Part shown: one piece after another, positions 1-64,000 of the stretch
Layout: each line of letters begins with the position of its first letter
Numbering within the stretch: position 1 is the stretch's first letter
Source: Candidatus Limnocylindria bacterium
GTDB lineage: Bacteria; Chloroflexota; Limnocylindria; P2-11E
Reading direction: 5' to 3'
Length of the DNA stretch: 64,000 bases
Assembly (NCBI GenBank): GCA_036001645.1
Contig: DASYUC010000045.1
Span: forward strand, 14-64,013
Translations under genes and position numbers: made by a program
Notes under the pieces: generated by a model
Databases searched by the model: none
What the model saw: the letters and a program-made list of their open reading frames with translations, nothing else
What the model was told of the DNA's origin: nothing

Positions 1-254
1 TTCCGCTCTCCGTAGCGACGTGAGGCCGCGACGAGGTTCTCGGCGACGCCGGCGAGCAGGAAACCCGCGTTGCGGCCGCTCGCCGCCTCGGCCACGCCGC
101 GTGCCTCGAGCACGACGACCTTCGCGCCCGCGGACGCGAGGAAATACGCGGTCGCAACACCGGCGATGCCGCCGCCCACGACGGCGACGTCTGCCGTTAC
201 ATCGCGATCCAGTGGTGGATAGGAGCGCGAAACTCCGTCGAGCCACAGGCTCAT
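1..254 (-). CDS. FAD-dependent oxidoreductase (DAO/glycine-oxidase-like), N-terminal part; gene continues past the left edge
   Basis: Reverse translation from the ATG at 254 gives MSLWLDGVSRSYPPLDRDVTADVAVVGGGIAGVATAYFLASAGAKVVVLEARG. This is a classic GxGxxG FAD/NAD beta-alpha-beta fold. The ORF is absent from the track because the window edge truncates it. Confidence 0.8.
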   Translation of the reverse strand, partial: MSLWLDGVSRSYPPLDRDVTADVAVVGGGIAGVATAYFLASAGAKVVVLEARGVAEAASGRNAGFLLAGVAENLVAASRRYGER

Positions 255-347
255 CGTTTTGGAGTGTTCCATGTCTGCGTTAGGCTGACGTTCGCTTCCG
301 TTGGGGTAGTCCGGCTGGTGTGAGCTACTGCGTGTTTGAGGTGGGGT

Positions 348-3212
348 ATGGGTCGCCGTTGGTCGTCCGCGGTCCTGGCGTTCTCAGTTGCCGTCGTGGG
401 GCTTCCGTTCGCCGCGACTCCGAGCCTGGGATCCACGAACGGCGTTGTGATCTCGGAGTTCCGTTTTCGCGGTCCCGCGGGCGGCAACGACGAGTTCGTC
501 GAGCTTCTCAACACCTCGGCCGTAGCGGTGGATGTCTCGGGGTGGAAGCTGCAAGGCTGCGCCTCCACGACCGGGCTGGCCTCGGACCGTGTGGCGGTGC
601 CGAGCGGCACCTCGCTCGCCTCTGGCCAGCACTACCTCTTCGTGAACAACAACGCGTCCGGCGGCTACTCCGGCGCCGTCCCGGGCGATCGAACGTATGG
701 CACGGGCTTCACGGACGGTGCCGGGGCGCGCATCGTCGATACGATCGGTGCCGTCGTCGATGGCGTTGGCGGTACCGGTATCGGTGGCACGCAATGCCGT
801 GAGGGGACCGGCATCAGCGGCATGCCCACCGCGAACGGCGACAACTCATACGAGCGCCTCGGCGGAGGATCGCTCGACACTGACAACAACGCGACCGACT
901 TCGCGGGCCCAAAGCCCGGGAATCCGGAGAACCGCTCCAGCACCGGCGACGCCGCACCCGCCGTCTCAGGAACGTCACCCGCAGGCGGGGCAAGCTCCGT
1001 CGCGTTCGACGCGAACGTCGCGATCACGTTCTCGGAGCCGGTCTCGGTGGGTCCGTCGTGGTACGCGATCAGCTGCGGCACCTCTGGGTCGCACGCGGCA
1101 ACGGCGTCGGGCGGGCCGACCGCGTTCACGCTCGATCCGACGACGGACTTCGTAGGCAGCGAGACGTGCACGGTGACCGTGTTCGCCGCGCAGGTCACTG
1201 ATCAGGACGCGAACGACCCGCCGGACAACATGGCGACGGACTTCGTCCTCAGCTTCAGCACGATCGCGCCCGCGACGCGGATCCACACGATCCAAGGCGC
1301 GAGCCATCGCTCGCCACTTGTGGGCACCCTCGTGCTCAACGTACCCGGCATCGTGACGGCGAAGGCCTCAAACGGCTTCTACATCCAGGACCCGACGGCC
1401 GATGCGGACCCGGCGACGTCTGAGGCGCTCTTTGTCTTCACCAGCTCGGCGCCCCTCGTGACCGTGGGTGACGCAGTGAGCGCCAAAGGCACGGTGCAGG
1501 AGTTCCGACCGGGCGGTGCGGCAACGACGAACCTGACAACGACCGAGCTGGGGAACCCCGGCGTCGGGGTCACGGTCCTCTCGAGCGGCAATCCGCTGCC
1601 GCCAACGATCGTCATCGGCGTGGACCGGATCCCGCCGACCGAGGTCATCGAGGATGACGCGACCGGCAGCGTCGAAACGAGCGGCGTCTTCGACCCCTCC
1701 ACCGACGGCATCGACTTCTGGGAGAGCCTCGAAGCGATGCGCCTGCAGCTCAATGACGCCGAGGCCGTCGGCCCGCGCAATAACTTCGGCGAGATCGCGC
1801 TCGTTGCGGCTGGCGCGGGCATCCGCACTACACGCGGCGGCATCGTGATCCGCGCGAACGACTACAACCCCGAGCGCGTGATCATCGACGACGTGCTCAT
1901 GGCAACGCCGTCCGCGAACACCGGAGACAAGTTCGCGGGCGCGACCATCGGCGTCCTCGATTACAGCTTCGGCAACTTCAAGCTGCTCGTGACGTCGCTT
2001 GGCACGCTCACCTCGGGTGGCATCGCTCGCGAAGTGACCACCGCGCCAAGTCCGGGTCAGCTCGCGGTCGCGACATTCAACGTCGAGAACCTCGACCCGA
2101 GCGACGGGACTGCTCAATTCGCGGCGCTCGCTGCCCTCATCGTCAACAACCTGCGATCACCAGACCTCATCGCGCTCGAAGAGATCCAGGACAACAACGG
2201 CGCCGTCAACGACAGTGTCGTCGACGCCTCGGTGACGCTCGCGATGCTTCGCGATGCGGTGGTCGCCGCGGGGGGACCCGCATATGCATGGCGACTCATC
2301 GATCCGGTCGACGACCAGGACGGCGGCGAGCCGGGCGGCAACATCCGCCAGGGGTTCTTCTTCCGCACCGATCGCGGCCTGTCATTCGTTGACCGGCCCG
2401 GTGGCACCTCGACGAGCAGCACCGGCGTCGTCGCGGGACCCGGCGGACCCCAGCTCACGGCGAGCCCGGGCCGCATCGACCCGACGAACCCGGCGTTCAC
2501 CACGAGCCGCAAGCCGCTCGCCGGCGAGTTCCTCTACAACTCACGACGACTCTTCGTGGTCGCGAATCACTTCAACTCGAAGGGTGGCGATCAGCCGCTG
2601 TTCGGCCACCCGCAGCCGCCCGTCCGTAGCAGCGAGGTCCAGCGCGTCCATCAGGCCGAGGTCGTCGCGGACTTTGTTTCACAGATCCTCGCGCTTGACG
2701 ACGATGCGCTCGTCGCGGTGATCGGCGATCTCAATGACTTCGAGTTCTCGCCCGCTCTCAGCACGCTCGAAGCGGCCGGCCTTACGACGCTGATCGAGAC
2801 ACTTCCACAGAGCGAGCGGTACAGCTACGTCTTCGACGGGAACTCGCAGACGCTCGACCACATGCAGGTGAGCGCCGGCCTGCTATCGGCTCTGGTCCAG
2901 TTCGATTCCGTGCACGTCAACGCCGAGTTCGCCGACCAGATCAGTGACCATGATCCCCAGGCTGCGCGCTTCGGTCTCGCGGTCACTACGGGCGCGCTCT
3001 GCGCATTGGTCCGTTTGATGGTGGAAAAGGAGGGCATCGCGAGCGCCCTCTGCGCCAAGCTGGAGGCGGCCGCGGCATCGGAAGCCCGCGACGACGCCCA
3101 TGCCAAGGCGGGCCAGATCGGTGCCTTCATCAACCAGGTGAACGCGCAACGCGGGAAATCGGTCAGCGATGCCGACGCGACGCGGCTCATCGAGCTTGCC
3201 GAGATGCTCTAG
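348..3212 (+). CDS. Secreted ExeM/NucH-type extracellular nuclease: lamin-tail domain (LTD) + Ig-like + endonuclease/exonuclease/phosphatase (EEP) domain
   Basis: A signal-like N-terminus is present. The LTD motif is GVVISEFRFRGPAGGNDEFVELLNTS...VSGWKL. The EEP start is VATFNVENLDP and the EEP end is SDHDPQ. The ATG at 348 is preceded by GAGGTGGGG, whereas the track ORF starts at a TTG at 336. Confidence 0.85.
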   Translation: MGRRWSSAVLAFSVAVVGLPFAATPSLGSTNGVVISEFRFRGPAGGNDEFVELLNTSAVAVDVSGWKLQGCASTTGLASDRVAVPSGTSLASGQHYLFVNNNASGGYSGAVPGDRTYGTGFTDGAGARIVDTIGAVVDGVGGTGIGGTQCREGTGISGMPTANGDNSYERLGGGSLDTDNNATDFAGPKPGNPENRSSTGDAAPAVSGTSPAGGASSVAFDANVAITFSEPVSVGPSWYAISCGTSGSHAATASGGPTAFTLDPTTDFVGSETCTVTVFAAQVTDQDANDPPDNMATDFVLSFSTIAPATRIHTIQGASHRSPLVGTLVLNVPGIVTAKASNGFYIQDPTADADPATSEALFVFTSSAPLVTVGDAVSAKGTVQEFRPGGAATTNLTTTELGNPGVGVTVLSSGNPLPPTIVIGVDRIPPTEVIEDDATGSVETSGVFDPSTDGIDFWESLEAMRLQLNDAEAVGPRNNFGEIALVAAGAGIRTTRGGIVIRANDYNPERVIIDDVLMATPSANTGDKFAGATIGVLDYSFGNFKLLVTSLGTLTSGGIAREVTTAPSPGQLAVATFNVENLDPSDGTAQFAALAALIVNNLRSPDLIALEEIQDNNGAVNDSVVDASVTLAMLRDAVVAAGGPAYAWRLIDPVDDQDGGEPGGNIRQGFFFRTDRGLSFVDRPGGTSTSSTGVVAGPGGPQLTASPGRIDPTNPAFTTSRKPLAGEFLYNSRRLFVVANHFNSKGGDQPLFGHPQPPVRSSEVQRVHQAEVVADFVSQILALDDDALVAVIGDLNDFEFSPALSTLEAAGLTTLIETLPQSERYSYVFDGNSQTLDHMQVSAGLLSALVQFDSVHVNAEFADQISDHDPQAARFGLAVTTGALCALVRLMVEKEGIASALCAKLEAAAASEARDDAHAKAGQIGAFINQVNAQRGKSVSDADATRLIELAEML

Positions 3213-3649
3213 CCCGACGAGACTTTCGACTGGCAATACGCGTACAGGGCGTCGAGGATCGGCCTCGACGCCCTTCGCTGTTCCTGGTCGTTCGGGTGAT
3301 GCATCGCGCGGACGCCGTCGAGCAGCGCTTCGACGCCGCGTGACTCCGGCGTCAGATCCTTGTCGTCCGTGTCGGCGCCGCGGATGACCTTCGCCATGTA
3401 GGTCATCGCCGGATCCCGGTCGAGTCCGTAGCGATGCACGAACGCGTCGAAGCTGCACTCGGCGCCGTGATGGCCGAGTTCGGCCTCCTTGATGTCGTAT
3501 GGCGTTGCGCCAACGCGCTTGGCCTCGGCCGCGACCGCGTCGCTCGCGACGTACAGGAACTCCGCGTCCTTGTCGACGAAGCGCTCGATCAGCCAGGGAC
3601 ATGCGACACGGTCGACACGCGGATGCTCGCGCGTGATCCAGCGGGCCAT
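3209..3649 (-). CDS. ChrB-like (chromate-resistance family) domain protein
   Basis: The N-terminus MARWITREHPRVDRVACPWLIERFVDKDAEFLYV matches my memory of the ChrB C-terminal domain family. Its stop overlaps the nuclease stop (CTAG). No chrA is nearby. Confidence 0.65.
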   Translation of the reverse strand: MARWITREHPRVDRVACPWLIERFVDKDAEFLYVASDAVAAEAKRVGATPYDIKEAELGHHGAECSFDAFVHRYGLDRDPAMTYMAKVIRGADTDDKDLTPESRGVEALLDGVRAMHHPNDQEQRRASRPILDALYAYCQSKVSSG

Positions 3650-3705
3650 CGCTCAGATGCTAAGCGCGTCGCTGGATGCATCCGCCGCGCCCCGACGAAC
3701 GTAGG

Positions 3706-4089
3706 ATGATGGTGACCCCGCGCTGGACCTTCCGCGCCGCCGCGTGCCTGATCCTGCTCGCCGTCGCCGCCTGCGGCAGCGCGACGGCGGCACCGACCCT
3801 TCGGCCGAACGAAGTCCAGGTCATCGAGCCGGTGGGCAAGGAAGCGGATTGGACATATGCGCCGAAGGAGCTGCGCGTGGCCGCGGGGACCACGGTCACC
3901 TTCGTGAACCGGGGCAAGGAGTTCCACACCGTGACCTCGAGTGACGAGGGTCGGCCGTTCGATGTCGGACTCGATAGCGGCAAGAGCGCGACCCTGAGAT
4001 TCGATAAGGTGGGCGTGTTCGCGTATCACTGCGGCGTCCATCCGCAGATGACGGGAGTCGTGCGTGTTTGTGACGGTGCCTGCACCTAG
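3706..4089 (+). CDS. Cupredoxin (plastocyanin/amicyanin-like type-1 copper) lipoprotein
   Basis: A lipobox LLAVAAC is present. The copper ligand pattern is His in FHTVTS plus YHCGVHPQM (Cys, His, Met). The start is taken at the internal ATG ATG after an AGGA; the track ORF begins at 3676. Confidence 0.8.
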   Translation: MMVTPRWTFRAAACLILLAVAACGSATAAPTLRPNEVQVIEPVGKEADWTYAPKELRVAAGTTVTFVNRGKEFHTVTSSDEGRPFDVGLDSGKSATLRFDKVGVFAYHCGVHPQMTGVVRVCDGACT

Positions 4090-4765
4090 CCGCGTCGCCG
4101 CCCTCGCGATCATTCTTCTGACAGCGTGCAGCGGGGCCGCGGCGCCGGCGACGGTACAAAACAACGTGCCGACGGCAACACCGACCGCGACAGCGGTGGT
4201 GACGACCGCACCGCAGGCGAACGCGATCACGTGGACGGTCGACGGCACCTCGAAGGCGACGATCCGTGTCCGCGAGCAGCTCGCGCGCCTGCCCGCGCCG
4301 AATGACGCGATCATCACCATCACCGGGGCGGAGGGCGGCTTCACGCTCAATCCCGACGGGACGTTCGCATCTGGCTCGAAGATCAGCCTCGACATGACGA
4401 CGGTCACGACCGATGACCGTCAGCGCACCGATTCGATCAAGCGCGACCCGCTCGAGATCACGCGGTTCCGCACGTCGGAGCTCGCGCCGACAAAGGCCAC
4501 CGGTCTGACGCTGCCACTCGCGCGGTCCGGCGACTTCACCTTCCAGCTGACCGGTGACCTCACGCTGCACGGCGTGACGAAGTCGGTGACCTTCGACGTG
4601 AAGGCGACCCGCGCCAATGGACGGCTCACGGCCACCGCGACCGCCAATCCCAGCTGGAAGTTCGGCGACTTCGGGATGGAACCGCCCAGCTCGTTCTCCG
4701 TCCTCTCGATCGTCGACGAGATCCGGATGGAGTTCGCGCTGGTCGCGAACGAGGCTAGGGCCTAG
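4064..4765 (+). CDS. YceI-like family lipoprotein
   Basis: A lipobox ILLTAC is present. YceI-like motifs include ATIRVREQL...GGFTL, then TDDRQRTDSIKRD, then FQLTGDLTLHGVTKSVTF. The start is ambiguous (GTG at 4064, 4070 or 4076) and overlaps the cupredoxin 3' end. Confidence 0.8.
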   Translation: MFVTVPAPSRVAALAIILLTACSGAAAPATVQNNVPTATPTATAVVTTAPQANAITWTVDGTSKATIRVREQLARLPAPNDAIITITGAEGGFTLNPDGTFASGSKISLDMTTVTTDDRQRTDSIKRDPLEITRFRTSELAPTKATGLTLPLARSGDFTFQLTGDLTLHGVTKSVTFDVKATRANGRLTATATANPSWKFGDFGMEPPSSFSVLSIVDEIRMEFALVANEARA

Positions 4766-5456
4766 CGGGCGTCGCGACCTCCGGCGAAGCGAAGAGATAG
4801 CGGAGCGAGACGCCCCCGATCGCGGCGCCGAGGAGCGGGCCGACCCAGTAGACGTACCAGTTGTCGAAGAACACCGCTGGGATCGCGGTGGCGACGTGGC
4901 GCGCGGGATTCATCGCCGCCCCCGTGAGCGGCCCGCCCATCAGGATGTCGGTCGCGACGGTGAGGCCGATACCAAAGCCGGCGATCCGCGGCGCGAGCGG
5001 CGAGACCGCGGTGCCGTAGACCGCCCACACCAGGAAGATCGTGAGGACCGCCTCGACACCGATGCCGACCGGGACGCTCACGCCGTTCGCGAGCGCCGGC
5101 GTCCCGAGGTGCGTCTTGTCGATCGCGACGAGCGCGAAGTCGAACACACCGCGCAGCGCGAAGCCGGCGAGCAGACCACCAGCGAGCTGCGCGATCCAAT
5201 ACGTGGGCACGCGAGACCACGGATGCCGGCCTGCGATCGCGAGGGCGAACGTTACCGCGGGATTGAAGTGACCGCCGGACAGTGATCCGAACGCCGACAC
5301 CGCCACGGCGAGCGTGATGCCATGCGCGAGCGCGATCGCTCCGAGTCCGCCGCCGCTGCCGTTGGCGTCGGCGATGATGGCTCCGGCTCCGATGAAGAAG
5401 AACCAGAACGTGCCCGCGGCTTCCGCCAGCAGGGCGCGGGTGTGCTGACTCATCAT
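4755..5456 (-). CDS. MIP/aquaporin family channel
   Basis: Two NPA boxes are present (GGHFNPAVT and AAMNPARH) with six hydrophobic segments. The true start is the internal MMSQHTRALLAEAAGTFWF at 5456. The 83 upstream codons in the track ORF are Arg/Ser-rich junk. Confidence 0.9.
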   Translation of the reverse strand: MMSQHTRALLAEAAGTFWFFFIGAGAIIADANGSGGGLGAIALAHGITLAVAVSAFGSLSGGHFNPAVTFALAIAGRHPWSRVPTYWIAQLAGGLLAGFALRGVFDFALVAIDKTHLGTPALANGVSVPVGIGVEAVLTIFLVWAVYGTAVSPLAPRIAGFGIGLTVATDILMGGPLTGAAMNPARHVATAIPAVFFDNWYVYWVGPLLGAAIGGVSLRYLFASPEVATPARP

Positions 5457-5493
5457 GCGTCCCTCCGCCAACTCAGTCCGGTATTGTCCACGC

Positions 5494-5970
5494 GTGGCCG
5501 ATTTCCGTCCCGTCGAGGCAGCGAAGGCGCGCATCCTGAGCATCCGGCCCGCGCCCGCGGACACGCCGATCGAGGACGCGAACGCGGAGTGGATCGAGGT
5601 CCAGACCACGCTCGATAGCGACCTCGCGAACTGGCGCCTCCAGCACCTGCGGGCGCTCTGGCGCGAGGAGGTATCGAAGCCTGTGGAGTGGGATTGGGTG
5701 TACACGTGGGGCTCGCCGGCATTCGTGCGCGAAGGGGAGATCTACCGGATCCACTCGGGCTCGCGTGTGCGCGCCGCGACGCACCCGCTCGCCGACGATC
5801 TCGTGCCCGGTCGAAAGCACGTGTACGTCGCCGGCCCTATCGCCGCCGCGCGTCTGCAGTGGCGGCGCGGCGACTACGCGCGCCTGGTCGACGCGTTCGG
5901 GACCGTCATCGACGAGATCGTGGTGTGGCCGGCCGAGGCCGCGCCTTCGCCCTCGCCTTCACCCCGCTAG
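5494..5970 (+). CDS. Hypothetical protein with lamin-tail-domain-like (LTD) pattern, no signal peptide
   Basis: The LTD-like pattern reads NAEWIEVQTT..DLANWRL...GEIYRIHSG...WRRGDYARLVDAFGTVIDEI. The start is uncertain. The ATG at 5455 would overlap the divergent aquaporin start, so the GTG at 5494 is preferred. Confidence 0.5.
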   Translation: MADFRPVEAAKARILSIRPAPADTPIEDANAEWIEVQTTLDSDLANWRLQHLRALWREEVSKPVEWDWVYTWGSPAFVREGEIYRIHSGSRVRAATHPLADDLVPGRKHVYVAGPIAAARLQWRRGDYARLVDAFGTVIDEIVVWPAEAAPSPSPSPR

Positions 5971-7111
5971 CCCGCGGTTTCGCTTTCGCCCGTGCCCTCC
6001 GTGCCGGGCGGTATTGCTTCGTCTGCACGGCGATCTTGCGGATGAGCTTCTCGAGCACCGTGACGCCGATGCCCGGGCCGGTCGGCACGAGCATGGTGCC
6101 GTCCTGCCGGACGGTGAAGGGCTCGCCGATGATCTCCGTCGCGAAATAGCGTTCCGACGCCGACACGTCGCCGGGCAGGCTGAAATTCGGCAGCGATGCG
6201 AGATGCACGTTGTGCGCGCGGCCGATACCCATCTCGAGCATGCCGCCGCACCACACCGGAACGCGGCCCTCGCGGCAGACGTCGTGGATGCGCCGCGCCG
6301 ACGTCAGACCGCCGACACGGCCGGCCTTGATGTTCACGATCTTCGTCGCGCCGAGCTCGATCGCCTTGCGCGCGTCGTCGCCGGTGTGTATCGACTCGTC
6401 CAGACAGATGGGCGTTTTGATCTCTCGCTGCAGCGTGGCGTGGTCGACGATGTCGTCGTGCGCGAGTGGCTGCTCGATCATCGTCGGCGTGTACGCGTCG
6501 ATGCGCTTGAAGAGCGGCGCGTCCGCGAGGGTGTACGCCGAGTTCGCATCGAGCATGAACGGCAGGTCGGCAAACTCGCTGCGGATCGCCTCCGCGACGG
6601 AGCCGTCCCAGCCGGGCTTGATCTTGACCTTCACGCGCTGGTAGCCCGCTGCGAGCTCGCGCTTGATCGTCTCGAGCAGGTCGTCGATCGACGGCTGGAT
6701 GCCGATCGCGACGCCGCAGAGGATTCGGTCGCGCGTGCCTCCGAGCAGCTTTGACAGCGACCGGCCGTCGCGCTTGGCGAAGAGATCCCAGATCGCCATC
6801 TCGAGCGTCGCCTTCGCCATGCGGTGCTCGCGGATCCAGGAAAGGATGCGTTCGGTGTCCTCGGGCTGGTGAAGGTCGGCCGCGAGCAGCGCGGGGATCA
6901 TGATCTCGTCGAGGGCGTACCAGACGGTCTTCGGGGTCTCACCCGAGTACCACGGCAGCTCCGGCGCGACGCTCTCACCCCAACCGACGGTGCCTTCCGA
7001 TTCCACGCGCGCGATGACGCGCGTCTGGTGCGTCTCGCGCGAGCCGCTCGTCTCGTACGCGCGCTTCAGCGGAAGGCGCAGCACGAAGAGCTCGACGCGC
7101 TCAATCTTCAT
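5906..7111 (-). CDS. Enolase-superfamily o-succinylbenzoate synthase / N-acyl(succinyl)amino-acid racemase family enzyme
   Basis: The sequence runs MKIERVELFVLRLPLKRAYETS...KVKIKPGWD...MLDANSAY...IEQPL..DD...LDES...NIK..RVGG. This is the MR/MLE metal-ligand pattern. The start is an internal ATG at 7111. There is an unusual ~35-aa Arg/Lys/Ala/Pro tail. Confidence 0.85.
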   Translation of the reverse strand: MKIERVELFVLRLPLKRAYETSGSRETHQTRVIARVESEGTVGWGESVAPELPWYSGETPKTVWYALDEIMIPALLAADLHQPEDTERILSWIREHRMAKATLEMAIWDLFAKRDGRSLSKLLGGTRDRILCGVAIGIQPSIDDLLETIKRELAAGYQRVKVKIKPGWDGSVAEAIRSEFADLPFMLDANSAYTLADAPLFKRIDAYTPTMIEQPLAHDDIVDHATLQREIKTPICLDESIHTGDDARKAIELGATKIVNIKAGRVGGLTSARRIHDVCREGRVPVWCGGMLEMGIGRAHNVHLASLPNFSLPGDVSASERYFATEIIGEPFTVRQDGTMLVPTGPGIGVTVLEKLIRKIAVQTKQYRPARRARAKAKPRASGVKARAKARPRPATPRSRR

Positions 7112-7949
7112 CGGTGTCGACCACTCCTTCGCGCCGCGGCTGCGGGACAAGAAGGTACGCGCCGCGACCGTTCGCCGCGCGCAGGAACTCGACCGCCGCA
7201 TAGCCGCGTGCGAATGCGGCCTCGATCGCCTCGCGTACCGCGAGGCGCCACGCGAGCGCGGTGTTCCCGTCGCGCGCCTTCAGGTCCTGGAAGTTGGCGG
7301 GTATCTCCAACAGGAGATGCGTCTGGGCTCCCGCGGGCGTGACCTTTCCCGGCCGCTCGCCGTCGGCACGCAGCGTGTACGCGATGCCCTCGCGCTCGGC
7401 ATCCTCGAGCGGCGGTGGCTTGTCGTCGCCCCGGAGGCGTTTGTACGTCCGGTCGTGGCCGATCGGCCATTCGACGTAGATGCGGTCGGATGGCAGGCCG
7501 GCGTTCAGCTTGTCGGGCATCGGACCGTAGAAGTCGCGGTGGTACTCGCGCGTGAACGCGCCGAGCTTGGCGAAGTTGAAAGTCGCATTGCGCGCCTCGA
7601 GCGGATCCATCGTCCAGCCGATGACCTCGATGCCCTGGTCGAGGCAGTGATCGCGCTGGGCTTCCTTGAGCGCCTTCGCCAGGCCGCTGCCGCGGTACCG
7701 CTCGCGCACGGCGAGCATGTGGGAGTGATGACGGAAGTGATAGTCGTAGATGCCGACGAACCCGAAGACGAAGCCGGCGGGACGCTCATCGCCGTCGGCG
7801 TAGCCGAGAGCGACGAAGCCACCGTTATGCGTGACCGCCAGGAGCAGCTGTGGCGGGACGACCACGTCGCCGCTCCACACTTCCTCCTGGATCGGCACCG
7901 TTGCCGTGCAGGCGCCGATATCGCGCGCGGTCTCGATCCGGAACGACAC
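7101..7949 (-). CDS. GNAT-superfamily acyltransferase (COG3375-like), upstream partner of the racemase-family gene
   Basis: The acyl-CoA binding core is LAVRERYRGSGLAKALKEAQRDH. The gene overlaps the downstream enolase-superfamily gene by 11 nt on the same strand. Confidence 0.7.
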   Translation of the reverse strand: MSFRIETARDIGACTATVPIQEEVWSGDVVVPPQLLLAVTHNGGFVALGYADGDERPAGFVFGFVGIYDYHFRHHSHMLAVRERYRGSGLAKALKEAQRDHCLDQGIEVIGWTMDPLEARNATFNFAKLGAFTREYHRDFYGPMPDKLNAGLPSDRIYVEWPIGHDRTYKRLRGDDKPPPLEDAEREGIAYTLRADGERPGKVTPAGAQTHLLLEIPANFQDLKARDGNTALAWRLAVREAIEAAFARGYAAVEFLRAANGRGAYLLVPQPRREGVVDTDED

Positions 7950-7989
7950 AGGTGCGAAGTATCTCGCGGACCATTACCATCCCGCCGTC

Positions 7990-8430
7990 ATGCCGGTCAG
8001 CACCGAATTCCTCAAGAAAGTCTCCTGGTTCGAGGACCTTGACCAGAAGTCGCTCGATGCCATCGCGAACGCGGCCGTCGAGCAGCGCTACCAGCCGGGG
8101 CAGGAGATCGTGCGCCAGGGCGACACCGGTGTCGGCGCATTCATCATCCGTTCCGGCAAGGTGGACATCGTCCAGGAGAAGGACGGCAAAGAGGTCAAGC
8201 TGGCGACGCTCGGCCCCGGCGACGTCTTCGGGGAGATGGCGCTCCTCGACGAGTTCCCCCGTTCGGCGAGCGCGCGCGCTGTCGAGCCGACCACCGCGCT
8301 CGGCATCCAGCGCTGGCACTTCCGCGGCATCCTCGAGAGCCATCCGCAGATCGCCCTGGCCCTTCTGCCCATCCTGACTCGGCGCATCCGGAACGCGGAG
8401 AGCCAGCACCCGGTGGTCGCGCGGCACTAG
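7990..8430 (+). CDS. Stand-alone cyclic-nucleotide-binding (cNMP) domain protein
   Basis: cNMP motifs are QGDTGVGAFIIRSGKV...GPGDVFGEMALLDEFPRSASARA. The start is an internal ATG (MPVSTEFLKKVSWFEDL); the track ORF begins at 7831. Confidence 0.85.
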   Translation: MPVSTEFLKKVSWFEDLDQKSLDAIANAAVEQRYQPGQEIVRQGDTGVGAFIIRSGKVDIVQEKDGKEVKLATLGPGDVFGEMALLDEFPRSASARAVEPTTALGIQRWHFRGILESHPQIALALLPILTRRIRNAESQHPVVARH

Positions 8431-8443
8431 ACCCCGCGAGATC

Positions 8444-10087
8444 TCAGCGCGACGCGGTGTAGCTCAACGTGTAGGTGCCCGTCGCATCCCTTGCGCCCGC
8501 TGCGCGCACCCGGATGAAGTACGCGCCTGGATCGCGGACGACGTAGTCCACTCGCGCGACGTGGTCGGCGCCGGTATTGACCTCGGGCGCGACCTCGGCC
8601 CCCGTCGCGTTGAGGATCGTGACCGTGCCGCCGGGCAGCGTGTCGACGCGGAGCGTGAACGCGATGGTCGTGTTGTCAGGCGCCATCACGCGGAAGAAGT
8701 CCACGTCGCCTGCGGGCGCGATCGTTCCGTTGTGCGTGCCGGGGGCGATCACCGCCGCGGCCGGCGGCGTGTTCGCGTAGTCGTCCGCGATGGTCCCCGG
8801 CGCGGACGCCGTGATGGTGGGTCGCACAGTCGGGGCGACCGTCGGCGCGGTCGTCGGCGCAGTGGTGGGGGCGACCGTCGGCGCGACCGTGGGCGCGGCG
8901 GTCTGCTGCGCGGTGAGCTGTGGTGGGTTGGTGCGACCGATGTTCGCGGCGCGTTCGATGCCACCCTGCAGCGCGAGGACCGCGAGGACGAGCACCAACG
9001 TCGCCGGCAGGAGCGCGCGGCGCCACGGGAACCCCCGGCGTTTGCGCGGCGCGGCGATCACGGCCGTGGCCGCGCCACCTGCGAGGACCGGCGCGACAAG
9101 GGTCGGCTCGACCGGCGGCGGCTCGACGCGCGCCACACCGCTCACGAGGTCCGATACCGAGAGCAGCGGCGAAGGCGCCCCGTCCACGGGTATCGCTACG
9201 ACGACGATCGGTGGCTGCGACGGACTGGTCGGCGCGGGGAACGTCGTCGGCGCCGGCGCCGGTACCGTGAACTGCGACCCGGCGAGCGCGCGGACGAAGT
9301 CGCCTGACCGCGCGAAGCGGTCCTCGGGCTTCTTTGCGAGCGCGCGGAGGAGCGCGGCCTCGACACCCGGCGGCAGCACGACGCCGAGCTGGCTTGGGAT
9401 CGGCACCGGCTTGTTCACGTGCGCCATGAGCGCGGAGAGCGGGTTGTCGGAGGGGAACGGGTGGCGGCCGACGAGCATCTGGTACGCGATGATCCCGAGC
9501 GCGTACTGGTCCGCCGCGGGTCCCGCGCTCTCGGCTCCGCCCGCGAGCTCCGGCGCCATGTAGTCCGCGGTCCCCATGAGCGATCCGGCCTGCGTCATCC
9601 CCGAGCCGGGTCCGACGATCTTCGCGAGCCCGAAGTCCGTGAGCACCGGGGTCCCCTCGTGGGTGAGCAAGACGTTCTGCGGCTTGATGTCGCGGTGCAC
9701 GATCCCACGCGCGTGCGCGTAGTCGAGGGCGGCGGCGATCGGTCCGAGGATGCCCATCGCGTAGTCGAGCGGCAGCGGCGTGCCGAGCTGCTCGGCGAGC
9801 GTCCCGCCATCGATGTAGTCAGAGACGAGGTACGCGATGTCGCCTTGCTGCGTGAAGTCGAAGGCCGTGACGATGTTCGGGTGGCGGAGCTTCCCGACGG
9901 CGCGGGCTTCCTGCGCGAAGCGCTCCGCGAACGCGGGGTCGCCGGCGGTCTGCGGCGGCAGGACCTTGATCGCCACGTAACGGCCGAGTCCCGGCTGATA
10001 CGCCTTGTACACGGCACCCATGCCGCCCGCGCCGATCTTCTCGACGATCTCGTAGTTCCCGAGCGTGTTCCCGGGCTGCAAGGTCAC
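8444..10087 (-). CDS. Ser/Thr protein kinase with TM helix, Pro/Thr-repeat linker and extracellular pre-peptidase-C-terminal (PPC)-like domain
   Basis: Kinase motifs are GAGGMGAVYKA, VAIK, HRDIKPQN, DFG and APE. The linker is TAAPTVAPTVAPTTAPTTAPTVAPTV and the PPC-like segment is GDVDFFRV...GTYTLSY. The GTG start at 10087 overlaps the cyclase stop (GTGA). The 1328-aa track ORF is a read-through artefact. Confidence 0.9.
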   Translation of the reverse strand: MTLQPGNTLGNYEIVEKIGAGGMGAVYKAYQPGLGRYVAIKVLPPQTAGDPAFAERFAQEARAVGKLRHPNIVTAFDFTQQGDIAYLVSDYIDGGTLAEQLGTPLPLDYAMGILGPIAAALDYAHARGIVHRDIKPQNVLLTHEGTPVLTDFGLAKIVGPGSGMTQAGSLMGTADYMAPELAGGAESAGPAADQYALGIIAYQMLVGRHPFPSDNPLSALMAHVNKPVPIPSQLGVVLPPGVEAALLRALAKKPEDRFARSGDFVRALAGSQFTVPAPAPTTFPAPTSPSQPPIVVVAIPVDGAPSPLLSVSDLVSGVARVEPPPVEPTLVAPVLAGGAATAVIAAPRKRRGFPWRRALLPATLVLVLAVLALQGGIERAANIGRTNPPQLTAQQTAAPTVAPTVAPTTAPTTAPTVAPTVRPTITASAPGTIADDYANTPPAAAVIAPGTHNGTIAPAGDVDFFRVMAPDNTTIAFTLRVDTLPGGTVTILNATGAEVAPEVNTGADHVARVDYVVRDPGAYFIRVRAAGARDATGTYTLSYTASR

Positions 10088-11124
10088 TGGTCGATCCCCT
10101 CCACGCGGTAGGCGTCCACCGGTGTCCGCCGTCCCTTCAACTCCAACGCGCCAAGGGGTGTCGTCCGTACGCCCTCGCCCGCGGCCTGGAGCGCGGCCGC
10201 CGAGCAGACCACCTCGCCGGCCTTGGCCTGGCCCTGGAGCCGCGCGGCGACGTTGACCGTGTCGCCGATCGCGGTGAAGTTCTGGTACTGCTCGCTGCCG
10301 AGGTTCCCCACCATCGCCTCGCCGGTGTGAACGCCGATGCCGTAGCCGAGCTCGGTGCCCACCTCGCGCGCGGCGTCGCGCATCGCGAGCGCTCCGCGGA
10401 GTGCGCGGCGGACGTGATCCTCCTGCGGCACCGGCGCGTTCCACAGCGCGAGGATCGCGTCGCCCGCGAAACGATCGATCGTTCCGCCGGTCCCGCGGAT
10501 CGCCTTCGCCGCGGCTCCGTGATAACGCATGAGCAGCGACACGACGCGGTCGGGCGGGAGCTGCTCGGCGATCGCCGTATACCCGCGCACGTCCGCGTGG
10601 AGCACGCTCACGGTCTGCGTCTGGCCTCCGACGTCGACGAACGACGGCCGCGCGTCGACCATGTCCGCGACGTTGTCGCCGAGGTAGCGGCGCAGCGCAT
10701 CGCGTAGCCGCACGTGCTGATCGGCGAGCGCGTCGAGCTTGGGCGACGACGTGTCCTCGTCCGCGACGAACACGATCCCACTGACGTTGCCGCGCGCGTC
10801 CTTCAGTGGCCCGGCTGTCGCGCGCAGCTTCGCGCGGCGGCCGCCCGGGAGCGTCGCCTCGATCGCGCGCGCCTCGCCCTCGGCGCCGCCCTTCAGCATG
10901 AGCTTGAAGACCCGCTGCGAGAGCGACTCGCCGAACACGACGGTGTAGCTCTTGCCGATCGCGTCGGCCTCGGTCGTCGAGAGGAGGCGCTCGGCGTTCC
11001 GGTTGAGCGAGCGGATGCGCCCTTCGGTGTCGAGCAACACGACCGATGAGGGGTTGAACTGGAGCAGCGCGAGGCTCAGTCCAAGCTCGTTCCGGTCTGC
11101 CGCCACGGCGGTCAGTCTCAGCAT
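10084..11124 (-). CDS. PAS-domain class III adenylate/guanylate cyclase
   Basis: The PAS-like N-terminus contains VVLLDTEGRIRSLNRNAERLL. The cyclase core runs VSVLHADVRGYT...FAGDAILALWNAP...IGVHTGEAMVGNLGS...TAIGDTVNVAARL. The start is taken at the internal ATG at 11124. Confidence 0.85.
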   Translation of the reverse strand: MLRLTAVAADRNELGLSLALLQFNPSSVVLLDTEGRIRSLNRNAERLLSTTEADAIGKSYTVVFGESLSQRVFKLMLKGGAEGEARAIEATLPGGRRAKLRATAGPLKDARGNVSGIVFVADEDTSSPKLDALADQHVRLRDALRRYLGDNVADMVDARPSFVDVGGQTQTVSVLHADVRGYTAIAEQLPPDRVVSLLMRYHGAAAKAIRGTGGTIDRFAGDAILALWNAPVPQEDHVRRALRGALAMRDAAREVGTELGYGIGVHTGEAMVGNLGSEQYQNFTAIGDTVNVAARLQGQAKAGEVVCSAAALQAAGEGVRTTPLGALELKGRRTPVDAYRVEGIDQ

Positions 11125-11176
11125 CCGTCGGCAGTCCCACAAGTCCCACGGAAGGGGGAGGACGTACGCTTCCGCC

Positions 11177-12070
11177 GTGCCGCGGCTGGTGGAGTGTGTG
11201 CCGAACGTCAGCGAGGGACGGCGCCGCGACGTGATCGACCGACTGGCGCAGGCCATCCGCGATGTCGGGGGCGTCCGACTCCTCGATCAGACGAGCGACG
11301 CCGACCACAACCGTTCGGTCTTCACGTTCGCCGGCGACGCCGACGCGGTCACGGCTGCCGCTCACGCGCTCATCACCGCCGCGTTCCTCGAGATCGACAT
11401 GCGCGCGCACAAGGGCGAGCACCCGCGCCTTGGCGCTGTCGACGTCGTGCCGTTCGTGCCGCTCGCGGGCGTGACGATGGACGAGTGCGTCGCGATCGCG
11501 CACCAGTTCGGCCATGAGGTCGCCGAGCGTCACCAGATCCCGGTCTACTTCTACGCGCGCGCGGCGACGCGGCCGGAGCGCATCCGTCTGCCCGATATCC
11601 GCAAGCCGCAGTACGAAGGGCTGGCCGACCTGCTCGCGACCACGCACGTCCCCGATGCCGGGCCGGCCGTCCTGCATGCGAAGGCCGGCGCGATCGTCGT
11701 CGGCGCACGTCCACCGCTCATCGCGTTCAACATCGAGCTCGACACCGCCGACGTGAAGATCGCGAAGCGGATCGCGAAGGACATCCGCGAATCGTCGGGC
11801 GGCCTGCCCGCGGTCCAGGCGCTCGGATTCGAGCTCACCGATCCCCCGCGCGCGCAAGTGTCGATGAACCTGCTGGACACGACCCAGACCTCGCTCGCGA
11901 CCGTGTGGCGCGAGGTCGAGCGCCGCGCCAATGACGCGGGCGTCGAAGTCCTGCGCGGTGAGCTGATCGGACTGCTGCCTCTCGATGCCGCGCTCCAAGT
12001 GACCGCGAGCGCGTTGAAGCTCGAGAACTTCGAGCGCAGCCGTGTGATCGAATCGCATTTCCTGGAATGA
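11177..12070 (+). CDS. Glutamate formimidoyltransferase (FtcD N-terminal-domain type)
   Basis: The sequence VPRLVECVPNVSEGRRRDVIDRL...HNRSVFTF...HPRLGAVDVVPFVPL is typical of formiminotransferases. The start is GTG at 11177 (or 11186); the track ORF begins at 10952. Confidence 0.85.
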   Translation: MPRLVECVPNVSEGRRRDVIDRLAQAIRDVGGVRLLDQTSDADHNRSVFTFAGDADAVTAAAHALITAAFLEIDMRAHKGEHPRLGAVDVVPFVPLAGVTMDECVAIAHQFGHEVAERHQIPVYFYARAATRPERIRLPDIRKPQYEGLADLLATTHVPDAGPAVLHAKAGAIVVGARPPLIAFNIELDTADVKIAKRIAKDIRESSGGLPAVQALGFELTDPPRAQVSMNLLDTTQTSLATVWREVERRANDAGVEVLRGELIGLLPLDAALQVTASALKLENFERSRVIESHFLE

Positions 12071-12200
12071 CGTGAGTCGAGAGCCGCGGGGCGTGCCGCG
12101 AACGAGCACCGAGACCGCGGCATTAGTCCGACCGTGCGCGAGACGCATGGGAGCGGGCCCGTTCTGCGAGAGAGCGGCACTCGCCGCGGCGATCTGACTC

Positions 12201-13451
12201 ATGGCCGAAGCCGATCTCGTTATCCGACGCGCCCGACTTCTCACCGTCGCGCCCCTCCGTGAAGAACGGCCTCGAATCGGACCGTCCGCGGGTGATGTTG
12301 GCGCCATCGATGGCGGCTGGCTCGCGTCGCGCGATGGCGTCATCGTCGCCACCGGTCGAGGAGATTCGTGGCAGGACCTCGATCGAACTCCCGATGCGAT
12401 CGAGGTCGACGCCGAGGGGCGCGTCGTCATGCCCGGCTTCGTCGACGCGCATACGCATCTCTGCTACGCGGGCCAGCGCTGGGACGAGTTCGTGACGCGG
12501 AGGAGCGGTGCCGACTACCTCGCGGTCCTGGGTCGCGGCGGCGGCATCCACGCGACGGTGCGCGCGACACGGGACGCGAGTGACGACGAGCTGCTGTCTC
12601 TTCTCCGAAGACGGCTGGCGCGCGCGCTCGCGCTCGGAACGACGACGATCGAAGTGAAGAGCGGCTACGGTCTCGAGCCGGCCGAGGAGGTGCGTCAGCT
12701 GCGCGTGATCGCGGCCGCGGCGAAAGCATCGCGCATCGACGTCGCGGTCACCTACCTCGCGCTTCACGCTCTGCCCACCGCTCGGGCTGACGATCGCCGC
12801 GGCTTCGTGCGCGATGCCGCGCTTGCGGTTCGCACCGTCGCCGACGAGGGCCTCGCCGAAGCGGTCGACGCGTTCGTCGAGAACGGCGTGTTCGACATCG
12901 ACGAGGTGCGGCCGCTCGCGAAGGCGGCGAGTGACGCGGGGCTCGCCCTCACGCTGCACGCCGATCAGCTCAACGACGTCGGCGCGACCGCGTTCGCGGC
13001 GCGCGCGCACGCGCGCTCCGCCGATCATGTCGCGAACGCTTCGACCGACGGGTTGCGGGCGCTCGCGCGTGCGGCGATCCCCGCCGTCCTGCTCCCGGGC
13101 AGCGCGTTCTTCGTCGGCTACGCGCCGCCCGACGCCCGGCGGTTCCTCGCGGCCGAGGTGCCGATCGCGATCGCGACCGACCACAATCCCGGCACCTCAC
13201 CGCTCGAGGGGATGCCGACCGCGATCGCGCTCGGTGTCGTGCTGTGCGGCCTCACGCCGCACGAGGCGATCGTGGCGGCGACGATCAACGGCGCGCACGC
13301 GCTCGGCCGCGGCGGTCGCACCGGAGCGCTGGTCAAAGGACGCCGCGCCGATCTCGTCGTTCTCGATACCGACGACGAGCGCGAGCTCGCGTACCGCCTC
13401 GGCGGGCCGATCGTGCGCGAGGTCTACGCCGCCGGCACGCGGCGAGCCTAA
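12201..13451 (+). CDS. hutI: Imidazolonepropionase
   Basis: This is an amidohydrolase fold with PGFVDAHTHL and HADQL motifs and a C-terminal ATDHNPGTSP. The length (416 aa) is typical of HutI. Confidence 0.9.
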   Translation: MAEADLVIRRARLLTVAPLREERPRIGPSAGDVGAIDGGWLASRDGVIVATGRGDSWQDLDRTPDAIEVDAEGRVVMPGFVDAHTHLCYAGQRWDEFVTRRSGADYLAVLGRGGGIHATVRATRDASDDELLSLLRRRLARALALGTTTIEVKSGYGLEPAEEVRQLRVIAAAAKASRIDVAVTYLALHALPTARADDRRGFVRDAALAVRTVADEGLAEAVDAFVENGVFDIDEVRPLAKAASDAGLALTLHADQLNDVGATAFAARAHARSADHVANASTDGLRALARAAIPAVLLPGSAFFVGYAPPDARRFLAAEVPIAIATDHNPGTSPLEGMPTAIALGVVLCGLTPHEAIVAATINGAHALGRGGRTGALVKGRRADLVVLDTDDERELAYRLGGPIVREVYAAGTRRA

Positions 13452-14161
13452 CGAGCGATCGGCGTGTCGACCATAAGTAGCTCGCTCGTCTCGGTGGCGG
13501 CCAGCCGCAGGGCGCCGTCGCCGACGATGTACGCCGCGTCGCCTGTGGTCATGGTCTCGTCGTTCGCGCGCACGGCTCCGGTGACGAGGTAGAGATAACC
13601 ACCACGGTGAGCGCCGAAGACGTGCTCGACCGTCTGCGAGGCAGAGAGTGTCGTGACGTACATGCTGACGTCCTGCGCGACGGTGATCCCCTCGCCGTCG
13701 CTGCCCTCGGGCCTGAGGAAGCGCAGCAGTCGGTCCGTCCGGTCCGCGACCGTGTATTGGCGCTGCTCGATCGACGGTGCGAGGCCGCGCTTCGAGGGAA
13801 GGATCCACATCTGGATGAACTCCATCGGCTTCGTCTTCGAGTGGTTCCGCTCGGAATGCTCCGCGCCTGAGCCCAGTCGCATCCGCTGCACGCCGCCAGG
13901 CTGCAGGACGCCGTCGTTGCCGAGGCTGTCGGCGTGCTCGAACTCGCCGGACACGACATAGGTGATCCCCTCGATGTCGCGGTGCGGATGCATCGGCCAC
14001 GCCGCGCCCGGCACGAGCGTGTCGTGGTTGAACACGCGGAGCGTGCCGATCCCCATGTTGTTCGGATCGTTGTACCGGTCGAACGAGAAGTGCCAGCGCG
14101 CTTTGAACCAGCCACCGTCGATCCGGTAGATGGAGCGCTCGGGGCGCAGGGCGATCTTCAC
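13448..14161 (-). CDS. Pirin family protein
   Basis: The cupin motifs are WPMHPHRDIEGITYVVSGEFEH...GGVQRMRLGSGAEHSE. The stop overlaps the hutI stop. Confidence 0.9.
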   Translation of the reverse strand: MKIALRPERSIYRIDGGWFKARWHFSFDRYNDPNNMGIGTLRVFNHDTLVPGAAWPMHPHRDIEGITYVVSGEFEHADSLGNDGVLQPGGVQRMRLGSGAEHSERNHSKTKPMEFIQMWILPSKRGLAPSIEQRQYTVADRTDRLLRFLRPEGSDGEGITVAQDVSMYVTTLSASQTVEHVFGAHRGGYLYLVTGAVRANDETMTTGDAAYIVGDGALRLAATETSELLMVDTPIAR

Positions 14162-14243
14162 TCGCGTTCGAGTCTGGCACGTTCCGATCCGCTGCTAGGA
14201 TTCGCGCTGGCGTGCACTACCGCTTACAGGAGGCGCGACCGAC

Positions 14244-14765
14244 GTGAGCGATCGAGTTGGCATCTATCCCGGCTCGTTCGACCCGCCCACCAACGGGCAC
14301 ATCGACATCGTCGAACGGTCGGCGCGCCTGTTCGACCGTGTCGTCATCGGCGTCGGCCGCAATCTCTCGAAGAAGACGCTGTTCGATGCCGATGAGCGTG
14401 TCGCACTCATGCGCGAAGCGTGCAAGGGATGCCGCAACGTCGAGGTCCGCACGTTCGACAGCCTGCAGGTGACGTTCGCGAAGGAGGTCGGTGCGAGCTT
14501 CATCATCCGCGGGATCCGCGCGCTCTCGGACTTCGAGTTCGAGTTCGAGATGGGGAACATGAATCGCAAGCTCGCGCCCGGGATCGAGATGGTCTATCTC
14601 ATGACCGCACCGGAGTATCTGTTCCTGTCCGCGTCGCGCGTGAAGGAGCTCGTCGCGTTCGGCGCCTCGGTCGAGGGCCTCGTTCCGCCGAACGTCGCCA
14701 AGGCCCTCCAGGCGCACATGGGGCAGGGAGGCCTGCGCACGGGAGCTACCGAATCAAACGATTAG
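14244..14765 (+). CDS. coaD: Pantetheine-phosphate adenylyltransferase
   Basis: The motifs are GIYPGSFDPPTNGHIDIV...IRGIRALSDFEFE...SASRVKE. Confidence 0.92.
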   Translation: MSDRVGIYPGSFDPPTNGHIDIVERSARLFDRVVIGVGRNLSKKTLFDADERVALMREACKGCRNVEVRTFDSLQVTFAKEVGASFIIRGIRALSDFEFEFEMGNMNRKLAPGIEMVYLMTAPEYLFLSASRVKELVAFGASVEGLVPPNVAKALQAHMGQGGLRTGATESND

Positions 14766-14841
14766 GTGGCAGACGTATCCGGGGCGGAAGGGGCGGAGCC
14801 CCTGCGAAGAGCAGTCTTATGCGAATCGGCGCGAAGCGACG

Positions 14842-15612
14842 ATGAGCGCCGTTCTCGCGGTCGACGTTGGCAACACGAACATCGTCGTCGGCGCGTACGA
14901 CAAGGACCGGCTCATCCGCACCTGGCGTCTCGTCACGGTGCACGACCGTACCGAGGATGAGCTTGCCGTGATGCTCGACGGTCTGCTCGCGCAGGAGGAT
15001 CTCGCGCTCGACGAGATCGACGCGTTCGTGCTCGGCAGCGTCGTGCCACCGCTCACGCAGTCGTTCACGCGCCTCGCGGAGCGCTATCTCGACCGCGCGG
15101 CGTTCATCGTGGGACCGGGTATCAAGACCGGCGTCCGCCTTCGGGTCGATAACCCATCGGAGGTCGGCGCCGATCGGATCGCGAACACGCTCGCCGCGCA
15201 CCGGCGGTACGGCGGGCCCGCGGTCGTGGTGGACTTCGGCACGACGACGAACTTCGACGTCGTGAGCGCGGAGGGTGATTTCCTCGGTGGCTCGTTCGCT
15301 CCGGGACTCGAGGTCTCCGCGGAGTCGCTCTTCGGCCGCGCGTCGCGCCTCTTCCGCGTTCCGCTGACCCCGCCGGCGACCGCGATCGGGAAGAACACCA
15401 CGGACTGCCTACGCTCGGGACTGGTATTCGGATACGTCGGCCTCGTCGAGGGCCTCCTCGCACGGATCGTGGCGGAGCTCCCCGCGAAGCCGACGGTGAT
15501 CGCGACCGGCGGGCTCGCGGCGACGATCGCGCCGCTCGCGAAGGGCATCGAGAAGGTCGACGAGGACCTCACGCTCGAAGGGCTCCGTCTCCTCTACGAG
15601 CTGAATCTCTGA
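14842..15612 (+). CDS. coaX: Type III pantothenate kinase
   Basis: The motifs are [15 protein letters not shown]...GADRIAN...[11 protein letters not shown]...ATGGLA. Confidence 0.9.
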
Positions 15613-16820
15613 TGGAAGCGCTGCGCGGTCGTTTCATCGTTCTCGGCGTCACCGGTTCGATCGCTGCGTACAAATCGGTCGAGCTCGCCCGCCGTCTGAC
15701 GCAGGCGGGCGCCACGGTCCAGGTCGTCATGTCGCGGTCGGCCGCGGAGTTCGTGCGGCCGCTCACCTTCCAGGCGCTCACGTATCGGCCGGTGGAGCTG
15801 GAGATGTTCCAGATCCAGGACGAGCGCGCCGCGGGACACATCGCGATGGGCCGGCAGGCCGAGGTGGTCGTGATCGCGCCGGCGACCGCTCACGTCATCG
15901 CGCGTCTGGCCAACGGATTCTCGGACGACCTCATCGCGACGACCGTACTCGCGACCGACGCACCGATCGTCCTCGCGCCCGCGATGGAGACGCACATGTG
16001 GCAGAACGCGGCGACGCGAGCCAACATCGCGACGCTCCGTGCGCGTGGTGCGCGCATCGTGGAGCCTGAGTCTGGGCCGCTCGCGTCCGGCGACGTCGGT
16101 CCGGGCCGGCTCGCGTCGCTCGAACGCATCGAGGCCGCCATCGCGGAAGCGCTGAGCGTCTCGCGCGGGCTCGCCGGCCGCCGCGTCATCGTGACCGCCG
16201 GCCCGACCGTGGAGCCGATCGATCCGGTGCGCTTCGTCTCGAATCGCTCGAGCGGCAAGATGGGCTATGCGATCGCCGCGGCCGCGGCCGACGCCGGTGC
16301 TGAGGTCTTCCTCGTCTCGGGTCCGACGGCGCTGCGCCCTCCGGCGGGGACGCAGCTCGTACCGATCGAGACCGCCGAGCAGCTGCGCGATGCGGTGCTC
16401 GGCCTGCTCCCGAGCGCGGACGCCGTGGTCATGGCCGCCGCGGTCGCCGACTATCGCCCGATCGAGACGAAGGAGCGCAAGATCAAGAAACGCGACGCCG
16501 GCAGGGAGCTGAACCTGCGGCTCACCGAGAACCCCGACATTCTGAAGGCGATCGTCGCAGCGCGACGCTCGGGCGCGATCGTCGTCGGCTTCAAGGCCGA
16601 GACCGGTGACGCGACCGCCGAGGCGGGGCGCATGCTGCGCGAGAAGAAGCTCGACCTCGTCGTCGCGAACGACGTGAGCGATCCGGGATCGGCCTTCGGC
16701 TCCGACACCGACCGCGTCACGTTCGTGAGCGCGGACGGAGTCGAGGCGCTGCCGCTCCTCGCGAAGACCGAGGTCGCGCGCCGTCTCGTGGCGAAGCTCG
16801 CGGAGCGTCTCGCGCGTTAG
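15612..16820 (+). CDS. coaBC: Bifunctional phosphopantothenoylcysteine decarboxylase / phosphopantothenate-cysteine ligase
   Basis: The flavoprotein N-domain contains [16 protein letters not shown] and PAMETHMW. The ligase C-domain contains [24 protein letters not shown]. The ATG overlaps the coaX stop (TGATG). Confidence 0.92.
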
Positions 16821-18388
16821 GCCCGCACGGCCTGCGGGAAATCGAAAAGACGATCGGGGTCGTACCGCGCCTTGATCTGACGAAGCCGCGCGTAGTTGGC
16901 GCCGTAGTACGCGTCTTCCCAGTCGGATAGCTCGGCGTCGGCGTAGTTCACGTACGCGCCGCGACCGATGAGCGGGCGTGCCGTCGCATAGAGCTGCCGC
17001 AGCCAGGTCGCGGTCGCGTCCGCCGCCGCCGCCGGCGCTGCGGCATCCCAGCTTCCGATGAATTGGGCCACCGCGAAGGCATCGCGGTGCGGGAACGCCG
17101 TCGCCGAGGGCGCGATGCGGGCGACCGCGCCACCGAGCGAATCGAGCAGCACAGCGCCACCGCCGACGCCCGAGCGTCCGACCATCGAGCCGACGCCGTC
17201 GACGAGCGCGCGGATCGCGTCGGGCGTCAGCGGGCGCGTCGCGACCGCGGACTTCGCGAGATAGGTCTCGCGGCCGAGCTGCCCTTCCCCGTTCGTGCCC
17301 TGCAGGTGGCACTGCGCGACCGAGCGTCCGAGACAGCCCGCCTCGAGAAGCATCACATCCCGATACGTCCGCGTGCCGGATTCGCGGTAGCTCGGTGCGC
17401 CCGCGGCGGCGACAAGGCCATCGAGCAGCGTGCTGATCTCACGCGCGGTGCCGGCGTGCACGCCGTGGATCGAGACCGCGGCGCCCTCGCTCCCCGCCTC
17501 GAGATGCAGCGTCGACCACAGCGCGTCCGGTGCGCGCGACATCCAGTCCTGCCAACTCGCCACGACCGCGGCCGCTCGCGCCCACGGCCACGTGAGGAAG
17601 CCCAGCGCGAGGTCGCCGACCGGGTGCGTCCGGAGCGTGAGCGAGGTCACGACGCCGAAGTTCCCTCCGCCACCGCCGCGCAGAGCCCAGAAGAGGTCGG
17701 CGTCGCGGTTCTCATCGCACTCGTGCACCTGCGCGTCCGCGGTCACGACCTGTGCGGCGACGAGGTCGTCGCACGTCAGACCCCACGCTCGCGTCAACAC
17801 GCCGATCCCCCCACCGAGCGTGAGCCCGGTGATCCCCACCGTCGGGCAGCTGCCCGCCGCGATGCCGACGCCGCGAGCGGCGACCGCGGCGTACACATCG
17901 ATGAGCCGCGCGCCGGCGCCGGCCGTGACCCGGCCATCGCCGACGGCGATCGTGTCCAGGGGCGACACGTCGAGGACGAGCCCGGTGCCGGTGGACCACC
18001 CGCCGTAGCTGTGACCGCCGCTTCGTAGCGATAGCGGGACGCCGAACGTGCGCGCGAACCGCACGCATTCGCTCACATCCTCCACGCTCGCGCAGCGTGC
18101 GATCGCCTGCGGCCGGACGGCATCGAACCGCGTGTTGTAGAGCACGCGGGCGCCGTCGTAGGTCGCGTCCGCGGGACGGATGAGCGGGCCGCGGAGCTTC
18201 GCCGCGAGCGCGTCCCACGTTGGCGACGGTCGCGGCGTGGGGGTCGGCGCTGGCGTGGCGGGCAGTGTCGCCGACGGCGTGGCGACCGGGGTCGGTGATG
18301 GCTGCGCCGTCGTGGCGCACCCCAGGGTCGCACTGACGGCGCCGATCGCGGCGGCGCGGAGGAACGCGCGACGGCTGATGGCGTTCAT
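16817..18388 (-). CDS. Tat-exported FAD-linked oxidase (FAD_binding_4 + berberine-bridge-enzyme-like C-terminus)
   Basis: The twin-arginine signal is MNAISRRAFLRAAAIG. It is followed by a Pro/Thr linker, then SGGHSYGGWS, and a BBE-like tail YVNYAD...YYGANYARLRQIKARYDPDRLF. The start is the ATG at 18388, so 166 codons of the track ORF are spurious. Confidence 0.85.
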   Translation of the reverse strand: MNAISRRAFLRAAAIGAVSATLGCATTAQPSPTPVATPSATLPATPAPTPTPRPSPTWDALAAKLRGPLIRPADATYDGARVLYNTRFDAVRPQAIARCASVEDVSECVRFARTFGVPLSLRSGGHSYGGWSTGTGLVLDVSPLDTIAVGDGRVTAGAGARLIDVYAAVAARGVGIAAGSCPTVGITGLTLGGGIGVLTRAWGLTCDDLVAAQVVTADAQVHECDENRDADLFWALRGGGGGNFGVVTSLTLRTHPVGDLALGFLTWPWARAAAVVASWQDWMSRAPDALWSTLHLEAGSEGAAVSIHGVHAGTAREISTLLDGLVAAAGAPSYRESGTRTYRDVMLLEAGCLGRSVAQCHLQGTNGEGQLGRETYLAKSAVATRPLTPDAIRALVDGVGSMVGRSGVGGGAVLLDSLGGAVARIAPSATAFPHRDAFAVAQFIGSWDAAAPAAAADATATWLRQLYATARPLIGRGAYVNYADAELSDWEDAYYGANYARLRQIKARYDPDRLFDFPQAVRA

Positions 18389-18437
18389 GGGGCGAGCATC
18401 GCGCAAACGGTGGCGCGGCGAGTCAGCGTTGCGCGCA

Positions 18438-18629
18438 CTAACTCGTACGGACCCAGTCCACCTCGGTATAGAGGAGCCGCCACCGCAGGCCGCGCTTCCA
18501 CCCGGCGCGCATCCGGTGGCTGACGCGGACCCCACGTTGCTTGGACATGCGCGGATCCGCGAGGAGATAGCTGGTGATCTCGGCACCTTCGGTCCGCTGC
18601 ATGAGCGCCGCGAGCTCGCGCAGTCGCAT
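18438..18629 (-). CDS. Small hypothetical protein (63 aa), family not recognised
   Basis: The sequence is MRLRELAALMQRTEGAEITSYLLADPRMSKQRGVRVSHRMRAGWKRGLRWRLLYTEVDWVRTS. Third-codon positions are mostly G/C by manual read, consistent with coding. It could be a gene remnant. Confidence 0.3.
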   Translation of the reverse strand: MRLRELAALMQRTEGAEITSYLLADPRMSKQRGVRVSHRMRAGWKRGLRWRLLYTEVDWVRTS

Positions 18630-18916
18630 CGGCGCGGACTCTGGCGTGCGCGATGCGCAACGCTCGGCGTGTGTCCCATGTGGCGGTCGCAGCGTGTGTG
18701 CGAGGACGGTACGCCGGGCGGCGGACGACGAGTCTTGCGTGGATGCTTGAGAGAGGAGGCACTGAGATGAACGCCGATCGCAAGATGCGCGCGAGCGACG
18801 ATGAGGCCCGCGCGCGCCGTTCCCGCCGGATCCATGCATTCCTTGGCGGTTGGGCGCAACGCCACTGGCCCGACCGCGTGACCCACTTCGGGAGGCGCTA
18901 GCCTCCGCCCGTACCG

Positions 18917-19564
18917 ATCCGCTGGGTCACCTTCGACTGCTACGGCACGCTCATCGACTGGGAGCGGGGGATCGCCGATGCGCTCCTGCCGCTCCTCCCC
19001 GAACGCACCGACCGCGGCGAGCTCGCGCGCCGCTACATCCGCGTGGAAGCGCAGGTCGAAGCCGAGGCCTACCGTCCGTATCGCGACGTGCTGGACGTGG
19101 CGGGTGTGCGGGTGCTCGCGTCACTCGGCATCGATGCGCCGTCGCCGCTGCCCGCGTCGCTCCCGAGCTGGCGGCCGTTCGCCGAGGTGCCCGCCGCGCT
19201 CGGGGAGCTGCGGCGGCGCGGCCGGAAGATCGCGATCCTGTCGAACGTCGACCGGGATCTCATCGCCTCCTCGATACCGCAGCTCGGGCTCGCGCCCGAT
19301 CTCGTCGTGACGGCGCAGGACTGCGGCAGCTACAAGCCCGCGTCCCGCCACTGGCGGATGTTCAGCGAGCGAAGCGCCGCCGGCCCCGACGACACCATTC
19401 ACGTCGGCGCGAGCCAGTACCACGACATGCGGCCCGCGGCGTCGCTCGGCTACCGGACGGTCTTCATCGACCGGCACAGCGAAGCGCTCGAGACGTCGCC
19501 AACGCGTGTCCTCTCCGATCTCTCGACGCTGCCTGATGTGATCGAGGAGCTCGCGCGCGCGTGA
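18917..19564 (+). CDS. HAD-superfamily hydrolase (type II haloacid-dehalogenase-like); start codon unresolved
   Basis: HAD motif I (VTFDCYGTLIDWE) lies between an in-frame TAG at 18899 and the first canonical start (GTG at 19043). The only start-like codon upstream of the motif is ATC at 18917. Later motifs SNVD and SYKP...HVGAS..HD are present. Confidence 0.65.
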   Translation: MRWVTFDCYGTLIDWERGIADALLPLLPERTDRGELARRYIRVEAQVEAEAYRPYRDVLDVAGVRVLASLGIDAPSPLPASLPSWRPFAEVPAALGELRRRGRKIAILSNVDRDLIASSIPQLGLAPDLVVTAQDCGSYKPASRHWRMFSERSAAGPDDTIHVGASQYHDMRPAASLGYRTVFIDRHSEALETSPTRVLSDLSTLPDVIEELARA

Positions 19565-20772
19565 AGGCACCGCGCATCTTCCTGCCGCTCCGGCATCGCG
19601 ACTTCCGGCTCCTGTGGTCCGGTCAGACGCTCACGCTCCTTGGCTCATTCGTCTCGCAGGTCGCGTATCCGTTCCAGATCCTTCAGCTCGGTGGATCGGC
19701 CATCGAGCTCGGAGCGCTCGCCTCCATCTTCACCGCGGCGAGCCTCGTCTTCCTGCTGCTGGGCGGTGCCATCGCCGATCGGGTCCCGCGGCGGACGCTC
19801 ATCATCGTCACCGAGCTCGGCAGCGGTGTGATCACCGCGGTCGTTTCACTGCTCGGCTATTCCGGCACGCTCCAGATCTGGCATCTCTATGTGGCCGTCG
19901 CGCTCTTTGGCGCGGCGGTCTCGTTCAGCGCCCCGGCGATCGGCGCGATGATCCCCGAGCTCGTGCCGGAGGAGATCCTGGTCCCGGGGAATGCGGTCCG
20001 CGGGCTGTCGCGCCAGGCGTCGCGGACCGGCGGTCCGGTCATCGGGGGACTACTCGTCGCGACGGCGGGACCACCGGCTGCCTTTGCCTTTGATGCCCTG
20101 ACGTTCTTCGTGTCGGCGGTGGCCGTCTGGCTCATCCGTGCGCGGCCGATCGTCGCGCCGAAGGCCGCGACGTCGATCCTCGCTGAGATCCGCGAGGGGC
20201 TCGCCTTCGTCTTCGCGACGCAGTGGCTGTGGGTCACGATCTTCGGCTGGTCGCTCATCAACGCCGGTTTCATCGGCGCGTTCGTCGTCGGCCTGCCGCT
20301 CCTCGTCACCGACGTCCTCCGTGCCGGCGCGGTCACCTTCGGTTTCATCACCGCCGCGATGGGAGCGGGTGAGGCGCTCGGCGCGGCGATCATCGGTCAG
20401 CTGCGTATTCGCCGCGCGGGTGTCGCGATATATCTCTTCGGCGCCGGGGGCGGCGCGGGCCTTCTCATCTTTGGCCTCGTGCCGACGTTGCCCGGTGCTC
20501 TGGTCGCCGGCCTGCTGATCGGATTCAGCTTCGTGTGCCTCGGGGTCCTCTGGGAGAGCGCCCTGCAGCGTCACGTGCCTCGTCAGATGCTCGGCCGCGT
20601 CACGAGCGTGGACTGGTTCGGCGGCACGCTCCTCGGACCGATCGCCCCGATCGCCGCGGCGCTCATCACCGACGCCTATGGACCGCCCACCCTGTTCATC
20701 GTCGCCGGCTGCATCGCGACCGCTCTCAGTCTCCTCGGGCTGGTGCTGCCATCGATCCGGCGGCTGGAATGA
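19561..20772 (+). CDS. MFS transporter (DHA3/EntS-like pattern)
   Basis: The N-terminus is RHRDFRLLWSGQTLTLLGSFVSQVAYPF, with ADRVPRR and 12 hydrophobic segments. The GTG start overlaps the HAD stop (GTGA). Confidence 0.85.
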   Translation: MKAPRIFLPLRHRDFRLLWSGQTLTLLGSFVSQVAYPFQILQLGGSAIELGALASIFTAASLVFLLLGGAIADRVPRRTLIIVTELGSGVITAVVSLLGYSGTLQIWHLYVAVALFGAAVSFSAPAIGAMIPELVPEEILVPGNAVRGLSRQASRTGGPVIGGLLVATAGPPAAFAFDALTFFVSAVAVWLIRARPIVAPKAATSILAEIREGLAFVFATQWLWVTIFGWSLINAGFIGAFVVGLPLLVTDVLRAGAVTFGFITAAMGAGEALGAAIIGQLRIRRAGVAIYLFGAGGGAGLLIFGLVPTLPGALVAGLLIGFSFVCLGVLWESALQRHVPRQMLGRVTSVDWFGGTLLGPIAPIAAALITDAYGPPTLFIVAGCIATALSLLGLVLPSIRRLE

Positions 20773-20849
20773 AACCTGCGAGGTAGTCGTCGCGCGCTAC
20801 GATTGCGCTGACGCCGGGACCGGCTTAGCCGGCCTGGACGGAGGTTCAA

Positions 20850-21761
20850 ATGGAAACGCAACATCCGACTGCCGGTTCCTCGTACGGCGGCGCGCCCGCC
20901 ATCGCGAAGAAGGTCACCGTTCCCGATGTCGTCGCGATGAAGCGCGACGGCAAACGCATCACGATGATGACCGCCTACGACGCCGCGTTCGCGCGACTCG
21001 TCGAGCAGGCGGGCATCGACATCATCCTCGTCGGCGATTCGCTCGGCATGGTCGTGCTCGGCTATCCGAACACCGTGCCGGTCACGATGGACGACATGGT
21101 CCGGCACGCCGCCGCCGTCTCGCGCGGCGCCTCACGCCCGCTGCTCGTCGGTGACATGCCGTTCGGCTCGTACCAGACGGGGCCGACCGACGCGCTCCGG
21201 AACGCCGCGCGCTTCCTGAAGGAGTCGGGCATGGACGCGGTGAAGCTCGAGGGCGGACACGAGACCGTGCCACTCGTGAAGGCGCTCGTCGACAACGGTA
21301 TCGCGGTCATGGCGCACGTCGGTCTCACGCCCCAGCGCGTCGCGCAGTTCGGCGGCTTCAAGACGCAGGCGAAGAGCGCGCGTGCCGCGCGCCGGCTCAT
21401 CGACGACGCGGTCGCGCTCGAGGACGCGGGCGCCTTCTCCATCGTGCTCGAGTCCATCCCGGCGCCGGTCGCCGCGATGGTGACCGAGCGGCTTTCGATC
21501 CCGACCATCGGTATCGGCGCGGGTGTCGATTGCGATGGCCAGGTACTCGTGCTGCACGATGTGCTCGGGCTCTACGGCGACTTCAAGCCGAAGTTCGCCA
21601 AGCGCTACGGCGAGATCGGCACGGCTGTGGTCGACGCACTGCGCGCGTTCGACACCGACGTGCGAGAGGGGCGCTTCCCCGATGCGGAGCACAGCTTCAC
21701 CATGAAGGAGAGCGAGCTCACCGCCCTGCGGCAGAACGTCACGCGCCCGAAGGCGGTCTGA
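20850..21761 (+). CDS. panB: 3-methyl-2-oxobutanoate hydroxymethyltransferase
   Basis: The motifs are ITMMTAYDAAFARLVEQAGIDIILVGDSLGMVVLGY...VGDMPFGSY...VKLEGG...MAHVGLTPQ. Confidence 0.92.
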   Translation: METQHPTAGSSYGGAPAIAKKVTVPDVVAMKRDGKRITMMTAYDAAFARLVEQAGIDIILVGDSLGMVVLGYPNTVPVTMDDMVRHAAAVSRGASRPLLVGDMPFGSYQTGPTDALRNAARFLKESGMDAVKLEGGHETVPLVKALVDNGIAVMAHVGLTPQRVAQFGGFKTQAKSARAARRLIDDAVALEDAGAFSIVLESIPAPVAAMVTERLSIPTIGIGAGVDCDGQVLVLHDVLGLYGDFKPKFAKRYGEIGTAVVDALRAFDTDVREGRFPDAEHSFTMKESELTALRQNVTRPKAV

Positions 21762-21782
21762 TCCATCGGCGATCCCGACCGG

Positions 21783-22622
21783 CTGCGCGTCGCGATCATC
21801 GGGATGGGCGCGATCGGCCACGTCGTCGAGAAGGCGCTCGCGGGCCGCGCTGACATCGTTCCCGTCGATCGCACCAGCGCGCCGCTGCGCGCGGATGAGG
21901 AAGTGGTCGACGCCGCTGTCGTCTGCGTGAAGACGCATGGCACCGCGTGGGCGGTGGACGTCGCACGACGGATCCTCGCTCCGCGGGGCGTGGCGATCAC
22001 GATCCAGAACGGTCTCGGCAACTACGAGGCCCTCGCGGCGGCCGTGGGCGAGGAACGCGCCGCGGTCGGCGTGATCTACGTCGGTGCGCGGCTCGACGAG
22101 CGGGGCGAGCTGCACGCGACGGGGCCCGGACGCGTCGAGCTGGGGCGACCGCGCGGCAGCGCGCCGCGCCGCGCCTTCGACGCGCTCGTGACTGCTCTCA
22201 GCCGTGGCGGCATGACGGTCAGCGCGAAGGACGACGCGTGGCCCTCGGTCTGGCGGAAGATCGCCACGAACGCGGCCGTGAATCCGACGACCGCGCTTCT
22301 CGGCTACACGAACGCCGAGCTTCTCGCCGACATCGCCGGTTCGCGCGTCGCCGACGGCCTCGCGGCGGAGGTCGCACGCGTCGCGACCGCCGCGGGTGTC
22401 GCGATGGGCGAGGACGAGGCGCGGCGCTGGTGGCGCGAGATGGCGCAGCTCACCGGCGCCAATCGCTCCTCGATGCTGCAGGACGTGCTGGCGGGACGAC
22501 CCACGGAGGTGGACGCGATCTGCGGCGCGGTCCATCGCGAAGGCGAGCGTCGCGGCATCGGCGCGCCGCTCAATCAGGCGATGACGGTCCTCGTGTCTGC
22601 GCTCACCAGGGAACGCGCCTAG
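21783..22622 (+). CDS. panE: 2-dehydropantoate 2-reductase; probable non-canonical start
   Basis: The Rossmann strand and glycine loop (RVAIIGMGAIGHVV) begin upstream of the first ATG at 21804. The only candidates are CTG at 21783 or ATC at 21765. The family tail is NRSSMLQDVLAGRPTEVDAI. Confidence 0.8.
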   Translation: MRVAIIGMGAIGHVVEKALAGRADIVPVDRTSAPLRADEEVVDAAVVCVKTHGTAWAVDVARRILAPRGVAITIQNGLGNYEALAAAVGEERAAVGVIYVGARLDERGELHATGPGRVELGRPRGSAPRRAFDALVTALSRGGMTVSAKDDAWPSVWRKIATNAAVNPTTALLGYTNAELLADIAGSRVADGLAAEVARVATAAGVAMGEDEARRWWREMAQLTGANRSSMLQDVLAGRPTEVDAICGAVHREGERRGIGAPLNQAMTVLVSALTRERA

Positions 22623-22702
22623 GACCGGTCTCTTGCCTCTCCAAACGCGCCGGACGCGTTGACCGTTAGCGAATCGAAGCCATTCGCGACGGAGGTATGA
22701 CC

Positions 22703-23122
22703 ATGCGCATCTTTACCGTGATCGCGGCCGCAGCCGGGCTGGTGCTGAGCGTCGCGGTCGCCTACGCGCACGAGCCCCCGGAGTGGACGTCGGACCTGAA
22801 GGACGGCGGCGGCCCGCCGGCCTGGGTCGAGGACGTCAAGACTGACGGCGGTCCGCCCGCCTTCGTAGAGACCAGCGGCGGCGCAGCGGACGAGGACGCC
22901 GCGATCGACGAGGAGGCGACGACGGATGAGGAGGCGACCGAGGGCGCGGCGGGCGAGAACAGTGCCAACGTTCCCGAGTGGGTCGCCGATGTGAAGGCAG
23001 ATGGCGGCCCACCCGCGTGGGTGGAGGATGTGAAGGCCGACGGTGGCCCGCCGGCGTGGGTCGAGGACGTCAGGACCACTCCAGCGGCCGCGACGGCGTC
23101 GCAGAAGAGGGCCGTCCCCTAG
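22703..23122 (+). CDS. Secreted acidic repeat protein (PEW..D.K.DGGPPAWVEDVK repeats), unknown family
   Basis: The signal peptide is MRIFTVIAAAAGLVLSVAVAYA. GGAGG lies 7 nt before the ATG at 22703. There are four DGGPPA(W/F)VE repeats and an Asp/Glu-rich spacer. GC3 is high in this frame. Confidence 0.65.
   Translation: MRIFTVIAAAAGLVLSVAVAYAHEPPEWTSDLKDGGGPPAWVEDVKTDGGPPAFVETSGGAADEDAAIDEEATTDEEATEGAAGENSANVPEWVADVKADGGPPAWVEDVKADGGPPAWVEDVRTTPAAATASQKRAVP
22778..23073 (+). repeat. Degenerate coding repeats encoding PEW..D(L/V)K.DGGPPAWVEDVK units
   Basis: There are four DGGPPA(W/F)VE copies in two pairs separated by an acidic spacer. The last two copies are near-identical at the protein level. 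Confidence 0.8.
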
Positions 23123-23796
23123 CCGTCCGTCGCGACGAGGTCGATCTCGAGTCTCACGTCGTCGACGACCGACAAGATGAGGCGGTTGGCGGGCACGGCC
23201 ATGCCGTAGTCGCCGAACGTGAACGCGGTCGCGCCACGGACGCGGATCTCGCCCGCTGACCGCGTCACGTGTACCGGCCACGTGAGCGGGCGTTCGACTC
23301 CGTGGATCTTCATCGTGCCCTCGAGCGTGGCGGTCCACTCGCCCTGCGGCGCGAGCGGCATCGGTATGCCGTTCACGCGCGCGAGCGTGAATTCCGCGCG
23401 CGGGTAGACGCGAGTGTTGAGCGTGTTGAACTTGATCCACTCGTCACGCAGTGACTCGTCGCTCTTGAGCGTGTCGAGGTCGGCCGCGAGAGCGGACCCG
23501 CCCGCGAAAGCGCCGTCGGGCAGGAGAACGATCGTGCCGCTGAACGCGCGCGTCGTCAGGATCGCGTCACCGGGCGCCGGTATCGCCGCGACCTGCTCGC
23601 GCACGCGCACGGTCGCGAGGGACCGGTCGGCGACGATCGTGAAGCGGCGCGCACCAGCCGGGACCGCCGGCGCGCTCGCCGTCGGCGTCGCGAGCGGTGA
23701 GGGTGTCGGTGTCAACGCTGGCGCCGATGCCTGCGGCGTGGAGCATGAGATGAGGCCTCCGATCGCCACGACAGCGAGCGCGATACGGGAAGGCAT
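23119..23796 (-). CDS. YceI-like family lipoprotein (paralogue of 4064-4765)
   Basis: The lipobox is GGLISC. The sequence ATVRVREQVAAIPAPGDAILT...SDESLRDEWIKFNTL...LEGTMKIHGVERPLT is colinear with the first YceI-like protein. The start is the internal ATG at 23796. Confidence 0.8.
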   Translation of the reverse strand: MPSRIALAVVAIGGLISCSTPQASAPALTPTPSPLATPTASAPAVPAGARRFTIVADRSLATVRVREQVAAIPAPGDAILTTRAFSGTIVLLPDGAFAGGSALAADLDTLKSDESLRDEWIKFNTLNTRVYPRAEFTLARVNGIPMPLAPQGEWTATLEGTMKIHGVERPLTWPVHVTRSAGEIRVRGATAFTFGDYGMAVPANRLILSVVDDVRLEIDLVATDG

Positions 23797-23890
23797 GCGG
23801 ACCTCCGGCCGACCGAAGATGCGCACGCCGCCGCGGCGGACGGTCTTTCCGCCGGGCCGGAGACCGGAGCGAGCTCCCTCTCCATGCAAC

Positions 23891-25069
23891 CTACGCTGGC
23901 GACAGGTACCGCGTGCCGGCGTCTTTGGTTCGGGCCGCGGCGATCAGCGCGATCCCTGACAGCACGAGGAAGACGGCGGCCAGCCAGCCGTACGCCGCGC
24001 CGATGCCGATCGCGCCTGCGATGCCCCCGAAGATCGGCGCGGCAACGCCGCCGACGGGCTGATTGACGAGGTAGTACGTGCCGAGGACCGTCGACCGCCG
24101 CTCGGGCGGTGTGTTGTCGACGATGAGCACCTCGGTCGTCGTGGCGCGGATCGAGAACGAGATGCCGATCAGGAGGAGCGGCAGGAACACCAGCTCGCTT
24201 GGGACGACGGTGAGCGCCCACGCCGCCGGTCCCATGAGCGCGAGGCCCAGTAGCAGGACGATGCGCCGGCCGAAGCGGTCGGAGAGGGTCCCCGCCATCG
24301 GAGCGCCGACGAGCCCGGCGAGCTGCGGGACGCCGAACAGCGCCGCGGCCACGCCGGGCGAGATCCCGCGCGCGTCGACGAGATACGTGCTGAGAAATGC
24401 CAGCGCCGCCGAGAGCACGACCTGGAACACGATCGACAGCGAGACGAGCGCGCCGACGCGCCGCGCGACGGCGGCGATGTCGCTGCCCGTCGCGAGCCAG
24501 CTGTGGCGGCCGGTCGACCTGATGCCCATCGGCGCGACGCGCCAGATGAGGACCGCGCACAGGATGGGGGCGAGCGCGAATGCGAGGTAAGGCGTCCGCC
24601 ATGTGCCGGCGGTCGCGAGGATGCCGGCGAGGAGCGGCGCCGCGAAGAACGACAGGTGCCCCGCCGTCGTGTGCGTGCCCATCGCCATGCCGCGGCGCGA
24701 GGAGAACAGCTCCGCGATGAGGGCGGACGCCGGCGCGTGATAGGTGCCGCTCGCGATCCCCATGACCGCGAGGAAGGCGAGCAGCTGCCAGTACTCGGTC
24801 GACAGTCCGATCGCGACGCTTGAGAGTCCGATGAGGACGAGACCCCACACGATGACGCGCCGCGCGCCGATGCGGTCCGCGAGCACGCCGAGCGGCGCGT
24901 TGGTCACACCGGATGCGATCGAGTAGGCGCTGACGAGGAATCCGGCGCCCGTGTACGACAGCCCGAAGGCGCTCTGGATGAACGGCAGTAGCGCGCTGAG
25001 CAGGCTGTTCGTGACGTGATGTGCGAAGTGGGCGACGCTGAAGGAGACGAGGAGCGCACGCCGCGTCAA
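23891..25069 (-). CDS. MFS transporter, last gene of the glycoside operon
   Basis: There are twelve hydrophobic segments with LGVLADRIGARRV. The TTG at 25069 overlaps the panC stop (TTGA). The 595-aa track ORF is an antisense-of-panC extension. Confidence 0.8.
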   Translation of the reverse strand: MTRRALLVSFSVAHFAHHVTNSLLSALLPFIQSAFGLSYTGAGFLVSAYSIASGVTNAPLGVLADRIGARRVIVWGLVLIGLSSVAIGLSTEYWQLLAFLAVMGIASGTYHAPASALIAELFSSRRGMAMGTHTTAGHLSFFAAPLLAGILATAGTWRTPYLAFALAPILCAVLIWRVAPMGIRSTGRHSWLATGSDIAAVARRVGALVSLSIVFQVVLSAALAFLSTYLVDARGISPGVAAALFGVPQLAGLVGAPMAGTLSDRFGRRIVLLLGLALMGPAAWALTVVPSELVFLPLLLIGISFSIRATTTEVLIVDNTPPERRSTVLGTYYLVNQPVGGVAAPIFGGIAGAIGIGAAYGWLAAVFLVLSGIALIAAARTKDAGTRYLSPA

Positions 25070-25923
25070 CGCAGGTCCGCCACGTCCATGCCGAGGAGCA
25101 CATTGTCGATGAGCCGCGCCCGGCCCACCCGCGCCGCGAGGGAGATGACCGCCGTGTCGGCGGGCGCGTCGAGCGCGTCGAGCTCGGCGAGCGTCAGCGG
25201 GTCGGCGACCGAGACGTACTCGAGCGAAACGCTGGGCACGTCGGTATAGCGCCGAACCGCGTTGCTCAGACGAACAGGGTGGCGCATTCCCTGCTCCCAC
25301 AGATCGCGCGCCCGGAAGAGACCCCGCGACAGCGCGACCGCGTCGCGGCGCTGCTCCGGCGTGAGGTACGCGTTGCGCGACGACATCGCGAGGCCGTCGG
25401 GTTCCCGCACGATCGGGCAGCCGACGATGTCCGCACCCAGGCGGAGATCGCGCGCGATCGTCTGGAGCACGCGCAGCTGCTGGAAATCCTTCTGTCCGAA
25501 GAACGCGATGTCGGGCCGCACGATCGCCAGCAGCTTCGCGACGACCGTCGCCACGCCGACGAAGTGGCCGGGCCGCGCGGCACCCTCGAGCGGCGCCGCG
25601 ATCGGCCCGGGCGTGACGCGCGTCGCGTCGCCTGGGGGGTAGATCTCCGCGACGGGTGGCACGAAGGCCGCGGCGCACGCGTGCTGCTCGAGCAGCGCGA
25701 TGTCCTCGGCCTCGCGCCGCGGATACGCCGCGAAGTCCTCGCTCGGCCCGAACTGCGTCGGGTTGACGAAGATCGAGGCGATCGCTGCGTCCGTCTCACG
25801 CACCGCGCGCTCCACGAGCGACAGGTGTCCCGCGTGCAGCGCGCCCATCGTGGGCACCAGTCCGACGCGCCGCACGCCCGCGCGCCAGGCGCGCACGTCG
25901 GAGACGGTGCGGAGGACCTTCAA
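25066..25923 (-). CDS. panC: Pantoate--beta-alanine ligase
   Basis: The motifs are GLVPTMGALHAGHLSLV...IFVNPTQFGP.EDF..YPR...GHF.GV.TVV.KL...FGQKDFQQ...REPDGLAMSSRN. The TTG start at 25923 overlaps the upstream stop (TTGA). Confidence 0.9.
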   Translation of the reverse strand: MKVLRTVSDVRAWRAGVRRVGLVPTMGALHAGHLSLVERAVRETDAAIASIFVNPTQFGPSEDFAAYPRREAEDIALLEQHACAAAFVPPVAEIYPPGDATRVTPGPIAAPLEGAARPGHFVGVATVVAKLLAIVRPDIAFFGQKDFQQLRVLQTIARDLRLGADIVGCPIVREPDGLAMSSRNAYLTPEQRRDAVALSRGLFRARDLWEQGMRHPVRLSNAVRRYTDVPSVSLEYVSVADPLTLAELDALDAPADTAVISLAARVGRARLIDNVLLGMDVADLR

Positions 25924-27713
25924 CGACGACGCGCGGTGATGTATTCGGGGATCGTGGCCATCGGCGGAAGCTCGCCGATCTCGATGTCGTGCATCTCGAG
26001 GTGGAGCTTTCCCCCTTCGGTCTGCGTGATGAGCTTGAGCGTCGCGTTCGCCTCTTCCCAGATCCGTCCCCCATGGGCCTCGCCGACGCGCTTGAGCGCG
26101 ACCTGGAGGATCTGGAAGCTCATCTTGGACAGACTGAGCAGGTCCTGGTTCCGGTGGATGCGGTGCTTCATGTCGACCTGAGCGAGTGCGCCCAACCCGG
26201 CGCGCAGCAGGGTGTCGATGAGGAGCCCGGTCTCGACACCATACCCCGTGAAGAATGGGAGCTGTTCGAGCAGCGTGCGGCGCCCGCCTTGTTCGCCGGA
26301 CAGCGGCTGGACCATCCCCGACAGCTCGGGGAAGAACAGGTTCAGGATCGGGCGCGCGGACAGCTCGGTGACGCGGCCACCGCCTGAGGCGAGCACCTCG
26401 GCGCCGATGCGCAGCGGCCGCTGGTAGAAGGCCTTTACGAACTGCACGTCGGGCCGCAGGAGCAACGGGCCGAGGATCCCGTACACGAACTTCGGATGCG
26501 TATCGGTGACGTCCGTGTCGATCCACACGACGATGTCGCCGGTGAGAACGTGCAGGCTCTTCCAGAGCGCCTCGCCTTTGCCGCGGCGCGCACCGTAGTC
26601 GGGGAGGACGTCGCCGAGGACGTGCACCGGGACGCCTTCTTCCCGCGCGATCTCGCGCGTCTGGTCGTCGGAATCGGAGTCGATGACCGCGATCTCGTCC
26701 ACGAGGGGGATCCGTTCCATGAGGCGCGAGCGGATCGCGCGGATGACCCTGCGGACCGTCGCCTCCTCATTGAGCGTCGGCAGCCCGACGGAGATGCGAA
26801 GGTTCTGCCGCTCCTTGGCCTCGAGGAGCCGGCGCAGGTCCGCGAACTCGCTGGAGCTGAACGTGTTCTGCACGAACCACTTGTCGACGATCTCGCCGAC
26901 GACCTTGCTGCGCTCGGCGCGGTCCGCCGGCAGCGTGGCCAGGGGAAGAGCGAGGTTCTGGCTGAAGGGCGTCGCGGTGCGAACCACGACCGCGGCGCGC
27001 GCGCTCGCCACGATCGCCTGACCGACCGGGCCCAGCGGATCCTCCTGATCCTTGCGACCGGTGGCGCCGAAGGCGATCGCGTCGTGCTCTGCGAGCTCCT
27101 CGTTGATCACCTCGGCGGGATCGCCCGTGCGCGTGACGAGTCGATCGACGCGGTCATCGAGCGCGCGCTCGCCGAGGAGCTGATACAGCGTCGGGGTGCG
27201 GCGTCCGGGCGTCCGCACGTGGAGCAATGTGACGCTCCCGCCCTTCGCGCGGGCCCAGCCGATCGCGACCTTGGCCGCGAGATCCGCGTAGCGGCCGCCG
27301 CGGACGGGCACGAGGATCCGCCGCGCGCGCGACAGCTGACCCTTGACGACTGCGATGTCGCACGGCGGATTGCGGAGGACGTCTTCGATCGTCGTTCCGA
27401 GGAGGTCCCAGCCGGGACGCCGCCACGTGAGCAGGAGCAGATCGGGCCGCTCGCTCGCCACCGTCTCCTGGACCGCCTGCCAGCCCTGCCGGGCGACGGT
27501 CACGAGCGTTCGCGCGCGTGCCTCGGCCGGCACGAGCTGGTCGAGCGTGCGCCGCAGGCGACGCGCCTCGGGCTGCACCGAGGCGAGCGTGTCGCCCTCG
27601 GGGACCTCGATCGGTGAGATCAGGATGAGCTCCTCACCCGCGGCGAGGGCAACGGCGAGGTCGACGACGGCGCGGTCTCGCTCGGGATCGACGATCGCGA
27701 CGAGGCACTTCAT
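25920..27713 (-). CDS. gpgS: Tandem universal-stress-protein (USP) domains fused to glucosyl-3-phosphoglycerate synthase (GT81)
   Basis: The C-terminal ~310 aa are colinear with my memory of M. tuberculosis GpgS. Shared motifs are LPTLNEEATV, VIDSDSDDQT, RGKGEALWKSL, WIDTDV, GGGRVTEL, QPLSGE, GYGVETGLLID and HRNQ. The N-terminal ~290 aa are two USP-like modules (ILVPVRGG..., GATGRKDQEDPLGPVGQAIV). The ATG at 27713 overlaps the GT4 stop (ATGA). Confidence 0.85.
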   Translation of the reverse strand: MKCLVAIVDPERDRAVVDLAVALAAGEELILISPIEVPEGDTLASVQPEARRLRRTLDQLVPAEARARTLVTVARQGWQAVQETVASERPDLLLLTWRRPGWDLLGTTIEDVLRNPPCDIAVVKGQLSRARRILVPVRGGRYADLAAKVAIGWARAKGGSVTLLHVRTPGRRTPTLYQLLGERALDDRVDRLVTRTGDPAEVINEELAEHDAIAFGATGRKDQEDPLGPVGQAIVASARAAVVVRTATPFSQNLALPLATLPADRAERSKVVGEIVDKWFVQNTFSSSEFADLRRLLEAKERQNLRISVGLPTLNEEATVRRVIRAIRSRLMERIPLVDEIAVIDSDSDDQTREIAREEGVPVHVLGDVLPDYGARRGKGEALWKSLHVLTGDIVVWIDTDVTDTHPKFVYGILGPLLLRPDVQFVKAFYQRPLRIGAEVLASGGGRVTELSARPILNLFFPELSGMVQPLSGEQGGRRTLLEQLPFFTGYGVETGLLIDTLLRAGLGALAQVDMKHRIHRNQDLLSLSKMSFQILQVALKRVGEAHGGRIWEEANATLKLITQTEGGKLHLEMHDIEIGELPPMATIPEYITARRR

Positions 27714-28930
27714 GCGGCACGACCGAGGATGACGGGTAGGACGCGCTCGCGCAGGACGCGCGGCCAGGCGTGCTCGCGTGCGCGGGCGCGCATGCGCATG
27801 ACGGGCGTGTCGAGCCCCCGCTCGATCGCGTCCGCGATGACGTCGCCGCTCGCGTCGGGCGGGACGTAGATCGGGTCGTCGCCGCCGGTCTCCCGGAGCG
27901 ACGGGATGTCGCTGCACACGATCGGCATGCGGTGCAAGCCAGCCTCCAGCATAGGAATTCCGAAGCCTTCGCTCTCGCTGGGGAAGACCAGCACATCGGC
28001 CAGCGCATACAGGTCTACGACCGTTCCGTAGTTGATGCGCAGGCCGAGCGCCGCGAGGAGCTGCACACCATCAACCTTCTTCGCGCGCGCCGCGAGCTCC
28101 GCGAGATACGCCTTGTTCGCGGCGTTGTGCGGTCCCATGGTCCCGGTCACGACGAGCACCGCGGCATGACCGCGGCGGCGGAGCGCCGCGGTCGCGTCGA
28201 TCGCGGCCTCGACGCGTTTGCGTCGCGTGAGCCGGACCGGAAGGAGGAGCAGCGGGTCGGCGTCGAACAGGCCAAGACGCTGCGCGAGACGAAGACCGGT
28301 CGGCGCGAGGCCGAGCACCTGGCCGACGTCGATGCCGTTCGTCACGACCTCGATGTCGTCGCGCGGGAGGCCGGTGAGCTGCGAGAGCTGCTGTGCCCTC
28401 TCCTGCGACACCGTGACGTACCGCACGCCGGGCACGGCGTGCGTCACGAGATCCCACGGCGGCCCGTCGCGTCGCAGCGCCGCGTAGCGCTCGTCGAAGT
28501 ACGAGATGTCGTGGGTCCAGGCGATGAAACGGCCCGGCCGCTCGCGCGCGAGAGACCCGAGCACCTCCGTCAGCGCGAGATTCAGCGGCATCGTCATGAC
28601 GTTGTGCACGACGACGCGGTCCGCGCGCTCAACGTGCGGACGGATCTTCGTCATGAGACGCGCGACGAGCGCATCGTGCTCCGGCGCGCGGTCGCCGCGC
28701 GAGAGCGCAGCGAGGTCGCGCTCGACCGCGGGATGGCGCGAGTCGGCCTCGGCGACGCGGATCACGCGAACCCCGCGTGGCGTCGCTCCGCCGCGACCCG
28801 CGAGCACCGCGACCTCCTTACCTTCGGCCTGGAGGGCCGCCGCGTGCGCGGCCATGACCTGCTCCACTCCGCCGAGGATCTGCGGCGTGGTGTAGTGGAC
28901 GAACAGGATGCGGCGCACGCCGCGGGTCAC
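27710..28930 (-). CDS. GT4-family (GT-B) glycosyltransferase
   Basis: The N-terminus is RILFVHYTTPQILGGVEQV and the C-terminal E-x7-E region is VFPSESEGFGIPMLEAG. The GTG at 28930 overlaps the upstream stop (GTGA). Confidence 0.85.
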   Translation of the reverse strand: MTRGVRRILFVHYTTPQILGGVEQVMAAHAAALQAEGKEVAVLAGRGGATPRGVRVIRVAEADSRHPAVERDLAALSRGDRAPEHDALVARLMTKIRPHVERADRVVVHNVMTMPLNLALTEVLGSLARERPGRFIAWTHDISYFDERYAALRRDGPPWDLVTHAVPGVRYVTVSQERAQQLSQLTGLPRDDIEVVTNGIDVGQVLGLAPTGLRLAQRLGLFDADPLLLLPVRLTRRKRVEAAIDATAALRRRGHAAVLVVTGTMGPHNAANKAYLAELAARAKKVDGVQLLAALGLRINYGTVVDLYALADVLVFPSESEGFGIPMLEAGLHRMPIVCSDIPSLRETGGDDPIYVPPDASGDVIADAIERGLDTPVMRMRARAREHAWPRVLRERVLPVILGRAA

Positions 28931-31050
28931 GCCGGAGTGGCCGTCCGCATCTGCGCGAGGCGCCCCTGCCCGCCGGCGACGTGGTCCCCCTTCACGCCGC
29001 GGCGCACGCGGAATGTCATGCGTGCGCCGAAGACCTCCATGTCGCGAACGTCGATCCGCTCGAGCCATGGAGGCAGCGCCGGATCGATGAGCAGCCGCTG
29101 CGTCGCCAGATCCGGCACGAGCCCGAGGAGCGTGCGCAGGCAGAGGAACACCATCCCCGCCGACCACGCCTGCGGGATGCACGAAACCAGGTAATCCGCC
29201 GGCCGCGACGAGAAGCGCAGGTCGCGCTGGAAGCCGCAGAAGAGCTCCGGCAGGCGCGAGTCCGGAAAGCGCCGCCCAGCCTCGATGAGCGCGCTGGTGA
29301 TCTCGGCCGCCTCCTCGCGGAAGCCGTACCGCGCGAAACCCTGGGCGATGAGCGAGTTGTCGTGCGGCCACACCGAGCCGTTGTGATAGCTCATCGGGTT
29401 GTACGTCGGGTACGTGCTCGAGAGCGTGCGGATGCCCCAACCGGTGTACATGTCCGGTGTCATGAGCCGGTGCACGACCGTCGCCGCGTGTTCGGGGCTC
29501 GCGATGCCGCCCCACAGCGCGTGGCCGGCGTTGCTCGTCACCGCGCGCACCTGCTTCTTGTCGCCGTCGAGCGCCTGCGCGTAGCACCCCTGGTCGGCCA
29601 TCCAGAAGTCGCGCTCGAACCGCTCGCGCAGCTCGCGCGCCTCGCCACGGAGACGGTCCGCGCGCGCGGCGTCGCCGTCGAGCGCGTAGAGATCGGCGAG
29701 CCCCGTCTTCGCGGCGTAGACGTACGCCTGGACCTCGACGAGGGCCGCGGGCAGCTTCGACCACGTGCCGTCAGGGTCGGAGAGCGACTGTGGTGAATCC
29801 TTCCAACCCTGACTCTGGAGACGGGCGCTGTCGCGGTCCGACTCCTGCGGGCCGTACTCGACGTAGCCGTCGCGGTCGGCATCGCCGTACGTGTCGCACC
29901 AGGTGAGCGCGCGCTCCGCCGCGGGGAGCAGCTCGCGCCACAGCTCGCGGTCGGCGGTCCATTTCACCGTCTCGGCGACGATGAGCGCGAAGAGCGGCGT
30001 CGCGTCGACGGATCCGTAGTAGGGGCGGTGCGGGATCTCTCCGAGCCGCGCGAGCTCGCCGCGGCGCAGCTCGTGGAAGATCTTTCCCGGCTGCTCCTCC
30101 GAGAACGTGTCCACCTTCTGGCCCTGGTACTTGGCGAGGAGTCGCAGCGTCCCGCGCGCGATGTCGGGATTCCAGCCGAGCGTCTGGTACGCGCAGATGA
30201 GTCCGTCGCGTCCGAACGGGACCGCGTACCAGGGGATGCCCGCCGTGGGGTAGGGCCCGCTGTCGTGGAATTCCATGAGCGCGCGAAGGTCGAGCGCGCT
30301 GCGCGTGATGAGGCCCTCGTCGAGCGTCTCGGAGCTCGTCGTGTAGCGGGCGCACGCGCGGAGGAAACGGCGATAGCGCGCGTTGAGCGCGTCGATCGCA
30401 TCGTCGAAGCGGTCCGGCGACGGTGCCGCGCCCGCGCCGTCCTCGCGCGGGATCACCGCGAGCTCGATGGTCAGCACGCCCTGCGGCGGCAGCTCGCGCT
30501 CGATGTGGAAGACGTTGCCCTCGATGCGGTCGGGCGCGGGGCGCATCGTGATGTCGGTCGTGCGCCGCACCGCGTCGCGGCCGACGCGCTCGAAGACGAT
30601 GCCGCCCTCGCGCCCGCCACGCTTGATCTCGTACGGTGTCGCCGCGACCGCGTGGTGGCCACGGACCGCGAACATGTCGCGGAACGAGGCCTCGAACTCG
30701 AGCTCGAGAGCGACGCGGACCGGTCCTGGATTCGCGTTGAGCACACCGATGCGCTCGCGCATGCCGTCGGCGAGAAATCGGGTGCGCCGGATCGACAGCG
30801 CCTCGGCCGCGTGACGAGCGGTGCCGAGCATGGCCCCCTCCGAGCGCATGAGCTGGAAGGTCGCCACGTAGTTCTGCTCGGTGTTCGCCGACAGCAGGAT
30901 CGGCGGCGCCCCGTTCACACGCAGCGCGTAGCCCGAGAGGAACTGCGTGTCGTGGTAGTAAAGCCCGAACGGGCTCGCGCTCCCGAGCGCGAGCGAGCCG
31001 TCGTTCTCCGTGATCAGGACGAGTGCGTCTTCTTTGAGCGAAACGCTCAC
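28927..31050 (-). CDS. Amylo-alpha-1,6-glucosidase / glycogen-debranching-type (GDE_N_bis + GDE_C, (alpha/alpha)6) glycoside hydrolase
   Basis: The motifs are GLYYHDTQFLS, GIPWYAVPFGRDGLI, HELRRGELA, YYGSVDATPLF, GYVEY, QGWKDS, YHNGSVWPHDN and CIPQAWSAG. The GTG at 31050 overlaps the upstream stop (GTGA). The 1000-aa track ORF is over-extended. Confidence 0.85.
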   Translation of the reverse strand: MSVSLKEDALVLITENDGSLALGSASPFGLYYHDTQFLSGYALRVNGAPPILLSANTEQNYVATFQLMRSEGAMLGTARHAAEALSIRRTRFLADGMRERIGVLNANPGPVRVALELEFEASFRDMFAVRGHHAVAATPYEIKRGGREGGIVFERVGRDAVRRTTDITMRPAPDRIEGNVFHIERELPPQGVLTIELAVIPREDGAGAAPSPDRFDDAIDALNARYRRFLRACARYTTSSETLDEGLITRSALDLRALMEFHDSGPYPTAGIPWYAVPFGRDGLICAYQTLGWNPDIARGTLRLLAKYQGQKVDTFSEEQPGKIFHELRRGELARLGEIPHRPYYGSVDATPLFALIVAETVKWTADRELWRELLPAAERALTWCDTYGDADRDGYVEYGPQESDRDSARLQSQGWKDSPQSLSDPDGTWSKLPAALVEVQAYVYAAKTGLADLYALDGDAARADRLRGEARELRERFERDFWMADQGCYAQALDGDKKQVRAVTSNAGHALWGGIASPEHAATVVHRLMTPDMYTGWGIRTLSSTYPTYNPMSYHNGSVWPHDNSLIAQGFARYGFREEAAEITSALIEAGRRFPDSRLPELFCGFQRDLRFSSRPADYLVSCIPQAWSAGMVFLCLRTLLGLVPDLATQRLLIDPALPPWLERIDVRDMEVFGARMTFRVRRGVKGDHVAGGQGRLAQMRTATPA

Positions 31051-32264
31051 GCGGTCGAAGCGCTCCTCGCTCTGTCCTGGCCGCGTCGCTCGAGGAAGTG
31101 ACGCTTCTCCTCCTCCATGGCACGCGCGCCGTTCTCGATCACGGTCTCGGACTGCGTCGTGGTCATGTCGCGCACCTCTTCGATGAAGGACGCGGTACGC
31201 AGGAGATAGAGGGGCAGCAGCGAGCGCGCGATCTGCTCGCTCGCGGCCGGGCGCCGCAGCGCGGCGGCGAGGTGCTCGAAGACGATGCGCGCCCACGTCT
31301 TCGCGTCGAGCGACTCGGGCACCGGCGCGGAGAGGATGTCCCGCCAGGTGGCGTCCTGAGCGCCCTTCGCCGCCGCGTACTTCTCGCGGAGCCGGGCGGG
31401 GTCCGCGGGGACCGCCTCGGGCTCGACGGGCATCACGTCGCCGATGACCGGCACCTCCTTCGAGCCCTGCACCTTCGACCACGCGGGCTCGTTCGCGGCG
31501 GCGAGACGGAAGAGCGTGCCGACGACCTGCGTGAACATCGGGCCGAGGTCGGCCGCGGGATCCTTGGGGTCGTGCACCTTCGCGCCGAGGAACGCCTGCG
31601 CGACCTTGGCGCCGCGCACGATCGCGGTCGTCGTCATGAAGATGTCGATGCCGAAGCGCGCGACGTCGGTATCCCACACCGGCTGCTCGAGGTACACACG
31701 CGCGAGGTCGGCGCGGAAGCCGAACTCGCCGCCGATCGGCTGACGCACACGCAGCCCGTACAGCGCGCGCGTGAGCGGATACGCGACGGAGTTCGTGATC
31801 GTGCCGTCGTGCTTGTGCCGCGCGTAGAGCGGGGTGACGTAGTCGGCGTCGCCGCTCGTGACCGGGGTCGCCAGGCGCCCGATCCACTCCGGCGTGATGC
31901 TGCGGAGGTCGCTGTCGACGACGGCGCACGCGCGCGCGCCGAGCATGCCCACCGCGGTGAAGATCGCGCGGAACGCCGAGCCCTTGCCGGGCGGTCCGAT
32001 GTACCGACCGACGGCCACCGGCACGCCGGACGCGCCCTCGACGACACGGTCTGGCGTGCCGTCCTCGGACCCGCCGTCCGCGTTGACGATCGCGACGCGC
32101 GCGCCCGGGAAATGCTCGCGCAGCCCCTTCGCCGCGGTCGTCGCGACGTGACCGATCGTCGTGGCGTTGCGGAAGCTGGGGATCCCCACGACGACGTCGG
32201 CCGAGCCGATCTTGGTGAGCCCACCCGCCAGGCGCTCGTCGAGCGTCATGTGATCGTCAGGCAT
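31047..32264 (-). CDS. GT-A glycosyltransferase resembling mannosylglycerate/glucosylglycerate synthase (GT78-like); first gene of the operon
   Basis: The motif order is VVVGIPSF, NADGGSEDGT, GKGSAFR, VVDSDLRSITPEWI, QPIGGEFGF, RFGIDIFMTT, AKVHDPKD. This parallels, from memory, Rhodothermus MGS (GKGDG, DADI..F.PDWI, QPLGGE, DWGID, K.H). The ATG at 32264 has GGAGG 5 nt upstream. Confidence 0.65.
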   Translation of the reverse strand: MPDDHMTLDERLAGGLTKIGSADVVVGIPSFRNATTIGHVATTAAKGLREHFPGARVAIVNADGGSEDGTPDRVVEGASGVPVAVGRYIGPPGKGSAFRAIFTAVGMLGARACAVVDSDLRSITPEWIGRLATPVTSGDADYVTPLYARHKHDGTITNSVAYPLTRALYGLRVRQPIGGEFGFRADLARVYLEQPVWDTDVARFGIDIFMTTTAIVRGAKVAQAFLGAKVHDPKDPAADLGPMFTQVVGTLFRLAAANEPAWSKVQGSKEVPVIGDVMPVEPEAVPADPARLREKYAAAKGAQDATWRDILSAPVPESLDAKTWARIVFEHLAAALRRPAASEQIARSLLPLYLLRTASFIEEVRDMTTTQSETVIENGARAMEEEKRHFLERRGQDRARSASTA

Positions 32265-32320
32265 GCGTCCCTCCAATGTGAGTTCACGCACCCTTCCCGT
32301 CGTGACGCCATCATACCGGC

Positions 32321-32953
32321 GTGCTTGAAGCGATCGACGCGATCGTTCTGCCCTTTCTCGAATCGCTCTATGAGCGGTTCGGTTATGTCGGTGTCGTCAT
32401 CGCGATGACGATCGAGAGCTGTGCGATCCCTCTGCCGTCGGAGCTCATCCTTCCGTTCGCCGGCTGGAGCGTGTCGCGCGGACTCGTGGAACCGCTCACG
32501 TCGTCGCCCTGGAGCTACTGGGGCGCGGTCGTCGCGGGCGTTCTCGGAAATACGCTCGGCTCGCTCGCCAGCTATGCGATCGGAGCATATGGCGGTCGGC
32601 CGCTGGTCGAGCGATATGGGAAATATGTCCTGATCAGCGCCCACGACCTCGCCCTCGCGGAGCGCTGGTTCGCGCGGTTTGGCGAGGCGACGGTCTTCTT
32701 CTCCCGCATGCTGCCCATCGTCCGCACCTTCATCTCCGTACCGGCGGGGATAGCGCGGATGCCGCTGTGGCGCTTCACGCTCTTCTCGATCCTCGGGGCC
32801 ATCCCCTGGGTGATGCTCCTCGTCTGGGGTGGGATGCAGCTCGGCGATCACTGGCTCGAGCTCAAGCACTCGCTGAGGGGCCTCGACTACCTGGTCGCGG
32901 CGGCGATCGTCGCGGCGGTCGGGATCTTCGTCTGGCGGCACGTGCGCCGCTGA
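32321..32953 (+). CDS. DedA/SNARE-associated family membrane protein
   Basis: The motifs are GYVGVVIAMTIESCAIPLPSELILPFAG...GRPLVERYGKYV...FSRMLPIVRTFISVPAGIARMP. Confidence 0.85.
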   Translation: MLEAIDAIVLPFLESLYERFGYVGVVIAMTIESCAIPLPSELILPFAGWSVSRGLVEPLTSSPWSYWGAVVAGVLGNTLGSLASYAIGAYGGRPLVERYGKYVLISAHDLALAERWFARFGEATVFFSRMLPIVRTFISVPAGIARMPLWRFTLFSILGAIPWVMLLVWGGMQLGDHWLELKHSLRGLDYLVAAAIVAAVGIFVWRHVRR

Positions 32954-35943
32954 TGGAGACCCTCTTCACATTCGACCGGCAGCTGTTCGTCGCGATCGTG
33001 ACCGCGGTCTCCGGGAACGCACTGCTCGCCGCTCTTGCCGTCGCGGTGGCGTACCTCAACTGGAACGCGATCGTCTGGTGGATCGCGGGCGCGCTCGCGG
33101 CGCGCGCGCGGGGGTGGGGACGACGCGGGATGTGGGGCGCCCTCACCGTCTATCTCGGACTGTGCGACGCCTGGCTCGTCGCCGAGCTGCTGAAGCTGGT
33201 GGTCCGGCGCCCGCGCCCGTTCACGGTCGTCCTCGACCTTCCAGCGACGCTCGTCACCGAGCCCACGACCTTCTCGTTCCCATCGGGTGACACGGCGTTC
33301 GCGTTCGGCGCGGCCGTCGCCCTCGGTCACGTCGCGCCCGCCTGGCGCTTGCCGGCGCTGCTCTTCGCGGTCGCGGTCGCGTTCGAGCGCGTCGCCGTCG
33401 GAGTGCACTACCCGCTCGACGTGACCGCCGGCGCGCTGATCGGCACGGTGTCCGGGCTCAGCGCGCCGTTCGCCGTCGCGCTGCTGCGGCGCCGCGCGCG
33501 GTGGCGCGCGTTCGTCGTGCCGCACACGCACTGGGACCGCGAGTGGTACGAGCGCTTCGAGGGCTATCGCGCGCGACTCGTGCCGATGGTGTCGAAGCTC
33601 CTCGATCTTCTCGAGCGCGACAGCGCGTTCCGGTCGTTCACGTTCGACGGTCACAGCATCTGGGCCGAGGACTATCTCGAGATGCGGCCCGCCGATCGGC
33701 CGCGCTTGGAGGCGCTCGTACGCGCGGAGCGTCTCTTCATCGGGCCGTGGTACGTGCTCGCCGACAACCTGCTCGTCTCGGGCGAGTCGCTGCTTCGGAA
33801 TTTCCAGGAGGGCCTGCGCGTCTCCGCGTCGTTCGGACGCGCGACGCGGGTCGGCTATGTGGCGGATCCCTTCGGCCATCCGGCGCAGACGCCGCAGCTC
33901 CTGCGCGGCTTCGGCTACAGCAGCTACATCTTCTCGCGCGGCGTCGGGGACGAGGGCGAGCGCGTCGGCGCGGAGTTCCGCTGGCAGGCGCCCTCGGGCG
34001 ACCGCGTTCTCGCGACGCATCTCGTCGACCACTACTCCGGCGGTCTTCAACTGGTCGGCGATCTCGCCGAGACGCCGCAGCAGCTTCGCGCGCGGCTCCG
34101 TCGACGGCTGCGCCGGCTGTTCGACGTGACGACCGCTTACGCGAATGGCTCGACGCTCCTCTTCATGGTCGGCGACGATCACGTCGACGCGTACCCGCGG
34201 CTGCCGGAGGCAGTCAGCGTCCTGCACGAGCTGACCCCGAGCATCGAGGTCCGCATCACGAGCCTCGAGGAGTACGAGGCCGCCGTTGCCCAGCCGAGCG
34301 GGACCGTCGTCGGCGAGATGGTGCGCGGCCGGTACCGGCCCATCCTCCGCGGCGTCAACTCCACGCGGGTATGGATCAAACAGGAGAACGTCGCGTGCGA
34401 GCGGCTGCTGCTCGAGCGCTGCGAGCCGTTCGACGCCCTCACCGGCGGCGTCGCCAGCGACGAGGTGCGCTCGCTTTGGCGCACGCTCCTGCAGAACCAT
34501 CCGCACGACTCGATCTGTGGCTGCTCGATCGACGCCGTGCACGACGTCGACATGGCGCCGCGTTTCGCGCGCGTCCGCACCGATGGCGAGGCGCTGGCCA
34601 CGCGTCTCGCGCGCGAGCTCGGCGGTCGTGGGAACGCAGCGGTCGTGTGGAGCGCGGTGCCCTGGGAGCGTGACGCGGTCGTCGCGCTCGACGGCCGACC
34701 CACCCGCGTGCGCTGCGCCGCGCTGGGCACGGCGCCGGCGCGCCGGGCCGACGGCGCGGGCGTCTCGTCCCCGGAGGACGGCGTGATCGAGAACGAAGCG
34801 TTCCGCGTCGAGGTCGCGCTGGACGGCTCCTTCGCGGTCATCGACCGCGTGAGCGGCGAGCGCTCCGGTCCGCATGGAGCTCTGCTCGACGAGGGCGACC
34901 GGGGGGACGAATACACCTATTCATATGCGGGCCCGACGCTCGGGTCGCGCGATCTCGCCGGCACGCGGCGCACCGAGGTCAGCGGCGACCGCGCCACCGT
35001 GACGATCGCCCTCGAGCTCCCGCTACCCGCGGGCCTGCGCGAGGACCGGCTGGCGCGCACGCCCGAGCTTGTGTCGTGCGCCGTGCGAAGTGAGATCTCG
35101 CTCGACGCCGGCGCACGCCGCGTCGACGTCCGGGTCGTCGTCGACAACCAGGCGCGCGATCACCGGCTGCGCGTTCTGTGCGAGACCGGAACGCGCTCCC
35201 TCACTCACGTCGCGGGCGCCGCGTTCGTCTGGCTCGAACGCGAAACGCGTGTCGCGCCGCGCCCAGGTTGGATCGAGCAGCCGACCCCCGAGCGCGCCGT
35301 GCACGATCTCGTCGCCGTCGAGGGCGCGACACGCGGCCTCGCGGTCGGCGTCGATGGCCTTCGCGAGTACGCGGTGCTCCACGACGGACGCACGATCGCG
35401 ATCACGCTCGTGCGTGCTGTCGGCTTCCTCTCGCGCGGCGACCTCCCGGAACGCAAGGGCCACGCGGGACCAGCGCTCGCGACACCGAGCGCGCAGTGCA
35501 TCGGCGAGCGCGAGTACCGCTACTGCGTCGTTCCGCTCGGCGGCGAGAGCACGCTGCCGCGTGCGGCGCGCGCGATCCGCGAGTGGCTGTCGCCGGCGTG
35601 GGCGGAGCGCGGGGATGAGGCTGTGCGCTCCTTCTATTCGGTGGAGGGCGATCCTGCGGTGCAGCCTTCGGCGCTGCGCGCGGGTCCCGACGGCGCGATC
35701 GTCGCGCGTCTCTTCAATCCCTCCGGCGAGTCGGCGTCCGCGACGCTCCGCTTCGCGCGCCGTGCCCTCGAGGCGCGCGCCGTCGATCTGCGCGAGGGCG
35801 ATCTCGCGCTCGGTAATACCGGTCTCGACATCGTCCGGACAGCGGCACCGCCCGACATCGTCGATCGCACGGTCGCGATCCGCCTCGCGCCCTACGAGAT
35901 CGGAACGTACCTTGTGCGTCTCGCACCGCACGAGCGCGACTAG
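32953..35943 (+). CDS. Fusion protein: N-terminal membrane PAP2 phosphatase domain + GH38 alpha-mannosidase
   Basis: The PAP2 motifs are KLVVRRPRP, PSGD (His replaced by Asp) and RVAVGVHYPLD. The GH38 part starts FVVPHTHWDREWY, followed by DGHS, GPWY and DPFGH, and runs ~800 aa. The ATG at 32953 overlaps the DedA stop (TGATG). Confidence 0.85.
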   Translation: METLFTFDRQLFVAIVTAVSGNALLAALAVAVAYLNWNAIVWWIAGALAARARGWGRRGMWGALTVYLGLCDAWLVAELLKLVVRRPRPFTVVLDLPATLVTEPTTFSFPSGDTAFAFGAAVALGHVAPAWRLPALLFAVAVAFERVAVGVHYPLDVTAGALIGTVSGLSAPFAVALLRRRARWRAFVVPHTHWDREWYERFEGYRARLVPMVSKLLDLLERDSAFRSFTFDGHSIWAEDYLEMRPADRPRLEALVRAERLFIGPWYVLADNLLVSGESLLRNFQEGLRVSASFGRATRVGYVADPFGHPAQTPQLLRGFGYSSYIFSRGVGDEGERVGAEFRWQAPSGDRVLATHLVDHYSGGLQLVGDLAETPQQLRARLRRRLRRLFDVTTAYANGSTLLFMVGDDHVDAYPRLPEAVSVLHELTPSIEVRITSLEEYEAAVAQPSGTVVGEMVRGRYRPILRGVNSTRVWIKQENVACERLLLERCEPFDALTGGVASDEVRSLWRTLLQNHPHDSICGCSIDAVHDVDMAPRFARVRTDGEALATRLARELGGRGNAAVVWSAVPWERDAVVALDGRPTRVRCAALGTAPARRADGAGVSSPEDGVIENEAFRVEVALDGSFAVIDRVSGERSGPHGALLDEGDRGDEYTYSYAGPTLGSRDLAGTRRTEVSGDRATVTIALELPLPAGLREDRLARTPELVSCAVRSEISLDAGARRVDVRVVVDNQARDHRLRVLCETGTRSLTHVAGAAFVWLERETRVAPRPGWIEQPTPERAVHDLVAVEGATRGLAVGVDGLREYAVLHDGRTIAITLVRAVGFLSRGDLPERKGHAGPALATPSAQCIGEREYRYCVVPLGGESTLPRAARAIREWLSPAWAERGDEAVRSFYSVEGDPAVQPSALRAGPDGAIVARLFNPSGESASATLRFARRALEARAVDLREGDLALGNTGLDIVRTAAPPDIVDRTVAIRLAPYEIGTYLVRLAPHERD

Positions 35944-36131
35944 CGATTAGCGCGACGCGTCGTGAATTAGTCGACGTGGATTTCGCGCGGTCTATCTTCG
36001 TCGCGGCTTAATTTCTGCGCGTAATCCCTGCGACACGTCTGACAACAGGTCCGGTACTGCCCTGTTACCCCGAACGTCCTACCGCGCCTTAGTACGTATG
36101 GCATCAGGTCCAGTTTGGCGGAGGTGGGAGC

Positions 36132-36605
36132 GTGGACTGGATTCGGAGCCTACGCGCGTCGATCCGTGCGTTCGTTGTTGCCATCGTCATCACGATCGCC
36201 TTGTCGGCGCCTGCCGACGCCGCGCCAAAGTGGTGTGAGGCCGACCCGATCATCCACATCCACGGCAGCTGGGCGCAGATCGTCACGAAGTTCGACATGT
36301 CGTATCTCGCGACGATCACGGGCCCGCTGGCCTACGACGTCTATGTCCCCGACTTCGCGTACGCCTACACCTCCGTCGAGCTGCCGCCGTCACCGGTGGC
36401 CCGGACCGTAAGCGTTCATTCGCTTCCGCCGGAGTACTGGCCTGATTGGTCGTCGCCCGACAAGGTCAAGCTCGAAGTGCGCCTCTTCGTGCCAGCAACG
36501 GCGAACTTCCGGACCGTGTCGGACGTCACCGGAAGCATCAGGAAGGGCTTCCAGGTCCGGAGCGCGTCGAACACGCTGACCGTGTTCGCGATCTCGCTGC
36601 ATTAG
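36132..36605 (+). CDS. Secreted hypothetical protein (157 aa), no recognised family
   Basis: GGAGG lies 7 nt upstream of the GTG at 36132. The signal peptide is AIVITIALSAPADA-APK. The body looks beta-rich. The stop is immediately followed by the HD-GYP gene start. Confidence 0.6.
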   Translation: MDWIRSLRASIRAFVVAIVITIALSAPADAAPKWCEADPIIHIHGSWAQIVTKFDMSYLATITGPLAYDVYVPDFAYAYTSVELPPSPVARTVSVHSLPPEYWPDWSSPDKVKLEVRLFVPATANFRTVSDVTGSIRKGFQVRSASNTLTVFAISLH

Positions 36606-37880
36606 GTGCTGGGAATGGGCGCTCTCCGTCGATCACTGCGGGCCTACGTTCTGATCGTGATCGCGGCGGGCGCGGCCGCGCCGCTGCTCGCTGCTTTCGC
36701 AGTGCCGCCGGGTCCGCCTGGCGAGCTCTGGCTGACCGCCGTCCTACTGGCCGCGACGGCGTTCGCTCAGGTGCGGCCGGTGTATCTCGGACCAAAGCTC
36801 AAGCTCACCGTTGAAGATGCCGCGACGTACGCGGCCGCCCTCACGCTGCACCCACTCGGTGCGGTCGCGATCGCGGGCCTCGGGACCCTCTTCGGCCTGC
36901 GCTTCGCGCGCAGGTCCAGCTGGTACAACCGCGGCTTCAACGTCGCCGTCGTCGTGCTCGGGACGGGTGCCGCGGCCGTTGTCTATGGCGGGCTCGACCG
37001 CGGAGGTGGCGGCGTGGATGCCTATGCAGCCGTCGCGGCGATGCTCGCGAAGTTCGTGGTCGAGAACACCCTCGTCGACCTTGCCGTTGCTCTGCAGCTT
37101 CACCGCTCTCCGCTGACGGCATGGTGGCAGACGCACCGCGAAGCCATCCCGCATCACGTCGCGCTCTACATCATCGGGTTCCTCGCCGCTGTATCGCTGC
37201 GCAGTCACCTGTGGGCGATCGCGTTGTTCCTCGCGCCGGTCGGCATCGTGTACTTCGCGCTGCGCGACGTCGCGCGGATGCGCCAGCAGACGCGTGACTC
37301 GATCGTCGCGCTGGCGGACATGATCGACTTGAGAGACGCCTACACGCATGGGCATTCGCAGCGCGTGGCCGAATACGCCCGACAGCTCGCGCGCGAGCTC
37401 CGGCTGAGCTCCGGAGAGACCGAGCTGATCCATGAGGCCGCGCGCGTCCACGACATCGGGAAGATCGGCACGGCCGATCAGTTCCTTCTCAAGCCCGGGC
37501 CGCTCGACGAAGACGAGAAGCAGGAGATGCGCCGACACGCCCAGCTCGGCTACAAGCTCCTCAAGCGGATACCGGAGTTCGCGGCCGGGGCTGAGCTCGT
37601 GCTCAGCCATCACGAGCGTGTCGACGGTTCGGGTTATCCGCGCGGTCTACGCGGCGAAGAGCTGCCGATCGAAGCACGCGTCATTGCCGTCGCCGACGCA
37701 TATGACGCGATGACCACGGACCGTCCATACCGCCGGGCGATGTCGTGGGAGAGCGCGCGCGCCGAGCTGCGCGGTGGGGCGGGAACGCAGTGGGACGCCG
37801 GCGTCGTTGACGCCTTCATCGGGATGATCGACCGAGAGCGCACGACGGAGCGGGTTGCGCTCACGCCGGCGCGTGCCTGA
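36606..37880 (+). CDS. Polytopic membrane HD-GYP domain protein (cyclic-dinucleotide phosphodiesterase family)
   Basis: The N-terminal ~230 aa contain multiple TM helices. The catalytic part reads HGHSQRVA...HDIGKI...SHHERVDGSGYPRGL...IAVADAYDAMTTDRPYR. The start could be GTG at 36606 or ATG at 36615. Confidence 0.85.
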   Translation: MLGMGALRRSLRAYVLIVIAAGAAAPLLAAFAVPPGPPGELWLTAVLLAATAFAQVRPVYLGPKLKLTVEDAATYAAALTLHPLGAVAIAGLGTLFGLRFARRSSWYNRGFNVAVVVLGTGAAAVVYGGLDRGGGGVDAYAAVAAMLAKFVVENTLVDLAVALQLHRSPLTAWWQTHREAIPHHVALYIIGFLAAVSLRSHLWAIALFLAPVGIVYFALRDVARMRQQTRDSIVALADMIDLRDAYTHGHSQRVAEYARQLARELRLSSGETELIHEAARVHDIGKIGTADQFLLKPGPLDEDEKQEMRRHAQLGYKLLKRIPEFAAGAELVLSHHERVDGSGYPRGLRGEELPIEARVIAVADAYDAMTTDRPYRRAMSWESARAELRGGAGTQWDAGVVDAFIGMIDRERTTERVALTPARA

Positions 37881-37904
37881 CATGGCGATTTGGGGGTGAG
37901 CGGG

Positions 37905-39614
37905 ATGGACAAGATGGAACGGTGGGCTGGAGCGCTTGCGAGGTGGGCGGTGGTCGCGCTCTGCGCGGTCCTCGTCTTTACCTCGATGGCGCTGGCGGCC
38001 GAAGCACGATCGTATGACCCCGACAAGATCGATCCGCTCCTCGCGCAGCAAGCAACCGCGGATCCCGATCGCGAGTTCTCCGTGATCGTTCGGGTGCAGG
38101 CCGCACGCTCGACGCGCGCCGCTGAACGCTCCGCGCGCGCACGCGAGGCGGTCCGACAGCAGGGTGGCACAGCGAAGTTCTCCCTTGGCATCGTCGGCGG
38201 CGAGGCCGCGCGCGTGACGGGACGCGCGGCTTTGGCGCTGACCCGAAACCACGAGGTCGACTACGTCTTCCGCGACGCGCCGATCAGCGCGACGTTCGAT
38301 CCGGTCGCTGACGCCGAGAAAGTCGTCAGTCCCGCCGTGACCCTCACCTACGCGAACTACGCCTGGTCGTACCTCAACATCTGCGGGCGCGGTGTCACCG
38401 TCGCGGTCGTCGATAGCGGCGTGCACGCGCACGCCGACCTCGCCGGCCGGATCGTCGCGGCGGCCGATTTCACCCAAGACCCCGCCGTGTTCTCGAGCAC
38501 TCCGCTCGGCGATCCGGGTGGCCATGGCACGCACGTGGCCGGTCTTGTCGCCGGCGACGGGGCGTCGTCCGCAGCCGCTTACATGGGCGTCGCTCCCTGC
38601 TCGCGGATCATCGATGTGCGCGTCCTCGACGCGTACGGCCGTTCCAGCACGTCGACGGTCCTGCGCGGCCTGCAATGGGTCCTCGCGAATCGCGTGACCT
38701 ACGGCATCCGTGTGGTGAACCTTTCGTTCGGCGCGCAGGTCGGCAGCTCCTATCGCCGCGACCCGCTCTCGGTCGCAGCGGAGGCCCTGGTCTTCGCCGG
38801 CCTCAATGTCGTCGCCGCGGCGGGCAACGGCGGACCGGCGAGCGAGACCATCGTCGCGCCGGCGAACGACCCCTTCGTCCTTGCTGTCGGCGCCTTTGAC
38901 GATGCGGGCACGCCGAGGCCGAAGGACGACACGATCGCCACATTCTCCGGACGCGGCCCGTCGAAATTCGATAGCCTCGCGAAGCCCGATCTCGTCGCTC
39001 CCGGTCGGAAGGTCGTGAGCCTGCTGTCGCCCGGCAGCACGCTGGCCGTCCAGTACCCCGACCGACTGGTCAGCGCGGCTGGTGCGACGGTCCCGCAGTA
39101 TTTCCGCCTCTCCGGCACGTCGATGGCGGCGCCCCTCGTCTCGGGTCTGATCGCGCTCCTTCTCGAGAAGGAGCCGACCCTCACACCGTTCCAGGTCAGG
39201 TACCGCATGAAGATCGGTGTCCGGAAGCTCGAGAGGATTGCCCCCTTTGACGCGGGCGCCGGCCTGGCGACCGCGGCACCGCTCTGGTACACCGACTACA
39301 CCGCACAGGTCGTCGCCAGCCCGCTCGCCGACGCGTTCGCGGAGGACCTGTACTCGTCGTTCTACGGTCAGCCGATCCAGTGGCGGTCGAACGGCTACAA
39401 CGGCGGGGTCGACTCGACCGGCCAGGAGTGGCCGCAGATCACCTGGGACAACATCGCGTGGGACAGCATCTCCTGGGAGAACATCGCCTGGGAGCGCTTC
39501 AGCTGGGAGAACATCGCCTGGGAGAACATCGCCTGGGAAAACATCGGCGGTGGCATCGACGGCGGGGGCCAGCTCACGAACGTCACCAACCTGCGCTGGC
39601 AGCTGGTGGACTGA
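37905..39614 (+). CDS. Secreted subtilisin-family (S8) serine peptidase with I9-like propeptide and C-terminal WENIA pentapeptide repeats
   Basis: A signal peptide is present. The catalytic triad contexts are VAVVDSGV, HGTHVAGLVAG and SGTSMAAPLVSG. The C-terminus is ITWDNIAWDSISWENIAWERFSWENIAWENIAWENIGGG. Confidence 0.9.
   Translation: MDKMERWAGALARWAVVALCAVLVFTSMALAAEARSYDPDKIDPLLAQQATADPDREFSVIVRVQAARSTRAAERSARAREAVRQQGGTAKFSLGIVGGEAARVTGRAALALTRNHEVDYVFRDAPISATFDPVADAEKVVSPAVTLTYANYAWSYLNICGRGVTVAVVDSGVHAHADLAGRIVAAADFTQDPAVFSSTPLGDPGGHGTHVAGLVAGDGASSAAAYMGVAPCSRIIDVRVLDAYGRSSTSTVLRGLQWVLANRVTYGIRVVNLSFGAQVGSSYRRDPLSVAAEALVFAGLNVVAAAGNGGPASETIVAPANDPFVLAVGAFDDAGTPRPKDDTIATFSGRGPSKFDSLAKPDLVAPGRKVVSLLSPGSTLAVQYPDRLVSAAGATVPQYFRLSGTSMAAPLVSGLIALLLEKEPTLTPFQVRYRMKIGVRKLERIAPFDAGAGLATAAPLWYTDYTAQVVASPLADAFAEDLYSSFYGQPIQWRSNGYNGGVDSTGQEWPQITWDNIAWDSISWENIAWERFSWENIAWENIAWENIGGGIDGGGQLTNVTNLRWQLVD
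39444..39548 (+). repeat. Seven tandem 15-bp coding repeats (TGGGAGAACATCGCC consensus) encoding W-(E/D)-(N/S/R)-(I/F)-(A/S/G)
   Basis: The repeat was read directly. TGG recurs at 39444, 39459, 39474, 39489, 39504, 39519 and 39534, inside the 3' end of the S8 peptidase gene. Confidence 0.9.
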
Positions 39615-40978
39615 TGAATACCCAGAAAGAGTCCCCCCTGACGACGCCGTTCATCGCTGCGGTCGGTTTCCTGGGCTGCGCCGCCCTCGCGTACAGCATC
39701 GTCGCGCTGCCCGAGCGCGTCGACCCGCTGATGGTGATCACGTTGTTGGTGGTCGCCGCGTTCGCGCAGCGAACCCCGGTGATGCTGTTCCGCTCGAGCT
39801 CCATCTCGGTGGCTTTTGCTGCGACCATCGCCTGTTACGTCCTCTACGGTCCGGCGCTGGCTATTTGGGTCAACCTCATGTCCGCCGTGGTGAACTCGTT
39901 CATGCCGAAGCCCAAGCCGACGCGCAAGATCATCTTCAATCTCGGGAGCTTCACCGTCTCCGCCTTCGTCGCCGCGAACGTCTACATGCTTGCCGGCGGC
40001 GCGGTGCCGCCCGTGGACATGACGCGCTCGCTGCTGGCGGTGCTGGTGTCGGCCGCCGCCTACTTCCTCTGCGGAAGCGCCCTGACCGCGACCATCGTGG
40101 CGCTCACGACGCAGGACGCCTTCCTGCGCGTCTGGCGCGCGAATTACTCCTGGCTGCCGCTGCACTACCTAGCGATCGCCGCGAATGGCGCCGCGCTTGC
40201 GCTCGCGTACCAGGCGCTCGGGCTTACCGGCGCCTTTGTCTTCGTGCTTCCGCTCGTTCTCGCGTGGTACTCCCTGCGCCAGTACATGGCGCGGTCGACC
40301 GAGGTGCGCGCGCGCGTCGCGGATCTCAGTGAAGAGAATCGGGTGCTGCAGCTCACCAACGAGCGGCTGGAACAGGCGCGTCTGATCTCCCTCGTCACGT
40401 TGCTCGGCGAGCTGCGCAACGACAAGCCCGACCTTGACCATCTTGCGGCAACCTACCCGGCGATCGCTGTCGCACGCGCGCTGCGATTGTCGGACGAGGA
40501 TGTGTCCGCCGTGCATCTCGGCACGCTGCTTCACGACATCGGCAAGATCGTGGTGCCGGAGGACGTTCTCACGAAACGAGACGCGCTCACGGACGACGAG
40601 TGGAGTCGGATCCGCACGCATCCAGCCGTCGGCGCGGACCTCGTGTCCCGCGTTCCAATGCTGCGCAACATCCGCCCGATCGTCCTGTCGCACCACGAGC
40701 GCTACGACGGGACGGGTTATCCAGCGGGTCTGGCTCGCGATCAGATACCGGTGGGCGCTCGCATCATTGCCGTCGCCGACGCCTACGAAGCAATGACGTC
40801 GATGCGTCCGTACCGGAGCGCCCTCACGGCGCGAGATGCGATAGGGGAGCTTCGCGCTGCCGCCGGGAGCCAGCTCGATCCTGAGATCGTCGAGAGATTC
40901 ATCGAAGTGATCGAGCAGAAGCAGAGACCAGCGACGGCCCAGGACAGCGTGGCAGCCGCGGCTCCGACCCTAAGCTGA
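39614..40978 (+). CDS. Polytopic membrane HD-GYP domain protein, paralogue of 36606-37880
   Basis: The ATG overlaps the S8 stop (TGATG). It has a TM-rich N-terminus sharing AAFAQ..PV with the first copy. The catalytic part reads HDIGKI...SHHERYDGTGYPAGL...IAVADAYEAMTSMRPYR. Confidence 0.85.
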   Translation: MNTQKESPLTTPFIAAVGFLGCAALAYSIVALPERVDPLMVITLLVVAAFAQRTPVMLFRSSSISVAFAATIACYVLYGPALAIWVNLMSAVVNSFMPKPKPTRKIIFNLGSFTVSAFVAANVYMLAGGAVPPVDMTRSLLAVLVSAAAYFLCGSALTATIVALTTQDAFLRVWRANYSWLPLHYLAIAANGAALALAYQALGLTGAFVFVLPLVLAWYSLRQYMARSTEVRARVADLSEENRVLQLTNERLEQARLISLVTLLGELRNDKPDLDHLAATYPAIAVARALRLSDEDVSAVHLGTLLHDIGKIVVPEDVLTKRDALTDDEWSRIRTHPAVGADLVSRVPMLRNIRPIVLSHHERYDGTGYPAGLARDQIPVGARIIAVADAYEAMTSMRPYRSALTARDAIGELRAAAGSQLDPEIVERFIEVIEQKQRPATAQDSVAAAAPTLS

Positions 40979-41081
40979 CGACCTCGCGCAAACGCGGTAC
41001 CTCGTTTTGGTCGGCTGTGTCACGCGAACGTGTGACGCGCGAGGGACAGACACGAGGCGGCGGCCGCCGTAACGTCGGCGC

Positions 41082-41609
41082 ATGCATCGGACCCTTCCGC
41101 TCGCGCTGATCCTGCTCGCTGTCGTCGCCACGCCCGCCGCGGCCGATGACGATCGCACGCACTTCCGTCGCACCACGCCGCGCGCGTCGCTCGAACAGGC
41201 CGCGGACACGTTCACGCTCGGCGTCCCGTCGGGCCGCGCCTGGGGTATCGAGAGCGAGCTCCGTCCACTGCCACAGGAGCGGGCGCTCGCAGTCCGCCTG
41301 AGCGTCACCGACGACGAGGTGCGCGAGGCCTTCGCCCGGGTCGCCTACTACGCGAGCGCGACCGGGCGCCCTCGGCAGATCGCCGTGGCCGACAGCGAGG
41401 CCGTCGCGGCCGGCGAGGGCCGCCTCGTCCTCATAGCGCTCGACCCGCCGCCCGGCGCGGTCGCTTATCGGGTCCGCGTCCTGGCCCGGCTGCGCGCCGG
41501 CGCCGAACGCTCGGATAACGACGCGATCCGGGCCCGCGTGGCGGTGATCTATCGGGCTGCGACGCGGTTCGGCTCCTTGTTCTCCCGCCTGCTCCCGGAC
41601 GGGCCGTGA
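41082..41609 (+). CDS. Secreted hypothetical protein (175 aa)
   Basis: The signal peptide is MHRTLPLALILLAVVATPAAA. No family was recognised. Confidence 0.55.
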   Translation: MHRTLPLALILLAVVATPAAADDDRTHFRRTTPRASLEQAADTFTLGVPSGRAWGIESELRPLPQERALAVRLSVTDDEVREAFARVAYYASATGRPRQIAVADSEAVAAGEGRLVLIALDPPPGAVAYRVRVLARLRAGAERSDNDAIRARVAVIYRAATRFGSLFSRLLPDGP

Positions 41610-41653
41610 CCCCTCCCCCTGGGCCGCTCGTCGCTCGCCTAGACTCAGCGCGA

Positions 41654-42739
41654 ATGGCGACCGTCACCTACGACCACGTCACGAAGAGCTTCGGCGACTT
41701 CAACGCGGTCAAAGACCTGAACCTGCAGGTCCGCGACGAGGAGTTCCTCGTCCTTGTGGGCCCGTCGGGCTGTGGCAAGACGACCGCGCTCCGGATGCTC
41801 GCCGGGCTGGAGGAGCAGACCGCGGGCGACATCTTCATCGGCGAGCGCCGCGTCAACGACGTCGCGCCGAAGGATCGGGATATCGCCATGGTCTTCCAGA
41901 ACTACGCCCTGTATCCGCACATGAGCGTGTACGACAACATCGCCTTCGGTCTGAAGCTTCGCAGTGTCCCGCGCAACGAGATCGAGCGTCGCGTCAATGA
42001 GGTCGCCGAGATGCTCTCGATCGGGCAACTGCTCAAGCGCAAGCCGAAGGAGCTCTCGGGCGGTCAACGGCAACGTGTGGCCGTCGGTCGCGCGATCGCG
42101 CGCGAGCCCGCGGTCTTCCTGATGGACGAGCCGCTCTCGAACCTCGACGCGAAGCTGCGCATCCAGACGCGCGCGATGCTGCAGAAGCTCCATCAGCGTC
42201 TTCGTCGAACGACCATCTACGTCACGCACGATCAGGTCGAGGCGATGACGATGGGCGACCGCATTGCCGTGATGAACGCCGGCGTGCTGCAGCAGCTCGA
42301 TACTCCCGAGAACCTTCACGAGCGTCCGATGAATCTGTTCGTCGCGGGGTTCATCGGATCTCCATCGATGAACTTCTTCCCTGCCAAGATCGTGAGCGGC
42401 GCGAACGGCGCCGTCGCAGACGCCGGCTTCTTCCGCGCGCCGGTGCGGGGCCAGGCGGCCGAAGCGGTGGGACGCGAGGTGATCCTCGGCGTGCGTCCCG
42501 AGGACATCGACGATCTGGGCAACGCGCAGCAGAACGGCCACTTGCCCGTTGAGGCTCTTGTGGAAGTCGTTGAATTCCTCGGTAATGAGCTGCAGCTCCA
42601 GCTGTCCGCGGACGGCCAGACGTTCGTCGCGCGTGTGTCCACGAACACGCAGACGCGCCCGGGCGACAAGCTGCGCGTGGGCTTCAATCTGAAGAAGCTT
42701 CACGTGTTCGACAAGGCCACGGAGGCCGCGCTGCGGTGA
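41654..42739 (+). CDS. Sugar-type ABC transporter ATP-binding protein (MalK/UgpC/MsiK-like), no cognate permease adjacent
   Basis: The motifs are Walker A GPSGCGKTT, Q-loop, signature LSGGQRQRVA and Walker B FLMDEPLSNLD, plus a MalK-like C-terminal TOBE region. The start is the internal ATG at 41654. Confidence 0.9.
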   Translation: MATVTYDHVTKSFGDFNAVKDLNLQVRDEEFLVLVGPSGCGKTTALRMLAGLEEQTAGDIFIGERRVNDVAPKDRDIAMVFQNYALYPHMSVYDNIAFGLKLRSVPRNEIERRVNEVAEMLSIGQLLKRKPKELSGGQRQRVAVGRAIAREPAVFLMDEPLSNLDAKLRIQTRAMLQKLHQRLRRTTIYVTHDQVEAMTMGDRIAVMNAGVLQQLDTPENLHERPMNLFVAGFIGSPSMNFFPAKIVSGANGAVADAGFFRAPVRGQAAEAVGREVILGVRPEDIDDLGNAQQNGHLPVEALVEVVEFLGNELQLQLSADGQTFVARVSTNTQTRPGDKLRVGFNLKKLHVFDKATEAALR

Positions 42740-44727
42740 CGCTCCGCGGAAGTGTCCAGGACTTCCCGCTGAAAGCGGTCCTCGAGATGCTCGCGCACAC
42801 AAAGAAGACCGGTGAGCTGCAGGTGCGCGTGGGCGATCGCGTCGGGGCGCTCGGTCTCGCCGACGGCCGTGTGGTCACTGCGGTCTTCGCCGAAGAAGAA
42901 CCGCTGCTCGCGCTCGGCGCGATCTTCGCGCTCGAGGGAGCGGAGTTCGAGTTCACCCCCTGGGACGACGCGCCGCCCTCGAACCTCGAGGGAACGCTGA
43001 GCGAGCTGCTGCGCAAGGCGGACGAGGCGAAGAAGCAAGCCGAGGAAGCGCGCCGCAAGGCGGAGGAAGAGCGTGAAGCGGCGCGCAAGAAGGCGGAGGA
43101 AGAACGCGAGGCGGAGCGGAGGCGCGTCGCGGAGCTGCGTTCTCTCATCCCGAGCGACGATCTGCCCCTCCGCCTCTCCGAGCGCGCCGTCGATCAAGGC
43201 GCGGTCACGCTGACCTCGGAGCGCTGGCGGGTCGTGCTCGCGGTCAACGGCGAGCGCGACCTGAACGCGATCGCCGCGATGCTCCACCTCGATCACGACG
43301 CCGCGCTGACGACGCTCGCGGCTCTGGTGCGCGACCGTGTCATCGAGACGGCTGCGCCGCCGCCGGCACCGCCCGCGTACGAGCCGCCCGCTTACGCGTC
43401 GCCTGCATCCGAGGCGCCGGCACCCGAGTCTGCTACGAGCACGCCCGCCTTCGAACCAACGCCGCCGCCATTCGAACCGGCGCCGCCGCCCTTCGAGTCG
43501 GCGCCCGCGGTCGATGCGTCCGCGGACGCGTGGGCGAGTCCCCAGACACCTCCGGACTTCACGCCGGCGGAGGCCGCGCCCGCACCCGAGATCCCACCCG
43601 CGACGGCGGATTGGATCACGCCCGATCAGGCCGTGCCGGCGGAGGACTGGACGACGACTCCCGGCGAGTCCGCGCCGATCTCCGAGGTCGCGCCGCACTG
43701 GACCGCACCCCAGACGCCCGCGCCGGTACCGGACTGGATCACGCCGGACGTGGCGGAGCCACCGGCCGCCGCGGACGACCGCCTCAGCGCTCTTTCCGGG
43801 ATCTTCGGTCCGGCGCCGACCGAGCCCGAGGCTCCTGCTCCCGCGGAGCCGCCCGTGAATACGTGGGCGCCGCCCGGGGCCGGATCGGAGCAGTGGGGAA
43901 CGAAGGCGCCGCCCGTCCCCGGTGCCGAGCGCTGGACCGCGCCTCCTCGCGCCGAACCGGTAACGCCCGCGCCATCCGACGATCCCTGGGGCACGCCGCC
44001 TTCGTCCGTACCGATCCGAGACTCGTGGGCGCCTCCGGCCGCTGCGCCCGAACCGCCGAAGGCCAAGGACTCGTGGGGCGCGCCAGCGCCCGCGCCGAGT
44101 ACGTGGTCCGCACCGTCACCAGGTACGACGTCGTCCGCCGACCCGTGGGGAAGTCCAACCGGTACCGACGCGCGTACCGCGGGATTCCGGATCCCGGAGC
44201 CCGCGACGCCGCCCGTCGAGGAGTGGAGCCCGCCGCCGGCCGCACCGCCGGAAAAGAAGAAGCGTGGCCTGTTCGGCTTCGGTCGCGAGAAGCCGGCTCC
44301 GCCGCCGGTCGCGGGCACGCCGCTACCGACTGCGGGTGTGGTCGGCAGTCGCGTCGGCATGCTCGCCGCGCTCGCCAACACGCTCATCGCCGAATACAAC
44401 AACGGTCAGTACGGCAAGAGCCGCATCGAAGAGCGCATCGCCAACCTGCTGATGCGCGTCGACGAGCAGGCCGATCCGATCGATCGCCCACTGCCGATCG
44501 TCGACGATCGGATCGACGTCGAGGCGATCGAGCGTGAGCACCTCGCCGACTCCCAGGCGCTGCCATATCTCGCCCTGCTGGTCACGACGATCTTCGCCGA
44601 CGCCGAGAAGACGTTCGGCAAGGACAAGGCGAAGAAGGGGTACAAGGCCGCTCAGAAGACGGTCATGCTCGGCGACGCCAGCGCGCTCAACACACCGGAG
44701 CTCGCCGGCAAGCTTCCCAAGGTCTGA
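42736..44727 (+). CDS. DUF4388-like N-terminal domain protein with coiled-coil, ~300-aa Pro/Trp-rich low-complexity region and conserved-looking C-terminal domain
   Basis: The N-terminus GSVQDFPLKAVLEMLAHTKKTGELQV...DGRVVTAVF...ALGAIFALEGAEFEF fits the DUF4388 pattern. It is followed by EEARRKAEEEREAARKKAEEEREAERRR. The GTG start overlaps the ABC ATPase stop (GTGA). Confidence 0.7.
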   Translation: MTLRGSVQDFPLKAVLEMLAHTKKTGELQVRVGDRVGALGLADGRVVTAVFAEEEPLLALGAIFALEGAEFEFTPWDDAPPSNLEGTLSELLRKADEAKKQAEEARRKAEEEREAARKKAEEEREAERRRVAELRSLIPSDDLPLRLSERAVDQGAVTLTSERWRVVLAVNGERDLNAIAAMLHLDHDAALTTLAALVRDRVIETAAPPPAPPAYEPPAYASPASEAPAPESATSTPAFEPTPPPFEPAPPPFESAPAVDASADAWASPQTPPDFTPAEAAPAPEIPPATADWITPDQAVPAEDWTTTPGESAPISEVAPHWTAPQTPAPVPDWITPDVAEPPAAADDRLSALSGIFGPAPTEPEAPAPAEPPVNTWAPPGAGSEQWGTKAPPVPGAERWTAPPRAEPVTPAPSDDPWGTPPSSVPIRDSWAPPAAAPEPPKAKDSWGAPAPAPSTWSAPSPGTTSSADPWGSPTGTDARTAGFRIPEPATPPVEEWSPPPAAPPEKKKRGLFGFGREKPAPPPVAGTPLPTAGVVGSRVGMLAALANTLIAEYNNGQYGKSRIEERIANLLMRVDEQADPIDRPLPIVDDRIDVEAIEREHLADSQALPYLALLVTTIFADAEKTFGKDKAKKGYKAAQKTVMLGDASALNTPELAGKLPKV

Positions 44728-45695
44728 GCGACAACCACTTCCTCGGCATCGACCTCGGGGGCACGCACATCCGCGCGGTCATCGCGACGGTCGATGGCGA
44801 CCATCACGAGATCACCGCGCGCGATGAGCGCGGCACGCCACGCGACGGCGCCGATCCCATCGTTCGCGCGCTCGCGGATTCCGCGCGTGCGTGCGCGCGC
44901 GAAGCGGGCATCCCGCTCCACGAGATCCTCGCGATCGGTTGCGCCGCCCCCGGCCCGCTCGACCATCGCACCGGCCTCGTGCACGAAGCCCCGAATCTCG
45001 TCGGCTTCAAGGAGGTCGCGCTCGCCTCGCGACTGTCCGATGCGCTCGACGGCGTCACCGTGTTCGTCGACCGCGACACCGCGATGGCGGCGATCGCCGA
45101 GGGCGCGATCGGTGCGGCGCGCGGAGCGCGGGATTTCATCTACGTCACGGTGTCGACCGGACTCGGCGGCTCGATCGTGAGCGGCGGCCGCATGCTGCGT
45201 GGCGCGACGAACACCGCGGGCGAGATCGGACATTGGCCGGTGGCGTTCCAGCTTGATGTGTCGCGCGAGGCGGGCGCGGATCTGCCGCGCTGCGGCTGCG
45301 GCTCGTTCGGGTGCGCCGAGTCCTTCGCGGCCGGCCGCAACATGGCCGACGCGTTCGGCGTCGAGGACACCGCGGAAGTCTTCGCCGCGGCGGCCCGCGG
45401 CGACCGTCGCGCGACGACGATCGTCACGCGCGCCGAGCGGGCACTCGGGAACCTCGCGGTGGGCCTGGTGAACGTGCTGAACCCCGCGCTCATCGTCGTC
45501 GGCGGTTCCATCGCGGACAACCAGCCCGCACACGTCCTCGAGCCGATGCGTCGCGCGATCGCGGAACGCGCGTTCCGCGCACCGGCCACCGCGGTGCGCG
45601 TCGTGCCCGCCGCGCTCGGCCGCGACGTCGGCATGCTGGGTGCTGTGTTCGCCGCTCGGGAGCGTCTGCAGGGGCGGGGGGAGTGGTTCCTCTAG
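44724..45695 (+). CDS. ROK-family sugar kinase (glucokinase-like); apparent CTG start
   Basis: The motifs are FLGIDLGGTHIR (phosphate-1), VDRDTAMAA, TVSTGLGGSIV, GEIGHW and the zinc motif CGCGSFGCAE. The first ATG/GTG/TTG in frame is at 44979, far downstream of the ATP-binding motif. CTG at 44724 overlaps the upstream stop (CTGA). Confidence 0.8.
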   Translation: MSDNHFLGIDLGGTHIRAVIATVDGDHHEITARDERGTPRDGADPIVRALADSARACAREAGIPLHEILAIGCAAPGPLDHRTGLVHEAPNLVGFKEVALASRLSDALDGVTVFVDRDTAMAAIAEGAIGAARGARDFIYVTVSTGLGGSIVSGGRMLRGATNTAGEIGHWPVAFQLDVSREAGADLPRCGCGSFGCAESFAAGRNMADAFGVEDTAEVFAAAARGDRRATTIVTRAERALGNLAVGLVNVLNPALIVVGGSIADNQPAHVLEPMRRAIAERAFRAPATAVRVVPAALGRDVGMLGAVFAARERLQGRGEWFL

Positions 45696-45719
45696 TCTCA
45701 CGTCACAAGGGGGTCAGCC

Positions 45720-46742
45720 ATGGGTGTGCGCATCGGCATCAACGGTTTCGGACGCATCGGTCGGCAGTTCCTCAAGGCGGTCCTGGAGCGGCACCCTGAG
45801 CTCGAGATCGTCGCCGTGAACGATCTCACGGACCCGCAGATGAACGCCTATCTGTTCAAGCACGACACGAACTACGGGAACTACAAAGGCGAGGTCTCGG
45901 CCACCGCCGATGCGCTCGTCATCGACGGCCGCAAGATCAAGGTCCTCGCCGAGAAGGATCCCGCGAAGCTGCCGTGGAAAGACCTCGGCGTCGACGTGGT
46001 GATCGAATCGACCGGCTTCTTCACCGACGCGACGAAGGCGAAGGCGCACATCGACGCGGGCGCGAAGTACGTGATCATCTCGGCGCCGGCGAAGAACGAG
46101 GACAAGACCATCGTCCTCGGCGTGAACGAGAACGACTTCGATCCCGAGAAGCACCACATCATCTCGAACGCCTCGTGCACCACCAACGGACTCGCACCGG
46201 TCGCAAAGCTGCTCAACGATGAGTTCGGGATCAAGAAGGGCTTCCTCACCACGGTCCACTCGTACACGAACTCGCAGCGCACGCTGGACACCGCGGCGAA
46301 AGAGCCGCGGGACGCGCGCGCCGCGGCCGAGAACATCGTTCCGTCGGAGACCGGCGCCGCGAGAGCCGTTGCGCTCGTGATCCCGGAGCTGAAGGGGAAG
46401 TTCGTCGGCATGGCGTTCCGCGTTCCCACGTCGACCGTGTCCGTCGTGGACTTCGTCGCGACGCTCGGACGGGAAGTCACGAAGGAAGAAGTCAACGCGG
46501 CCTTCAAGCGCGCGAGCGAAGGCAAGCTGAAGGGCATCATGGGGTACACAGAAGAGCCGCTCGTCTCGAGCGACCTCAAGGGTGACGACCGCTCCACGAT
46601 CGTCAGCGCGATCGACACGCTGGTCCTCGGCGACACGGTGAAGGTCATCGCCTGGTACGACAACGAATGGGGCTACGCGTGCCGGCTCGCCGACATCACC
46701 GCGTTCGTGGCGGCGAAGCTCCGAGTCCCAGCGGCGGCCTAG
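45720..46742 (+). CDS. gap: Type I glyceraldehyde-3-phosphate dehydrogenase
   Basis: The motifs are [22 protein letters not shown] and [16 protein letters not shown] precedes the ATG. Confidence 0.95.
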
Positions 46743-46748
46743 CTCCGC

Positions 46749-47942
46749 GTGACGGGCTTCGCGAAGAGGACGATCCGGGACGTCGATCCGTCCGGGAAGA
46801 AGGTCCTCGTCCGCGTTGATTTCAACGTGCCGCTCGCTGACGGCGCGGTCGCCGACGACATGCGGATCCGTGCCGCGCTCCCGACGATCTCGTACCTGCT
46901 CGAGCACGGCGCGGCCGTGGCGCTCTGCTCCCATCTCGGACGCCCGAAGGGGCCGGATCCCAAGCTCAGCCTCCGGCCGGTCGCGCGGCGGCTCGGCGAG
47001 ATCCTTCGACGGGACGTCCCGCTTCTGCCCGACGCCGTCGGTCCGGCGGTGCGCGAAGTCGTGGGTAGGCTGCGGCGCGGCGAGGTCGTGCTCCTCGAGA
47101 ACGTCCGTTTCCATCCCGAGGAGGAGAAGAACGATCCCGCGTTCGCCAAGGAGCTCGCGAGCGGCTACGACCTGTACGTGAACGACGCCTTCGGTGCCGC
47201 GCACCGCGCGCATGTGTCGACGGAAGGCGTGGCGAAGATCCTACCTGCGTACGCGGGCCTGCTGCTGGAGAAGGAGCTGCTCGCTCTCGGCGGTCTGTTG
47301 AGCGCGCCGCAGCGGCCGTTCCTCGCCATCATCGGCGGCGCCAAGGTGAGCACGAAGATCGACGTGCTGCGCGCGCTCCTCGCGCGCGTCGACGCGCTCG
47401 CCATCGGCGGCGGCATGGCGAACACGTTCCTCCTCGCGATGGGACGGAGGGTCGGCCGTTCACTCGCGGAGCCCGATCGCGCGGGAGAGGCGAAGGCCAT
47501 CCTCGACGACGCGAAGGCGAAGAGTAAACGCGTGCTCCTGCCGGACGACGTGCTCTGCGCGCCGTCCGTGGACGAAGCCGGCGCACCTGGCGCGATCGTG
47601 AAGGGCGTCGACGAGGTGCCCGACGATCTGGCGATCGTCGACATCGGTCCGCGGACGATCGAGCGCTATGCCGACGAGATCCGTCGCGCGAAGACGATCT
47701 TCTGGAACGGACCGGTGGGGGTCTTCGAGATCCCGGCCTTCGGCAAGGGGACGAAACGCGTCGCGGAGCTGCTCGCCTCGAGCGGAGCGGTGACAGTCGT
47801 CGGCGGCGGTGAATCGGTCCAGGCGGTCGAGGAGCTCGGCCTGGCGGACAAGATGACGCACGTCTCGACCGGCGGTGGCGCGTCGCTCGAGCTCATCGAA
47901 GGAAAGACGCTGCCGGGTGTGGCCGCGATCCCCGACCGGTAG
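46749..47942 (+). CDS. pgk: Phosphoglycerate kinase
   Basis: The motifs are KKVLVRVDFNVPL, SHLGRPKG, FWNGPVGVFE and STGGGASLE. Confidence 0.95.
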   Translation: MTGFAKRTIRDVDPSGKKVLVRVDFNVPLADGAVADDMRIRAALPTISYLLEHGAAVALCSHLGRPKGPDPKLSLRPVARRLGEILRRDVPLLPDAVGPAVREVVGRLRRGEVVLLENVRFHPEEEKNDPAFAKELASGYDLYVNDAFGAAHRAHVSTEGVAKILPAYAGLLLEKELLALGGLLSAPQRPFLAIIGGAKVSTKIDVLRALLARVDALAIGGGMANTFLLAMGRRVGRSLAEPDRAGEAKAILDDAKAKSKRVLLPDDVLCAPSVDEAGAPGAIVKGVDEVPDDLAIVDIGPRTIERYADEIRRAKTIFWNGPVGVFEIPAFGKGTKRVAELLASSGAVTVVGGGESVQAVEELGLADKMTHVSTGGGASLELIEGKTLPGVAAIPDR

Positions 47943-49271
<1,329 letters not shown>

Positions 49272-49354
49272 GGAGTTCTTTACGAGTGCCGACGCTGCGC
49301 CGACCGACGCGATCCGGGCTTCACTCGAGCATCCGAGACGGCATGGTCGATTTG

Positions 49355-49390
49355 CTTGTCTTGACAAGGATTATCTCGACAACCTAACCT
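49355..49390 (+). promoter_or_regulatory. Putative marR promoter with overlapping palindromic operator
   Basis: The palindrome CTTGTC-TT-GACAAG (49355-49368) contains TTGACA (49361-49366). TAACCT lies at 49385-49390 after an 18-nt spacer. The GTG start at 49398 implies a leaderless or near-leaderless mRNA. Confidence 0.4.
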
Positions 49391-49397
49391 CGCGACC

Positions 49398-49880
49398 GTG
49401 GCTGTGCAGCGCAAAGCGGCGCGTGAGCCGACACGCCTCGTCGAGCCGCGGCAGCGCGTCGGTCGCCTTCTCATCGGCGTCGCGCGCGAGCTGCGTACGG
49501 TCGTCGATCGCCAGGTCCAGCCGCTCGGACTCACGATGCAGCAGGCGGAGCTCCTGGTCTGGACCCACCGGCAGCGCGGCGCGAGCCCGACCCAGCTCAC
49601 GGAGCTCCTTCTGACGGACGACGCGGGCGTCTCGCGCCTCGTCGACCGTCTCGAGGCGAAGGGGCTCATCACCCGGCGCGTCCACGGGAGGGATCGCCGG
49701 GCGCGCGAGCTCCAGCTGACGCCCTCCGGTCGTACGCTTGCGACACGCCTGGGCCGTTTCGCGGCGCGGGGGAACGAGAAGCTCCTCGCCGGGCTATCGC
49801 CGCAGGAGACCGCTCAGCTCCGGCGGTTGCTCCAGCGCGTCTCGGAGAATCTCCGAACGACCCCACTCGGGTCCCCATGA
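49398..49880 (+). CDS. MarR-family transcriptional regulator
   Basis: The winged-HTH reads LTMQQAELLVW...PTQLTELLLTDDAGVSRLVDRLEAKGLITR..HGRDRRA. The GTG start lies ~7 nt after a -10-like hexamer. Confidence 0.85.
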   Translation: MAVQRKAAREPTRLVEPRQRVGRLLIGVARELRTVVDRQVQPLGLTMQQAELLVWTHRQRGASPTQLTELLLTDDAGVSRLVDRLEAKGLITRRVHGRDRRARELQLTPSGRTLATRLGRFAARGNEKLLAGLSPQETAQLRRLLQRVSENLRTTPLGSP

Positions 49881-52399
49881 GCGGGCGTCTGGTCCTCCCG
49901 TTGTCCGCGCTCGGCGCCGGCGATATCGCCGTCGCGGGAGGGAAGGGCGCGAACCTCGGCGAGCTCATCCGTGCCGGCTTCCCGGTCCCGGACGGCTTCG
50001 TCATCACGACCGACGCCTACGCCGCCGCCGCCCGCGCGGCCGGCGTCGATCCACGCGACCCGGTCGACGCGCGCGAGCGCCTCGCGGGGAAGTCGATGCC
50101 GGCGGAGATCGCGAACGCGATACGTGATGCCTACCGGGCGCTCGGCGGTCGCGTCGCGGTGCGCTCGTCCGCGACGGCGGAGGATCTGCCCGAGGCGAGC
50201 TTCGCTGGGCAACAGGACACGATCCTCGACGTCGAAGGTGACGACGCGCTGCAGGGCGCGGTCCGCCGCTGTTGGGCTTCGCTGTGGAACGAGCGGGCGG
50301 TCGCGTACCGCGCGACCCATGAGGTCGATGAGCACGCGCTTCGCCTTGCGGTCGTCGTCCAGCGCATGGTCCCCGCGACGATCGCCGGCGTCCTTTTCAC
50401 CGCGGACCCGATCACCGGTCGGCGCCGGCGCGCCGCGATCGATGCGGTCCGCGGTCTCGGGGAGCAGCTCGTCTCGGGCGCGGTGAATCCCGACCACTAC
50501 CTCGTCGACGCCAGCGGCGAGGTACTCGAACGCCGCGGCGACATCCTCGACGACGCGCGCCTGCGCGAGCTGGCGGCGATCGGCGCTCGCATCGAGGCGC
50601 ACTTCGGACGACCACAGGACATCGAGTGGGCGATCGACGAGCGGAGGCTCTGGATCGTCCAATCGCGCGACGTCACCACGCTCTATCCCGTCCCGGCCAG
50701 CGCGCCCGATCCGGATCGCGATCTGCGCGTCTACCTCTCGGCGAACGTCGCGCAGGGCGTCCTCCAGCCGTTCACGCCGATGGGCATCCAGACGTTCCGG
50801 CTGCTGGCCGCGGCGTTCGCGGCCGCGGTGGGGAAGCCTGTCGGCGACCCGGCGGCCGGGGCTCCCGTCATGGCCGACGCCGGCCTGCGGCTGTGGATCG
50901 ATCTCACCGGAGTGCTCCGGAACGCGGCCGCGCGTGAGATACCGGTCCGCGTGCTGTCGATCATGGAAGCACGGAGCTCGGGGATCTTCGCGCGTCTGCT
51001 CGACGATCCGCGCCTCGCGCCGCGCGGCGGCTCGCGCCTCCGCTCGGCCGCCTCGATCCTTCGCGCGATCGCGCACACCGGAGTGCCGCCGATGGTCCTT
51101 CGCGCGCTCCTCAGACCTGACTCGACGCGTGACGGACTCCTGCGCGAGGTCGACGCGCTCGTCACGCGCGACGCGGGCCCGCTGACAACGCCGAACGAGC
51201 GGCTCGACGCGTTCGAACGCCTACTCCTCGTCACGCCGCCGCGCATGTTCCCGAAGCTCGTCGCAATGGTCGGTGCCGGTCTCATCTCGTACAACGTCGC
51301 CACACGGCTGCTCCGCGGTGTCGCCAGCGACGACGAGCTGCGGACGGTGCTGCGCGGTCTTCCGTTCAATCCGACGACCGAGATGGACCTGGGTCTCTGG
51401 GCGATCGCGCAGCGGACCCGTGACGACCCGCCGTCGCGGGCGGCGCTCGCGGACCGCGCTCCGTCAAAACTGAGCGCGGATTTCCGCCGCGGGAGCCTGC
51501 CGCCGCTCCTGCAGCGCGAGCTCGAGACGTTCATCGAGCAGTACGGGCACCGCGCCATCGCCGAGATCGACCTGGGCCTGCCACGCTGGTCCGAGGATCC
51601 GGCGCACCTCCTCGGCGCGATCGCGAACTACCAGCGGCTCGACGCGGCCGCCGTCGCGCCCGACGCGCAGTTCGCCCGCGGCGCGCGTGAGGCGGAGGCC
51701 ACGATCGCCACGCTCCTCTCGCGCGTGCACGGCCCGCGCCGATTCCTCGCGCGCGCCTTTCTTCGCCGCGTGCGCGCGCTTTTCGGGGTGCGCGAGGCGC
51801 CGAAGTTCCACGTGATCCGTTTGTTCGCGCGCGGCCGAGCGATCCTCGCACCCGTCGGCGACGTGCTTGCCGACGCCGGCAGCGTCGCAGCCGCGGACGA
51901 CATCTGGTTCCTCACGCTCCCGGAGGCGCGTCGCGCGGTCGCCGGCGCGGACATGCGCGAGCCCGTCGCCGCGCGCCGGGCGGAATATCGGCGCGAAATG
52001 CGGCGGCGTCACGTTCCGCGCGTGCTCCTTTCCGACGGGACCGATGCCGAAGCCGCGTTCGCGTCGCCGGCCGCCGACGGCGCGATCCGCGGGACGCCGG
52101 CGTCACCGGGGACCGCACGTGGGATCGCGCACGTGATGCTCTCGCCGGCGGGCGCGCGGCTCGAGCCGGGCGAGGTCCTGGTGGCCCCCGCCACGGACCC
52201 AGGATGGACGCCGCTCTTCCTCACCGCGAGCGCGCTCGTCATGGAGATGGGCGGGATGATGTCGCACGGCGCCGTCGTCGCGCGCGAATACGGCATTCCC
52301 GCGGTCGTGGGCGTGCCGAACGCGACCGAGCGGATCGTGACCGGCGAACGGATCGTTGTCGACGGCTCCGCAGGGACGGTCGCGCCGGAAGAGCGCTAG
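49877..52399 (+). CDS. PEP-utilising enzyme of the PpsA-like / rifampicin-phosphotransferase-like architecture (ATP-grasp N-domain, central domain, C-terminal swivel His domain)
   Basis: The N-terminus is VAGGKGANLGEL..AGFPVPDGFVIT with QDIEWA. The C-terminal swivel region is GTPASPG...VLVAPATDPGWTPLF..ASALVMEMGGMMSHGAVVAREYGIPAV. The ATG overlaps the marR stop (ATGA). Confidence 0.8.
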   Translation: MSGRLVLPLSALGAGDIAVAGGKGANLGELIRAGFPVPDGFVITTDAYAAAARAAGVDPRDPVDARERLAGKSMPAEIANAIRDAYRALGGRVAVRSSATAEDLPEASFAGQQDTILDVEGDDALQGAVRRCWASLWNERAVAYRATHEVDEHALRLAVVVQRMVPATIAGVLFTADPITGRRRRAAIDAVRGLGEQLVSGAVNPDHYLVDASGEVLERRGDILDDARLRELAAIGARIEAHFGRPQDIEWAIDERRLWIVQSRDVTTLYPVPASAPDPDRDLRVYLSANVAQGVLQPFTPMGIQTFRLLAAAFAAAVGKPVGDPAAGAPVMADAGLRLWIDLTGVLRNAAAREIPVRVLSIMEARSSGIFARLLDDPRLAPRGGSRLRSAASILRAIAHTGVPPMVLRALLRPDSTRDGLLREVDALVTRDAGPLTTPNERLDAFERLLLVTPPRMFPKLVAMVGAGLISYNVATRLLRGVASDDELRTVLRGLPFNPTTEMDLGLWAIAQRTRDDPPSRAALADRAPSKLSADFRRGSLPPLLQRELETFIEQYGHRAIAEIDLGLPRWSEDPAHLLGAIANYQRLDAAAVAPDAQFARGAREAEATIATLLSRVHGPRRFLARAFLRRVRALFGVREAPKFHVIRLFARGRAILAPVGDVLADAGSVAAADDIWFLTLPEARRAVAGADMREPVAARRAEYRREMRRRHVPRVLLSDGTDAEAAFASPAADGAIRGTPASPGTARGIAHVMLSPAGARLEPGEVLVAPATDPGWTPLFLTASALVMEMGGMMSHGAVVAREYGIPAVVGVPNATERIVTGERIVVDGSAGTVAPEER

Positions 52400-52677
52400 G
52401 TCGCCTTGGTGCTCTTCGAGCTCTTCGCCGCGCGCTTCGCGACGCGGCTGCGCTTGCGGCGCGCCGCGTTCTTGTGGATCGCGCCCCGCTTCGCGGCGCG
52501 GTCGAGCATGCTCGCGGCTTCTGCGACAGCCTCCTGGACGGTCTCGCCGCCCTTCTCGATCGCCGCTCGTGCCGACTTCACCGCGCTCCGCGCGGCCGAA
52601 CGCGCGATGGTCTTGATGCTGGTGCGTCGTTGCGTTTGACGGATCCGCTTGAGGGCCGAACGCTTCTTCTTCGCCAT
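52396..52677 (-). CDS. rpsT: 30S ribosomal protein S20
   Basis: The sequence is MAKKKRSALKRIRQTQRRTSIKTIARSAARSAVKSA...AAKRGAIHKNAARRKRSR. The start is the internal ATG at 52677. Confidence 0.9.
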   Translation of the reverse strand: MAKKKRSALKRIRQTQRRTSIKTIARSAARSAVKSARAAIEKGGETVQEAVAEAASMLDRAAKRGAIHKNAARRKRSRVAKRAAKSSKSTKAT

Positions 52678-52742
52678 AGGGCCGGAACGATACACGACGC
52701 CGCTTACAGAACCGTATCGCTTCGCACGCTCATACTCGCGCG

Positions 52743-54329
52743 GTGACGATGTCCATCGCCCGGGCCTCGCTCGTCATGATCGCCGCCCTCATCGCCAGCC
52801 GGATCCTCGGGTGGCTCCGGCTTTCCGTCATCGGCGCGACGTTCGGAGAGACGCCCCAGTTCGACGCGTTCTGGGCCGCGTTCCGCATCCCAAACGCGCT
52901 GTTCGAGCTCCTGGTCGCGGGTGCCCTCGCGTCGGCGTTCATCCCGGTCTTCGCCGGCTACCTGGCGAAGGAGCGCGAGAACGAGGCCTGGCACGTGGCT
53001 TCGAGCGTCATGAACGTCCTCGTCCTCTCTCTCGTCGTCCTCTCGGGCCTGATGTGGCTCGCGGCGCCGTGGATCGTGCCGACCCTGATCGTCTCGCCGC
53101 AGTTCGCGAGCCAGCCGGGCCAGCTCGACCTCACGATCGAGCTCACCCGGATCATGCTGCTCAGCCCGATCTTCATGGGCCTCTCGTCGCTCGTGACCGG
53201 CGTCCTGCAGTCGTACCGCCAGGTCCTCGCGGGTGCCGTCGCTCCACTCGTGTACAACGCGGTGCAGATCCTCTTCGCGCTCTTCGCGTCACCGTTCGTT
53301 GGCATCCACGCGCTCGCGTACGGCGTCGTCGCCGGCGCGGCGATGATGTTCCTGGTCCAGCTGCCGGAGCTCACCTTCCGCCGCACGAAGTACCGACTCA
53401 CGTTCGACCTTGGCCACACCGGGGTGCGTGAGATCTTCGCTCTGGCCGGGCCGCGCACGCTGTCGCTCGGCGCGGTCCAGATCGTGTTCTTCGTGGACAC
53501 GTATCTCGCCTCGGGCATGCGCGAGGGTTCGCTCACCGCGCTCAACTATGCGTTCCAGCTCATGCTGCTGCCGCTCGGCGTGTTCTCGATCGCGATCTCG
53601 GCCGCCGTATTCCCCGCGCTGTCGCACTACGCGTCGCTGGGTCAGGCGGCGAAGATGCGCGACGCGCTGCAGCAGGCGATCCGGTGGATCCTCTTCCTCA
53701 CGCTCCCGACCGCGATCCTCATGGTCGTGCTGCGCCGCCCGATCGTGAACCTGCTCTTCCAGTACGGGGCGTTCGGCCCCGACGCACGCGAGCTCGTACA
53801 GGCCGCGTTCCTGTTCTACGCGCTCGGCCTCGCCGGGCATGCGCTGGTCCAGATCCTGGCGCGGGCGTACTACGCATCGCGCGACACGACGACCCCTCTC
53901 GCGCTGACCCTGATCTCGATCGGGACCAACGTGGTCCTGTCCGTCACGCTTGCGCCAGTGTTCGGCATCAACGGATTGGCTCTGGCGAATTCGATCGCGA
54001 CGCTGGCCGAAGCGGCATTGCTGCTCCTGCTGCTGGCGCCGCGCGCGCGCCTTCGGCTCGTCGGTCTCGGCTACGCGCTGCTGAAGCAGGTCACCGCGGC
54101 CCTCTTCATGGGCGTCGCGATGTTCCTCTTCATCAACGTCACGAACATCCCGTTGAACCTCGCCCAGGACCCGCCCAAGCCGCTGCTGTTCGTCCAGACG
54201 CTCCTGGCCGCCACATTCGGAATCGGCATCTACCTGCTCGCCGCGTGGGCGATCCGGATCAGCGAGCTTCAGGAGGTCATCGCCTTCGTGCGAGCGCGAT
54301 TTCGCCGGCCGGCGATAGAAGTGACCTGA
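52743..54329 (+). CDS. murJ: Lipid II flippase MurJ/MviN
   Basis: The N-terminus is IASRILGWLRLSVIGATFGETPQFDAFWAAFRIPNALFELLVAGALASAFIPVF, with ~14 TM segments. The start could be GTG at 52743 or ATG at 52749. Confidence 0.9.
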   Translation: MTMSIARASLVMIAALIASRILGWLRLSVIGATFGETPQFDAFWAAFRIPNALFELLVAGALASAFIPVFAGYLAKERENEAWHVASSVMNVLVLSLVVLSGLMWLAAPWIVPTLIVSPQFASQPGQLDLTIELTRIMLLSPIFMGLSSLVTGVLQSYRQVLAGAVAPLVYNAVQILFALFASPFVGIHALAYGVVAGAAMMFLVQLPELTFRRTKYRLTFDLGHTGVREIFALAGPRTLSLGAVQIVFFVDTYLASGMREGSLTALNYAFQLMLLPLGVFSIAISAAVFPALSHYASLGQAAKMRDALQQAIRWILFLTLPTAILMVVLRRPIVNLLFQYGAFGPDARELVQAAFLFYALGLAGHALVQILARAYYASRDTTTPLALTLISIGTNVVLSVTLAPVFGINGLALANSIATLAEAALLLLLLAPRARLRLVGLGYALLKQVTAALFMGVAMFLFINVTNIPLNLAQDPPKPLLFVQTLLAATFGIGIYLLAAWAIRISELQEVIAFVRARFRRPAIEVT

Positions 54330-54420
54330 TCCGAGAGCGCTCCTGTCGAGCTTCTTCACGAACGAGGCGATGTCCAAGGCGCGACCGGCGGGGGGCTGAG
54401 CGTCCCGAAGGAGGCATGAG

Positions 54421-54789
54421 GTGAACATCGCCCTGTGGGCGTTGCAAAGCGTGACGGCGGTCGCGTTCGGCGGACACGGATCCCTGCTGGTCAGCGGTCC
54501 GCAGCGCATGGCGGCACGTGTGCCGTGGGTCGCTGCGTTACCGACCCCGATCGTCCGTCTCCTCGGCGTGCTCGAGATCCTCGGCGCCGGCGGGGTCGTC
54601 GTTCCGGCCGCCACCGGCGTGCTGCCGTCGCTGACCGTGGCGGCGGCGGGTGGCCTCGTCGCGATGATGCTCCTCGCGATGCTCTTCCACGTCACGCGCC
54701 GCGAGTGGCCGAACCTCGGACTGAATCTCATCTTGGGCCTGCTCGCGTTCGCCGTCGCGTACGGGCGGTCCGTGATCGAGCCCCTCTAA
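54421..54789 (+). CDS. DoxX-like family membrane protein
   Basis: It has four TM helices and the motif [17 protein letters not shown] strong GGAGG SD precedes the GTG at 54421. Confidence 0.7.
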
Positions 54790-54808
54790 GCACCCTATCC
54801 TCGAACGC

Positions 54809-56620
54809 GTGTCCGACCCGCAATCCCGGATCCGTAACTTCTGCGTGATCGCGCACGTCGATCACGGGAAGACGACGCTGTCCGATCGCCTCATCGAGCT
54901 CACCGGCACGGTCGCGCTGCGCCAGATGCGCGACCAGCTGCTCGACTCGATGGAGCTCGAACGCGAGCACGGCGTGACGATCAAGGCCCGCGCGGTGCGC
55001 ATGGCATGGACGGCGCGCGACGGCGAGATCTATGAGCTCAACCTCATCGACACGCCCGGCCACGTCGACTTCAACTACGAGGTGAGCCGGTCGCTCGCGG
55101 CGTGCGAGGGAGCGCTCCTGCTGGTCGACGCCTCCCAGGGCATCGAGGCCCAGACGCTCGCGAACGCCTACCTCGCGGTCGAGCAGGGCCTCGAGGTGAT
55201 CCCGGTCATCAACAAGATCGACCTGCCGAGCATCGACCTCGACCTGGTCCGCGAGGACCTGCGGACGACCCTGGGGTTCAAGGACGAGGAGATCCTCCTC
55301 GCATCGGGCAAGACCGGTCAGGGGGTCCCCGACCTGCTGCATGCGATCGTCGAGCGCGTGCCGGCGCCGAAGGGCGACCCGGTCGCGCCGCTTCGTGCCC
55401 TCATCTTCGATTCGCACTACGACGCGTACAAGGGCGTGGTCGCCCACGTGCGGGTCGTCGATGGGGTCTTGACCGCGGACGACCGCATCCTGCCGATGGC
55501 GACGCAGAAGGCGAGCGAGATGCTCGAGCTCGGGGTCTTCGCGCCCGAGCCGCGCCCGGTCACGCTGCTCGCCGCCGGCGAGGTCGGCTACGCCGCCACG
55601 GGCCTGAAAGCCGTCGCCGACTGCCGTGTCGGCGACACGCTCACGCTCGCATCACGGCCGGCCGCGACCCCGCTCCCCGGGTACAGACCGGCGAAGCCCA
55701 TGGTCTTCGCGGGCTTCTACCCGCAGCGCGCCGAGGACTATCCCGGGCTGCGTGACGCGCTCGAGAAGCTGCGCCTGAACGACGCGTCCCTGATCTACGA
55801 GCCGGAGACATCCCAGGCGCTCGGCTTCGGATTCCGCTGTGGCTTCCTCGGCCTGTTCCACCTCGAGATCATCCAAGAGCGTCTCGAGCGCGAGTACGAC
55901 ATGGAGCTCATCGCGACCTCACCGTCGGTCGAGTACCGGGTGATCACGCAAAAAGGCACTGAGGTCGCGATCGACAACCCCGCGATGCTTCCCGACCCGG
56001 GCACCATCGTGGAGATCCGTGAGCCGTGGATGAAGACCACGTTGATCACGCCGACCAACTACGTGGGGCCGATCATGGACCTCGCCCAGGGCAAACGCGG
56101 GACGCTCCTCAACATGAGCTACGTCGATCCGACGCGAGCGATGCTCGTGTACGACATGCCGCTCTCCGAGGTCATCGTCGATTTCTACGATCAGCTGAAG
56201 AGCCGCTCGCAGGGATACGCGTCGCTCGATTACGAATTCGGCGAGTATCGCGCCGCCGACCTTGTGCGCTTGGACATCCTCGTGGCCGGCACGCTCGTCG
56301 ACGCGCTGTCGATCATCGTGCACCGCGAGAAGGCGCAGCACGTGGGTCGCCTCCTGGTCTCGAAGCTGCGCGGTCTCATCCCGAAGCAGATGTTCGACGT
56401 GCGCATCCAGGCGGCGATCGGCGGCAAGATCATCGCGAGCGAGAACGTGAGTGCGAAACGCAAGGACGTGATCGCAAAGTGCTACGGCGGCGACATCACG
56501 CGCAAGAAGAAGCTGCTGGAGAAGCAGAAGGAAGGCAAGAAGCGCATGAAGATGGTGGGATCGGTCGAGATCCCACAGGAGGCCTTCCTCGCAGTGCTGC
56601 GGATCAAGGACGACGCATGA
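54809..56620 (+). CDS. lepA: Translation elongation factor 4
   Basis: The motifs are [29 protein letters not shown] and NKID, with the LepA-specific C-terminus [32 protein letters not shown]. Confidence 0.95.
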
Positions 56621-57117
56621 AGCGGCCCAAGCTGCAGTTCGACCATCCGACGCAGACGAACGCGTCCACGTTCCTCCAGTCCATCGTCGCGGGCGATGCC
56701 ACCGCGACGTGGGCGCATCTGTCGCGGGAGACACGCGGCCTCCTCCAGGGTTTGTACGCGGCGCATGCCGGGGTCTCGCTCAAGAACGCCGCAGGTGTCG
56801 ACGGGTCCTCGGCTGACGCGCGTCTCATTGAGATCGTCGCGCCACTGCGCGAGTCGGTCATCGCCGCGCTCGGCGGTGCCGACCTCGTCGGCGGTTACGG
56901 CGTCTCTGGGGCGCGCCTCGTGGATCGCGGCACGGCTTACGTGCTGCTGCTTCCCGAGTTCGGTGACGAGCGCGTCGTGACCGAAGCTGAGTGGCGGCCC
57001 TCGCATCTGCTGGCGTTCGTGAACGAGTCTCGCGAATGGCTCGTGGATCTCGGCAAGACCGCCGAGCTCTCCGCCGATGCTGAGCTACCGGATCTCCTCG
57101 GAGCGATACGCCGATGA
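56617..57117 (+). CDS. Hypothetical protein (166 aa)
   Basis: The ATG overlaps the lepA stop (ATGA). The sequence is plausibly globular, but no family was recognised. Confidence 0.6.
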
Positions 57118-57476
57118 GGGTGCGACCCGATGAGAACCATGCCATATCGCTGGGGTCGCTTCGCGGGCTCGTGATCGCAGCATCGCTTCTCGCCTGTGAT
57201 CCCTTTGAGTACGTCTACCTCACAAATCGAGCCGCCGAACCCGTCTCGCTCTATGAGATCACCCGAACGCCTGAATCGCTGACCCGGTTGGCTCCGGGGG
57301 AAACTCGTCGACGGAACTGGCGCTATCCGATCGATGCCACCGATCTGCGCCGAGTCCGCGTCGAGGCGGATGGTTCCGGCGGTAAGCGGATCTTCTGTCA
57401 CGACTTTTCGTACGAGGACCTGAGATCGGTCAACTGGCGTATCGACATAACGCCGGGCCGGGACGACTGCAAGTGA
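57114..57476 (+). CDS. Putative lipoprotein (120 aa)
   Basis: It has an ATGA overlap upstream and a GTGA overlap downstream. The lipobox-like segment is AASLLAC. Confidence 0.55.
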   Translation: MRVRPDENHAISLGSLRGLVIAASLLACDPFEYVYLTNRAAEPVSLYEITRTPESLTRLAPGETRRRNWRYPIDATDLRRVRVEADGSGGKRIFCHDFSYEDLRSVNWRIDITPGRDDCK

Positions 57477-58711
57477 GCGGCCCTCTGACGCGGACATCGT
57501 CTGCATCCGCGCGGACAGCTGCGACGGCACCACCTATCGGCGTTTACGTGCACATCCCCTTCTGTGCGGCGCGCTGCCCGTACTGCGACTTCGCCACAGC
57601 GCCTGCCCGGAGCGCGCTGCGGTCTCGCTACCTGGACGCGCTCGACGCCGAGATCCGGCGCGAGGGCGAGCGGCTCGGGCGGCCGCGCGTCACGACGCTG
57701 TACGTCGGCGGCGGTACGCCGAGCCTCCTCGAGCCGGTCGAGATCGCGCGCCTCGGCGCGGCGCTCCAGCTCGCGTTCGATCTGCGTCCGACGGAGGCGA
57801 CCGTCGAGGCGAACCCGGCGACGCTCGATCGCGCGCGCCTGGAGGCGTGGACCGCCCTCGGGATCACCCGCCTCTCACTGGGCGCGCAGTCGTTCTCGGC
57901 GGAGGGTCTGCGGGCGCTCGGCCGCACCCACCAAGTGGAGGACATCCCGCCGGCCGTGGCCGCAGGACGGTCGGTCGGCTTCGACGTGAACCTCGACCTG
58001 ATCTTCGGCTGGCCCGGCCAGACCATGGCCGCGTGGCAGGCGGACCTCGCGGCCGCGGTCGCCCTCGGGCCGGATCACCTCTCCTGCTACCCGCTCGAGC
58101 TCGCGCTCGAACCGGAGGAGGCCGTGGCGAACTGGCCCGGTGCGGGGTGGCGATCCGTCGAGCGCTGGCGGCGGCGTTCCGCCGCCGCGCAGGCCGATGA
58201 CGACGGTATCGCGGCGCTGTACGAGCTGGCCGAGGCGTTCCTGGGACGGAACGGCTACCGGCACTACGAGATCGCGAACTGGGCCCGCCCGGGCAAGCGC
58301 TGCCGGCACAACCTGGTCTACTGGCGCAACGGTGACTGGCTCGGCGTCGGTGCGGGCGCGCACTCACACCTCGCGGGAGCTCGCTCGCGCAACTCTGGTG
58401 TCCTGCCCGCCTATGTCGCGGGGGTCGAACGTGGCGAAGAACGGATCGTCGACAGGACCGCGGACGCCGCCGTGGACGGCGCGATGCTCGCGCTGCGCCT
58501 CGACGAGGGTCTCGACCTCGGCCGTTACGGAACGCGCTTCGGGCCGGATGCCGCATCGCGCGTGCGGAGCGCGCTGCGTTCGCTCGACGGAACGCGTCTC
58601 GTGCGTTGGTCCGGTGAGCGCGTGCGCCTCACCGCGCGGGGCCGCTTGCTCGCGAACGAGGTGTTCGTGCGCCTTCTGCCGGACGAGGCCAGTGTGTCTG
58701 CACCGGTCTAG
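57473..58711 (+). CDS. hemW: Radical SAM heme chaperone HemW (HemN-like, oxygen-independent coproporphyrinogen oxidase family)
   Basis: The radical-SAM motif is GVYVHIPFCAARCPYCDFA, followed by LYVGGGTPS and an HNLVYW tail. The lepA-hemW linkage is typical. Confidence 0.9.
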   Translation: MSGPLTRTSSASARTAATAPPIGVYVHIPFCAARCPYCDFATAPARSALRSRYLDALDAEIRREGERLGRPRVTTLYVGGGTPSLLEPVEIARLGAALQLAFDLRPTEATVEANPATLDRARLEAWTALGITRLSLGAQSFSAEGLRALGRTHQVEDIPPAVAAGRSVGFDVNLDLIFGWPGQTMAAWQADLAAAVALGPDHLSCYPLELALEPEEAVANWPGAGWRSVERWRRRSAAAQADDDGIAALYELAEAFLGRNGYRHYEIANWARPGKRCRHNLVYWRNGDWLGVGAGAHSHLAGARSRNSGVLPAYVAGVERGEERIVDRTADAAVDGAMLALRLDEGLDLGRYGTRFGPDAASRVRSALRSLDGTRLVRWSGERVRLTARGRLLANEVFVRLLPDEASVSAPV

Positions 58712-58800
58712 TACGACTACGCGCTTGCGGCGAGATGCCGAACGCGATATGACACGTCACACAACAGCACTTCTCTCGCGCCAAAGAATGGGGAGGCCTC

Positions 58801-59175
58801 ATGCAGGACGAGAACACCGGGACCGATTGGACACAGCAGAAGCAGCCTGGCTCGATCTGGCCCGCGCCGCAGCCAGCGGGTACGCCGCCCATGCCACCGT
58901 CACCGATGGGCGGGGCGAAATCGGGCGGCGGCTCGTCGATGGGCAGCGCGGCCAAGTCGAGCGGCGGCCGCAAGAAGACCGCACGCAAGAAGACGACCGC
59001 GAAGAAGAAGACGACGGCTCGCAAGAGCACCGCTCGCAAGAAGACGACCGCGAAGAAGAAGACGACGGCCCGCAAGGGCACCAAGCGCAAGTCGACCGCC
59101 CGCAAGGGCACGCGCAAGAGCACCAGACGCAAGTCGACCGCGCGCAAGAGCACCGGGCGCAAGCGCCGCCGCTAG
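58801..59175 (+). CDS. Highly basic Lys/Thr/Arg-repeat protein (histone-H1-like tail), possible nucleoid- or ribosome-associated protein
   Basis: The SD GGGGAGG precedes the ATG. A Pro/Gly-rich N-half is followed by RKKTARKKTTAKKKTTARKSTARKKTTAKKKTTARKGTKRKSTARKGTRKSTRRKSTARKSTGRKRRR. A hairpin terminator follows. Confidence 0.65.
   Translation: MQDENTGTDWTQQKQPGSIWPAPQPAGTPPMPPSPMGGAKSGGGSSMGSAAKSSGGRKKTARKKTTAKKKTTARKSTARKKTTAKKKTTARKGTKRKSTARKGTRKSTRRKSTARKSTGRKRRR
58984..59085 (+). repeat. Two tandem 51-bp coding repeats (RKKTTAKKKTTARK(S/G)T..)
   Basis: Unit 1 (58984-59034) and unit 2 (59035-59085) differ at only a few positions. Shorter degenerate CGCAAG-based units continue to 59160. 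Confidence 0.85.
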
Positions 59176-59198
59176 TCGCCTTTTCCTGGAGAAACGAG

Positions 59199-59223
59199 AC
59201 ACGCCGCCCAAAAGGCGGCGTGT
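59199..59223. terminator. Bidirectional intrinsic-terminator-like hairpin between convergent genes
   Basis: ACACGCCGCC-CAAAA-GGCGGCGTGT forms a 10-bp GC-rich stem. It is followed by TGTTGTCGTT on the plus strand and by TCTCGTTTCTCC on the minus strand. Confidence 0.6.
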
Positions 59224-59247
59224 TGTCGTTCCAGACGCTCCGGCGTA

Positions 59248-59355
59248 CTAGTTGCGCTTGCCGCGGCCCATCCCGGGCTTGCGCCCGTGGTTCGCCTTCT
59301 TGCTGCGCCACCCCAGCTTTCCGGTGGTCTTCTGCTTCTTCTGCCCCTTGCTCAT
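59248..59355 (-). CDS. 35-aa basic microprotein (not in ORF track); possibly bL37-like
   Basis: Manual translation gives MSKGQKKQKTTGKLGWRSKKANHGRKPGMGRGKRN. The ATG overlaps the upstream stop (ATGA) and GGAGG lies 12 nt upstream. The KKANHG.KP core recalls, from memory, actinobacterial ribosomal protein bL37. A terminator hairpin follows. Confidence 0.5.
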   Translation of the reverse strand: MSKGQKKQKTTGKLGWRSKKANHGRKPGMGRGKRN

Positions 59356-60275
59356 GCGGCGTCGTGCCCTCCACTAAAGAGATGAAGCTGCAGCGCCCGC
59401 GTCGGCGGGGCGATCAGCTCGGTCACGAGCCATTGTGCGATGTCCACGCCCGGGGCGTCCGCCGCGAGGCCGACGTGCGATCGCGCGCTCTCGAGACGCT
59501 TTCGCGCCGCGCGGGCGTCGAGGCCGATCGCGCGCGCGGTATCGGCGAGCGAGCGTTCGAGGACATCGCGAAGGACGAAGACACCGAGATCGGCGCCGCG
59601 GAGCGCGTAGCGACCGACGAGGTCGCGCAGCCCCGCGCCGAAGAGGCGCCCGGTGGCGACGGCGTCGCGGATCGTCGACGCGGCTTCCCCGTCGAGCTCC
59701 CCGATGCGCAGGAGCGCCGCGATCTCGCCATCGGGCAGGTGCCGAGCCTGCTCGAGCGACGCGAGGAAGCGCTGGACGACGACATCGTCGGAGACGGCGG
59801 GCAGCGCCGCTCCCGGCCCGGAATGGAGGGCCGCGATGCGCTCGAGAGCGGCGGCGAGGCCGCGACGGAGCCCCTCGAGGTCGGCGAAACGCACGACATC
59901 GACGACGGCGGGGTTGCCGAGCAGGAGGCGCGAGACGGTGCGCTCGCGCTCGACGACCAGGACGACCGGCACGGCGTGCTCGCGCGCGAGCTCGACCTCG
60001 ATGCCGACGCCGAAGGACGGGATGCCGGCGTACGCCACGACGACGCGCGCCGCGGTCACGTGTGCGCGGTCGATGTCGTAGACGGCACGCGGTTCCAGAT
60101 GGGCGGCGGCCACGGGGTCGCTGACGCGGTGGGGAAGGTAGGCGCGGAGGCCCACCGACTCCGCCACCTCGGCCAGCAGCTCGTAGAAGAGCCGCATGCG
60201 CGCGCCGTCGTCCAGCGCGGTGAGCGCGCCCGACACGTAGGCCTCGCCGATGCGGACCGCCCTCTCGCCGTCCAT
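59352..60275 (-). CDS. Hypothetical two-domain protein: nucleoside 2-deoxyribosyltransferase-like N-domain + sigma-70 region-4-like HTH C-terminal region
   Basis: The N-domain pattern is AYVSGAL...YLPH...VYDIDRAHVTAARVVVAYAG.PSFGVGIEVELAREHAVPVVLV. The C-terminal region is ERSLADTARAIGLDARAARKRLESAR. The assignment rests on pattern recognition only. Confidence 0.55.
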   Translation of the reverse strand: MDGERAVRIGEAYVSGALTALDDGARMRLFYELLAEVAESVGLRAYLPHRVSDPVAAAHLEPRAVYDIDRAHVTAARVVVAYAGIPSFGVGIEVELAREHAVPVVLVVERERTVSRLLLGNPAVVDVVRFADLEGLRRGLAAALERIAALHSGPGAALPAVSDDVVVQRFLASLEQARHLPDGEIAALLRIGELDGEAASTIRDAVATGRLFGAGLRDLVGRYALRGADLGVFVLRDVLERSLADTARAIGLDARAARKRLESARSHVGLAADAPGVDIAQWLVTELIAPPTRALQLHLFSGGHDAA

Positions 60276-60337
60276 GGGCGCTCGATGCTCGCACGCCCGT
60301 CAAGAACAGAAGGGGATACGCGGAGTGGTCGAAAACC

Positions 60338-60343
60338 TAGAAT
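60338..60343 (+). promoter_or_regulatory. Putative -10 element (TAGAAT) for a leaderless crp-family transcript
   Basis: TAGAAT ends 6 nt before the GTG start at 60350. No SD is present and no convincing -35 was seen. Confidence 0.3.
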
Positions 60344-60349
60344 CGCGCG

Positions 60350-61027
60350 GTGCCGGAGACACGTCTCCCGGACCATCTGCGGCGTTATCCGCTCTTCGCG
60401 AAGCTCGCCGACGCCGAGGTGGCGCAGCTGGCCGAGCGGATGCGCATGCGCTCGTTCAAGCGCGGGGAGGCGCTCTTCCGGAAAGACGATCCCGGCATGC
60501 ATCTGTATGTCGTTTTGGCCGGTGCGGTGAAGATCGCGCTCCCGGGCGAGTTCGGTCAGGAGGCGCTCGTTTCGATCATGCGTACCGGTGACTTCTTCGG
60601 CGAGCTCGCCCTGTTCGATGGCAGCCCGCGCTCCGCGTCAGCGACGGCGCTCGAGGACACCCGGGCCGCGCTCCTCGCGCGCGACGACTTCCTCGCCTTC
60701 CTCGAGGCCCACCCGGCGGCGGTGCGCGTCGTGCTGGACGCGCTCGCGAAGACGATCCGCCGGCTGTCCGACCGCGTGGAGGACCTGATCTTCCTCGACG
60801 TCCCGAGCCGGGTCGCCAAGTACCTGCTGGACCTGGCGCAGGCGGACGGCACCTCGAAGCTCGAGCTCACGCTCACGCAGGACGAGCTCGCGGCGTTCAT
60901 CGGTGCCTCGCGGGTGTCGGTGAACCGCGTGCTCGGCGACCTCGAGCGACGCGAGATCATCGGGATCCGACGCCGCCACATCGTCATCATCGATCCCGAT
61001 CGGCTCGCGAAGGAGATCCGGGTCTAG
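60350..61027 (+). CDS. Crp/Fnr-family transcriptional regulator
   Basis: The cNMP domain contains GDFFGELALFDGSPRSASATA. The C-terminal HTH is TQDELAAFIGASRVSVNRVLGDLERREII. Confidence 0.9.
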   Translation: MPETRLPDHLRRYPLFAKLADAEVAQLAERMRMRSFKRGEALFRKDDPGMHLYVVLAGAVKIALPGEFGQEALVSIMRTGDFFGELALFDGSPRSASATALEDTRAALLARDDFLAFLEAHPAAVRVVLDALAKTIRRLSDRVEDLIFLDVPSRVAKYLLDLAQADGTSKLELTLTQDELAAFIGASRVSVNRVLGDLERREIIGIRRRHIVIIDPDRLAKEIRV

Positions 61028-61413
61028 TGGCGCGGAAGCGCCCACTGGTCCTCGTCGTCGAGGACGATCCCGCCTTGGGCGACGTGATCATCACCGCGCT
61101 CCGCGACGACGGTCTTGACTCGAAGCTCGCGAGCGACGGCGACGAGGCGATGCGGCTGGTCGATGAGCTCGAGCCCTCCTGTATGGTCCTCGACCTCATG
61201 ATGCCGAGACGCGACGGCTTCTCGGTCCTGCGCGAGCTGCGGTCAGATGGGCGCATCGCGAAGATGCCCGTCGTGGTCGTGACCGCGATGTTCGGGCTCT
61301 CCGAGCGCAACTACGCGACCGAGCTCGGCGCGGCCGACTACGTCACCAAGCCCTTCGAGCTCGACGACCTGGTCGGCCGCGTGCGCGCGCTGATCAGTCC
61401 GACGCCGGTGTGA
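61027..61413 (+). CDS. Single-domain response regulator (CheY-like receiver)
   Basis: The receiver motifs are LVLVVEDD, VLDLMMPRRDG, VVVVTA and KPF. The GTG overlaps the crp stop (TAGTG). Confidence 0.9.
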   Translation: MARKRPLVLVVEDDPALGDVIITALRDDGLDSKLASDGDEAMRLVDELEPSCMVLDLMMPRRDGFSVLRELRSDGRIAKMPVVVVTAMFGLSERNYATELGAADYVTKPFELDDLVGRVRALISPTPV

Positions 61414-61456
61414 CCAGCTGGCCCTGCCCGACTGATACCACCGATGACCGCTTCGG

Positions 61457-61879
61457 TTACGCGCGCGCCCCCGCCAGCTGGCTGGTGCAGTACCGGCAGC
61501 GCGTCGCGGACTCCAGGATCTCTTCACCGCAGAACGGACAGAACTTCGTTGGTGCGGCTTTCGGGAGCATCGACCGCGCGATGAGGAACACCACGAACGC
61601 GACGACGATGAACGTGATCACCGTATTGATGAACACGCCGTAATTGATCGTCGCCGCGCCCGCGTCCTGCGCCGCTTTGAGGCTGGGGTAGCTCCCATCG
61701 GAGAGGTTGATGAAGAGGTTGTTGAAGTCGACCCCGCCGAGAAGCTTCCCGACCGGCGGCATGATGATGTCCTTCACGAGCGAGTTGACCACGGCCGCCA
61801 GGGCCACGCCGATGATGAACGCGAGGGCCAGTGCGAGAACGTTCGCTTTGAGCAGCCACTCCTTGAACTCGGACAACAT
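61457..61879 (-). CDS. mscL: Large-conductance mechanosensitive channel MscL with C-terminal CxxC..CxxC zinc-ribbon extension
   Basis: The MscL part is FKEWLLKANVLALALAFIIGVALAAVVNSLVKDIIMPPVG...NYGVFINTVITFIVVAFVVFLI. The tail is KFCPFCGEEILESATRCRYCTSQL. Confidence 0.85.
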   Translation of the reverse strand: MLSEFKEWLLKANVLALALAFIIGVALAAVVNSLVKDIIMPPVGKLLGGVDFNNLFINLSDGSYPSLKAAQDAGAATINYGVFINTVITFIVVAFVVFLIARSMLPKAAPTKFCPFCGEEILESATRCRYCTSQLAGARA

Positions 61880-61964
61880 GCCAGGAACCTCCACGCCCTA
61901 CGTCGGTGGAGCAACCAGCATGCTGGGTGCCAGTCGCACGGTCGGCCAAGGGAGCGTTACATGC

Positions 61965-61994
61965 TTGACGAAGGCCACGGCGCCTTGGTAGCCT
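61965..61994 (+). promoter_or_regulatory. Putative sigma-A-type promoter of hrcA-grpE-dnaK
   Basis: TTGACG (61965-61970) is followed by an 18-nt spacer and then TAGCCT (61989-61994), immediately upstream of CIRCE. Confidence 0.4.
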
Positions 61995-61995
61995 T

Positions 61996-62022
61996 TTAGC
62001 ACTCTCGATGGGAGAGTGCTAA
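61996..62022. promoter_or_regulatory. CIRCE operator (HrcA binding site)
   Basis: The sequence TTAGCACTC-TCGATGGGA-GAGTGCTAA is a perfect match to the TTAGCACTC-N9-GAGTGCTAA consensus. It abuts or overlaps the hrcA start codon. Confidence 0.9.
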
Positions 62023-63068
62023 TGGCCCGAAAGAGCGACCAACTCCCACAGCTCGGCGAGCGGCAGCGCGATCTGCTGCGTGCCGTCATCCGCGAGTACA
62101 TCGCCACGGCTCAGCCGGTGGCGTCGGCGGCCCTTGTCCGCCAGTACCGCCTGGACGTCTCGTCCGCGACGGTCCGGAACGAGCTCGCCGGACTCGAGGA
62201 GCTCGGCCTCCTCACGCACCCGCACACCTCGGCCGGTCGCATCCCGACGGACCTGGGCTACCGCTACTTCATCGAGAGCCTGATGCCGCGCCCCAGCCTC
62301 CACCCGGAGGAGCAGCTGACGGTGAGCCATCAATTCCAGCAGGCACTCTCGAATACCTCGGAGTGGCTGCGTCTGGCGGCCTCGACGCTCGCGCGCCTCA
62401 CCACCGAGGCGGCCATCGTCACGCCGCCGGCGACAGGCCACGCGACACTGCGCCACATCGAGGTGGTCCCGATCAGCGAGCGGCGCGCGCTCGTCGTCGT
62501 CGTCTTCGAGGGCGGCGCCGTGGCGCAGCAGCTGCTGGAGCTGCGCGTCGCTACGACACCCGACCATCTGCGTTCCCTCTCGGCGCGCCTCACGGAAGGT
62601 CTCGCGACGCGCGACGCCGCTGGCGTTCGTGGCGCGACCGTCGGTGAGACCGGCGTCGATGCTGAGGTCGCCGCGGCGATCGCCCGCGCGCTGGACGAGC
62701 ACGACGCGACGCGGGCGCACGACATCTACACCGATGGGATCCAGAACATCTTCGCGCAGCCGGAGTTCGCGGGAGGCGGACGGATGCGGGACATGCTGCG
62801 GCTCCTCGAGGACCGCACGCGCCTCATCGGCCTACTTCCGCCGACGCTCGGCGACGACGAGGTGCACGTCGCGATCGGGAGCGAGCACCGGCTCGAGCCG
62901 CTCCGCGGCTGCAGTCTCGTGTTCGGGCGCTACGGCACCGGCACCGAGTACCTCGGGTACGTCGGCGTCGTCGGTCCGACGCGGATGGATTACGCGCGGA
63001 CCATCGGCGCGGTCCGCTACGTCGGTTCACTCATGAGCGATCTCGTTCGAGTCATGGAGGGTCACTAG
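62022..63068 (+). CDS. hrcA: Heat-inducible transcription repressor HrcA
   Basis: The N-terminus is LGERQRDLLRAVIREYIATAQPVASAALV...VSSATVRNELAGLEELGLLTHPHTSAGRIPT. It is preceded by a perfect CIRCE element. The ATG at 62022 is preferred over the GTG at 62016. Confidence 0.92.
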   Translation: MARKSDQLPQLGERQRDLLRAVIREYIATAQPVASAALVRQYRLDVSSATVRNELAGLEELGLLTHPHTSAGRIPTDLGYRYFIESLMPRPSLHPEEQLTVSHQFQQALSNTSEWLRLAASTLARLTTEAAIVTPPATGHATLRHIEVVPISERRALVVVVFEGGAVAQQLLELRVATTPDHLRSLSARLTEGLATRDAAGVRGATVGETGVDAEVAAAIARALDEHDATRAHDIYTDGIQNIFAQPEFAGGGRMRDMLRLLEDRTRLIGLLPPTLGDDEVHVAIGSEHRLEPLRGCSLVFGRYGTGTEYLGYVGVVGPTRMDYARTIGAVRYVGSLMSDLVRVMEGH

Positions 63069-63070
63069 TC

Positions 63071-63631
63071 ATGGACGACAAGGCACGAAAGGCGGAGGAG
63101 CTGCTCCAGGAACGTCTGCGTACGCGGACCAACGGTGAGACGCACGGCGAGACCGCGGGCGCGGTCGTCGACGCCGAGCCGGAAGCGCCGGCGACACCGG
63201 CGAAAATGGAGGAGCTCACGAACGATCTCAAGCGTATGACCGCTGACTTCGCGAACTACCGCAAGCGCAACGAAGCCGAGCGGACCGAGTTCGCCAAGTT
63301 CGCGAAGGCGGATCTCATCGCGAGGCTGCTCGACGTGCTCGACGGCTACGACCGCGCGCTCGCGACCGTACCGGATGAGGTGAAGGGTCAGCCGTGGGTC
63401 GAAGGAATGTGGCTCGTGGAGCGCAAGCTGCGCTCGATCCTCGATGCCGAGGGCCTCGAACCCATCGATTCGCTCGGCAAGCCGTTCGATCCCTACATGC
63501 ACGAGGCGGTCGCCCACGTCGAGTCCGACAAAGCCGAGGGCACCGTCATCGAAGAACATCAAAAGGCGTACCGACTGCACGACAGGGTCATCCGCCCAGC
63601 GTTGGTCACGGTCGCCAAGAAGAAGGAGTAG
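63071..63631 (+). CDS. grpE: Nucleotide exchange factor GrpE
   Basis: The motifs are [13 protein letters not shown]...[12 protein letters not shown]...[19 protein letters not shown]...[23 protein letters not shown]. Confidence 0.92.
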
Positions 63632-63636
63632 CGAAC

Positions 63637-64000
63637 ATGCCAAAGGTGATTGGAATCGACCTGGGCACCACGAACTCAGCCATGGCCTACATGGAAGGTG
63701 GGGAGCCCACGATCATCCCGAACTCGGAGGGTGGGCGGATCACGCCGTCCGTCGTCGCGTTCACCAAGACCGGGGAACGTCTGGTCGGCCAGGTCGCGAA
63801 GCGACAGGCGATCACGAACCCCGAGAACACGATCTATTCGATCAAGCGCTTCATGGGTCGGCGTTTCACCGACCCCGAGGTGCAGCGATCGCTGAAGCAG
63901 GTCCCATACAAGGTGAGTCAGGCGAGCAACGGCGGCGTCGAGGTCGTCCTCGGTGACGGCCGCAAGCTGTCGCCGCCGGAGGTCTCGGCGATGATCCTGA
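63637..64000 (+). CDS. dnaK: Molecular chaperone DnaK (N-terminal 121 codons; continues past the right edge)
   Basis: An AAGGAG SD precedes the ATG at 63637. The sequence is [77 protein letters not shown]. Confidence 0.95.

Follow-up and report, generated by a model that had tools for sequence, protein, structure and literature searches.

A conserved four-gene operon in Candidatus Limnocylindria predicted to make and recycle a glucosylglycerate-type compatible solute

Introduction

A run of six minus-strand genes (positions 23891-32264, here g1 to g6) in a soil/freshwater Chloroflexota bacterium (Candidatus Limnocylindria) raises the question of what such a cluster makes and whether all six genes contribute to it. 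The first-pass annotation of the window (the whole 64,000-nucleotide stretch of DNA analysed here) had described a six-gene unit for the synthesis and turnover of a glucosylglycerate (GG)-derived solute or primer. From protein families and gene context, we consider it reasonably likely that g1-g4 form an operon that would make and recycle a GG-type compatible solute, including a derivative extended by the GT4 enzyme. Its novelty lies in how known parts, namely two predicted GG synthases, a GT4 transferase and a GH176 hydrolase, are combined.

Results

The conserved part of the operon is g1-g4

The features of the locus are collected in Table 1. Direct reading of the sequence showed that five 4-nt start/stop overlaps connect g1 to g6 and that a GGAGG site precedes the run. 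In this DNA (70% GC) an NTGA overlap at a TGA stop is no surprise in itself, since three of the four possible preceding bases yield a start codon. The called starts are supported by family profiles, which match g2, g4 and g5 from within residues 1-5, and by an NCBI protein that is 100% identical to g1 and, at 405 aa, exactly as long. Independent JGI calls in a relative (L089, 90% identical) recovered all six genes, each of the five junctions again being a 4-nt overlap, and among nine Limnocylindria species (56-67% identical in g1) the overlapping start was kept at 8 of 9 g1-g2, 6 of 8 g2-g3 and 6 of 7 g3-g4 junctions. Together, these observations confirm the six reading frames, overlaps and GGAGG site described in the first-pass annotation. 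A scan of the interior of the unit, which is weak evidence in Chloroflexota, found neither a sigma-70-like promoter nor an intrinsic terminator. We read the g1-g4 core as a probable translationally coupled operon.

The claim of a six-gene unit was weakened by comparison between species: the conserved core comprises the Ggs-like, GH176, GT4 and USP-GpgS genes, and panC and the MFS gene are limited to some species. Besides the window, panC follows the GpgS gene in L001, L005, L009 and L089 alone, and it is absent from this place in L003, L006 and L008; the MFS gene has the same distribution, the two travelling together. panC is a lineage-specific appendage to the operon, and both genes would be later arrivals from a nearby pantothenate/CoA neighbourhood, outside the core function. 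In the Limnocylindria loci the core is always divergent to a DedA gene and a PAP2-GH38 fusion, and synteny extends broadly beyond the operon, out to a MalK-like ATPase. Because the surrounding gene order is so broadly syntenic, conserved neighbours by themselves are weak functional evidence.

Table 1. Features of the operon and its divergent neighbours (positions in the window)
Feature	Position	Strand	Basis
Shine-Dalgarno-like GGAGG, 5 nt before g1 ATG at 32264	32270..32274	-	direct sequence reading
g1 Ggs/MGS-like GT-A glycosyltransferase, 405 aa, helical C-terminal domain	31047..32264	-	profiles, AlphaFold model
g2 GH176 glycoside hydrolase, 707 aa, GDE_N_bis + (alpha/alpha)6 catalytic domain	28927..31050	-	Pfam, PDB profile
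g3 GT4 retaining glycosyltransferase, 406 aa	27710..28930	-	Pfam Glycos_transf_1 + Glyco_transf_4
g4 N-terminal part, tandem universal stress protein (USP) domains	26904..27713	-	Pfam Usp, 2 stretches, 7.9e-18
g4 C-terminal part, GT81 glucosyl-3-phosphoglycerate synthase domain (GpgS/MpgS type)	25920..26903	-	NCBIfam NF010496
g5 panC (pantoate-beta-alanine ligase)	25066..25923	-	TIGR00018, 298.5 vs cut-off 212.75
g6 MFS transporter, 392 aa	23891..25069	-	Pfam MFS_1, 2e-68
DedA/VTT protein resembling undecaprenyl-phosphate transporter UptA	32321..32953	+	Pfam VTT_dom
PAP2 membrane phosphatase-GH38 alpha-mannosidase-like fusion	32953..35943	+	Pfam PAP2 + Glyco_hydro_38N, mid, C

Predicted activities of the core proteins

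Searches against Pfam, NCBIfam and PDB profiles, together with fold comparison, upheld the earlier domain calls for all six genes. g1 is predicted to be a one-step synthase converting NDP-hexose and D-glycerate to hexosyl-glycerate. It fell short of the cut-offs of two models, scoring 22.1 bits with Pfam MGS_GT (27 required) and 52 bits with NCBIfam GpgS (262 required), and its family profile matched GpgS (2e-16) and MGS (1.5e-9) in the PDB (positions 64-375). The top Foldseek matches of its AlphaFold model (pLDDT 93.7) were R. marinus mannosylglycerate synthase (TM 0.64-0.72 over ~400 columns), and several close homologues bear the JGI name ‘glucosylglycerate synthase’. The searches do not place the first gene outside GT78/GT81, its profile matching GT81 GpgS and GT78 MGS and its best fold being MGS. 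The C-terminal domain of g4 (whole ORF 25920-27713) had been called GT81, and g4 indeed clears the curated GpgS model NF010496 (368.8 bits, cut-off 262). Its PDB matches were Rubrobacter MpgS (3f1y, 5.6e-71) and mycobacterial GpgS (~1e-61), and the USP-GpgS fusion recurs in L037, L064 and P0122.

For g2 the domain call of a GDE-type hydrolase stood (Pfam GDE_N_bis 3e-42, MGH1-like_GH 3e-25, GDE_C 2.5e-9), but the ‘GDE_C’ family is now CAZy GH176, so the bond likely to be cleaved changes. GG itself is a 2-O-alpha-glucoside. g2 matches TgAMY, the founding GH176 member (PDB 7VMA), at 1e-96, and keeps R281, D282, H326, E327, W416, D418, Y555, H556, W561, E602, Q627 and W629, the kojibiose-binding and catalytic set of the A8F5 alpha-1,2-glucosidase, thus retaining the catalytic acid, base and ‘fixer’ Asp and all -1/+1 subsite residues of that enzyme. 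Its loop 3 is of the short TgAMY type and not the A8F5 cap. The A8F5 enzyme, from Arthrobacter humicola, is the single well-characterised member of GH176, and the shorter TgAMY-like loop 3 makes for a more open pocket (bioRxiv 10.64898/2026.07.01.735942). We predict that g2 is a cytoplasmic exo-alpha-glucosidase. GG may not be its substrate, because the His/Glu pair at the +1 subsite, which in A8F5 contacts a glucose, suits Glc-alpha-1,2-Glc better than a bond to anionic glycerate. The word ‘glucosylglycerate’ is absent from the text of the GH176 preprint, where TgAMY and A8F5 are given no link to glycerate glycosides (bioRxiv 10.64898/2026.07.01.735942). The location of g2 among predicted GG synthase genes is new and gives the barely studied GH176 family a testable natural role.

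For g3 we predict the transfer of a second hexose onto glucosyl-3-phosphoglycerate (GPG) or GG. All NCBIfam equivalogs scored far under their cut-offs with this protein, and 39 bits against the 640 of MggS ruled it out as an MggS orthologue. In an Anaerolineae MAG (L037) a GT4 gene 40% identical to g3 lies immediately upstream of USP-GpgS; this locus also has a distant MggS-family GT4 (207 bits), three GT4 genes in all, and a candidate GpgP of the histidine-phosphatase type. Genes for a SAM methyltransferase and a GDSL/AlgX-like protein lie close by. Adjacency of gpgS and mggA is an established pattern in mannosylglucosylglycerate (MGG) pathways (PMC3736172).

Divergent neighbours and the phosphatase

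The DedA protein, present in L001-L009 and L089, scored 173 bits with NCBIfam UptA (cut-off 250). The PAP2-GH38 fusion matched 5kbp, 3lvt and 2wyh in the PDB; its GH38 domain, which possibly cleaves a mannosyl cap, matched a single GH38 model, that of mannosylglycerate hydrolase MngB, at 382 bits (cut-off 1138). The PAP2 part resembles undecaprenyl-diphosphatases (undecaprenyl-diphosphate phosphatases) and carries PSGD in place of PSGH in 10 of 10 aligned sequences; it looks like a lipid-carrier phosphatase, with an active site predicted to face the cell exterior. With these properties and an UptA-like DedA partner, it is an unlikely candidate for the pathway phosphatase, a part the first-pass annotation had offered either to it or to a HAD hydrolase at 18.9 kb. 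The case for the latter is weakened too, the protein being type-II dehalogenase-like with its catalytic motif upstream of any canonical start codon. Neither the operon nor the 64 kb window yielded a phosphatase to searches with MPGP and His_Phos_1 sequences taken from related clusters, which confirms that the operon encodes no GpgP/MpgP. The PAP2-GH38 and DedA proteins are conserved neighbours and putative system members at most.

Homologues of g1 in other phyla

Among 80 genomes from many phyla, genes within about 8 kb of g1 homologues included a mechanosensitive-channel-like protein in 54 loci, an NF040724-like (Methanococcoides-type) GpgS in 46 and an MPGP-family phosphatase in 38. Canonical clusters comprise the MPGP phosphatase, Ggs, the channel-like protein and GpgS, and such layouts occur in Nitrospirota, Acidobacteriota, Desulfobacterota and other phyla. 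Some homologues are fused in one polypeptide, as Ggs-USP-USP-GpgS (P0122) or Ggs-GpgS (P0170), and a Ggs-TrkA_N fusion hints at osmoregulation. These neighbourhoods and natural Ggs-USP-GpgS fusions strengthen the reading as a synthesis and turnover module.

Discussion

A proposed pathway and its alternatives

Family membership and context suggest the following scheme in all its steps. GT81 GpgS would convert NDP-hexose and 3-phosphoglycerate to glucosyl-3-phosphoglycerate, its two N-terminal USP domains likely coupling activity to stress signals, and this phosphorylated branch would be finished by a phosphatase encoded elsewhere. Ggs-like g1 would form the unphosphorylated glycoside in one step from NDP-hexose and D-glycerate, and the GT4 enzyme could extend GPG or GG by a second hexose, yielding a di-hexosyl-glycerate, akin to MggA/MggS in MGG pathways. 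The cytoplasmic GH176 enzyme, presumably an exo-acting, inverting alpha-glucosidase whose pocket is of the alpha-1,2 type, would cleave GG or the alpha-glucosyl cap upon solute removal or turnover. Co-expression of synthases and hydrolase would create a futile cycle, barring post-translational control; a degradative gene in a GG/MGG cluster has a precedent in the sucrose-phosphorylase-like gene of the R. baltica mggS operon (PMC3736172).

It is unlikely that the solute is instead based on mannose, with g4 an MpgS, g1 an MGS-type synthase and the neighbouring GH38 protein a mannosylglycerate-type hydrolase. The best solved structure for g4 is indeed the MpgS of Rubrobacter xylanophilus, an enzyme of dual substrate specificity according to a title cited in PMC3736172; the closest fold to g1 is mannosylglycerate synthase, and the conserved divergent GH38 domain matches the MngB model alone. 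However, g4 clears a model named GpgS, JGI labels g1 homologues as glucosylglycerate synthases, the GH38 score is far under its cut-off and g2 keeps the full glucose-specific alpha-glucosidase -1 subsite, including the O2-binding residue.

We also give a small probability to a GG-primed oligo- or polysaccharide akin to methylglucose lipopolysaccharide (MGLP), the GT4 enzyme acting as an elongating or DggS-like second-glucose transferase and GH176 trimming or editing the chains. Mycobacterial Rv3032 is a GT4 enzyme. The MGLP of mycobacteria is initiated by GT81 GpgS and elongated by Rv3032, and DggS, the next enzyme after GpgS, was putative and of unassigned activity in 2011 (PMC3240985). The gene content of L037 and the more open pocket of g2 fit such a polymer, but the Limnocylindria operon has a single GT4 and lacks a methyltransferase, acyltransferase or branching enzyme, and the channel-like genes, TrkA_N fusion and USP domains suggest osmotic solute physiology.

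Quite improbable is a single linear route in which g1 acts in series with GpgS, glycosylating GPG or GG to a tri-component glycoside. Ggs homologues nearly always stand alongside a complete GpgS (+ GpgP) route, and the Ggs-GpgS fusion in one polypeptide is commoner for consecutive steps than for alternatives; moreover, the Km values of Persephonella marina Ggs are reportedly millimolar, and we know of no enzyme shown to add the second glucose of glucosyl-glucosylglycerate in that organism. The fold of g1, on the other hand, is that of mannosylglycerate synthase, a glycerate user.

Inherited synteny without a shared pathway, with GH176, GH38, the MalK-like ATPase and MFS serving external glycoside uptake and catabolism and the transferases envelope synthesis, would account for a conserved order extending past the operon in all Limnocylindria loci, for a DedA-PAP2 pair resembling lipid-carrier recycling genes and for a Thermus GH176 gene that closes a LacI/ABC sugar-uptake operon, but is very improbable given that the g1-g4 4-nt overlaps are kept at 56-67% protein identity, that g4 is a bona fide GpgS and Ggs-GpgS fusions exist, and that GT4 adjoins USP-GpgS in another class too (Anaerolineae L037).

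Comparison with known systems

The GG-type solute operon favoured here shares with P. marina a one-step Ggs-type synthase beside the two-step GpgS route; clusters around g1 homologues resemble the P. marina ggs/gpgS/gpgP arrangement reportedly described by Fernandes et al. in 2007, the P. marina GG genes being the subject also of Costa et al. 2007. Unlike these, the Limnocylindria operon has no MPGP phosphatase and places GH176 and GT4 between its two synthases, and its GpgS carries two USP domains and belongs to the ‘actinobacterial’ GT81 type, whereas most Ggs clusters have the Methanococcoides-type (NF040724-like) enzyme. Petrotoga mobilis and Rhodopirellula baltica make MGG via GpgS, MggA and MggB and via GgS and MggS (PMC3736172). 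The operon resembles these pathways in the glycoside-extending GT4 adjoining GpgS and in parallel phosphorylating and non-phosphorylating branches, and R. baltica also in including a degradative enzyme gene (PMC3736172); it differs in that g3 is not an MggS orthologue, MggB phosphatase is absent and a GH176 hydrolase takes the place of the degradative GH13 phosphorylase of R. baltica. With TgAMY/A8F5, g2 shares the catalytic acid, base, ‘fixer’ Asp and kojibiose contacts. Mycobacteria have a GpgS (Rv1208) of the same GT81 family, and their GH63 enzyme GgH offers a model of a hydrolase devoted to GG that serves stress recovery. In L037 a histidine-phosphatase gene, of the same type as GpgP Rv2419c, comes after USP-GpgS; a His_Phos_1 search found no such phosphatase at the Limnocylindria locus, and the hydrolase there is GH176, not GH63. 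Finally, the matched mycobacterial GpgS structures are 326-344 aa long and carry no USP fusion, whereas Limnocylindria g4 joins its synthase to USP domains.

Results

The window (GC ~70%) makes up nearly the whole of a 64,233-bp contig from a Candidatus Limnocylindria (Chloroflexota) metagenome-assembled genome, and the protein encoded by the first gene of the cluster, g1, is 100% identical over 405 aa to an NCBI protein from the same contig. The first-pass annotation had described six head-to-tail open reading frames (ORFs) joined by five 4-base stop/start overlaps (GTGA, GTGA, ATGA, TTGA and TTGA), with a GGAGG ahead of the first gene. All six ORFs and all five overlaps are present where they were claimed to be, with 5 nt between the GGAGG and the g1 ATG. 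A 4-nt overlap at a TGA stop is not unlikely by chance, since a start codon arises with three of the four bases that can precede it. Stronger support for the starts comes from family profiles, whose alignments to g2, g4 and g5 begin at the very first residues, and from independent JGI gene calls on a 90%-identical relative (L089), which recover the six genes with each of the five overlaps. The overlap start is also retained at most g1>g2, g2>g3 and g3>g4 junctions in a further nine Limnocylindria species (g1 identity 56-67%). The overlapping six-ORF arrangement is confirmed, and we infer that the six genes are co-transcribed. Scans for promoters and terminators between 22.5 and 33.2 kb found none, and a search of the window against Rfam gave no match.

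Location of the six ORFs of the cluster and of plasmid-borne GT4-GH176 gene pairs
Feature	Location	Strand	Type
g1	window 31047-32264	minus	ORF
g2	window 28927-31050	minus	ORF
g3	window 27710-28930	minus	ORF
g4	window 25920-27713	minus	ORF
g5	window 25066-25923	minus	ORF
g6	window 23891-25069	minus	ORF
L081	5672-9106		GT4-GH176 pair, plasmid of Sinorhizobium medicae
L083	5778-9097		GT4-GH176 pair, plasmid of Sphingobium yanoikuyae
L087	4765-8010		GT4-GH176 pair, plasmid of Variovorax boronicumulans

The clearest assignment is that of g4, in which two universal-stress-protein (USP) domains are followed by a GT81 domain. Residues 276-589 align with positions 5-306 of the 307-position NCBIfam GpgS model (NF010496) at 368.8 bits, against a cut-off of 262, and its crystallised relatives include Rubrobacter MpgS (3f1y, 5.6e-71) and mycobacterial GpgS (~1e-61), the PDB matches 4y6n, 4ddz and 7p5l each scoring about 1e-61. 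The best match, 3f1y, is a Rubrobacter enzyme whose title, as listed in PMC3736172, describes it as having dual specificity. Leaving aside whether the donor is of the glucose or mannose type, g4 can on its sequence be assigned with certainty to the GT81 GpgS/MpgS family. The first enzyme, g1, scores 22.1 bits against Pfam MGS_GT (PF21969), under the gathering score of 27, and 52 bits against the NCBIfam GpgS model, under the cut-off of 262. Some of its close homologues carry a precomputed PF21969 match, and several are annotated by JGI as 'glucosylglycerate synthase' (Ggs). A PDB search with the single g1 sequence produced a chance match to nitrogenase Fe protein (E 0.16), and a family profile was needed instead. 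This profile, built from 26 diverse homologues, matches GT81 GpgS at 2e-16 and GT78 mannosylglycerate synthase (MGS) at 1.5e-9, the latter match covering almost the full length. When the AlphaFold model of g1 (pLDDT 93.7) was searched with Foldseek, the six best matches were MGS structures (2y4k, 2bo7 and others; ~400 columns, TM 0.63-0.72), followed by GpgS structures, and the model predicts the two-domain fold of MGS, a GT-A domain with a C-terminal helical domain. The proposed placement of g1 and of the C-terminal domain of g4 within GT78/GT81 thus stood, because g4 passes the GpgS model and both the profile and the predicted fold of g1 match GpgS and MGS. The g1 family comprises at least 539 clusters (50% identity, E <= 1e-30).

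Between the two synthases lie a putative hydrolase and a putative glycosyltransferase. The hydrolase, g2, carries the Pfam domains GDE_N_bis and MGH1-like/GDE_C, and its residues 29-645 align with residues 26-580 of the chain in PDB 7VMA (1.1e-96). This structure is that of TgAMY, with which CAZy family GH176 was founded, and it is by full-length similarity to TgAMY that g2 is assigned to GH176. About 4,900 proteins belong to this family, for which a single activity is firmly characterised and no fewer than six large clusters lack a known function; a second member, the Arthrobacter humicola enzyme A8F5, has been shown to be an inverting glucosidase strictly specific for alpha-1,2 bonds, and the alpha-1,6 'debranching' label has been questioned (bioRxiv 10.64898/2026.07.01.735942). 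Judged by motifs and their spacing in the 7VMA alignment, g2 retains D418 (catalytic acid), E602 (catalytic base) and D282 ('fixer'), together with all the kojibiose contacts of A8F5 (R281, H326, E327, W416, Y555, H556, W561, Q627 and W629). Its loop 3 is short and of the TgAMY type, whereas A8F5 has a cap. Since the His/Glu pair at the +1 subsite of A8F5 binds a glucose (bioRxiv 10.64898/2026.07.01.735942), the comparison mildly favours a Glc-alpha-1,2-Glc linkage over a bond to glycerate as the predicted target of g2. The glycosyltransferase, g3, matches Glyco_transf_4 in its N-terminal domain (39.5 bits; Pfam cut-off 28.5) and Glycos_transf_1 in its C-terminal domain (69.6 bits; cut-off 26.4) and is predicted to be a GT4 retaining enzyme; no orthologous curated model was found for it, the MggS model (NF041101) giving 39 bits against a cut-off of 640. 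Elsewhere, GH176 genes occur in a sugar-uptake operon (Thermus) or in unrelated contexts, and on plasmids of three proteobacterial genera a GT4 gene (~365 aa) lies directly upstream of a GH176 gene whose product is 40% identical to g2. We rejected these GT4 proteins as orthologues of g3, as the generic C-terminal GT4 motif alone matches (E ~6e-4); they may form, with the adjacent GH176, an independent make-and-break pair for some alpha-glucoside.

Run against one genome per GTDB species, the g1-family profile gave 80 loci (nine from Limnocylindria and 71 others). The Ggs-like, GH176, GT4 and USP-GpgS genes occur in the same order in all nine Limnocylindria loci. The two last genes of the window's operon encode a pantoate-beta-alanine ligase (panC; TIGR00018, 298.5 bits against a cut-off of 212.75) and an MFS transporter, and among the nine loci they follow GpgS only in L001, L005 and L009; L089 and the window share this feature. 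Because the operon stops at GpgS in three species, panC and MFS were rejected as core parts of the pathway; in L006 a convergent typA comes next. Of the six-gene unit proposed earlier, therefore, the four-gene core holds throughout, whereas panC and MFS belong to a subset of species, and we take the functional unit to be four genes because the other two follow GpgS in some loci alone. The surrounding pantothenate/CoA genes (coaX, coaBC, panB and panE) are the apparent source of panC, and their scatter around the operon explains why panC is attached to a set of unrelated genes. In the window, coaX, coaBC, panB, panE and panC are spread over 14842-16820, 20850-22622 and 25066-25923, and panE looks short at its N-terminus.

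All nine loci also contain, divergently oriented, a DedA gene and a gene for a PAP2-GH38 fusion. In the window (32321-35943, plus strand), as in L001-L009 and L089, the UptA-like DedA gene overlaps the fusion gene by 1 nt; the fusion joins a lipid-carrier-type PAP2 phosphatase to a predicted cytoplasmic MngB-like GH38 glycosidase. The only curated relative of the GH38 part is the model for the mannosylglycerate hydrolase MngB (382 bits, under cut-off), and, speculatively, it could take off a mannosyl cap if the product were like mannosylglucosylglycerate (MGG). As synteny beyond GH38 reaches a MalK/UgpC-like ATPase in other species, neighbour conservation alone does not prove a functional link of DedA and PAP2-GH38. 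In the window, PAP2-GH38 and the MalK-like ATPase are separated (36132-41609) by genes for a subtilase and for two membrane proteins with HD (HD-GYP-like) domains; these genes are absent there in L089 and L002-L009 and so appear to have been inserted in the window's genome. On the megaplasmid of Thermomicrobium roseum (L084, 4636-9145), a glutamine-synthetase-family gene and a VTT/DedA gene precede a GH176 homologue, a second case, in the Chloroflexota/Thermomicrobiota lineage, of DedA near GH176. A gap-pgk-eno block with a PPDK/PEP-utilising enzyme (45720-52399, plus strand) lies ~10 kb from the operon, and L089 also has gap and pgk nearby. The product of PGK is 3-phosphoglycerate, the acceptor of GpgS; the closeness of the block to the operon is probably plain synteny.

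Outside Limnocylindria, a DUF4147/MOFRL glycerate-kinase-like gene is a recurrent neighbour in the 71 loci. Across all 80 loci, the Ggs homologue lies near an MPGP-family HAD-IIB phosphatase in 38 and near a Methanococcoides-type GpgS in 46, and in 54 it is directly followed by a gene for a small mechanosensitive-channel-like membrane protein, which suggests a solute-release or sensing partner of Ggs; as far as the literature could be searched, we found no description of such a partner in glucosylglycerate (GG) clusters. The channel-like protein has ~230 aa and 'conserved TM helix' repeats (L010-L080; for example L039, 4294-5004). These clusters resemble the ggs/gpgS/gpgP arrangement reported for Persephonella marina. 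Ggs of P. marina is quoted in PMC3736172 as making GG from ADP-glucose and D-glycerate. GT81 GpgS is repeatedly fused to USP domains, even to Ggs: P0122 combines Ggs, two USP domains and a GT81 GpgS in one 1061-aa polypeptide that is 41% identical to g4 over the whole length of g4, and Ggs is joined to a second GT-A domain in P0157 and in P0170; the one in P0170 is a GT81 GpgS domain sharing 44% identity with the GT81 portion of g4. These natural fusion proteins reinforce the link between Ggs and GpgS. Other architectures are a triple Ggs repeat (P0121, 1179 aa) and Ggs-TrkA_N (P0139). Our literature search returned no paper pairing USP with GpgS. In an Anaerolineae genome (L037) the order is GT4, a second GT4 (40% identical to g3), USP-GpgS, a histidine phosphatase, a different, MggS-family GT4 (207 bits on the MggS model, still under the cut-off of 640) and Ggs; the mycobacterial GpgP, Rv2419c, is likewise of the histidine-phosphatase type (PMC3240985). 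Behind these genes, the same locus (1502-12928) encodes a regulator of the DtxR type, a SAM methyltransferase and a GDSL/AlgX-like protein, and the genes as a set are reminiscent of methylated or acylated GG-primed glycans. A deltaproteobacterial genome (L064) has the order Ggs, USP-GpgS, MPGP phosphatase. In L018 (5901-10519), genes for a GT4, a metallo-beta-lactamase-fold hydrolase, Ggs and a glycerate-kinase-like protein have overlapping ends, and the metallo-beta-lactamase-fold protein sits in the slot that the phosphatase occupies in other clusters.

The operon had been said to lack a GpgP/MpgP phosphatase, and this was borne out: tblastn with MPGP (from L059 and L064) and His_Phos_1 (from L037) proteins found none in the operon, the rest of the window or L001-L009. 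The phosphatase directly behind USP-GpgS in L037 and L064 indicates the normal arrangement, and in Limnocylindria this slot is empty or holds panC. Neither substitute put forward fared well. The PAP2 domain is unlikely to be the phosphatase acting on glucosyl-3-phosphoglycerate (GPG), because its nearest curated models are undecaprenyl-diphosphatases (both under cut-off), the preceding gene encodes a DedA protein similar to UptA, a transporter of undecaprenyl phosphate, and motif C2 reads PSGD rather than PSGH in all ten sequences, with C1 (KX6RP) and C3 (SRX5HX3D) present; moreover, hydrophobic segments and the positive-inside rule would place its active-site loops outside the cell and GH38 inside. 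The HAD gene near 19 kb (~18880-19564, plus strand) is a weak candidate, being type-II-dehalogenase-like and having its catalytic FDCYGTL upstream of the first in-frame ATG, GTG or TTG; it could have a non-canonical start, contain an assembly error or be decaying.

Discussion

From the established gene order and overlaps, families of g2-g6, predicted fold of g1 and pattern of conservation, we propose that GpgS would make GPG under stress control exerted through its USP domains, that the Ggs-like enzyme would make the free glycoside from glycerate, and that the GT4 would put a second hexose on GPG or GG, as MggA and MggS do in MGG synthesis. GG is a 2-O-alpha-glucoside, and the cytoplasmic GH176 enzyme would cleave an alpha-glucosyl residue off GG itself or off the GT4 product. 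In Petrotoga, gpgS and mggA are adjacent, and the mggS operon of R. baltica, with its sucrose-phosphorylase-like gene, is a precedent for a degradative gene in such a cluster (PMC3736172). A bolder joint reading, which we consider rather unlikely as it stands, is that GT4 and GH176 make and break a new glycerate glycoside (for example alpha-1,2-glucosyl-glucosylglycerate, 'kojibiosyl-glycerate'), that much of the uncharacterised part of GH176, including the enzymes of the Sinorhizobium, Sphingobium and Variovorax plasmid pairs, recycles cytoplasmic alpha-glucoside solutes made by GT4 enzymes, and that the Ggs-type enzyme and GpgS are a regulated unit and not redundant alternatives, the last on account of the fusions and the USP domains.

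Several alternatives to this glucose-based scheme can be considered. The solute might be mannose-based, or the product might be a GG-primed oligosaccharide of the kind found in mycobacterial methylglucose lipopolysaccharide. Ggs might also act in series with GpgS and not in parallel. Finally, the genes could be neighbours by mere synteny with no common pathway.

Limnocylindria are abundant, uncultured Chloroflexota of soil and freshwater, and the operon allows a glycerate-glycoside solute system to be predicted concretely for this class, as well as providing a genomic rationale for a natural GH176 substrate. Our literature search found no paper tying Limnocylindria or GH176 to GG, and papers naming Chloroflexi and glucosylglycerate were off-topic by title. 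The fusions of GT81 GpgS with USP and Ggs suggest post-translational stress control of solute synthesis. As small, soluble proteins, the four enzymes lend themselves to heterologous expression, which makes the proposal directly testable, and we regard the operon as a well-supported, testable lead rather than a surprise. Compared with known systems, all the component families are already familiar, as is the pairing of Ggs and GpgS; new are the USP-GpgS fusion, on which our search returned no literature, the cluster without a phosphatase, the translationally coupled GH176 and GT4 genes between the two synthases, and the Limnocylindria-specific architecture as such.
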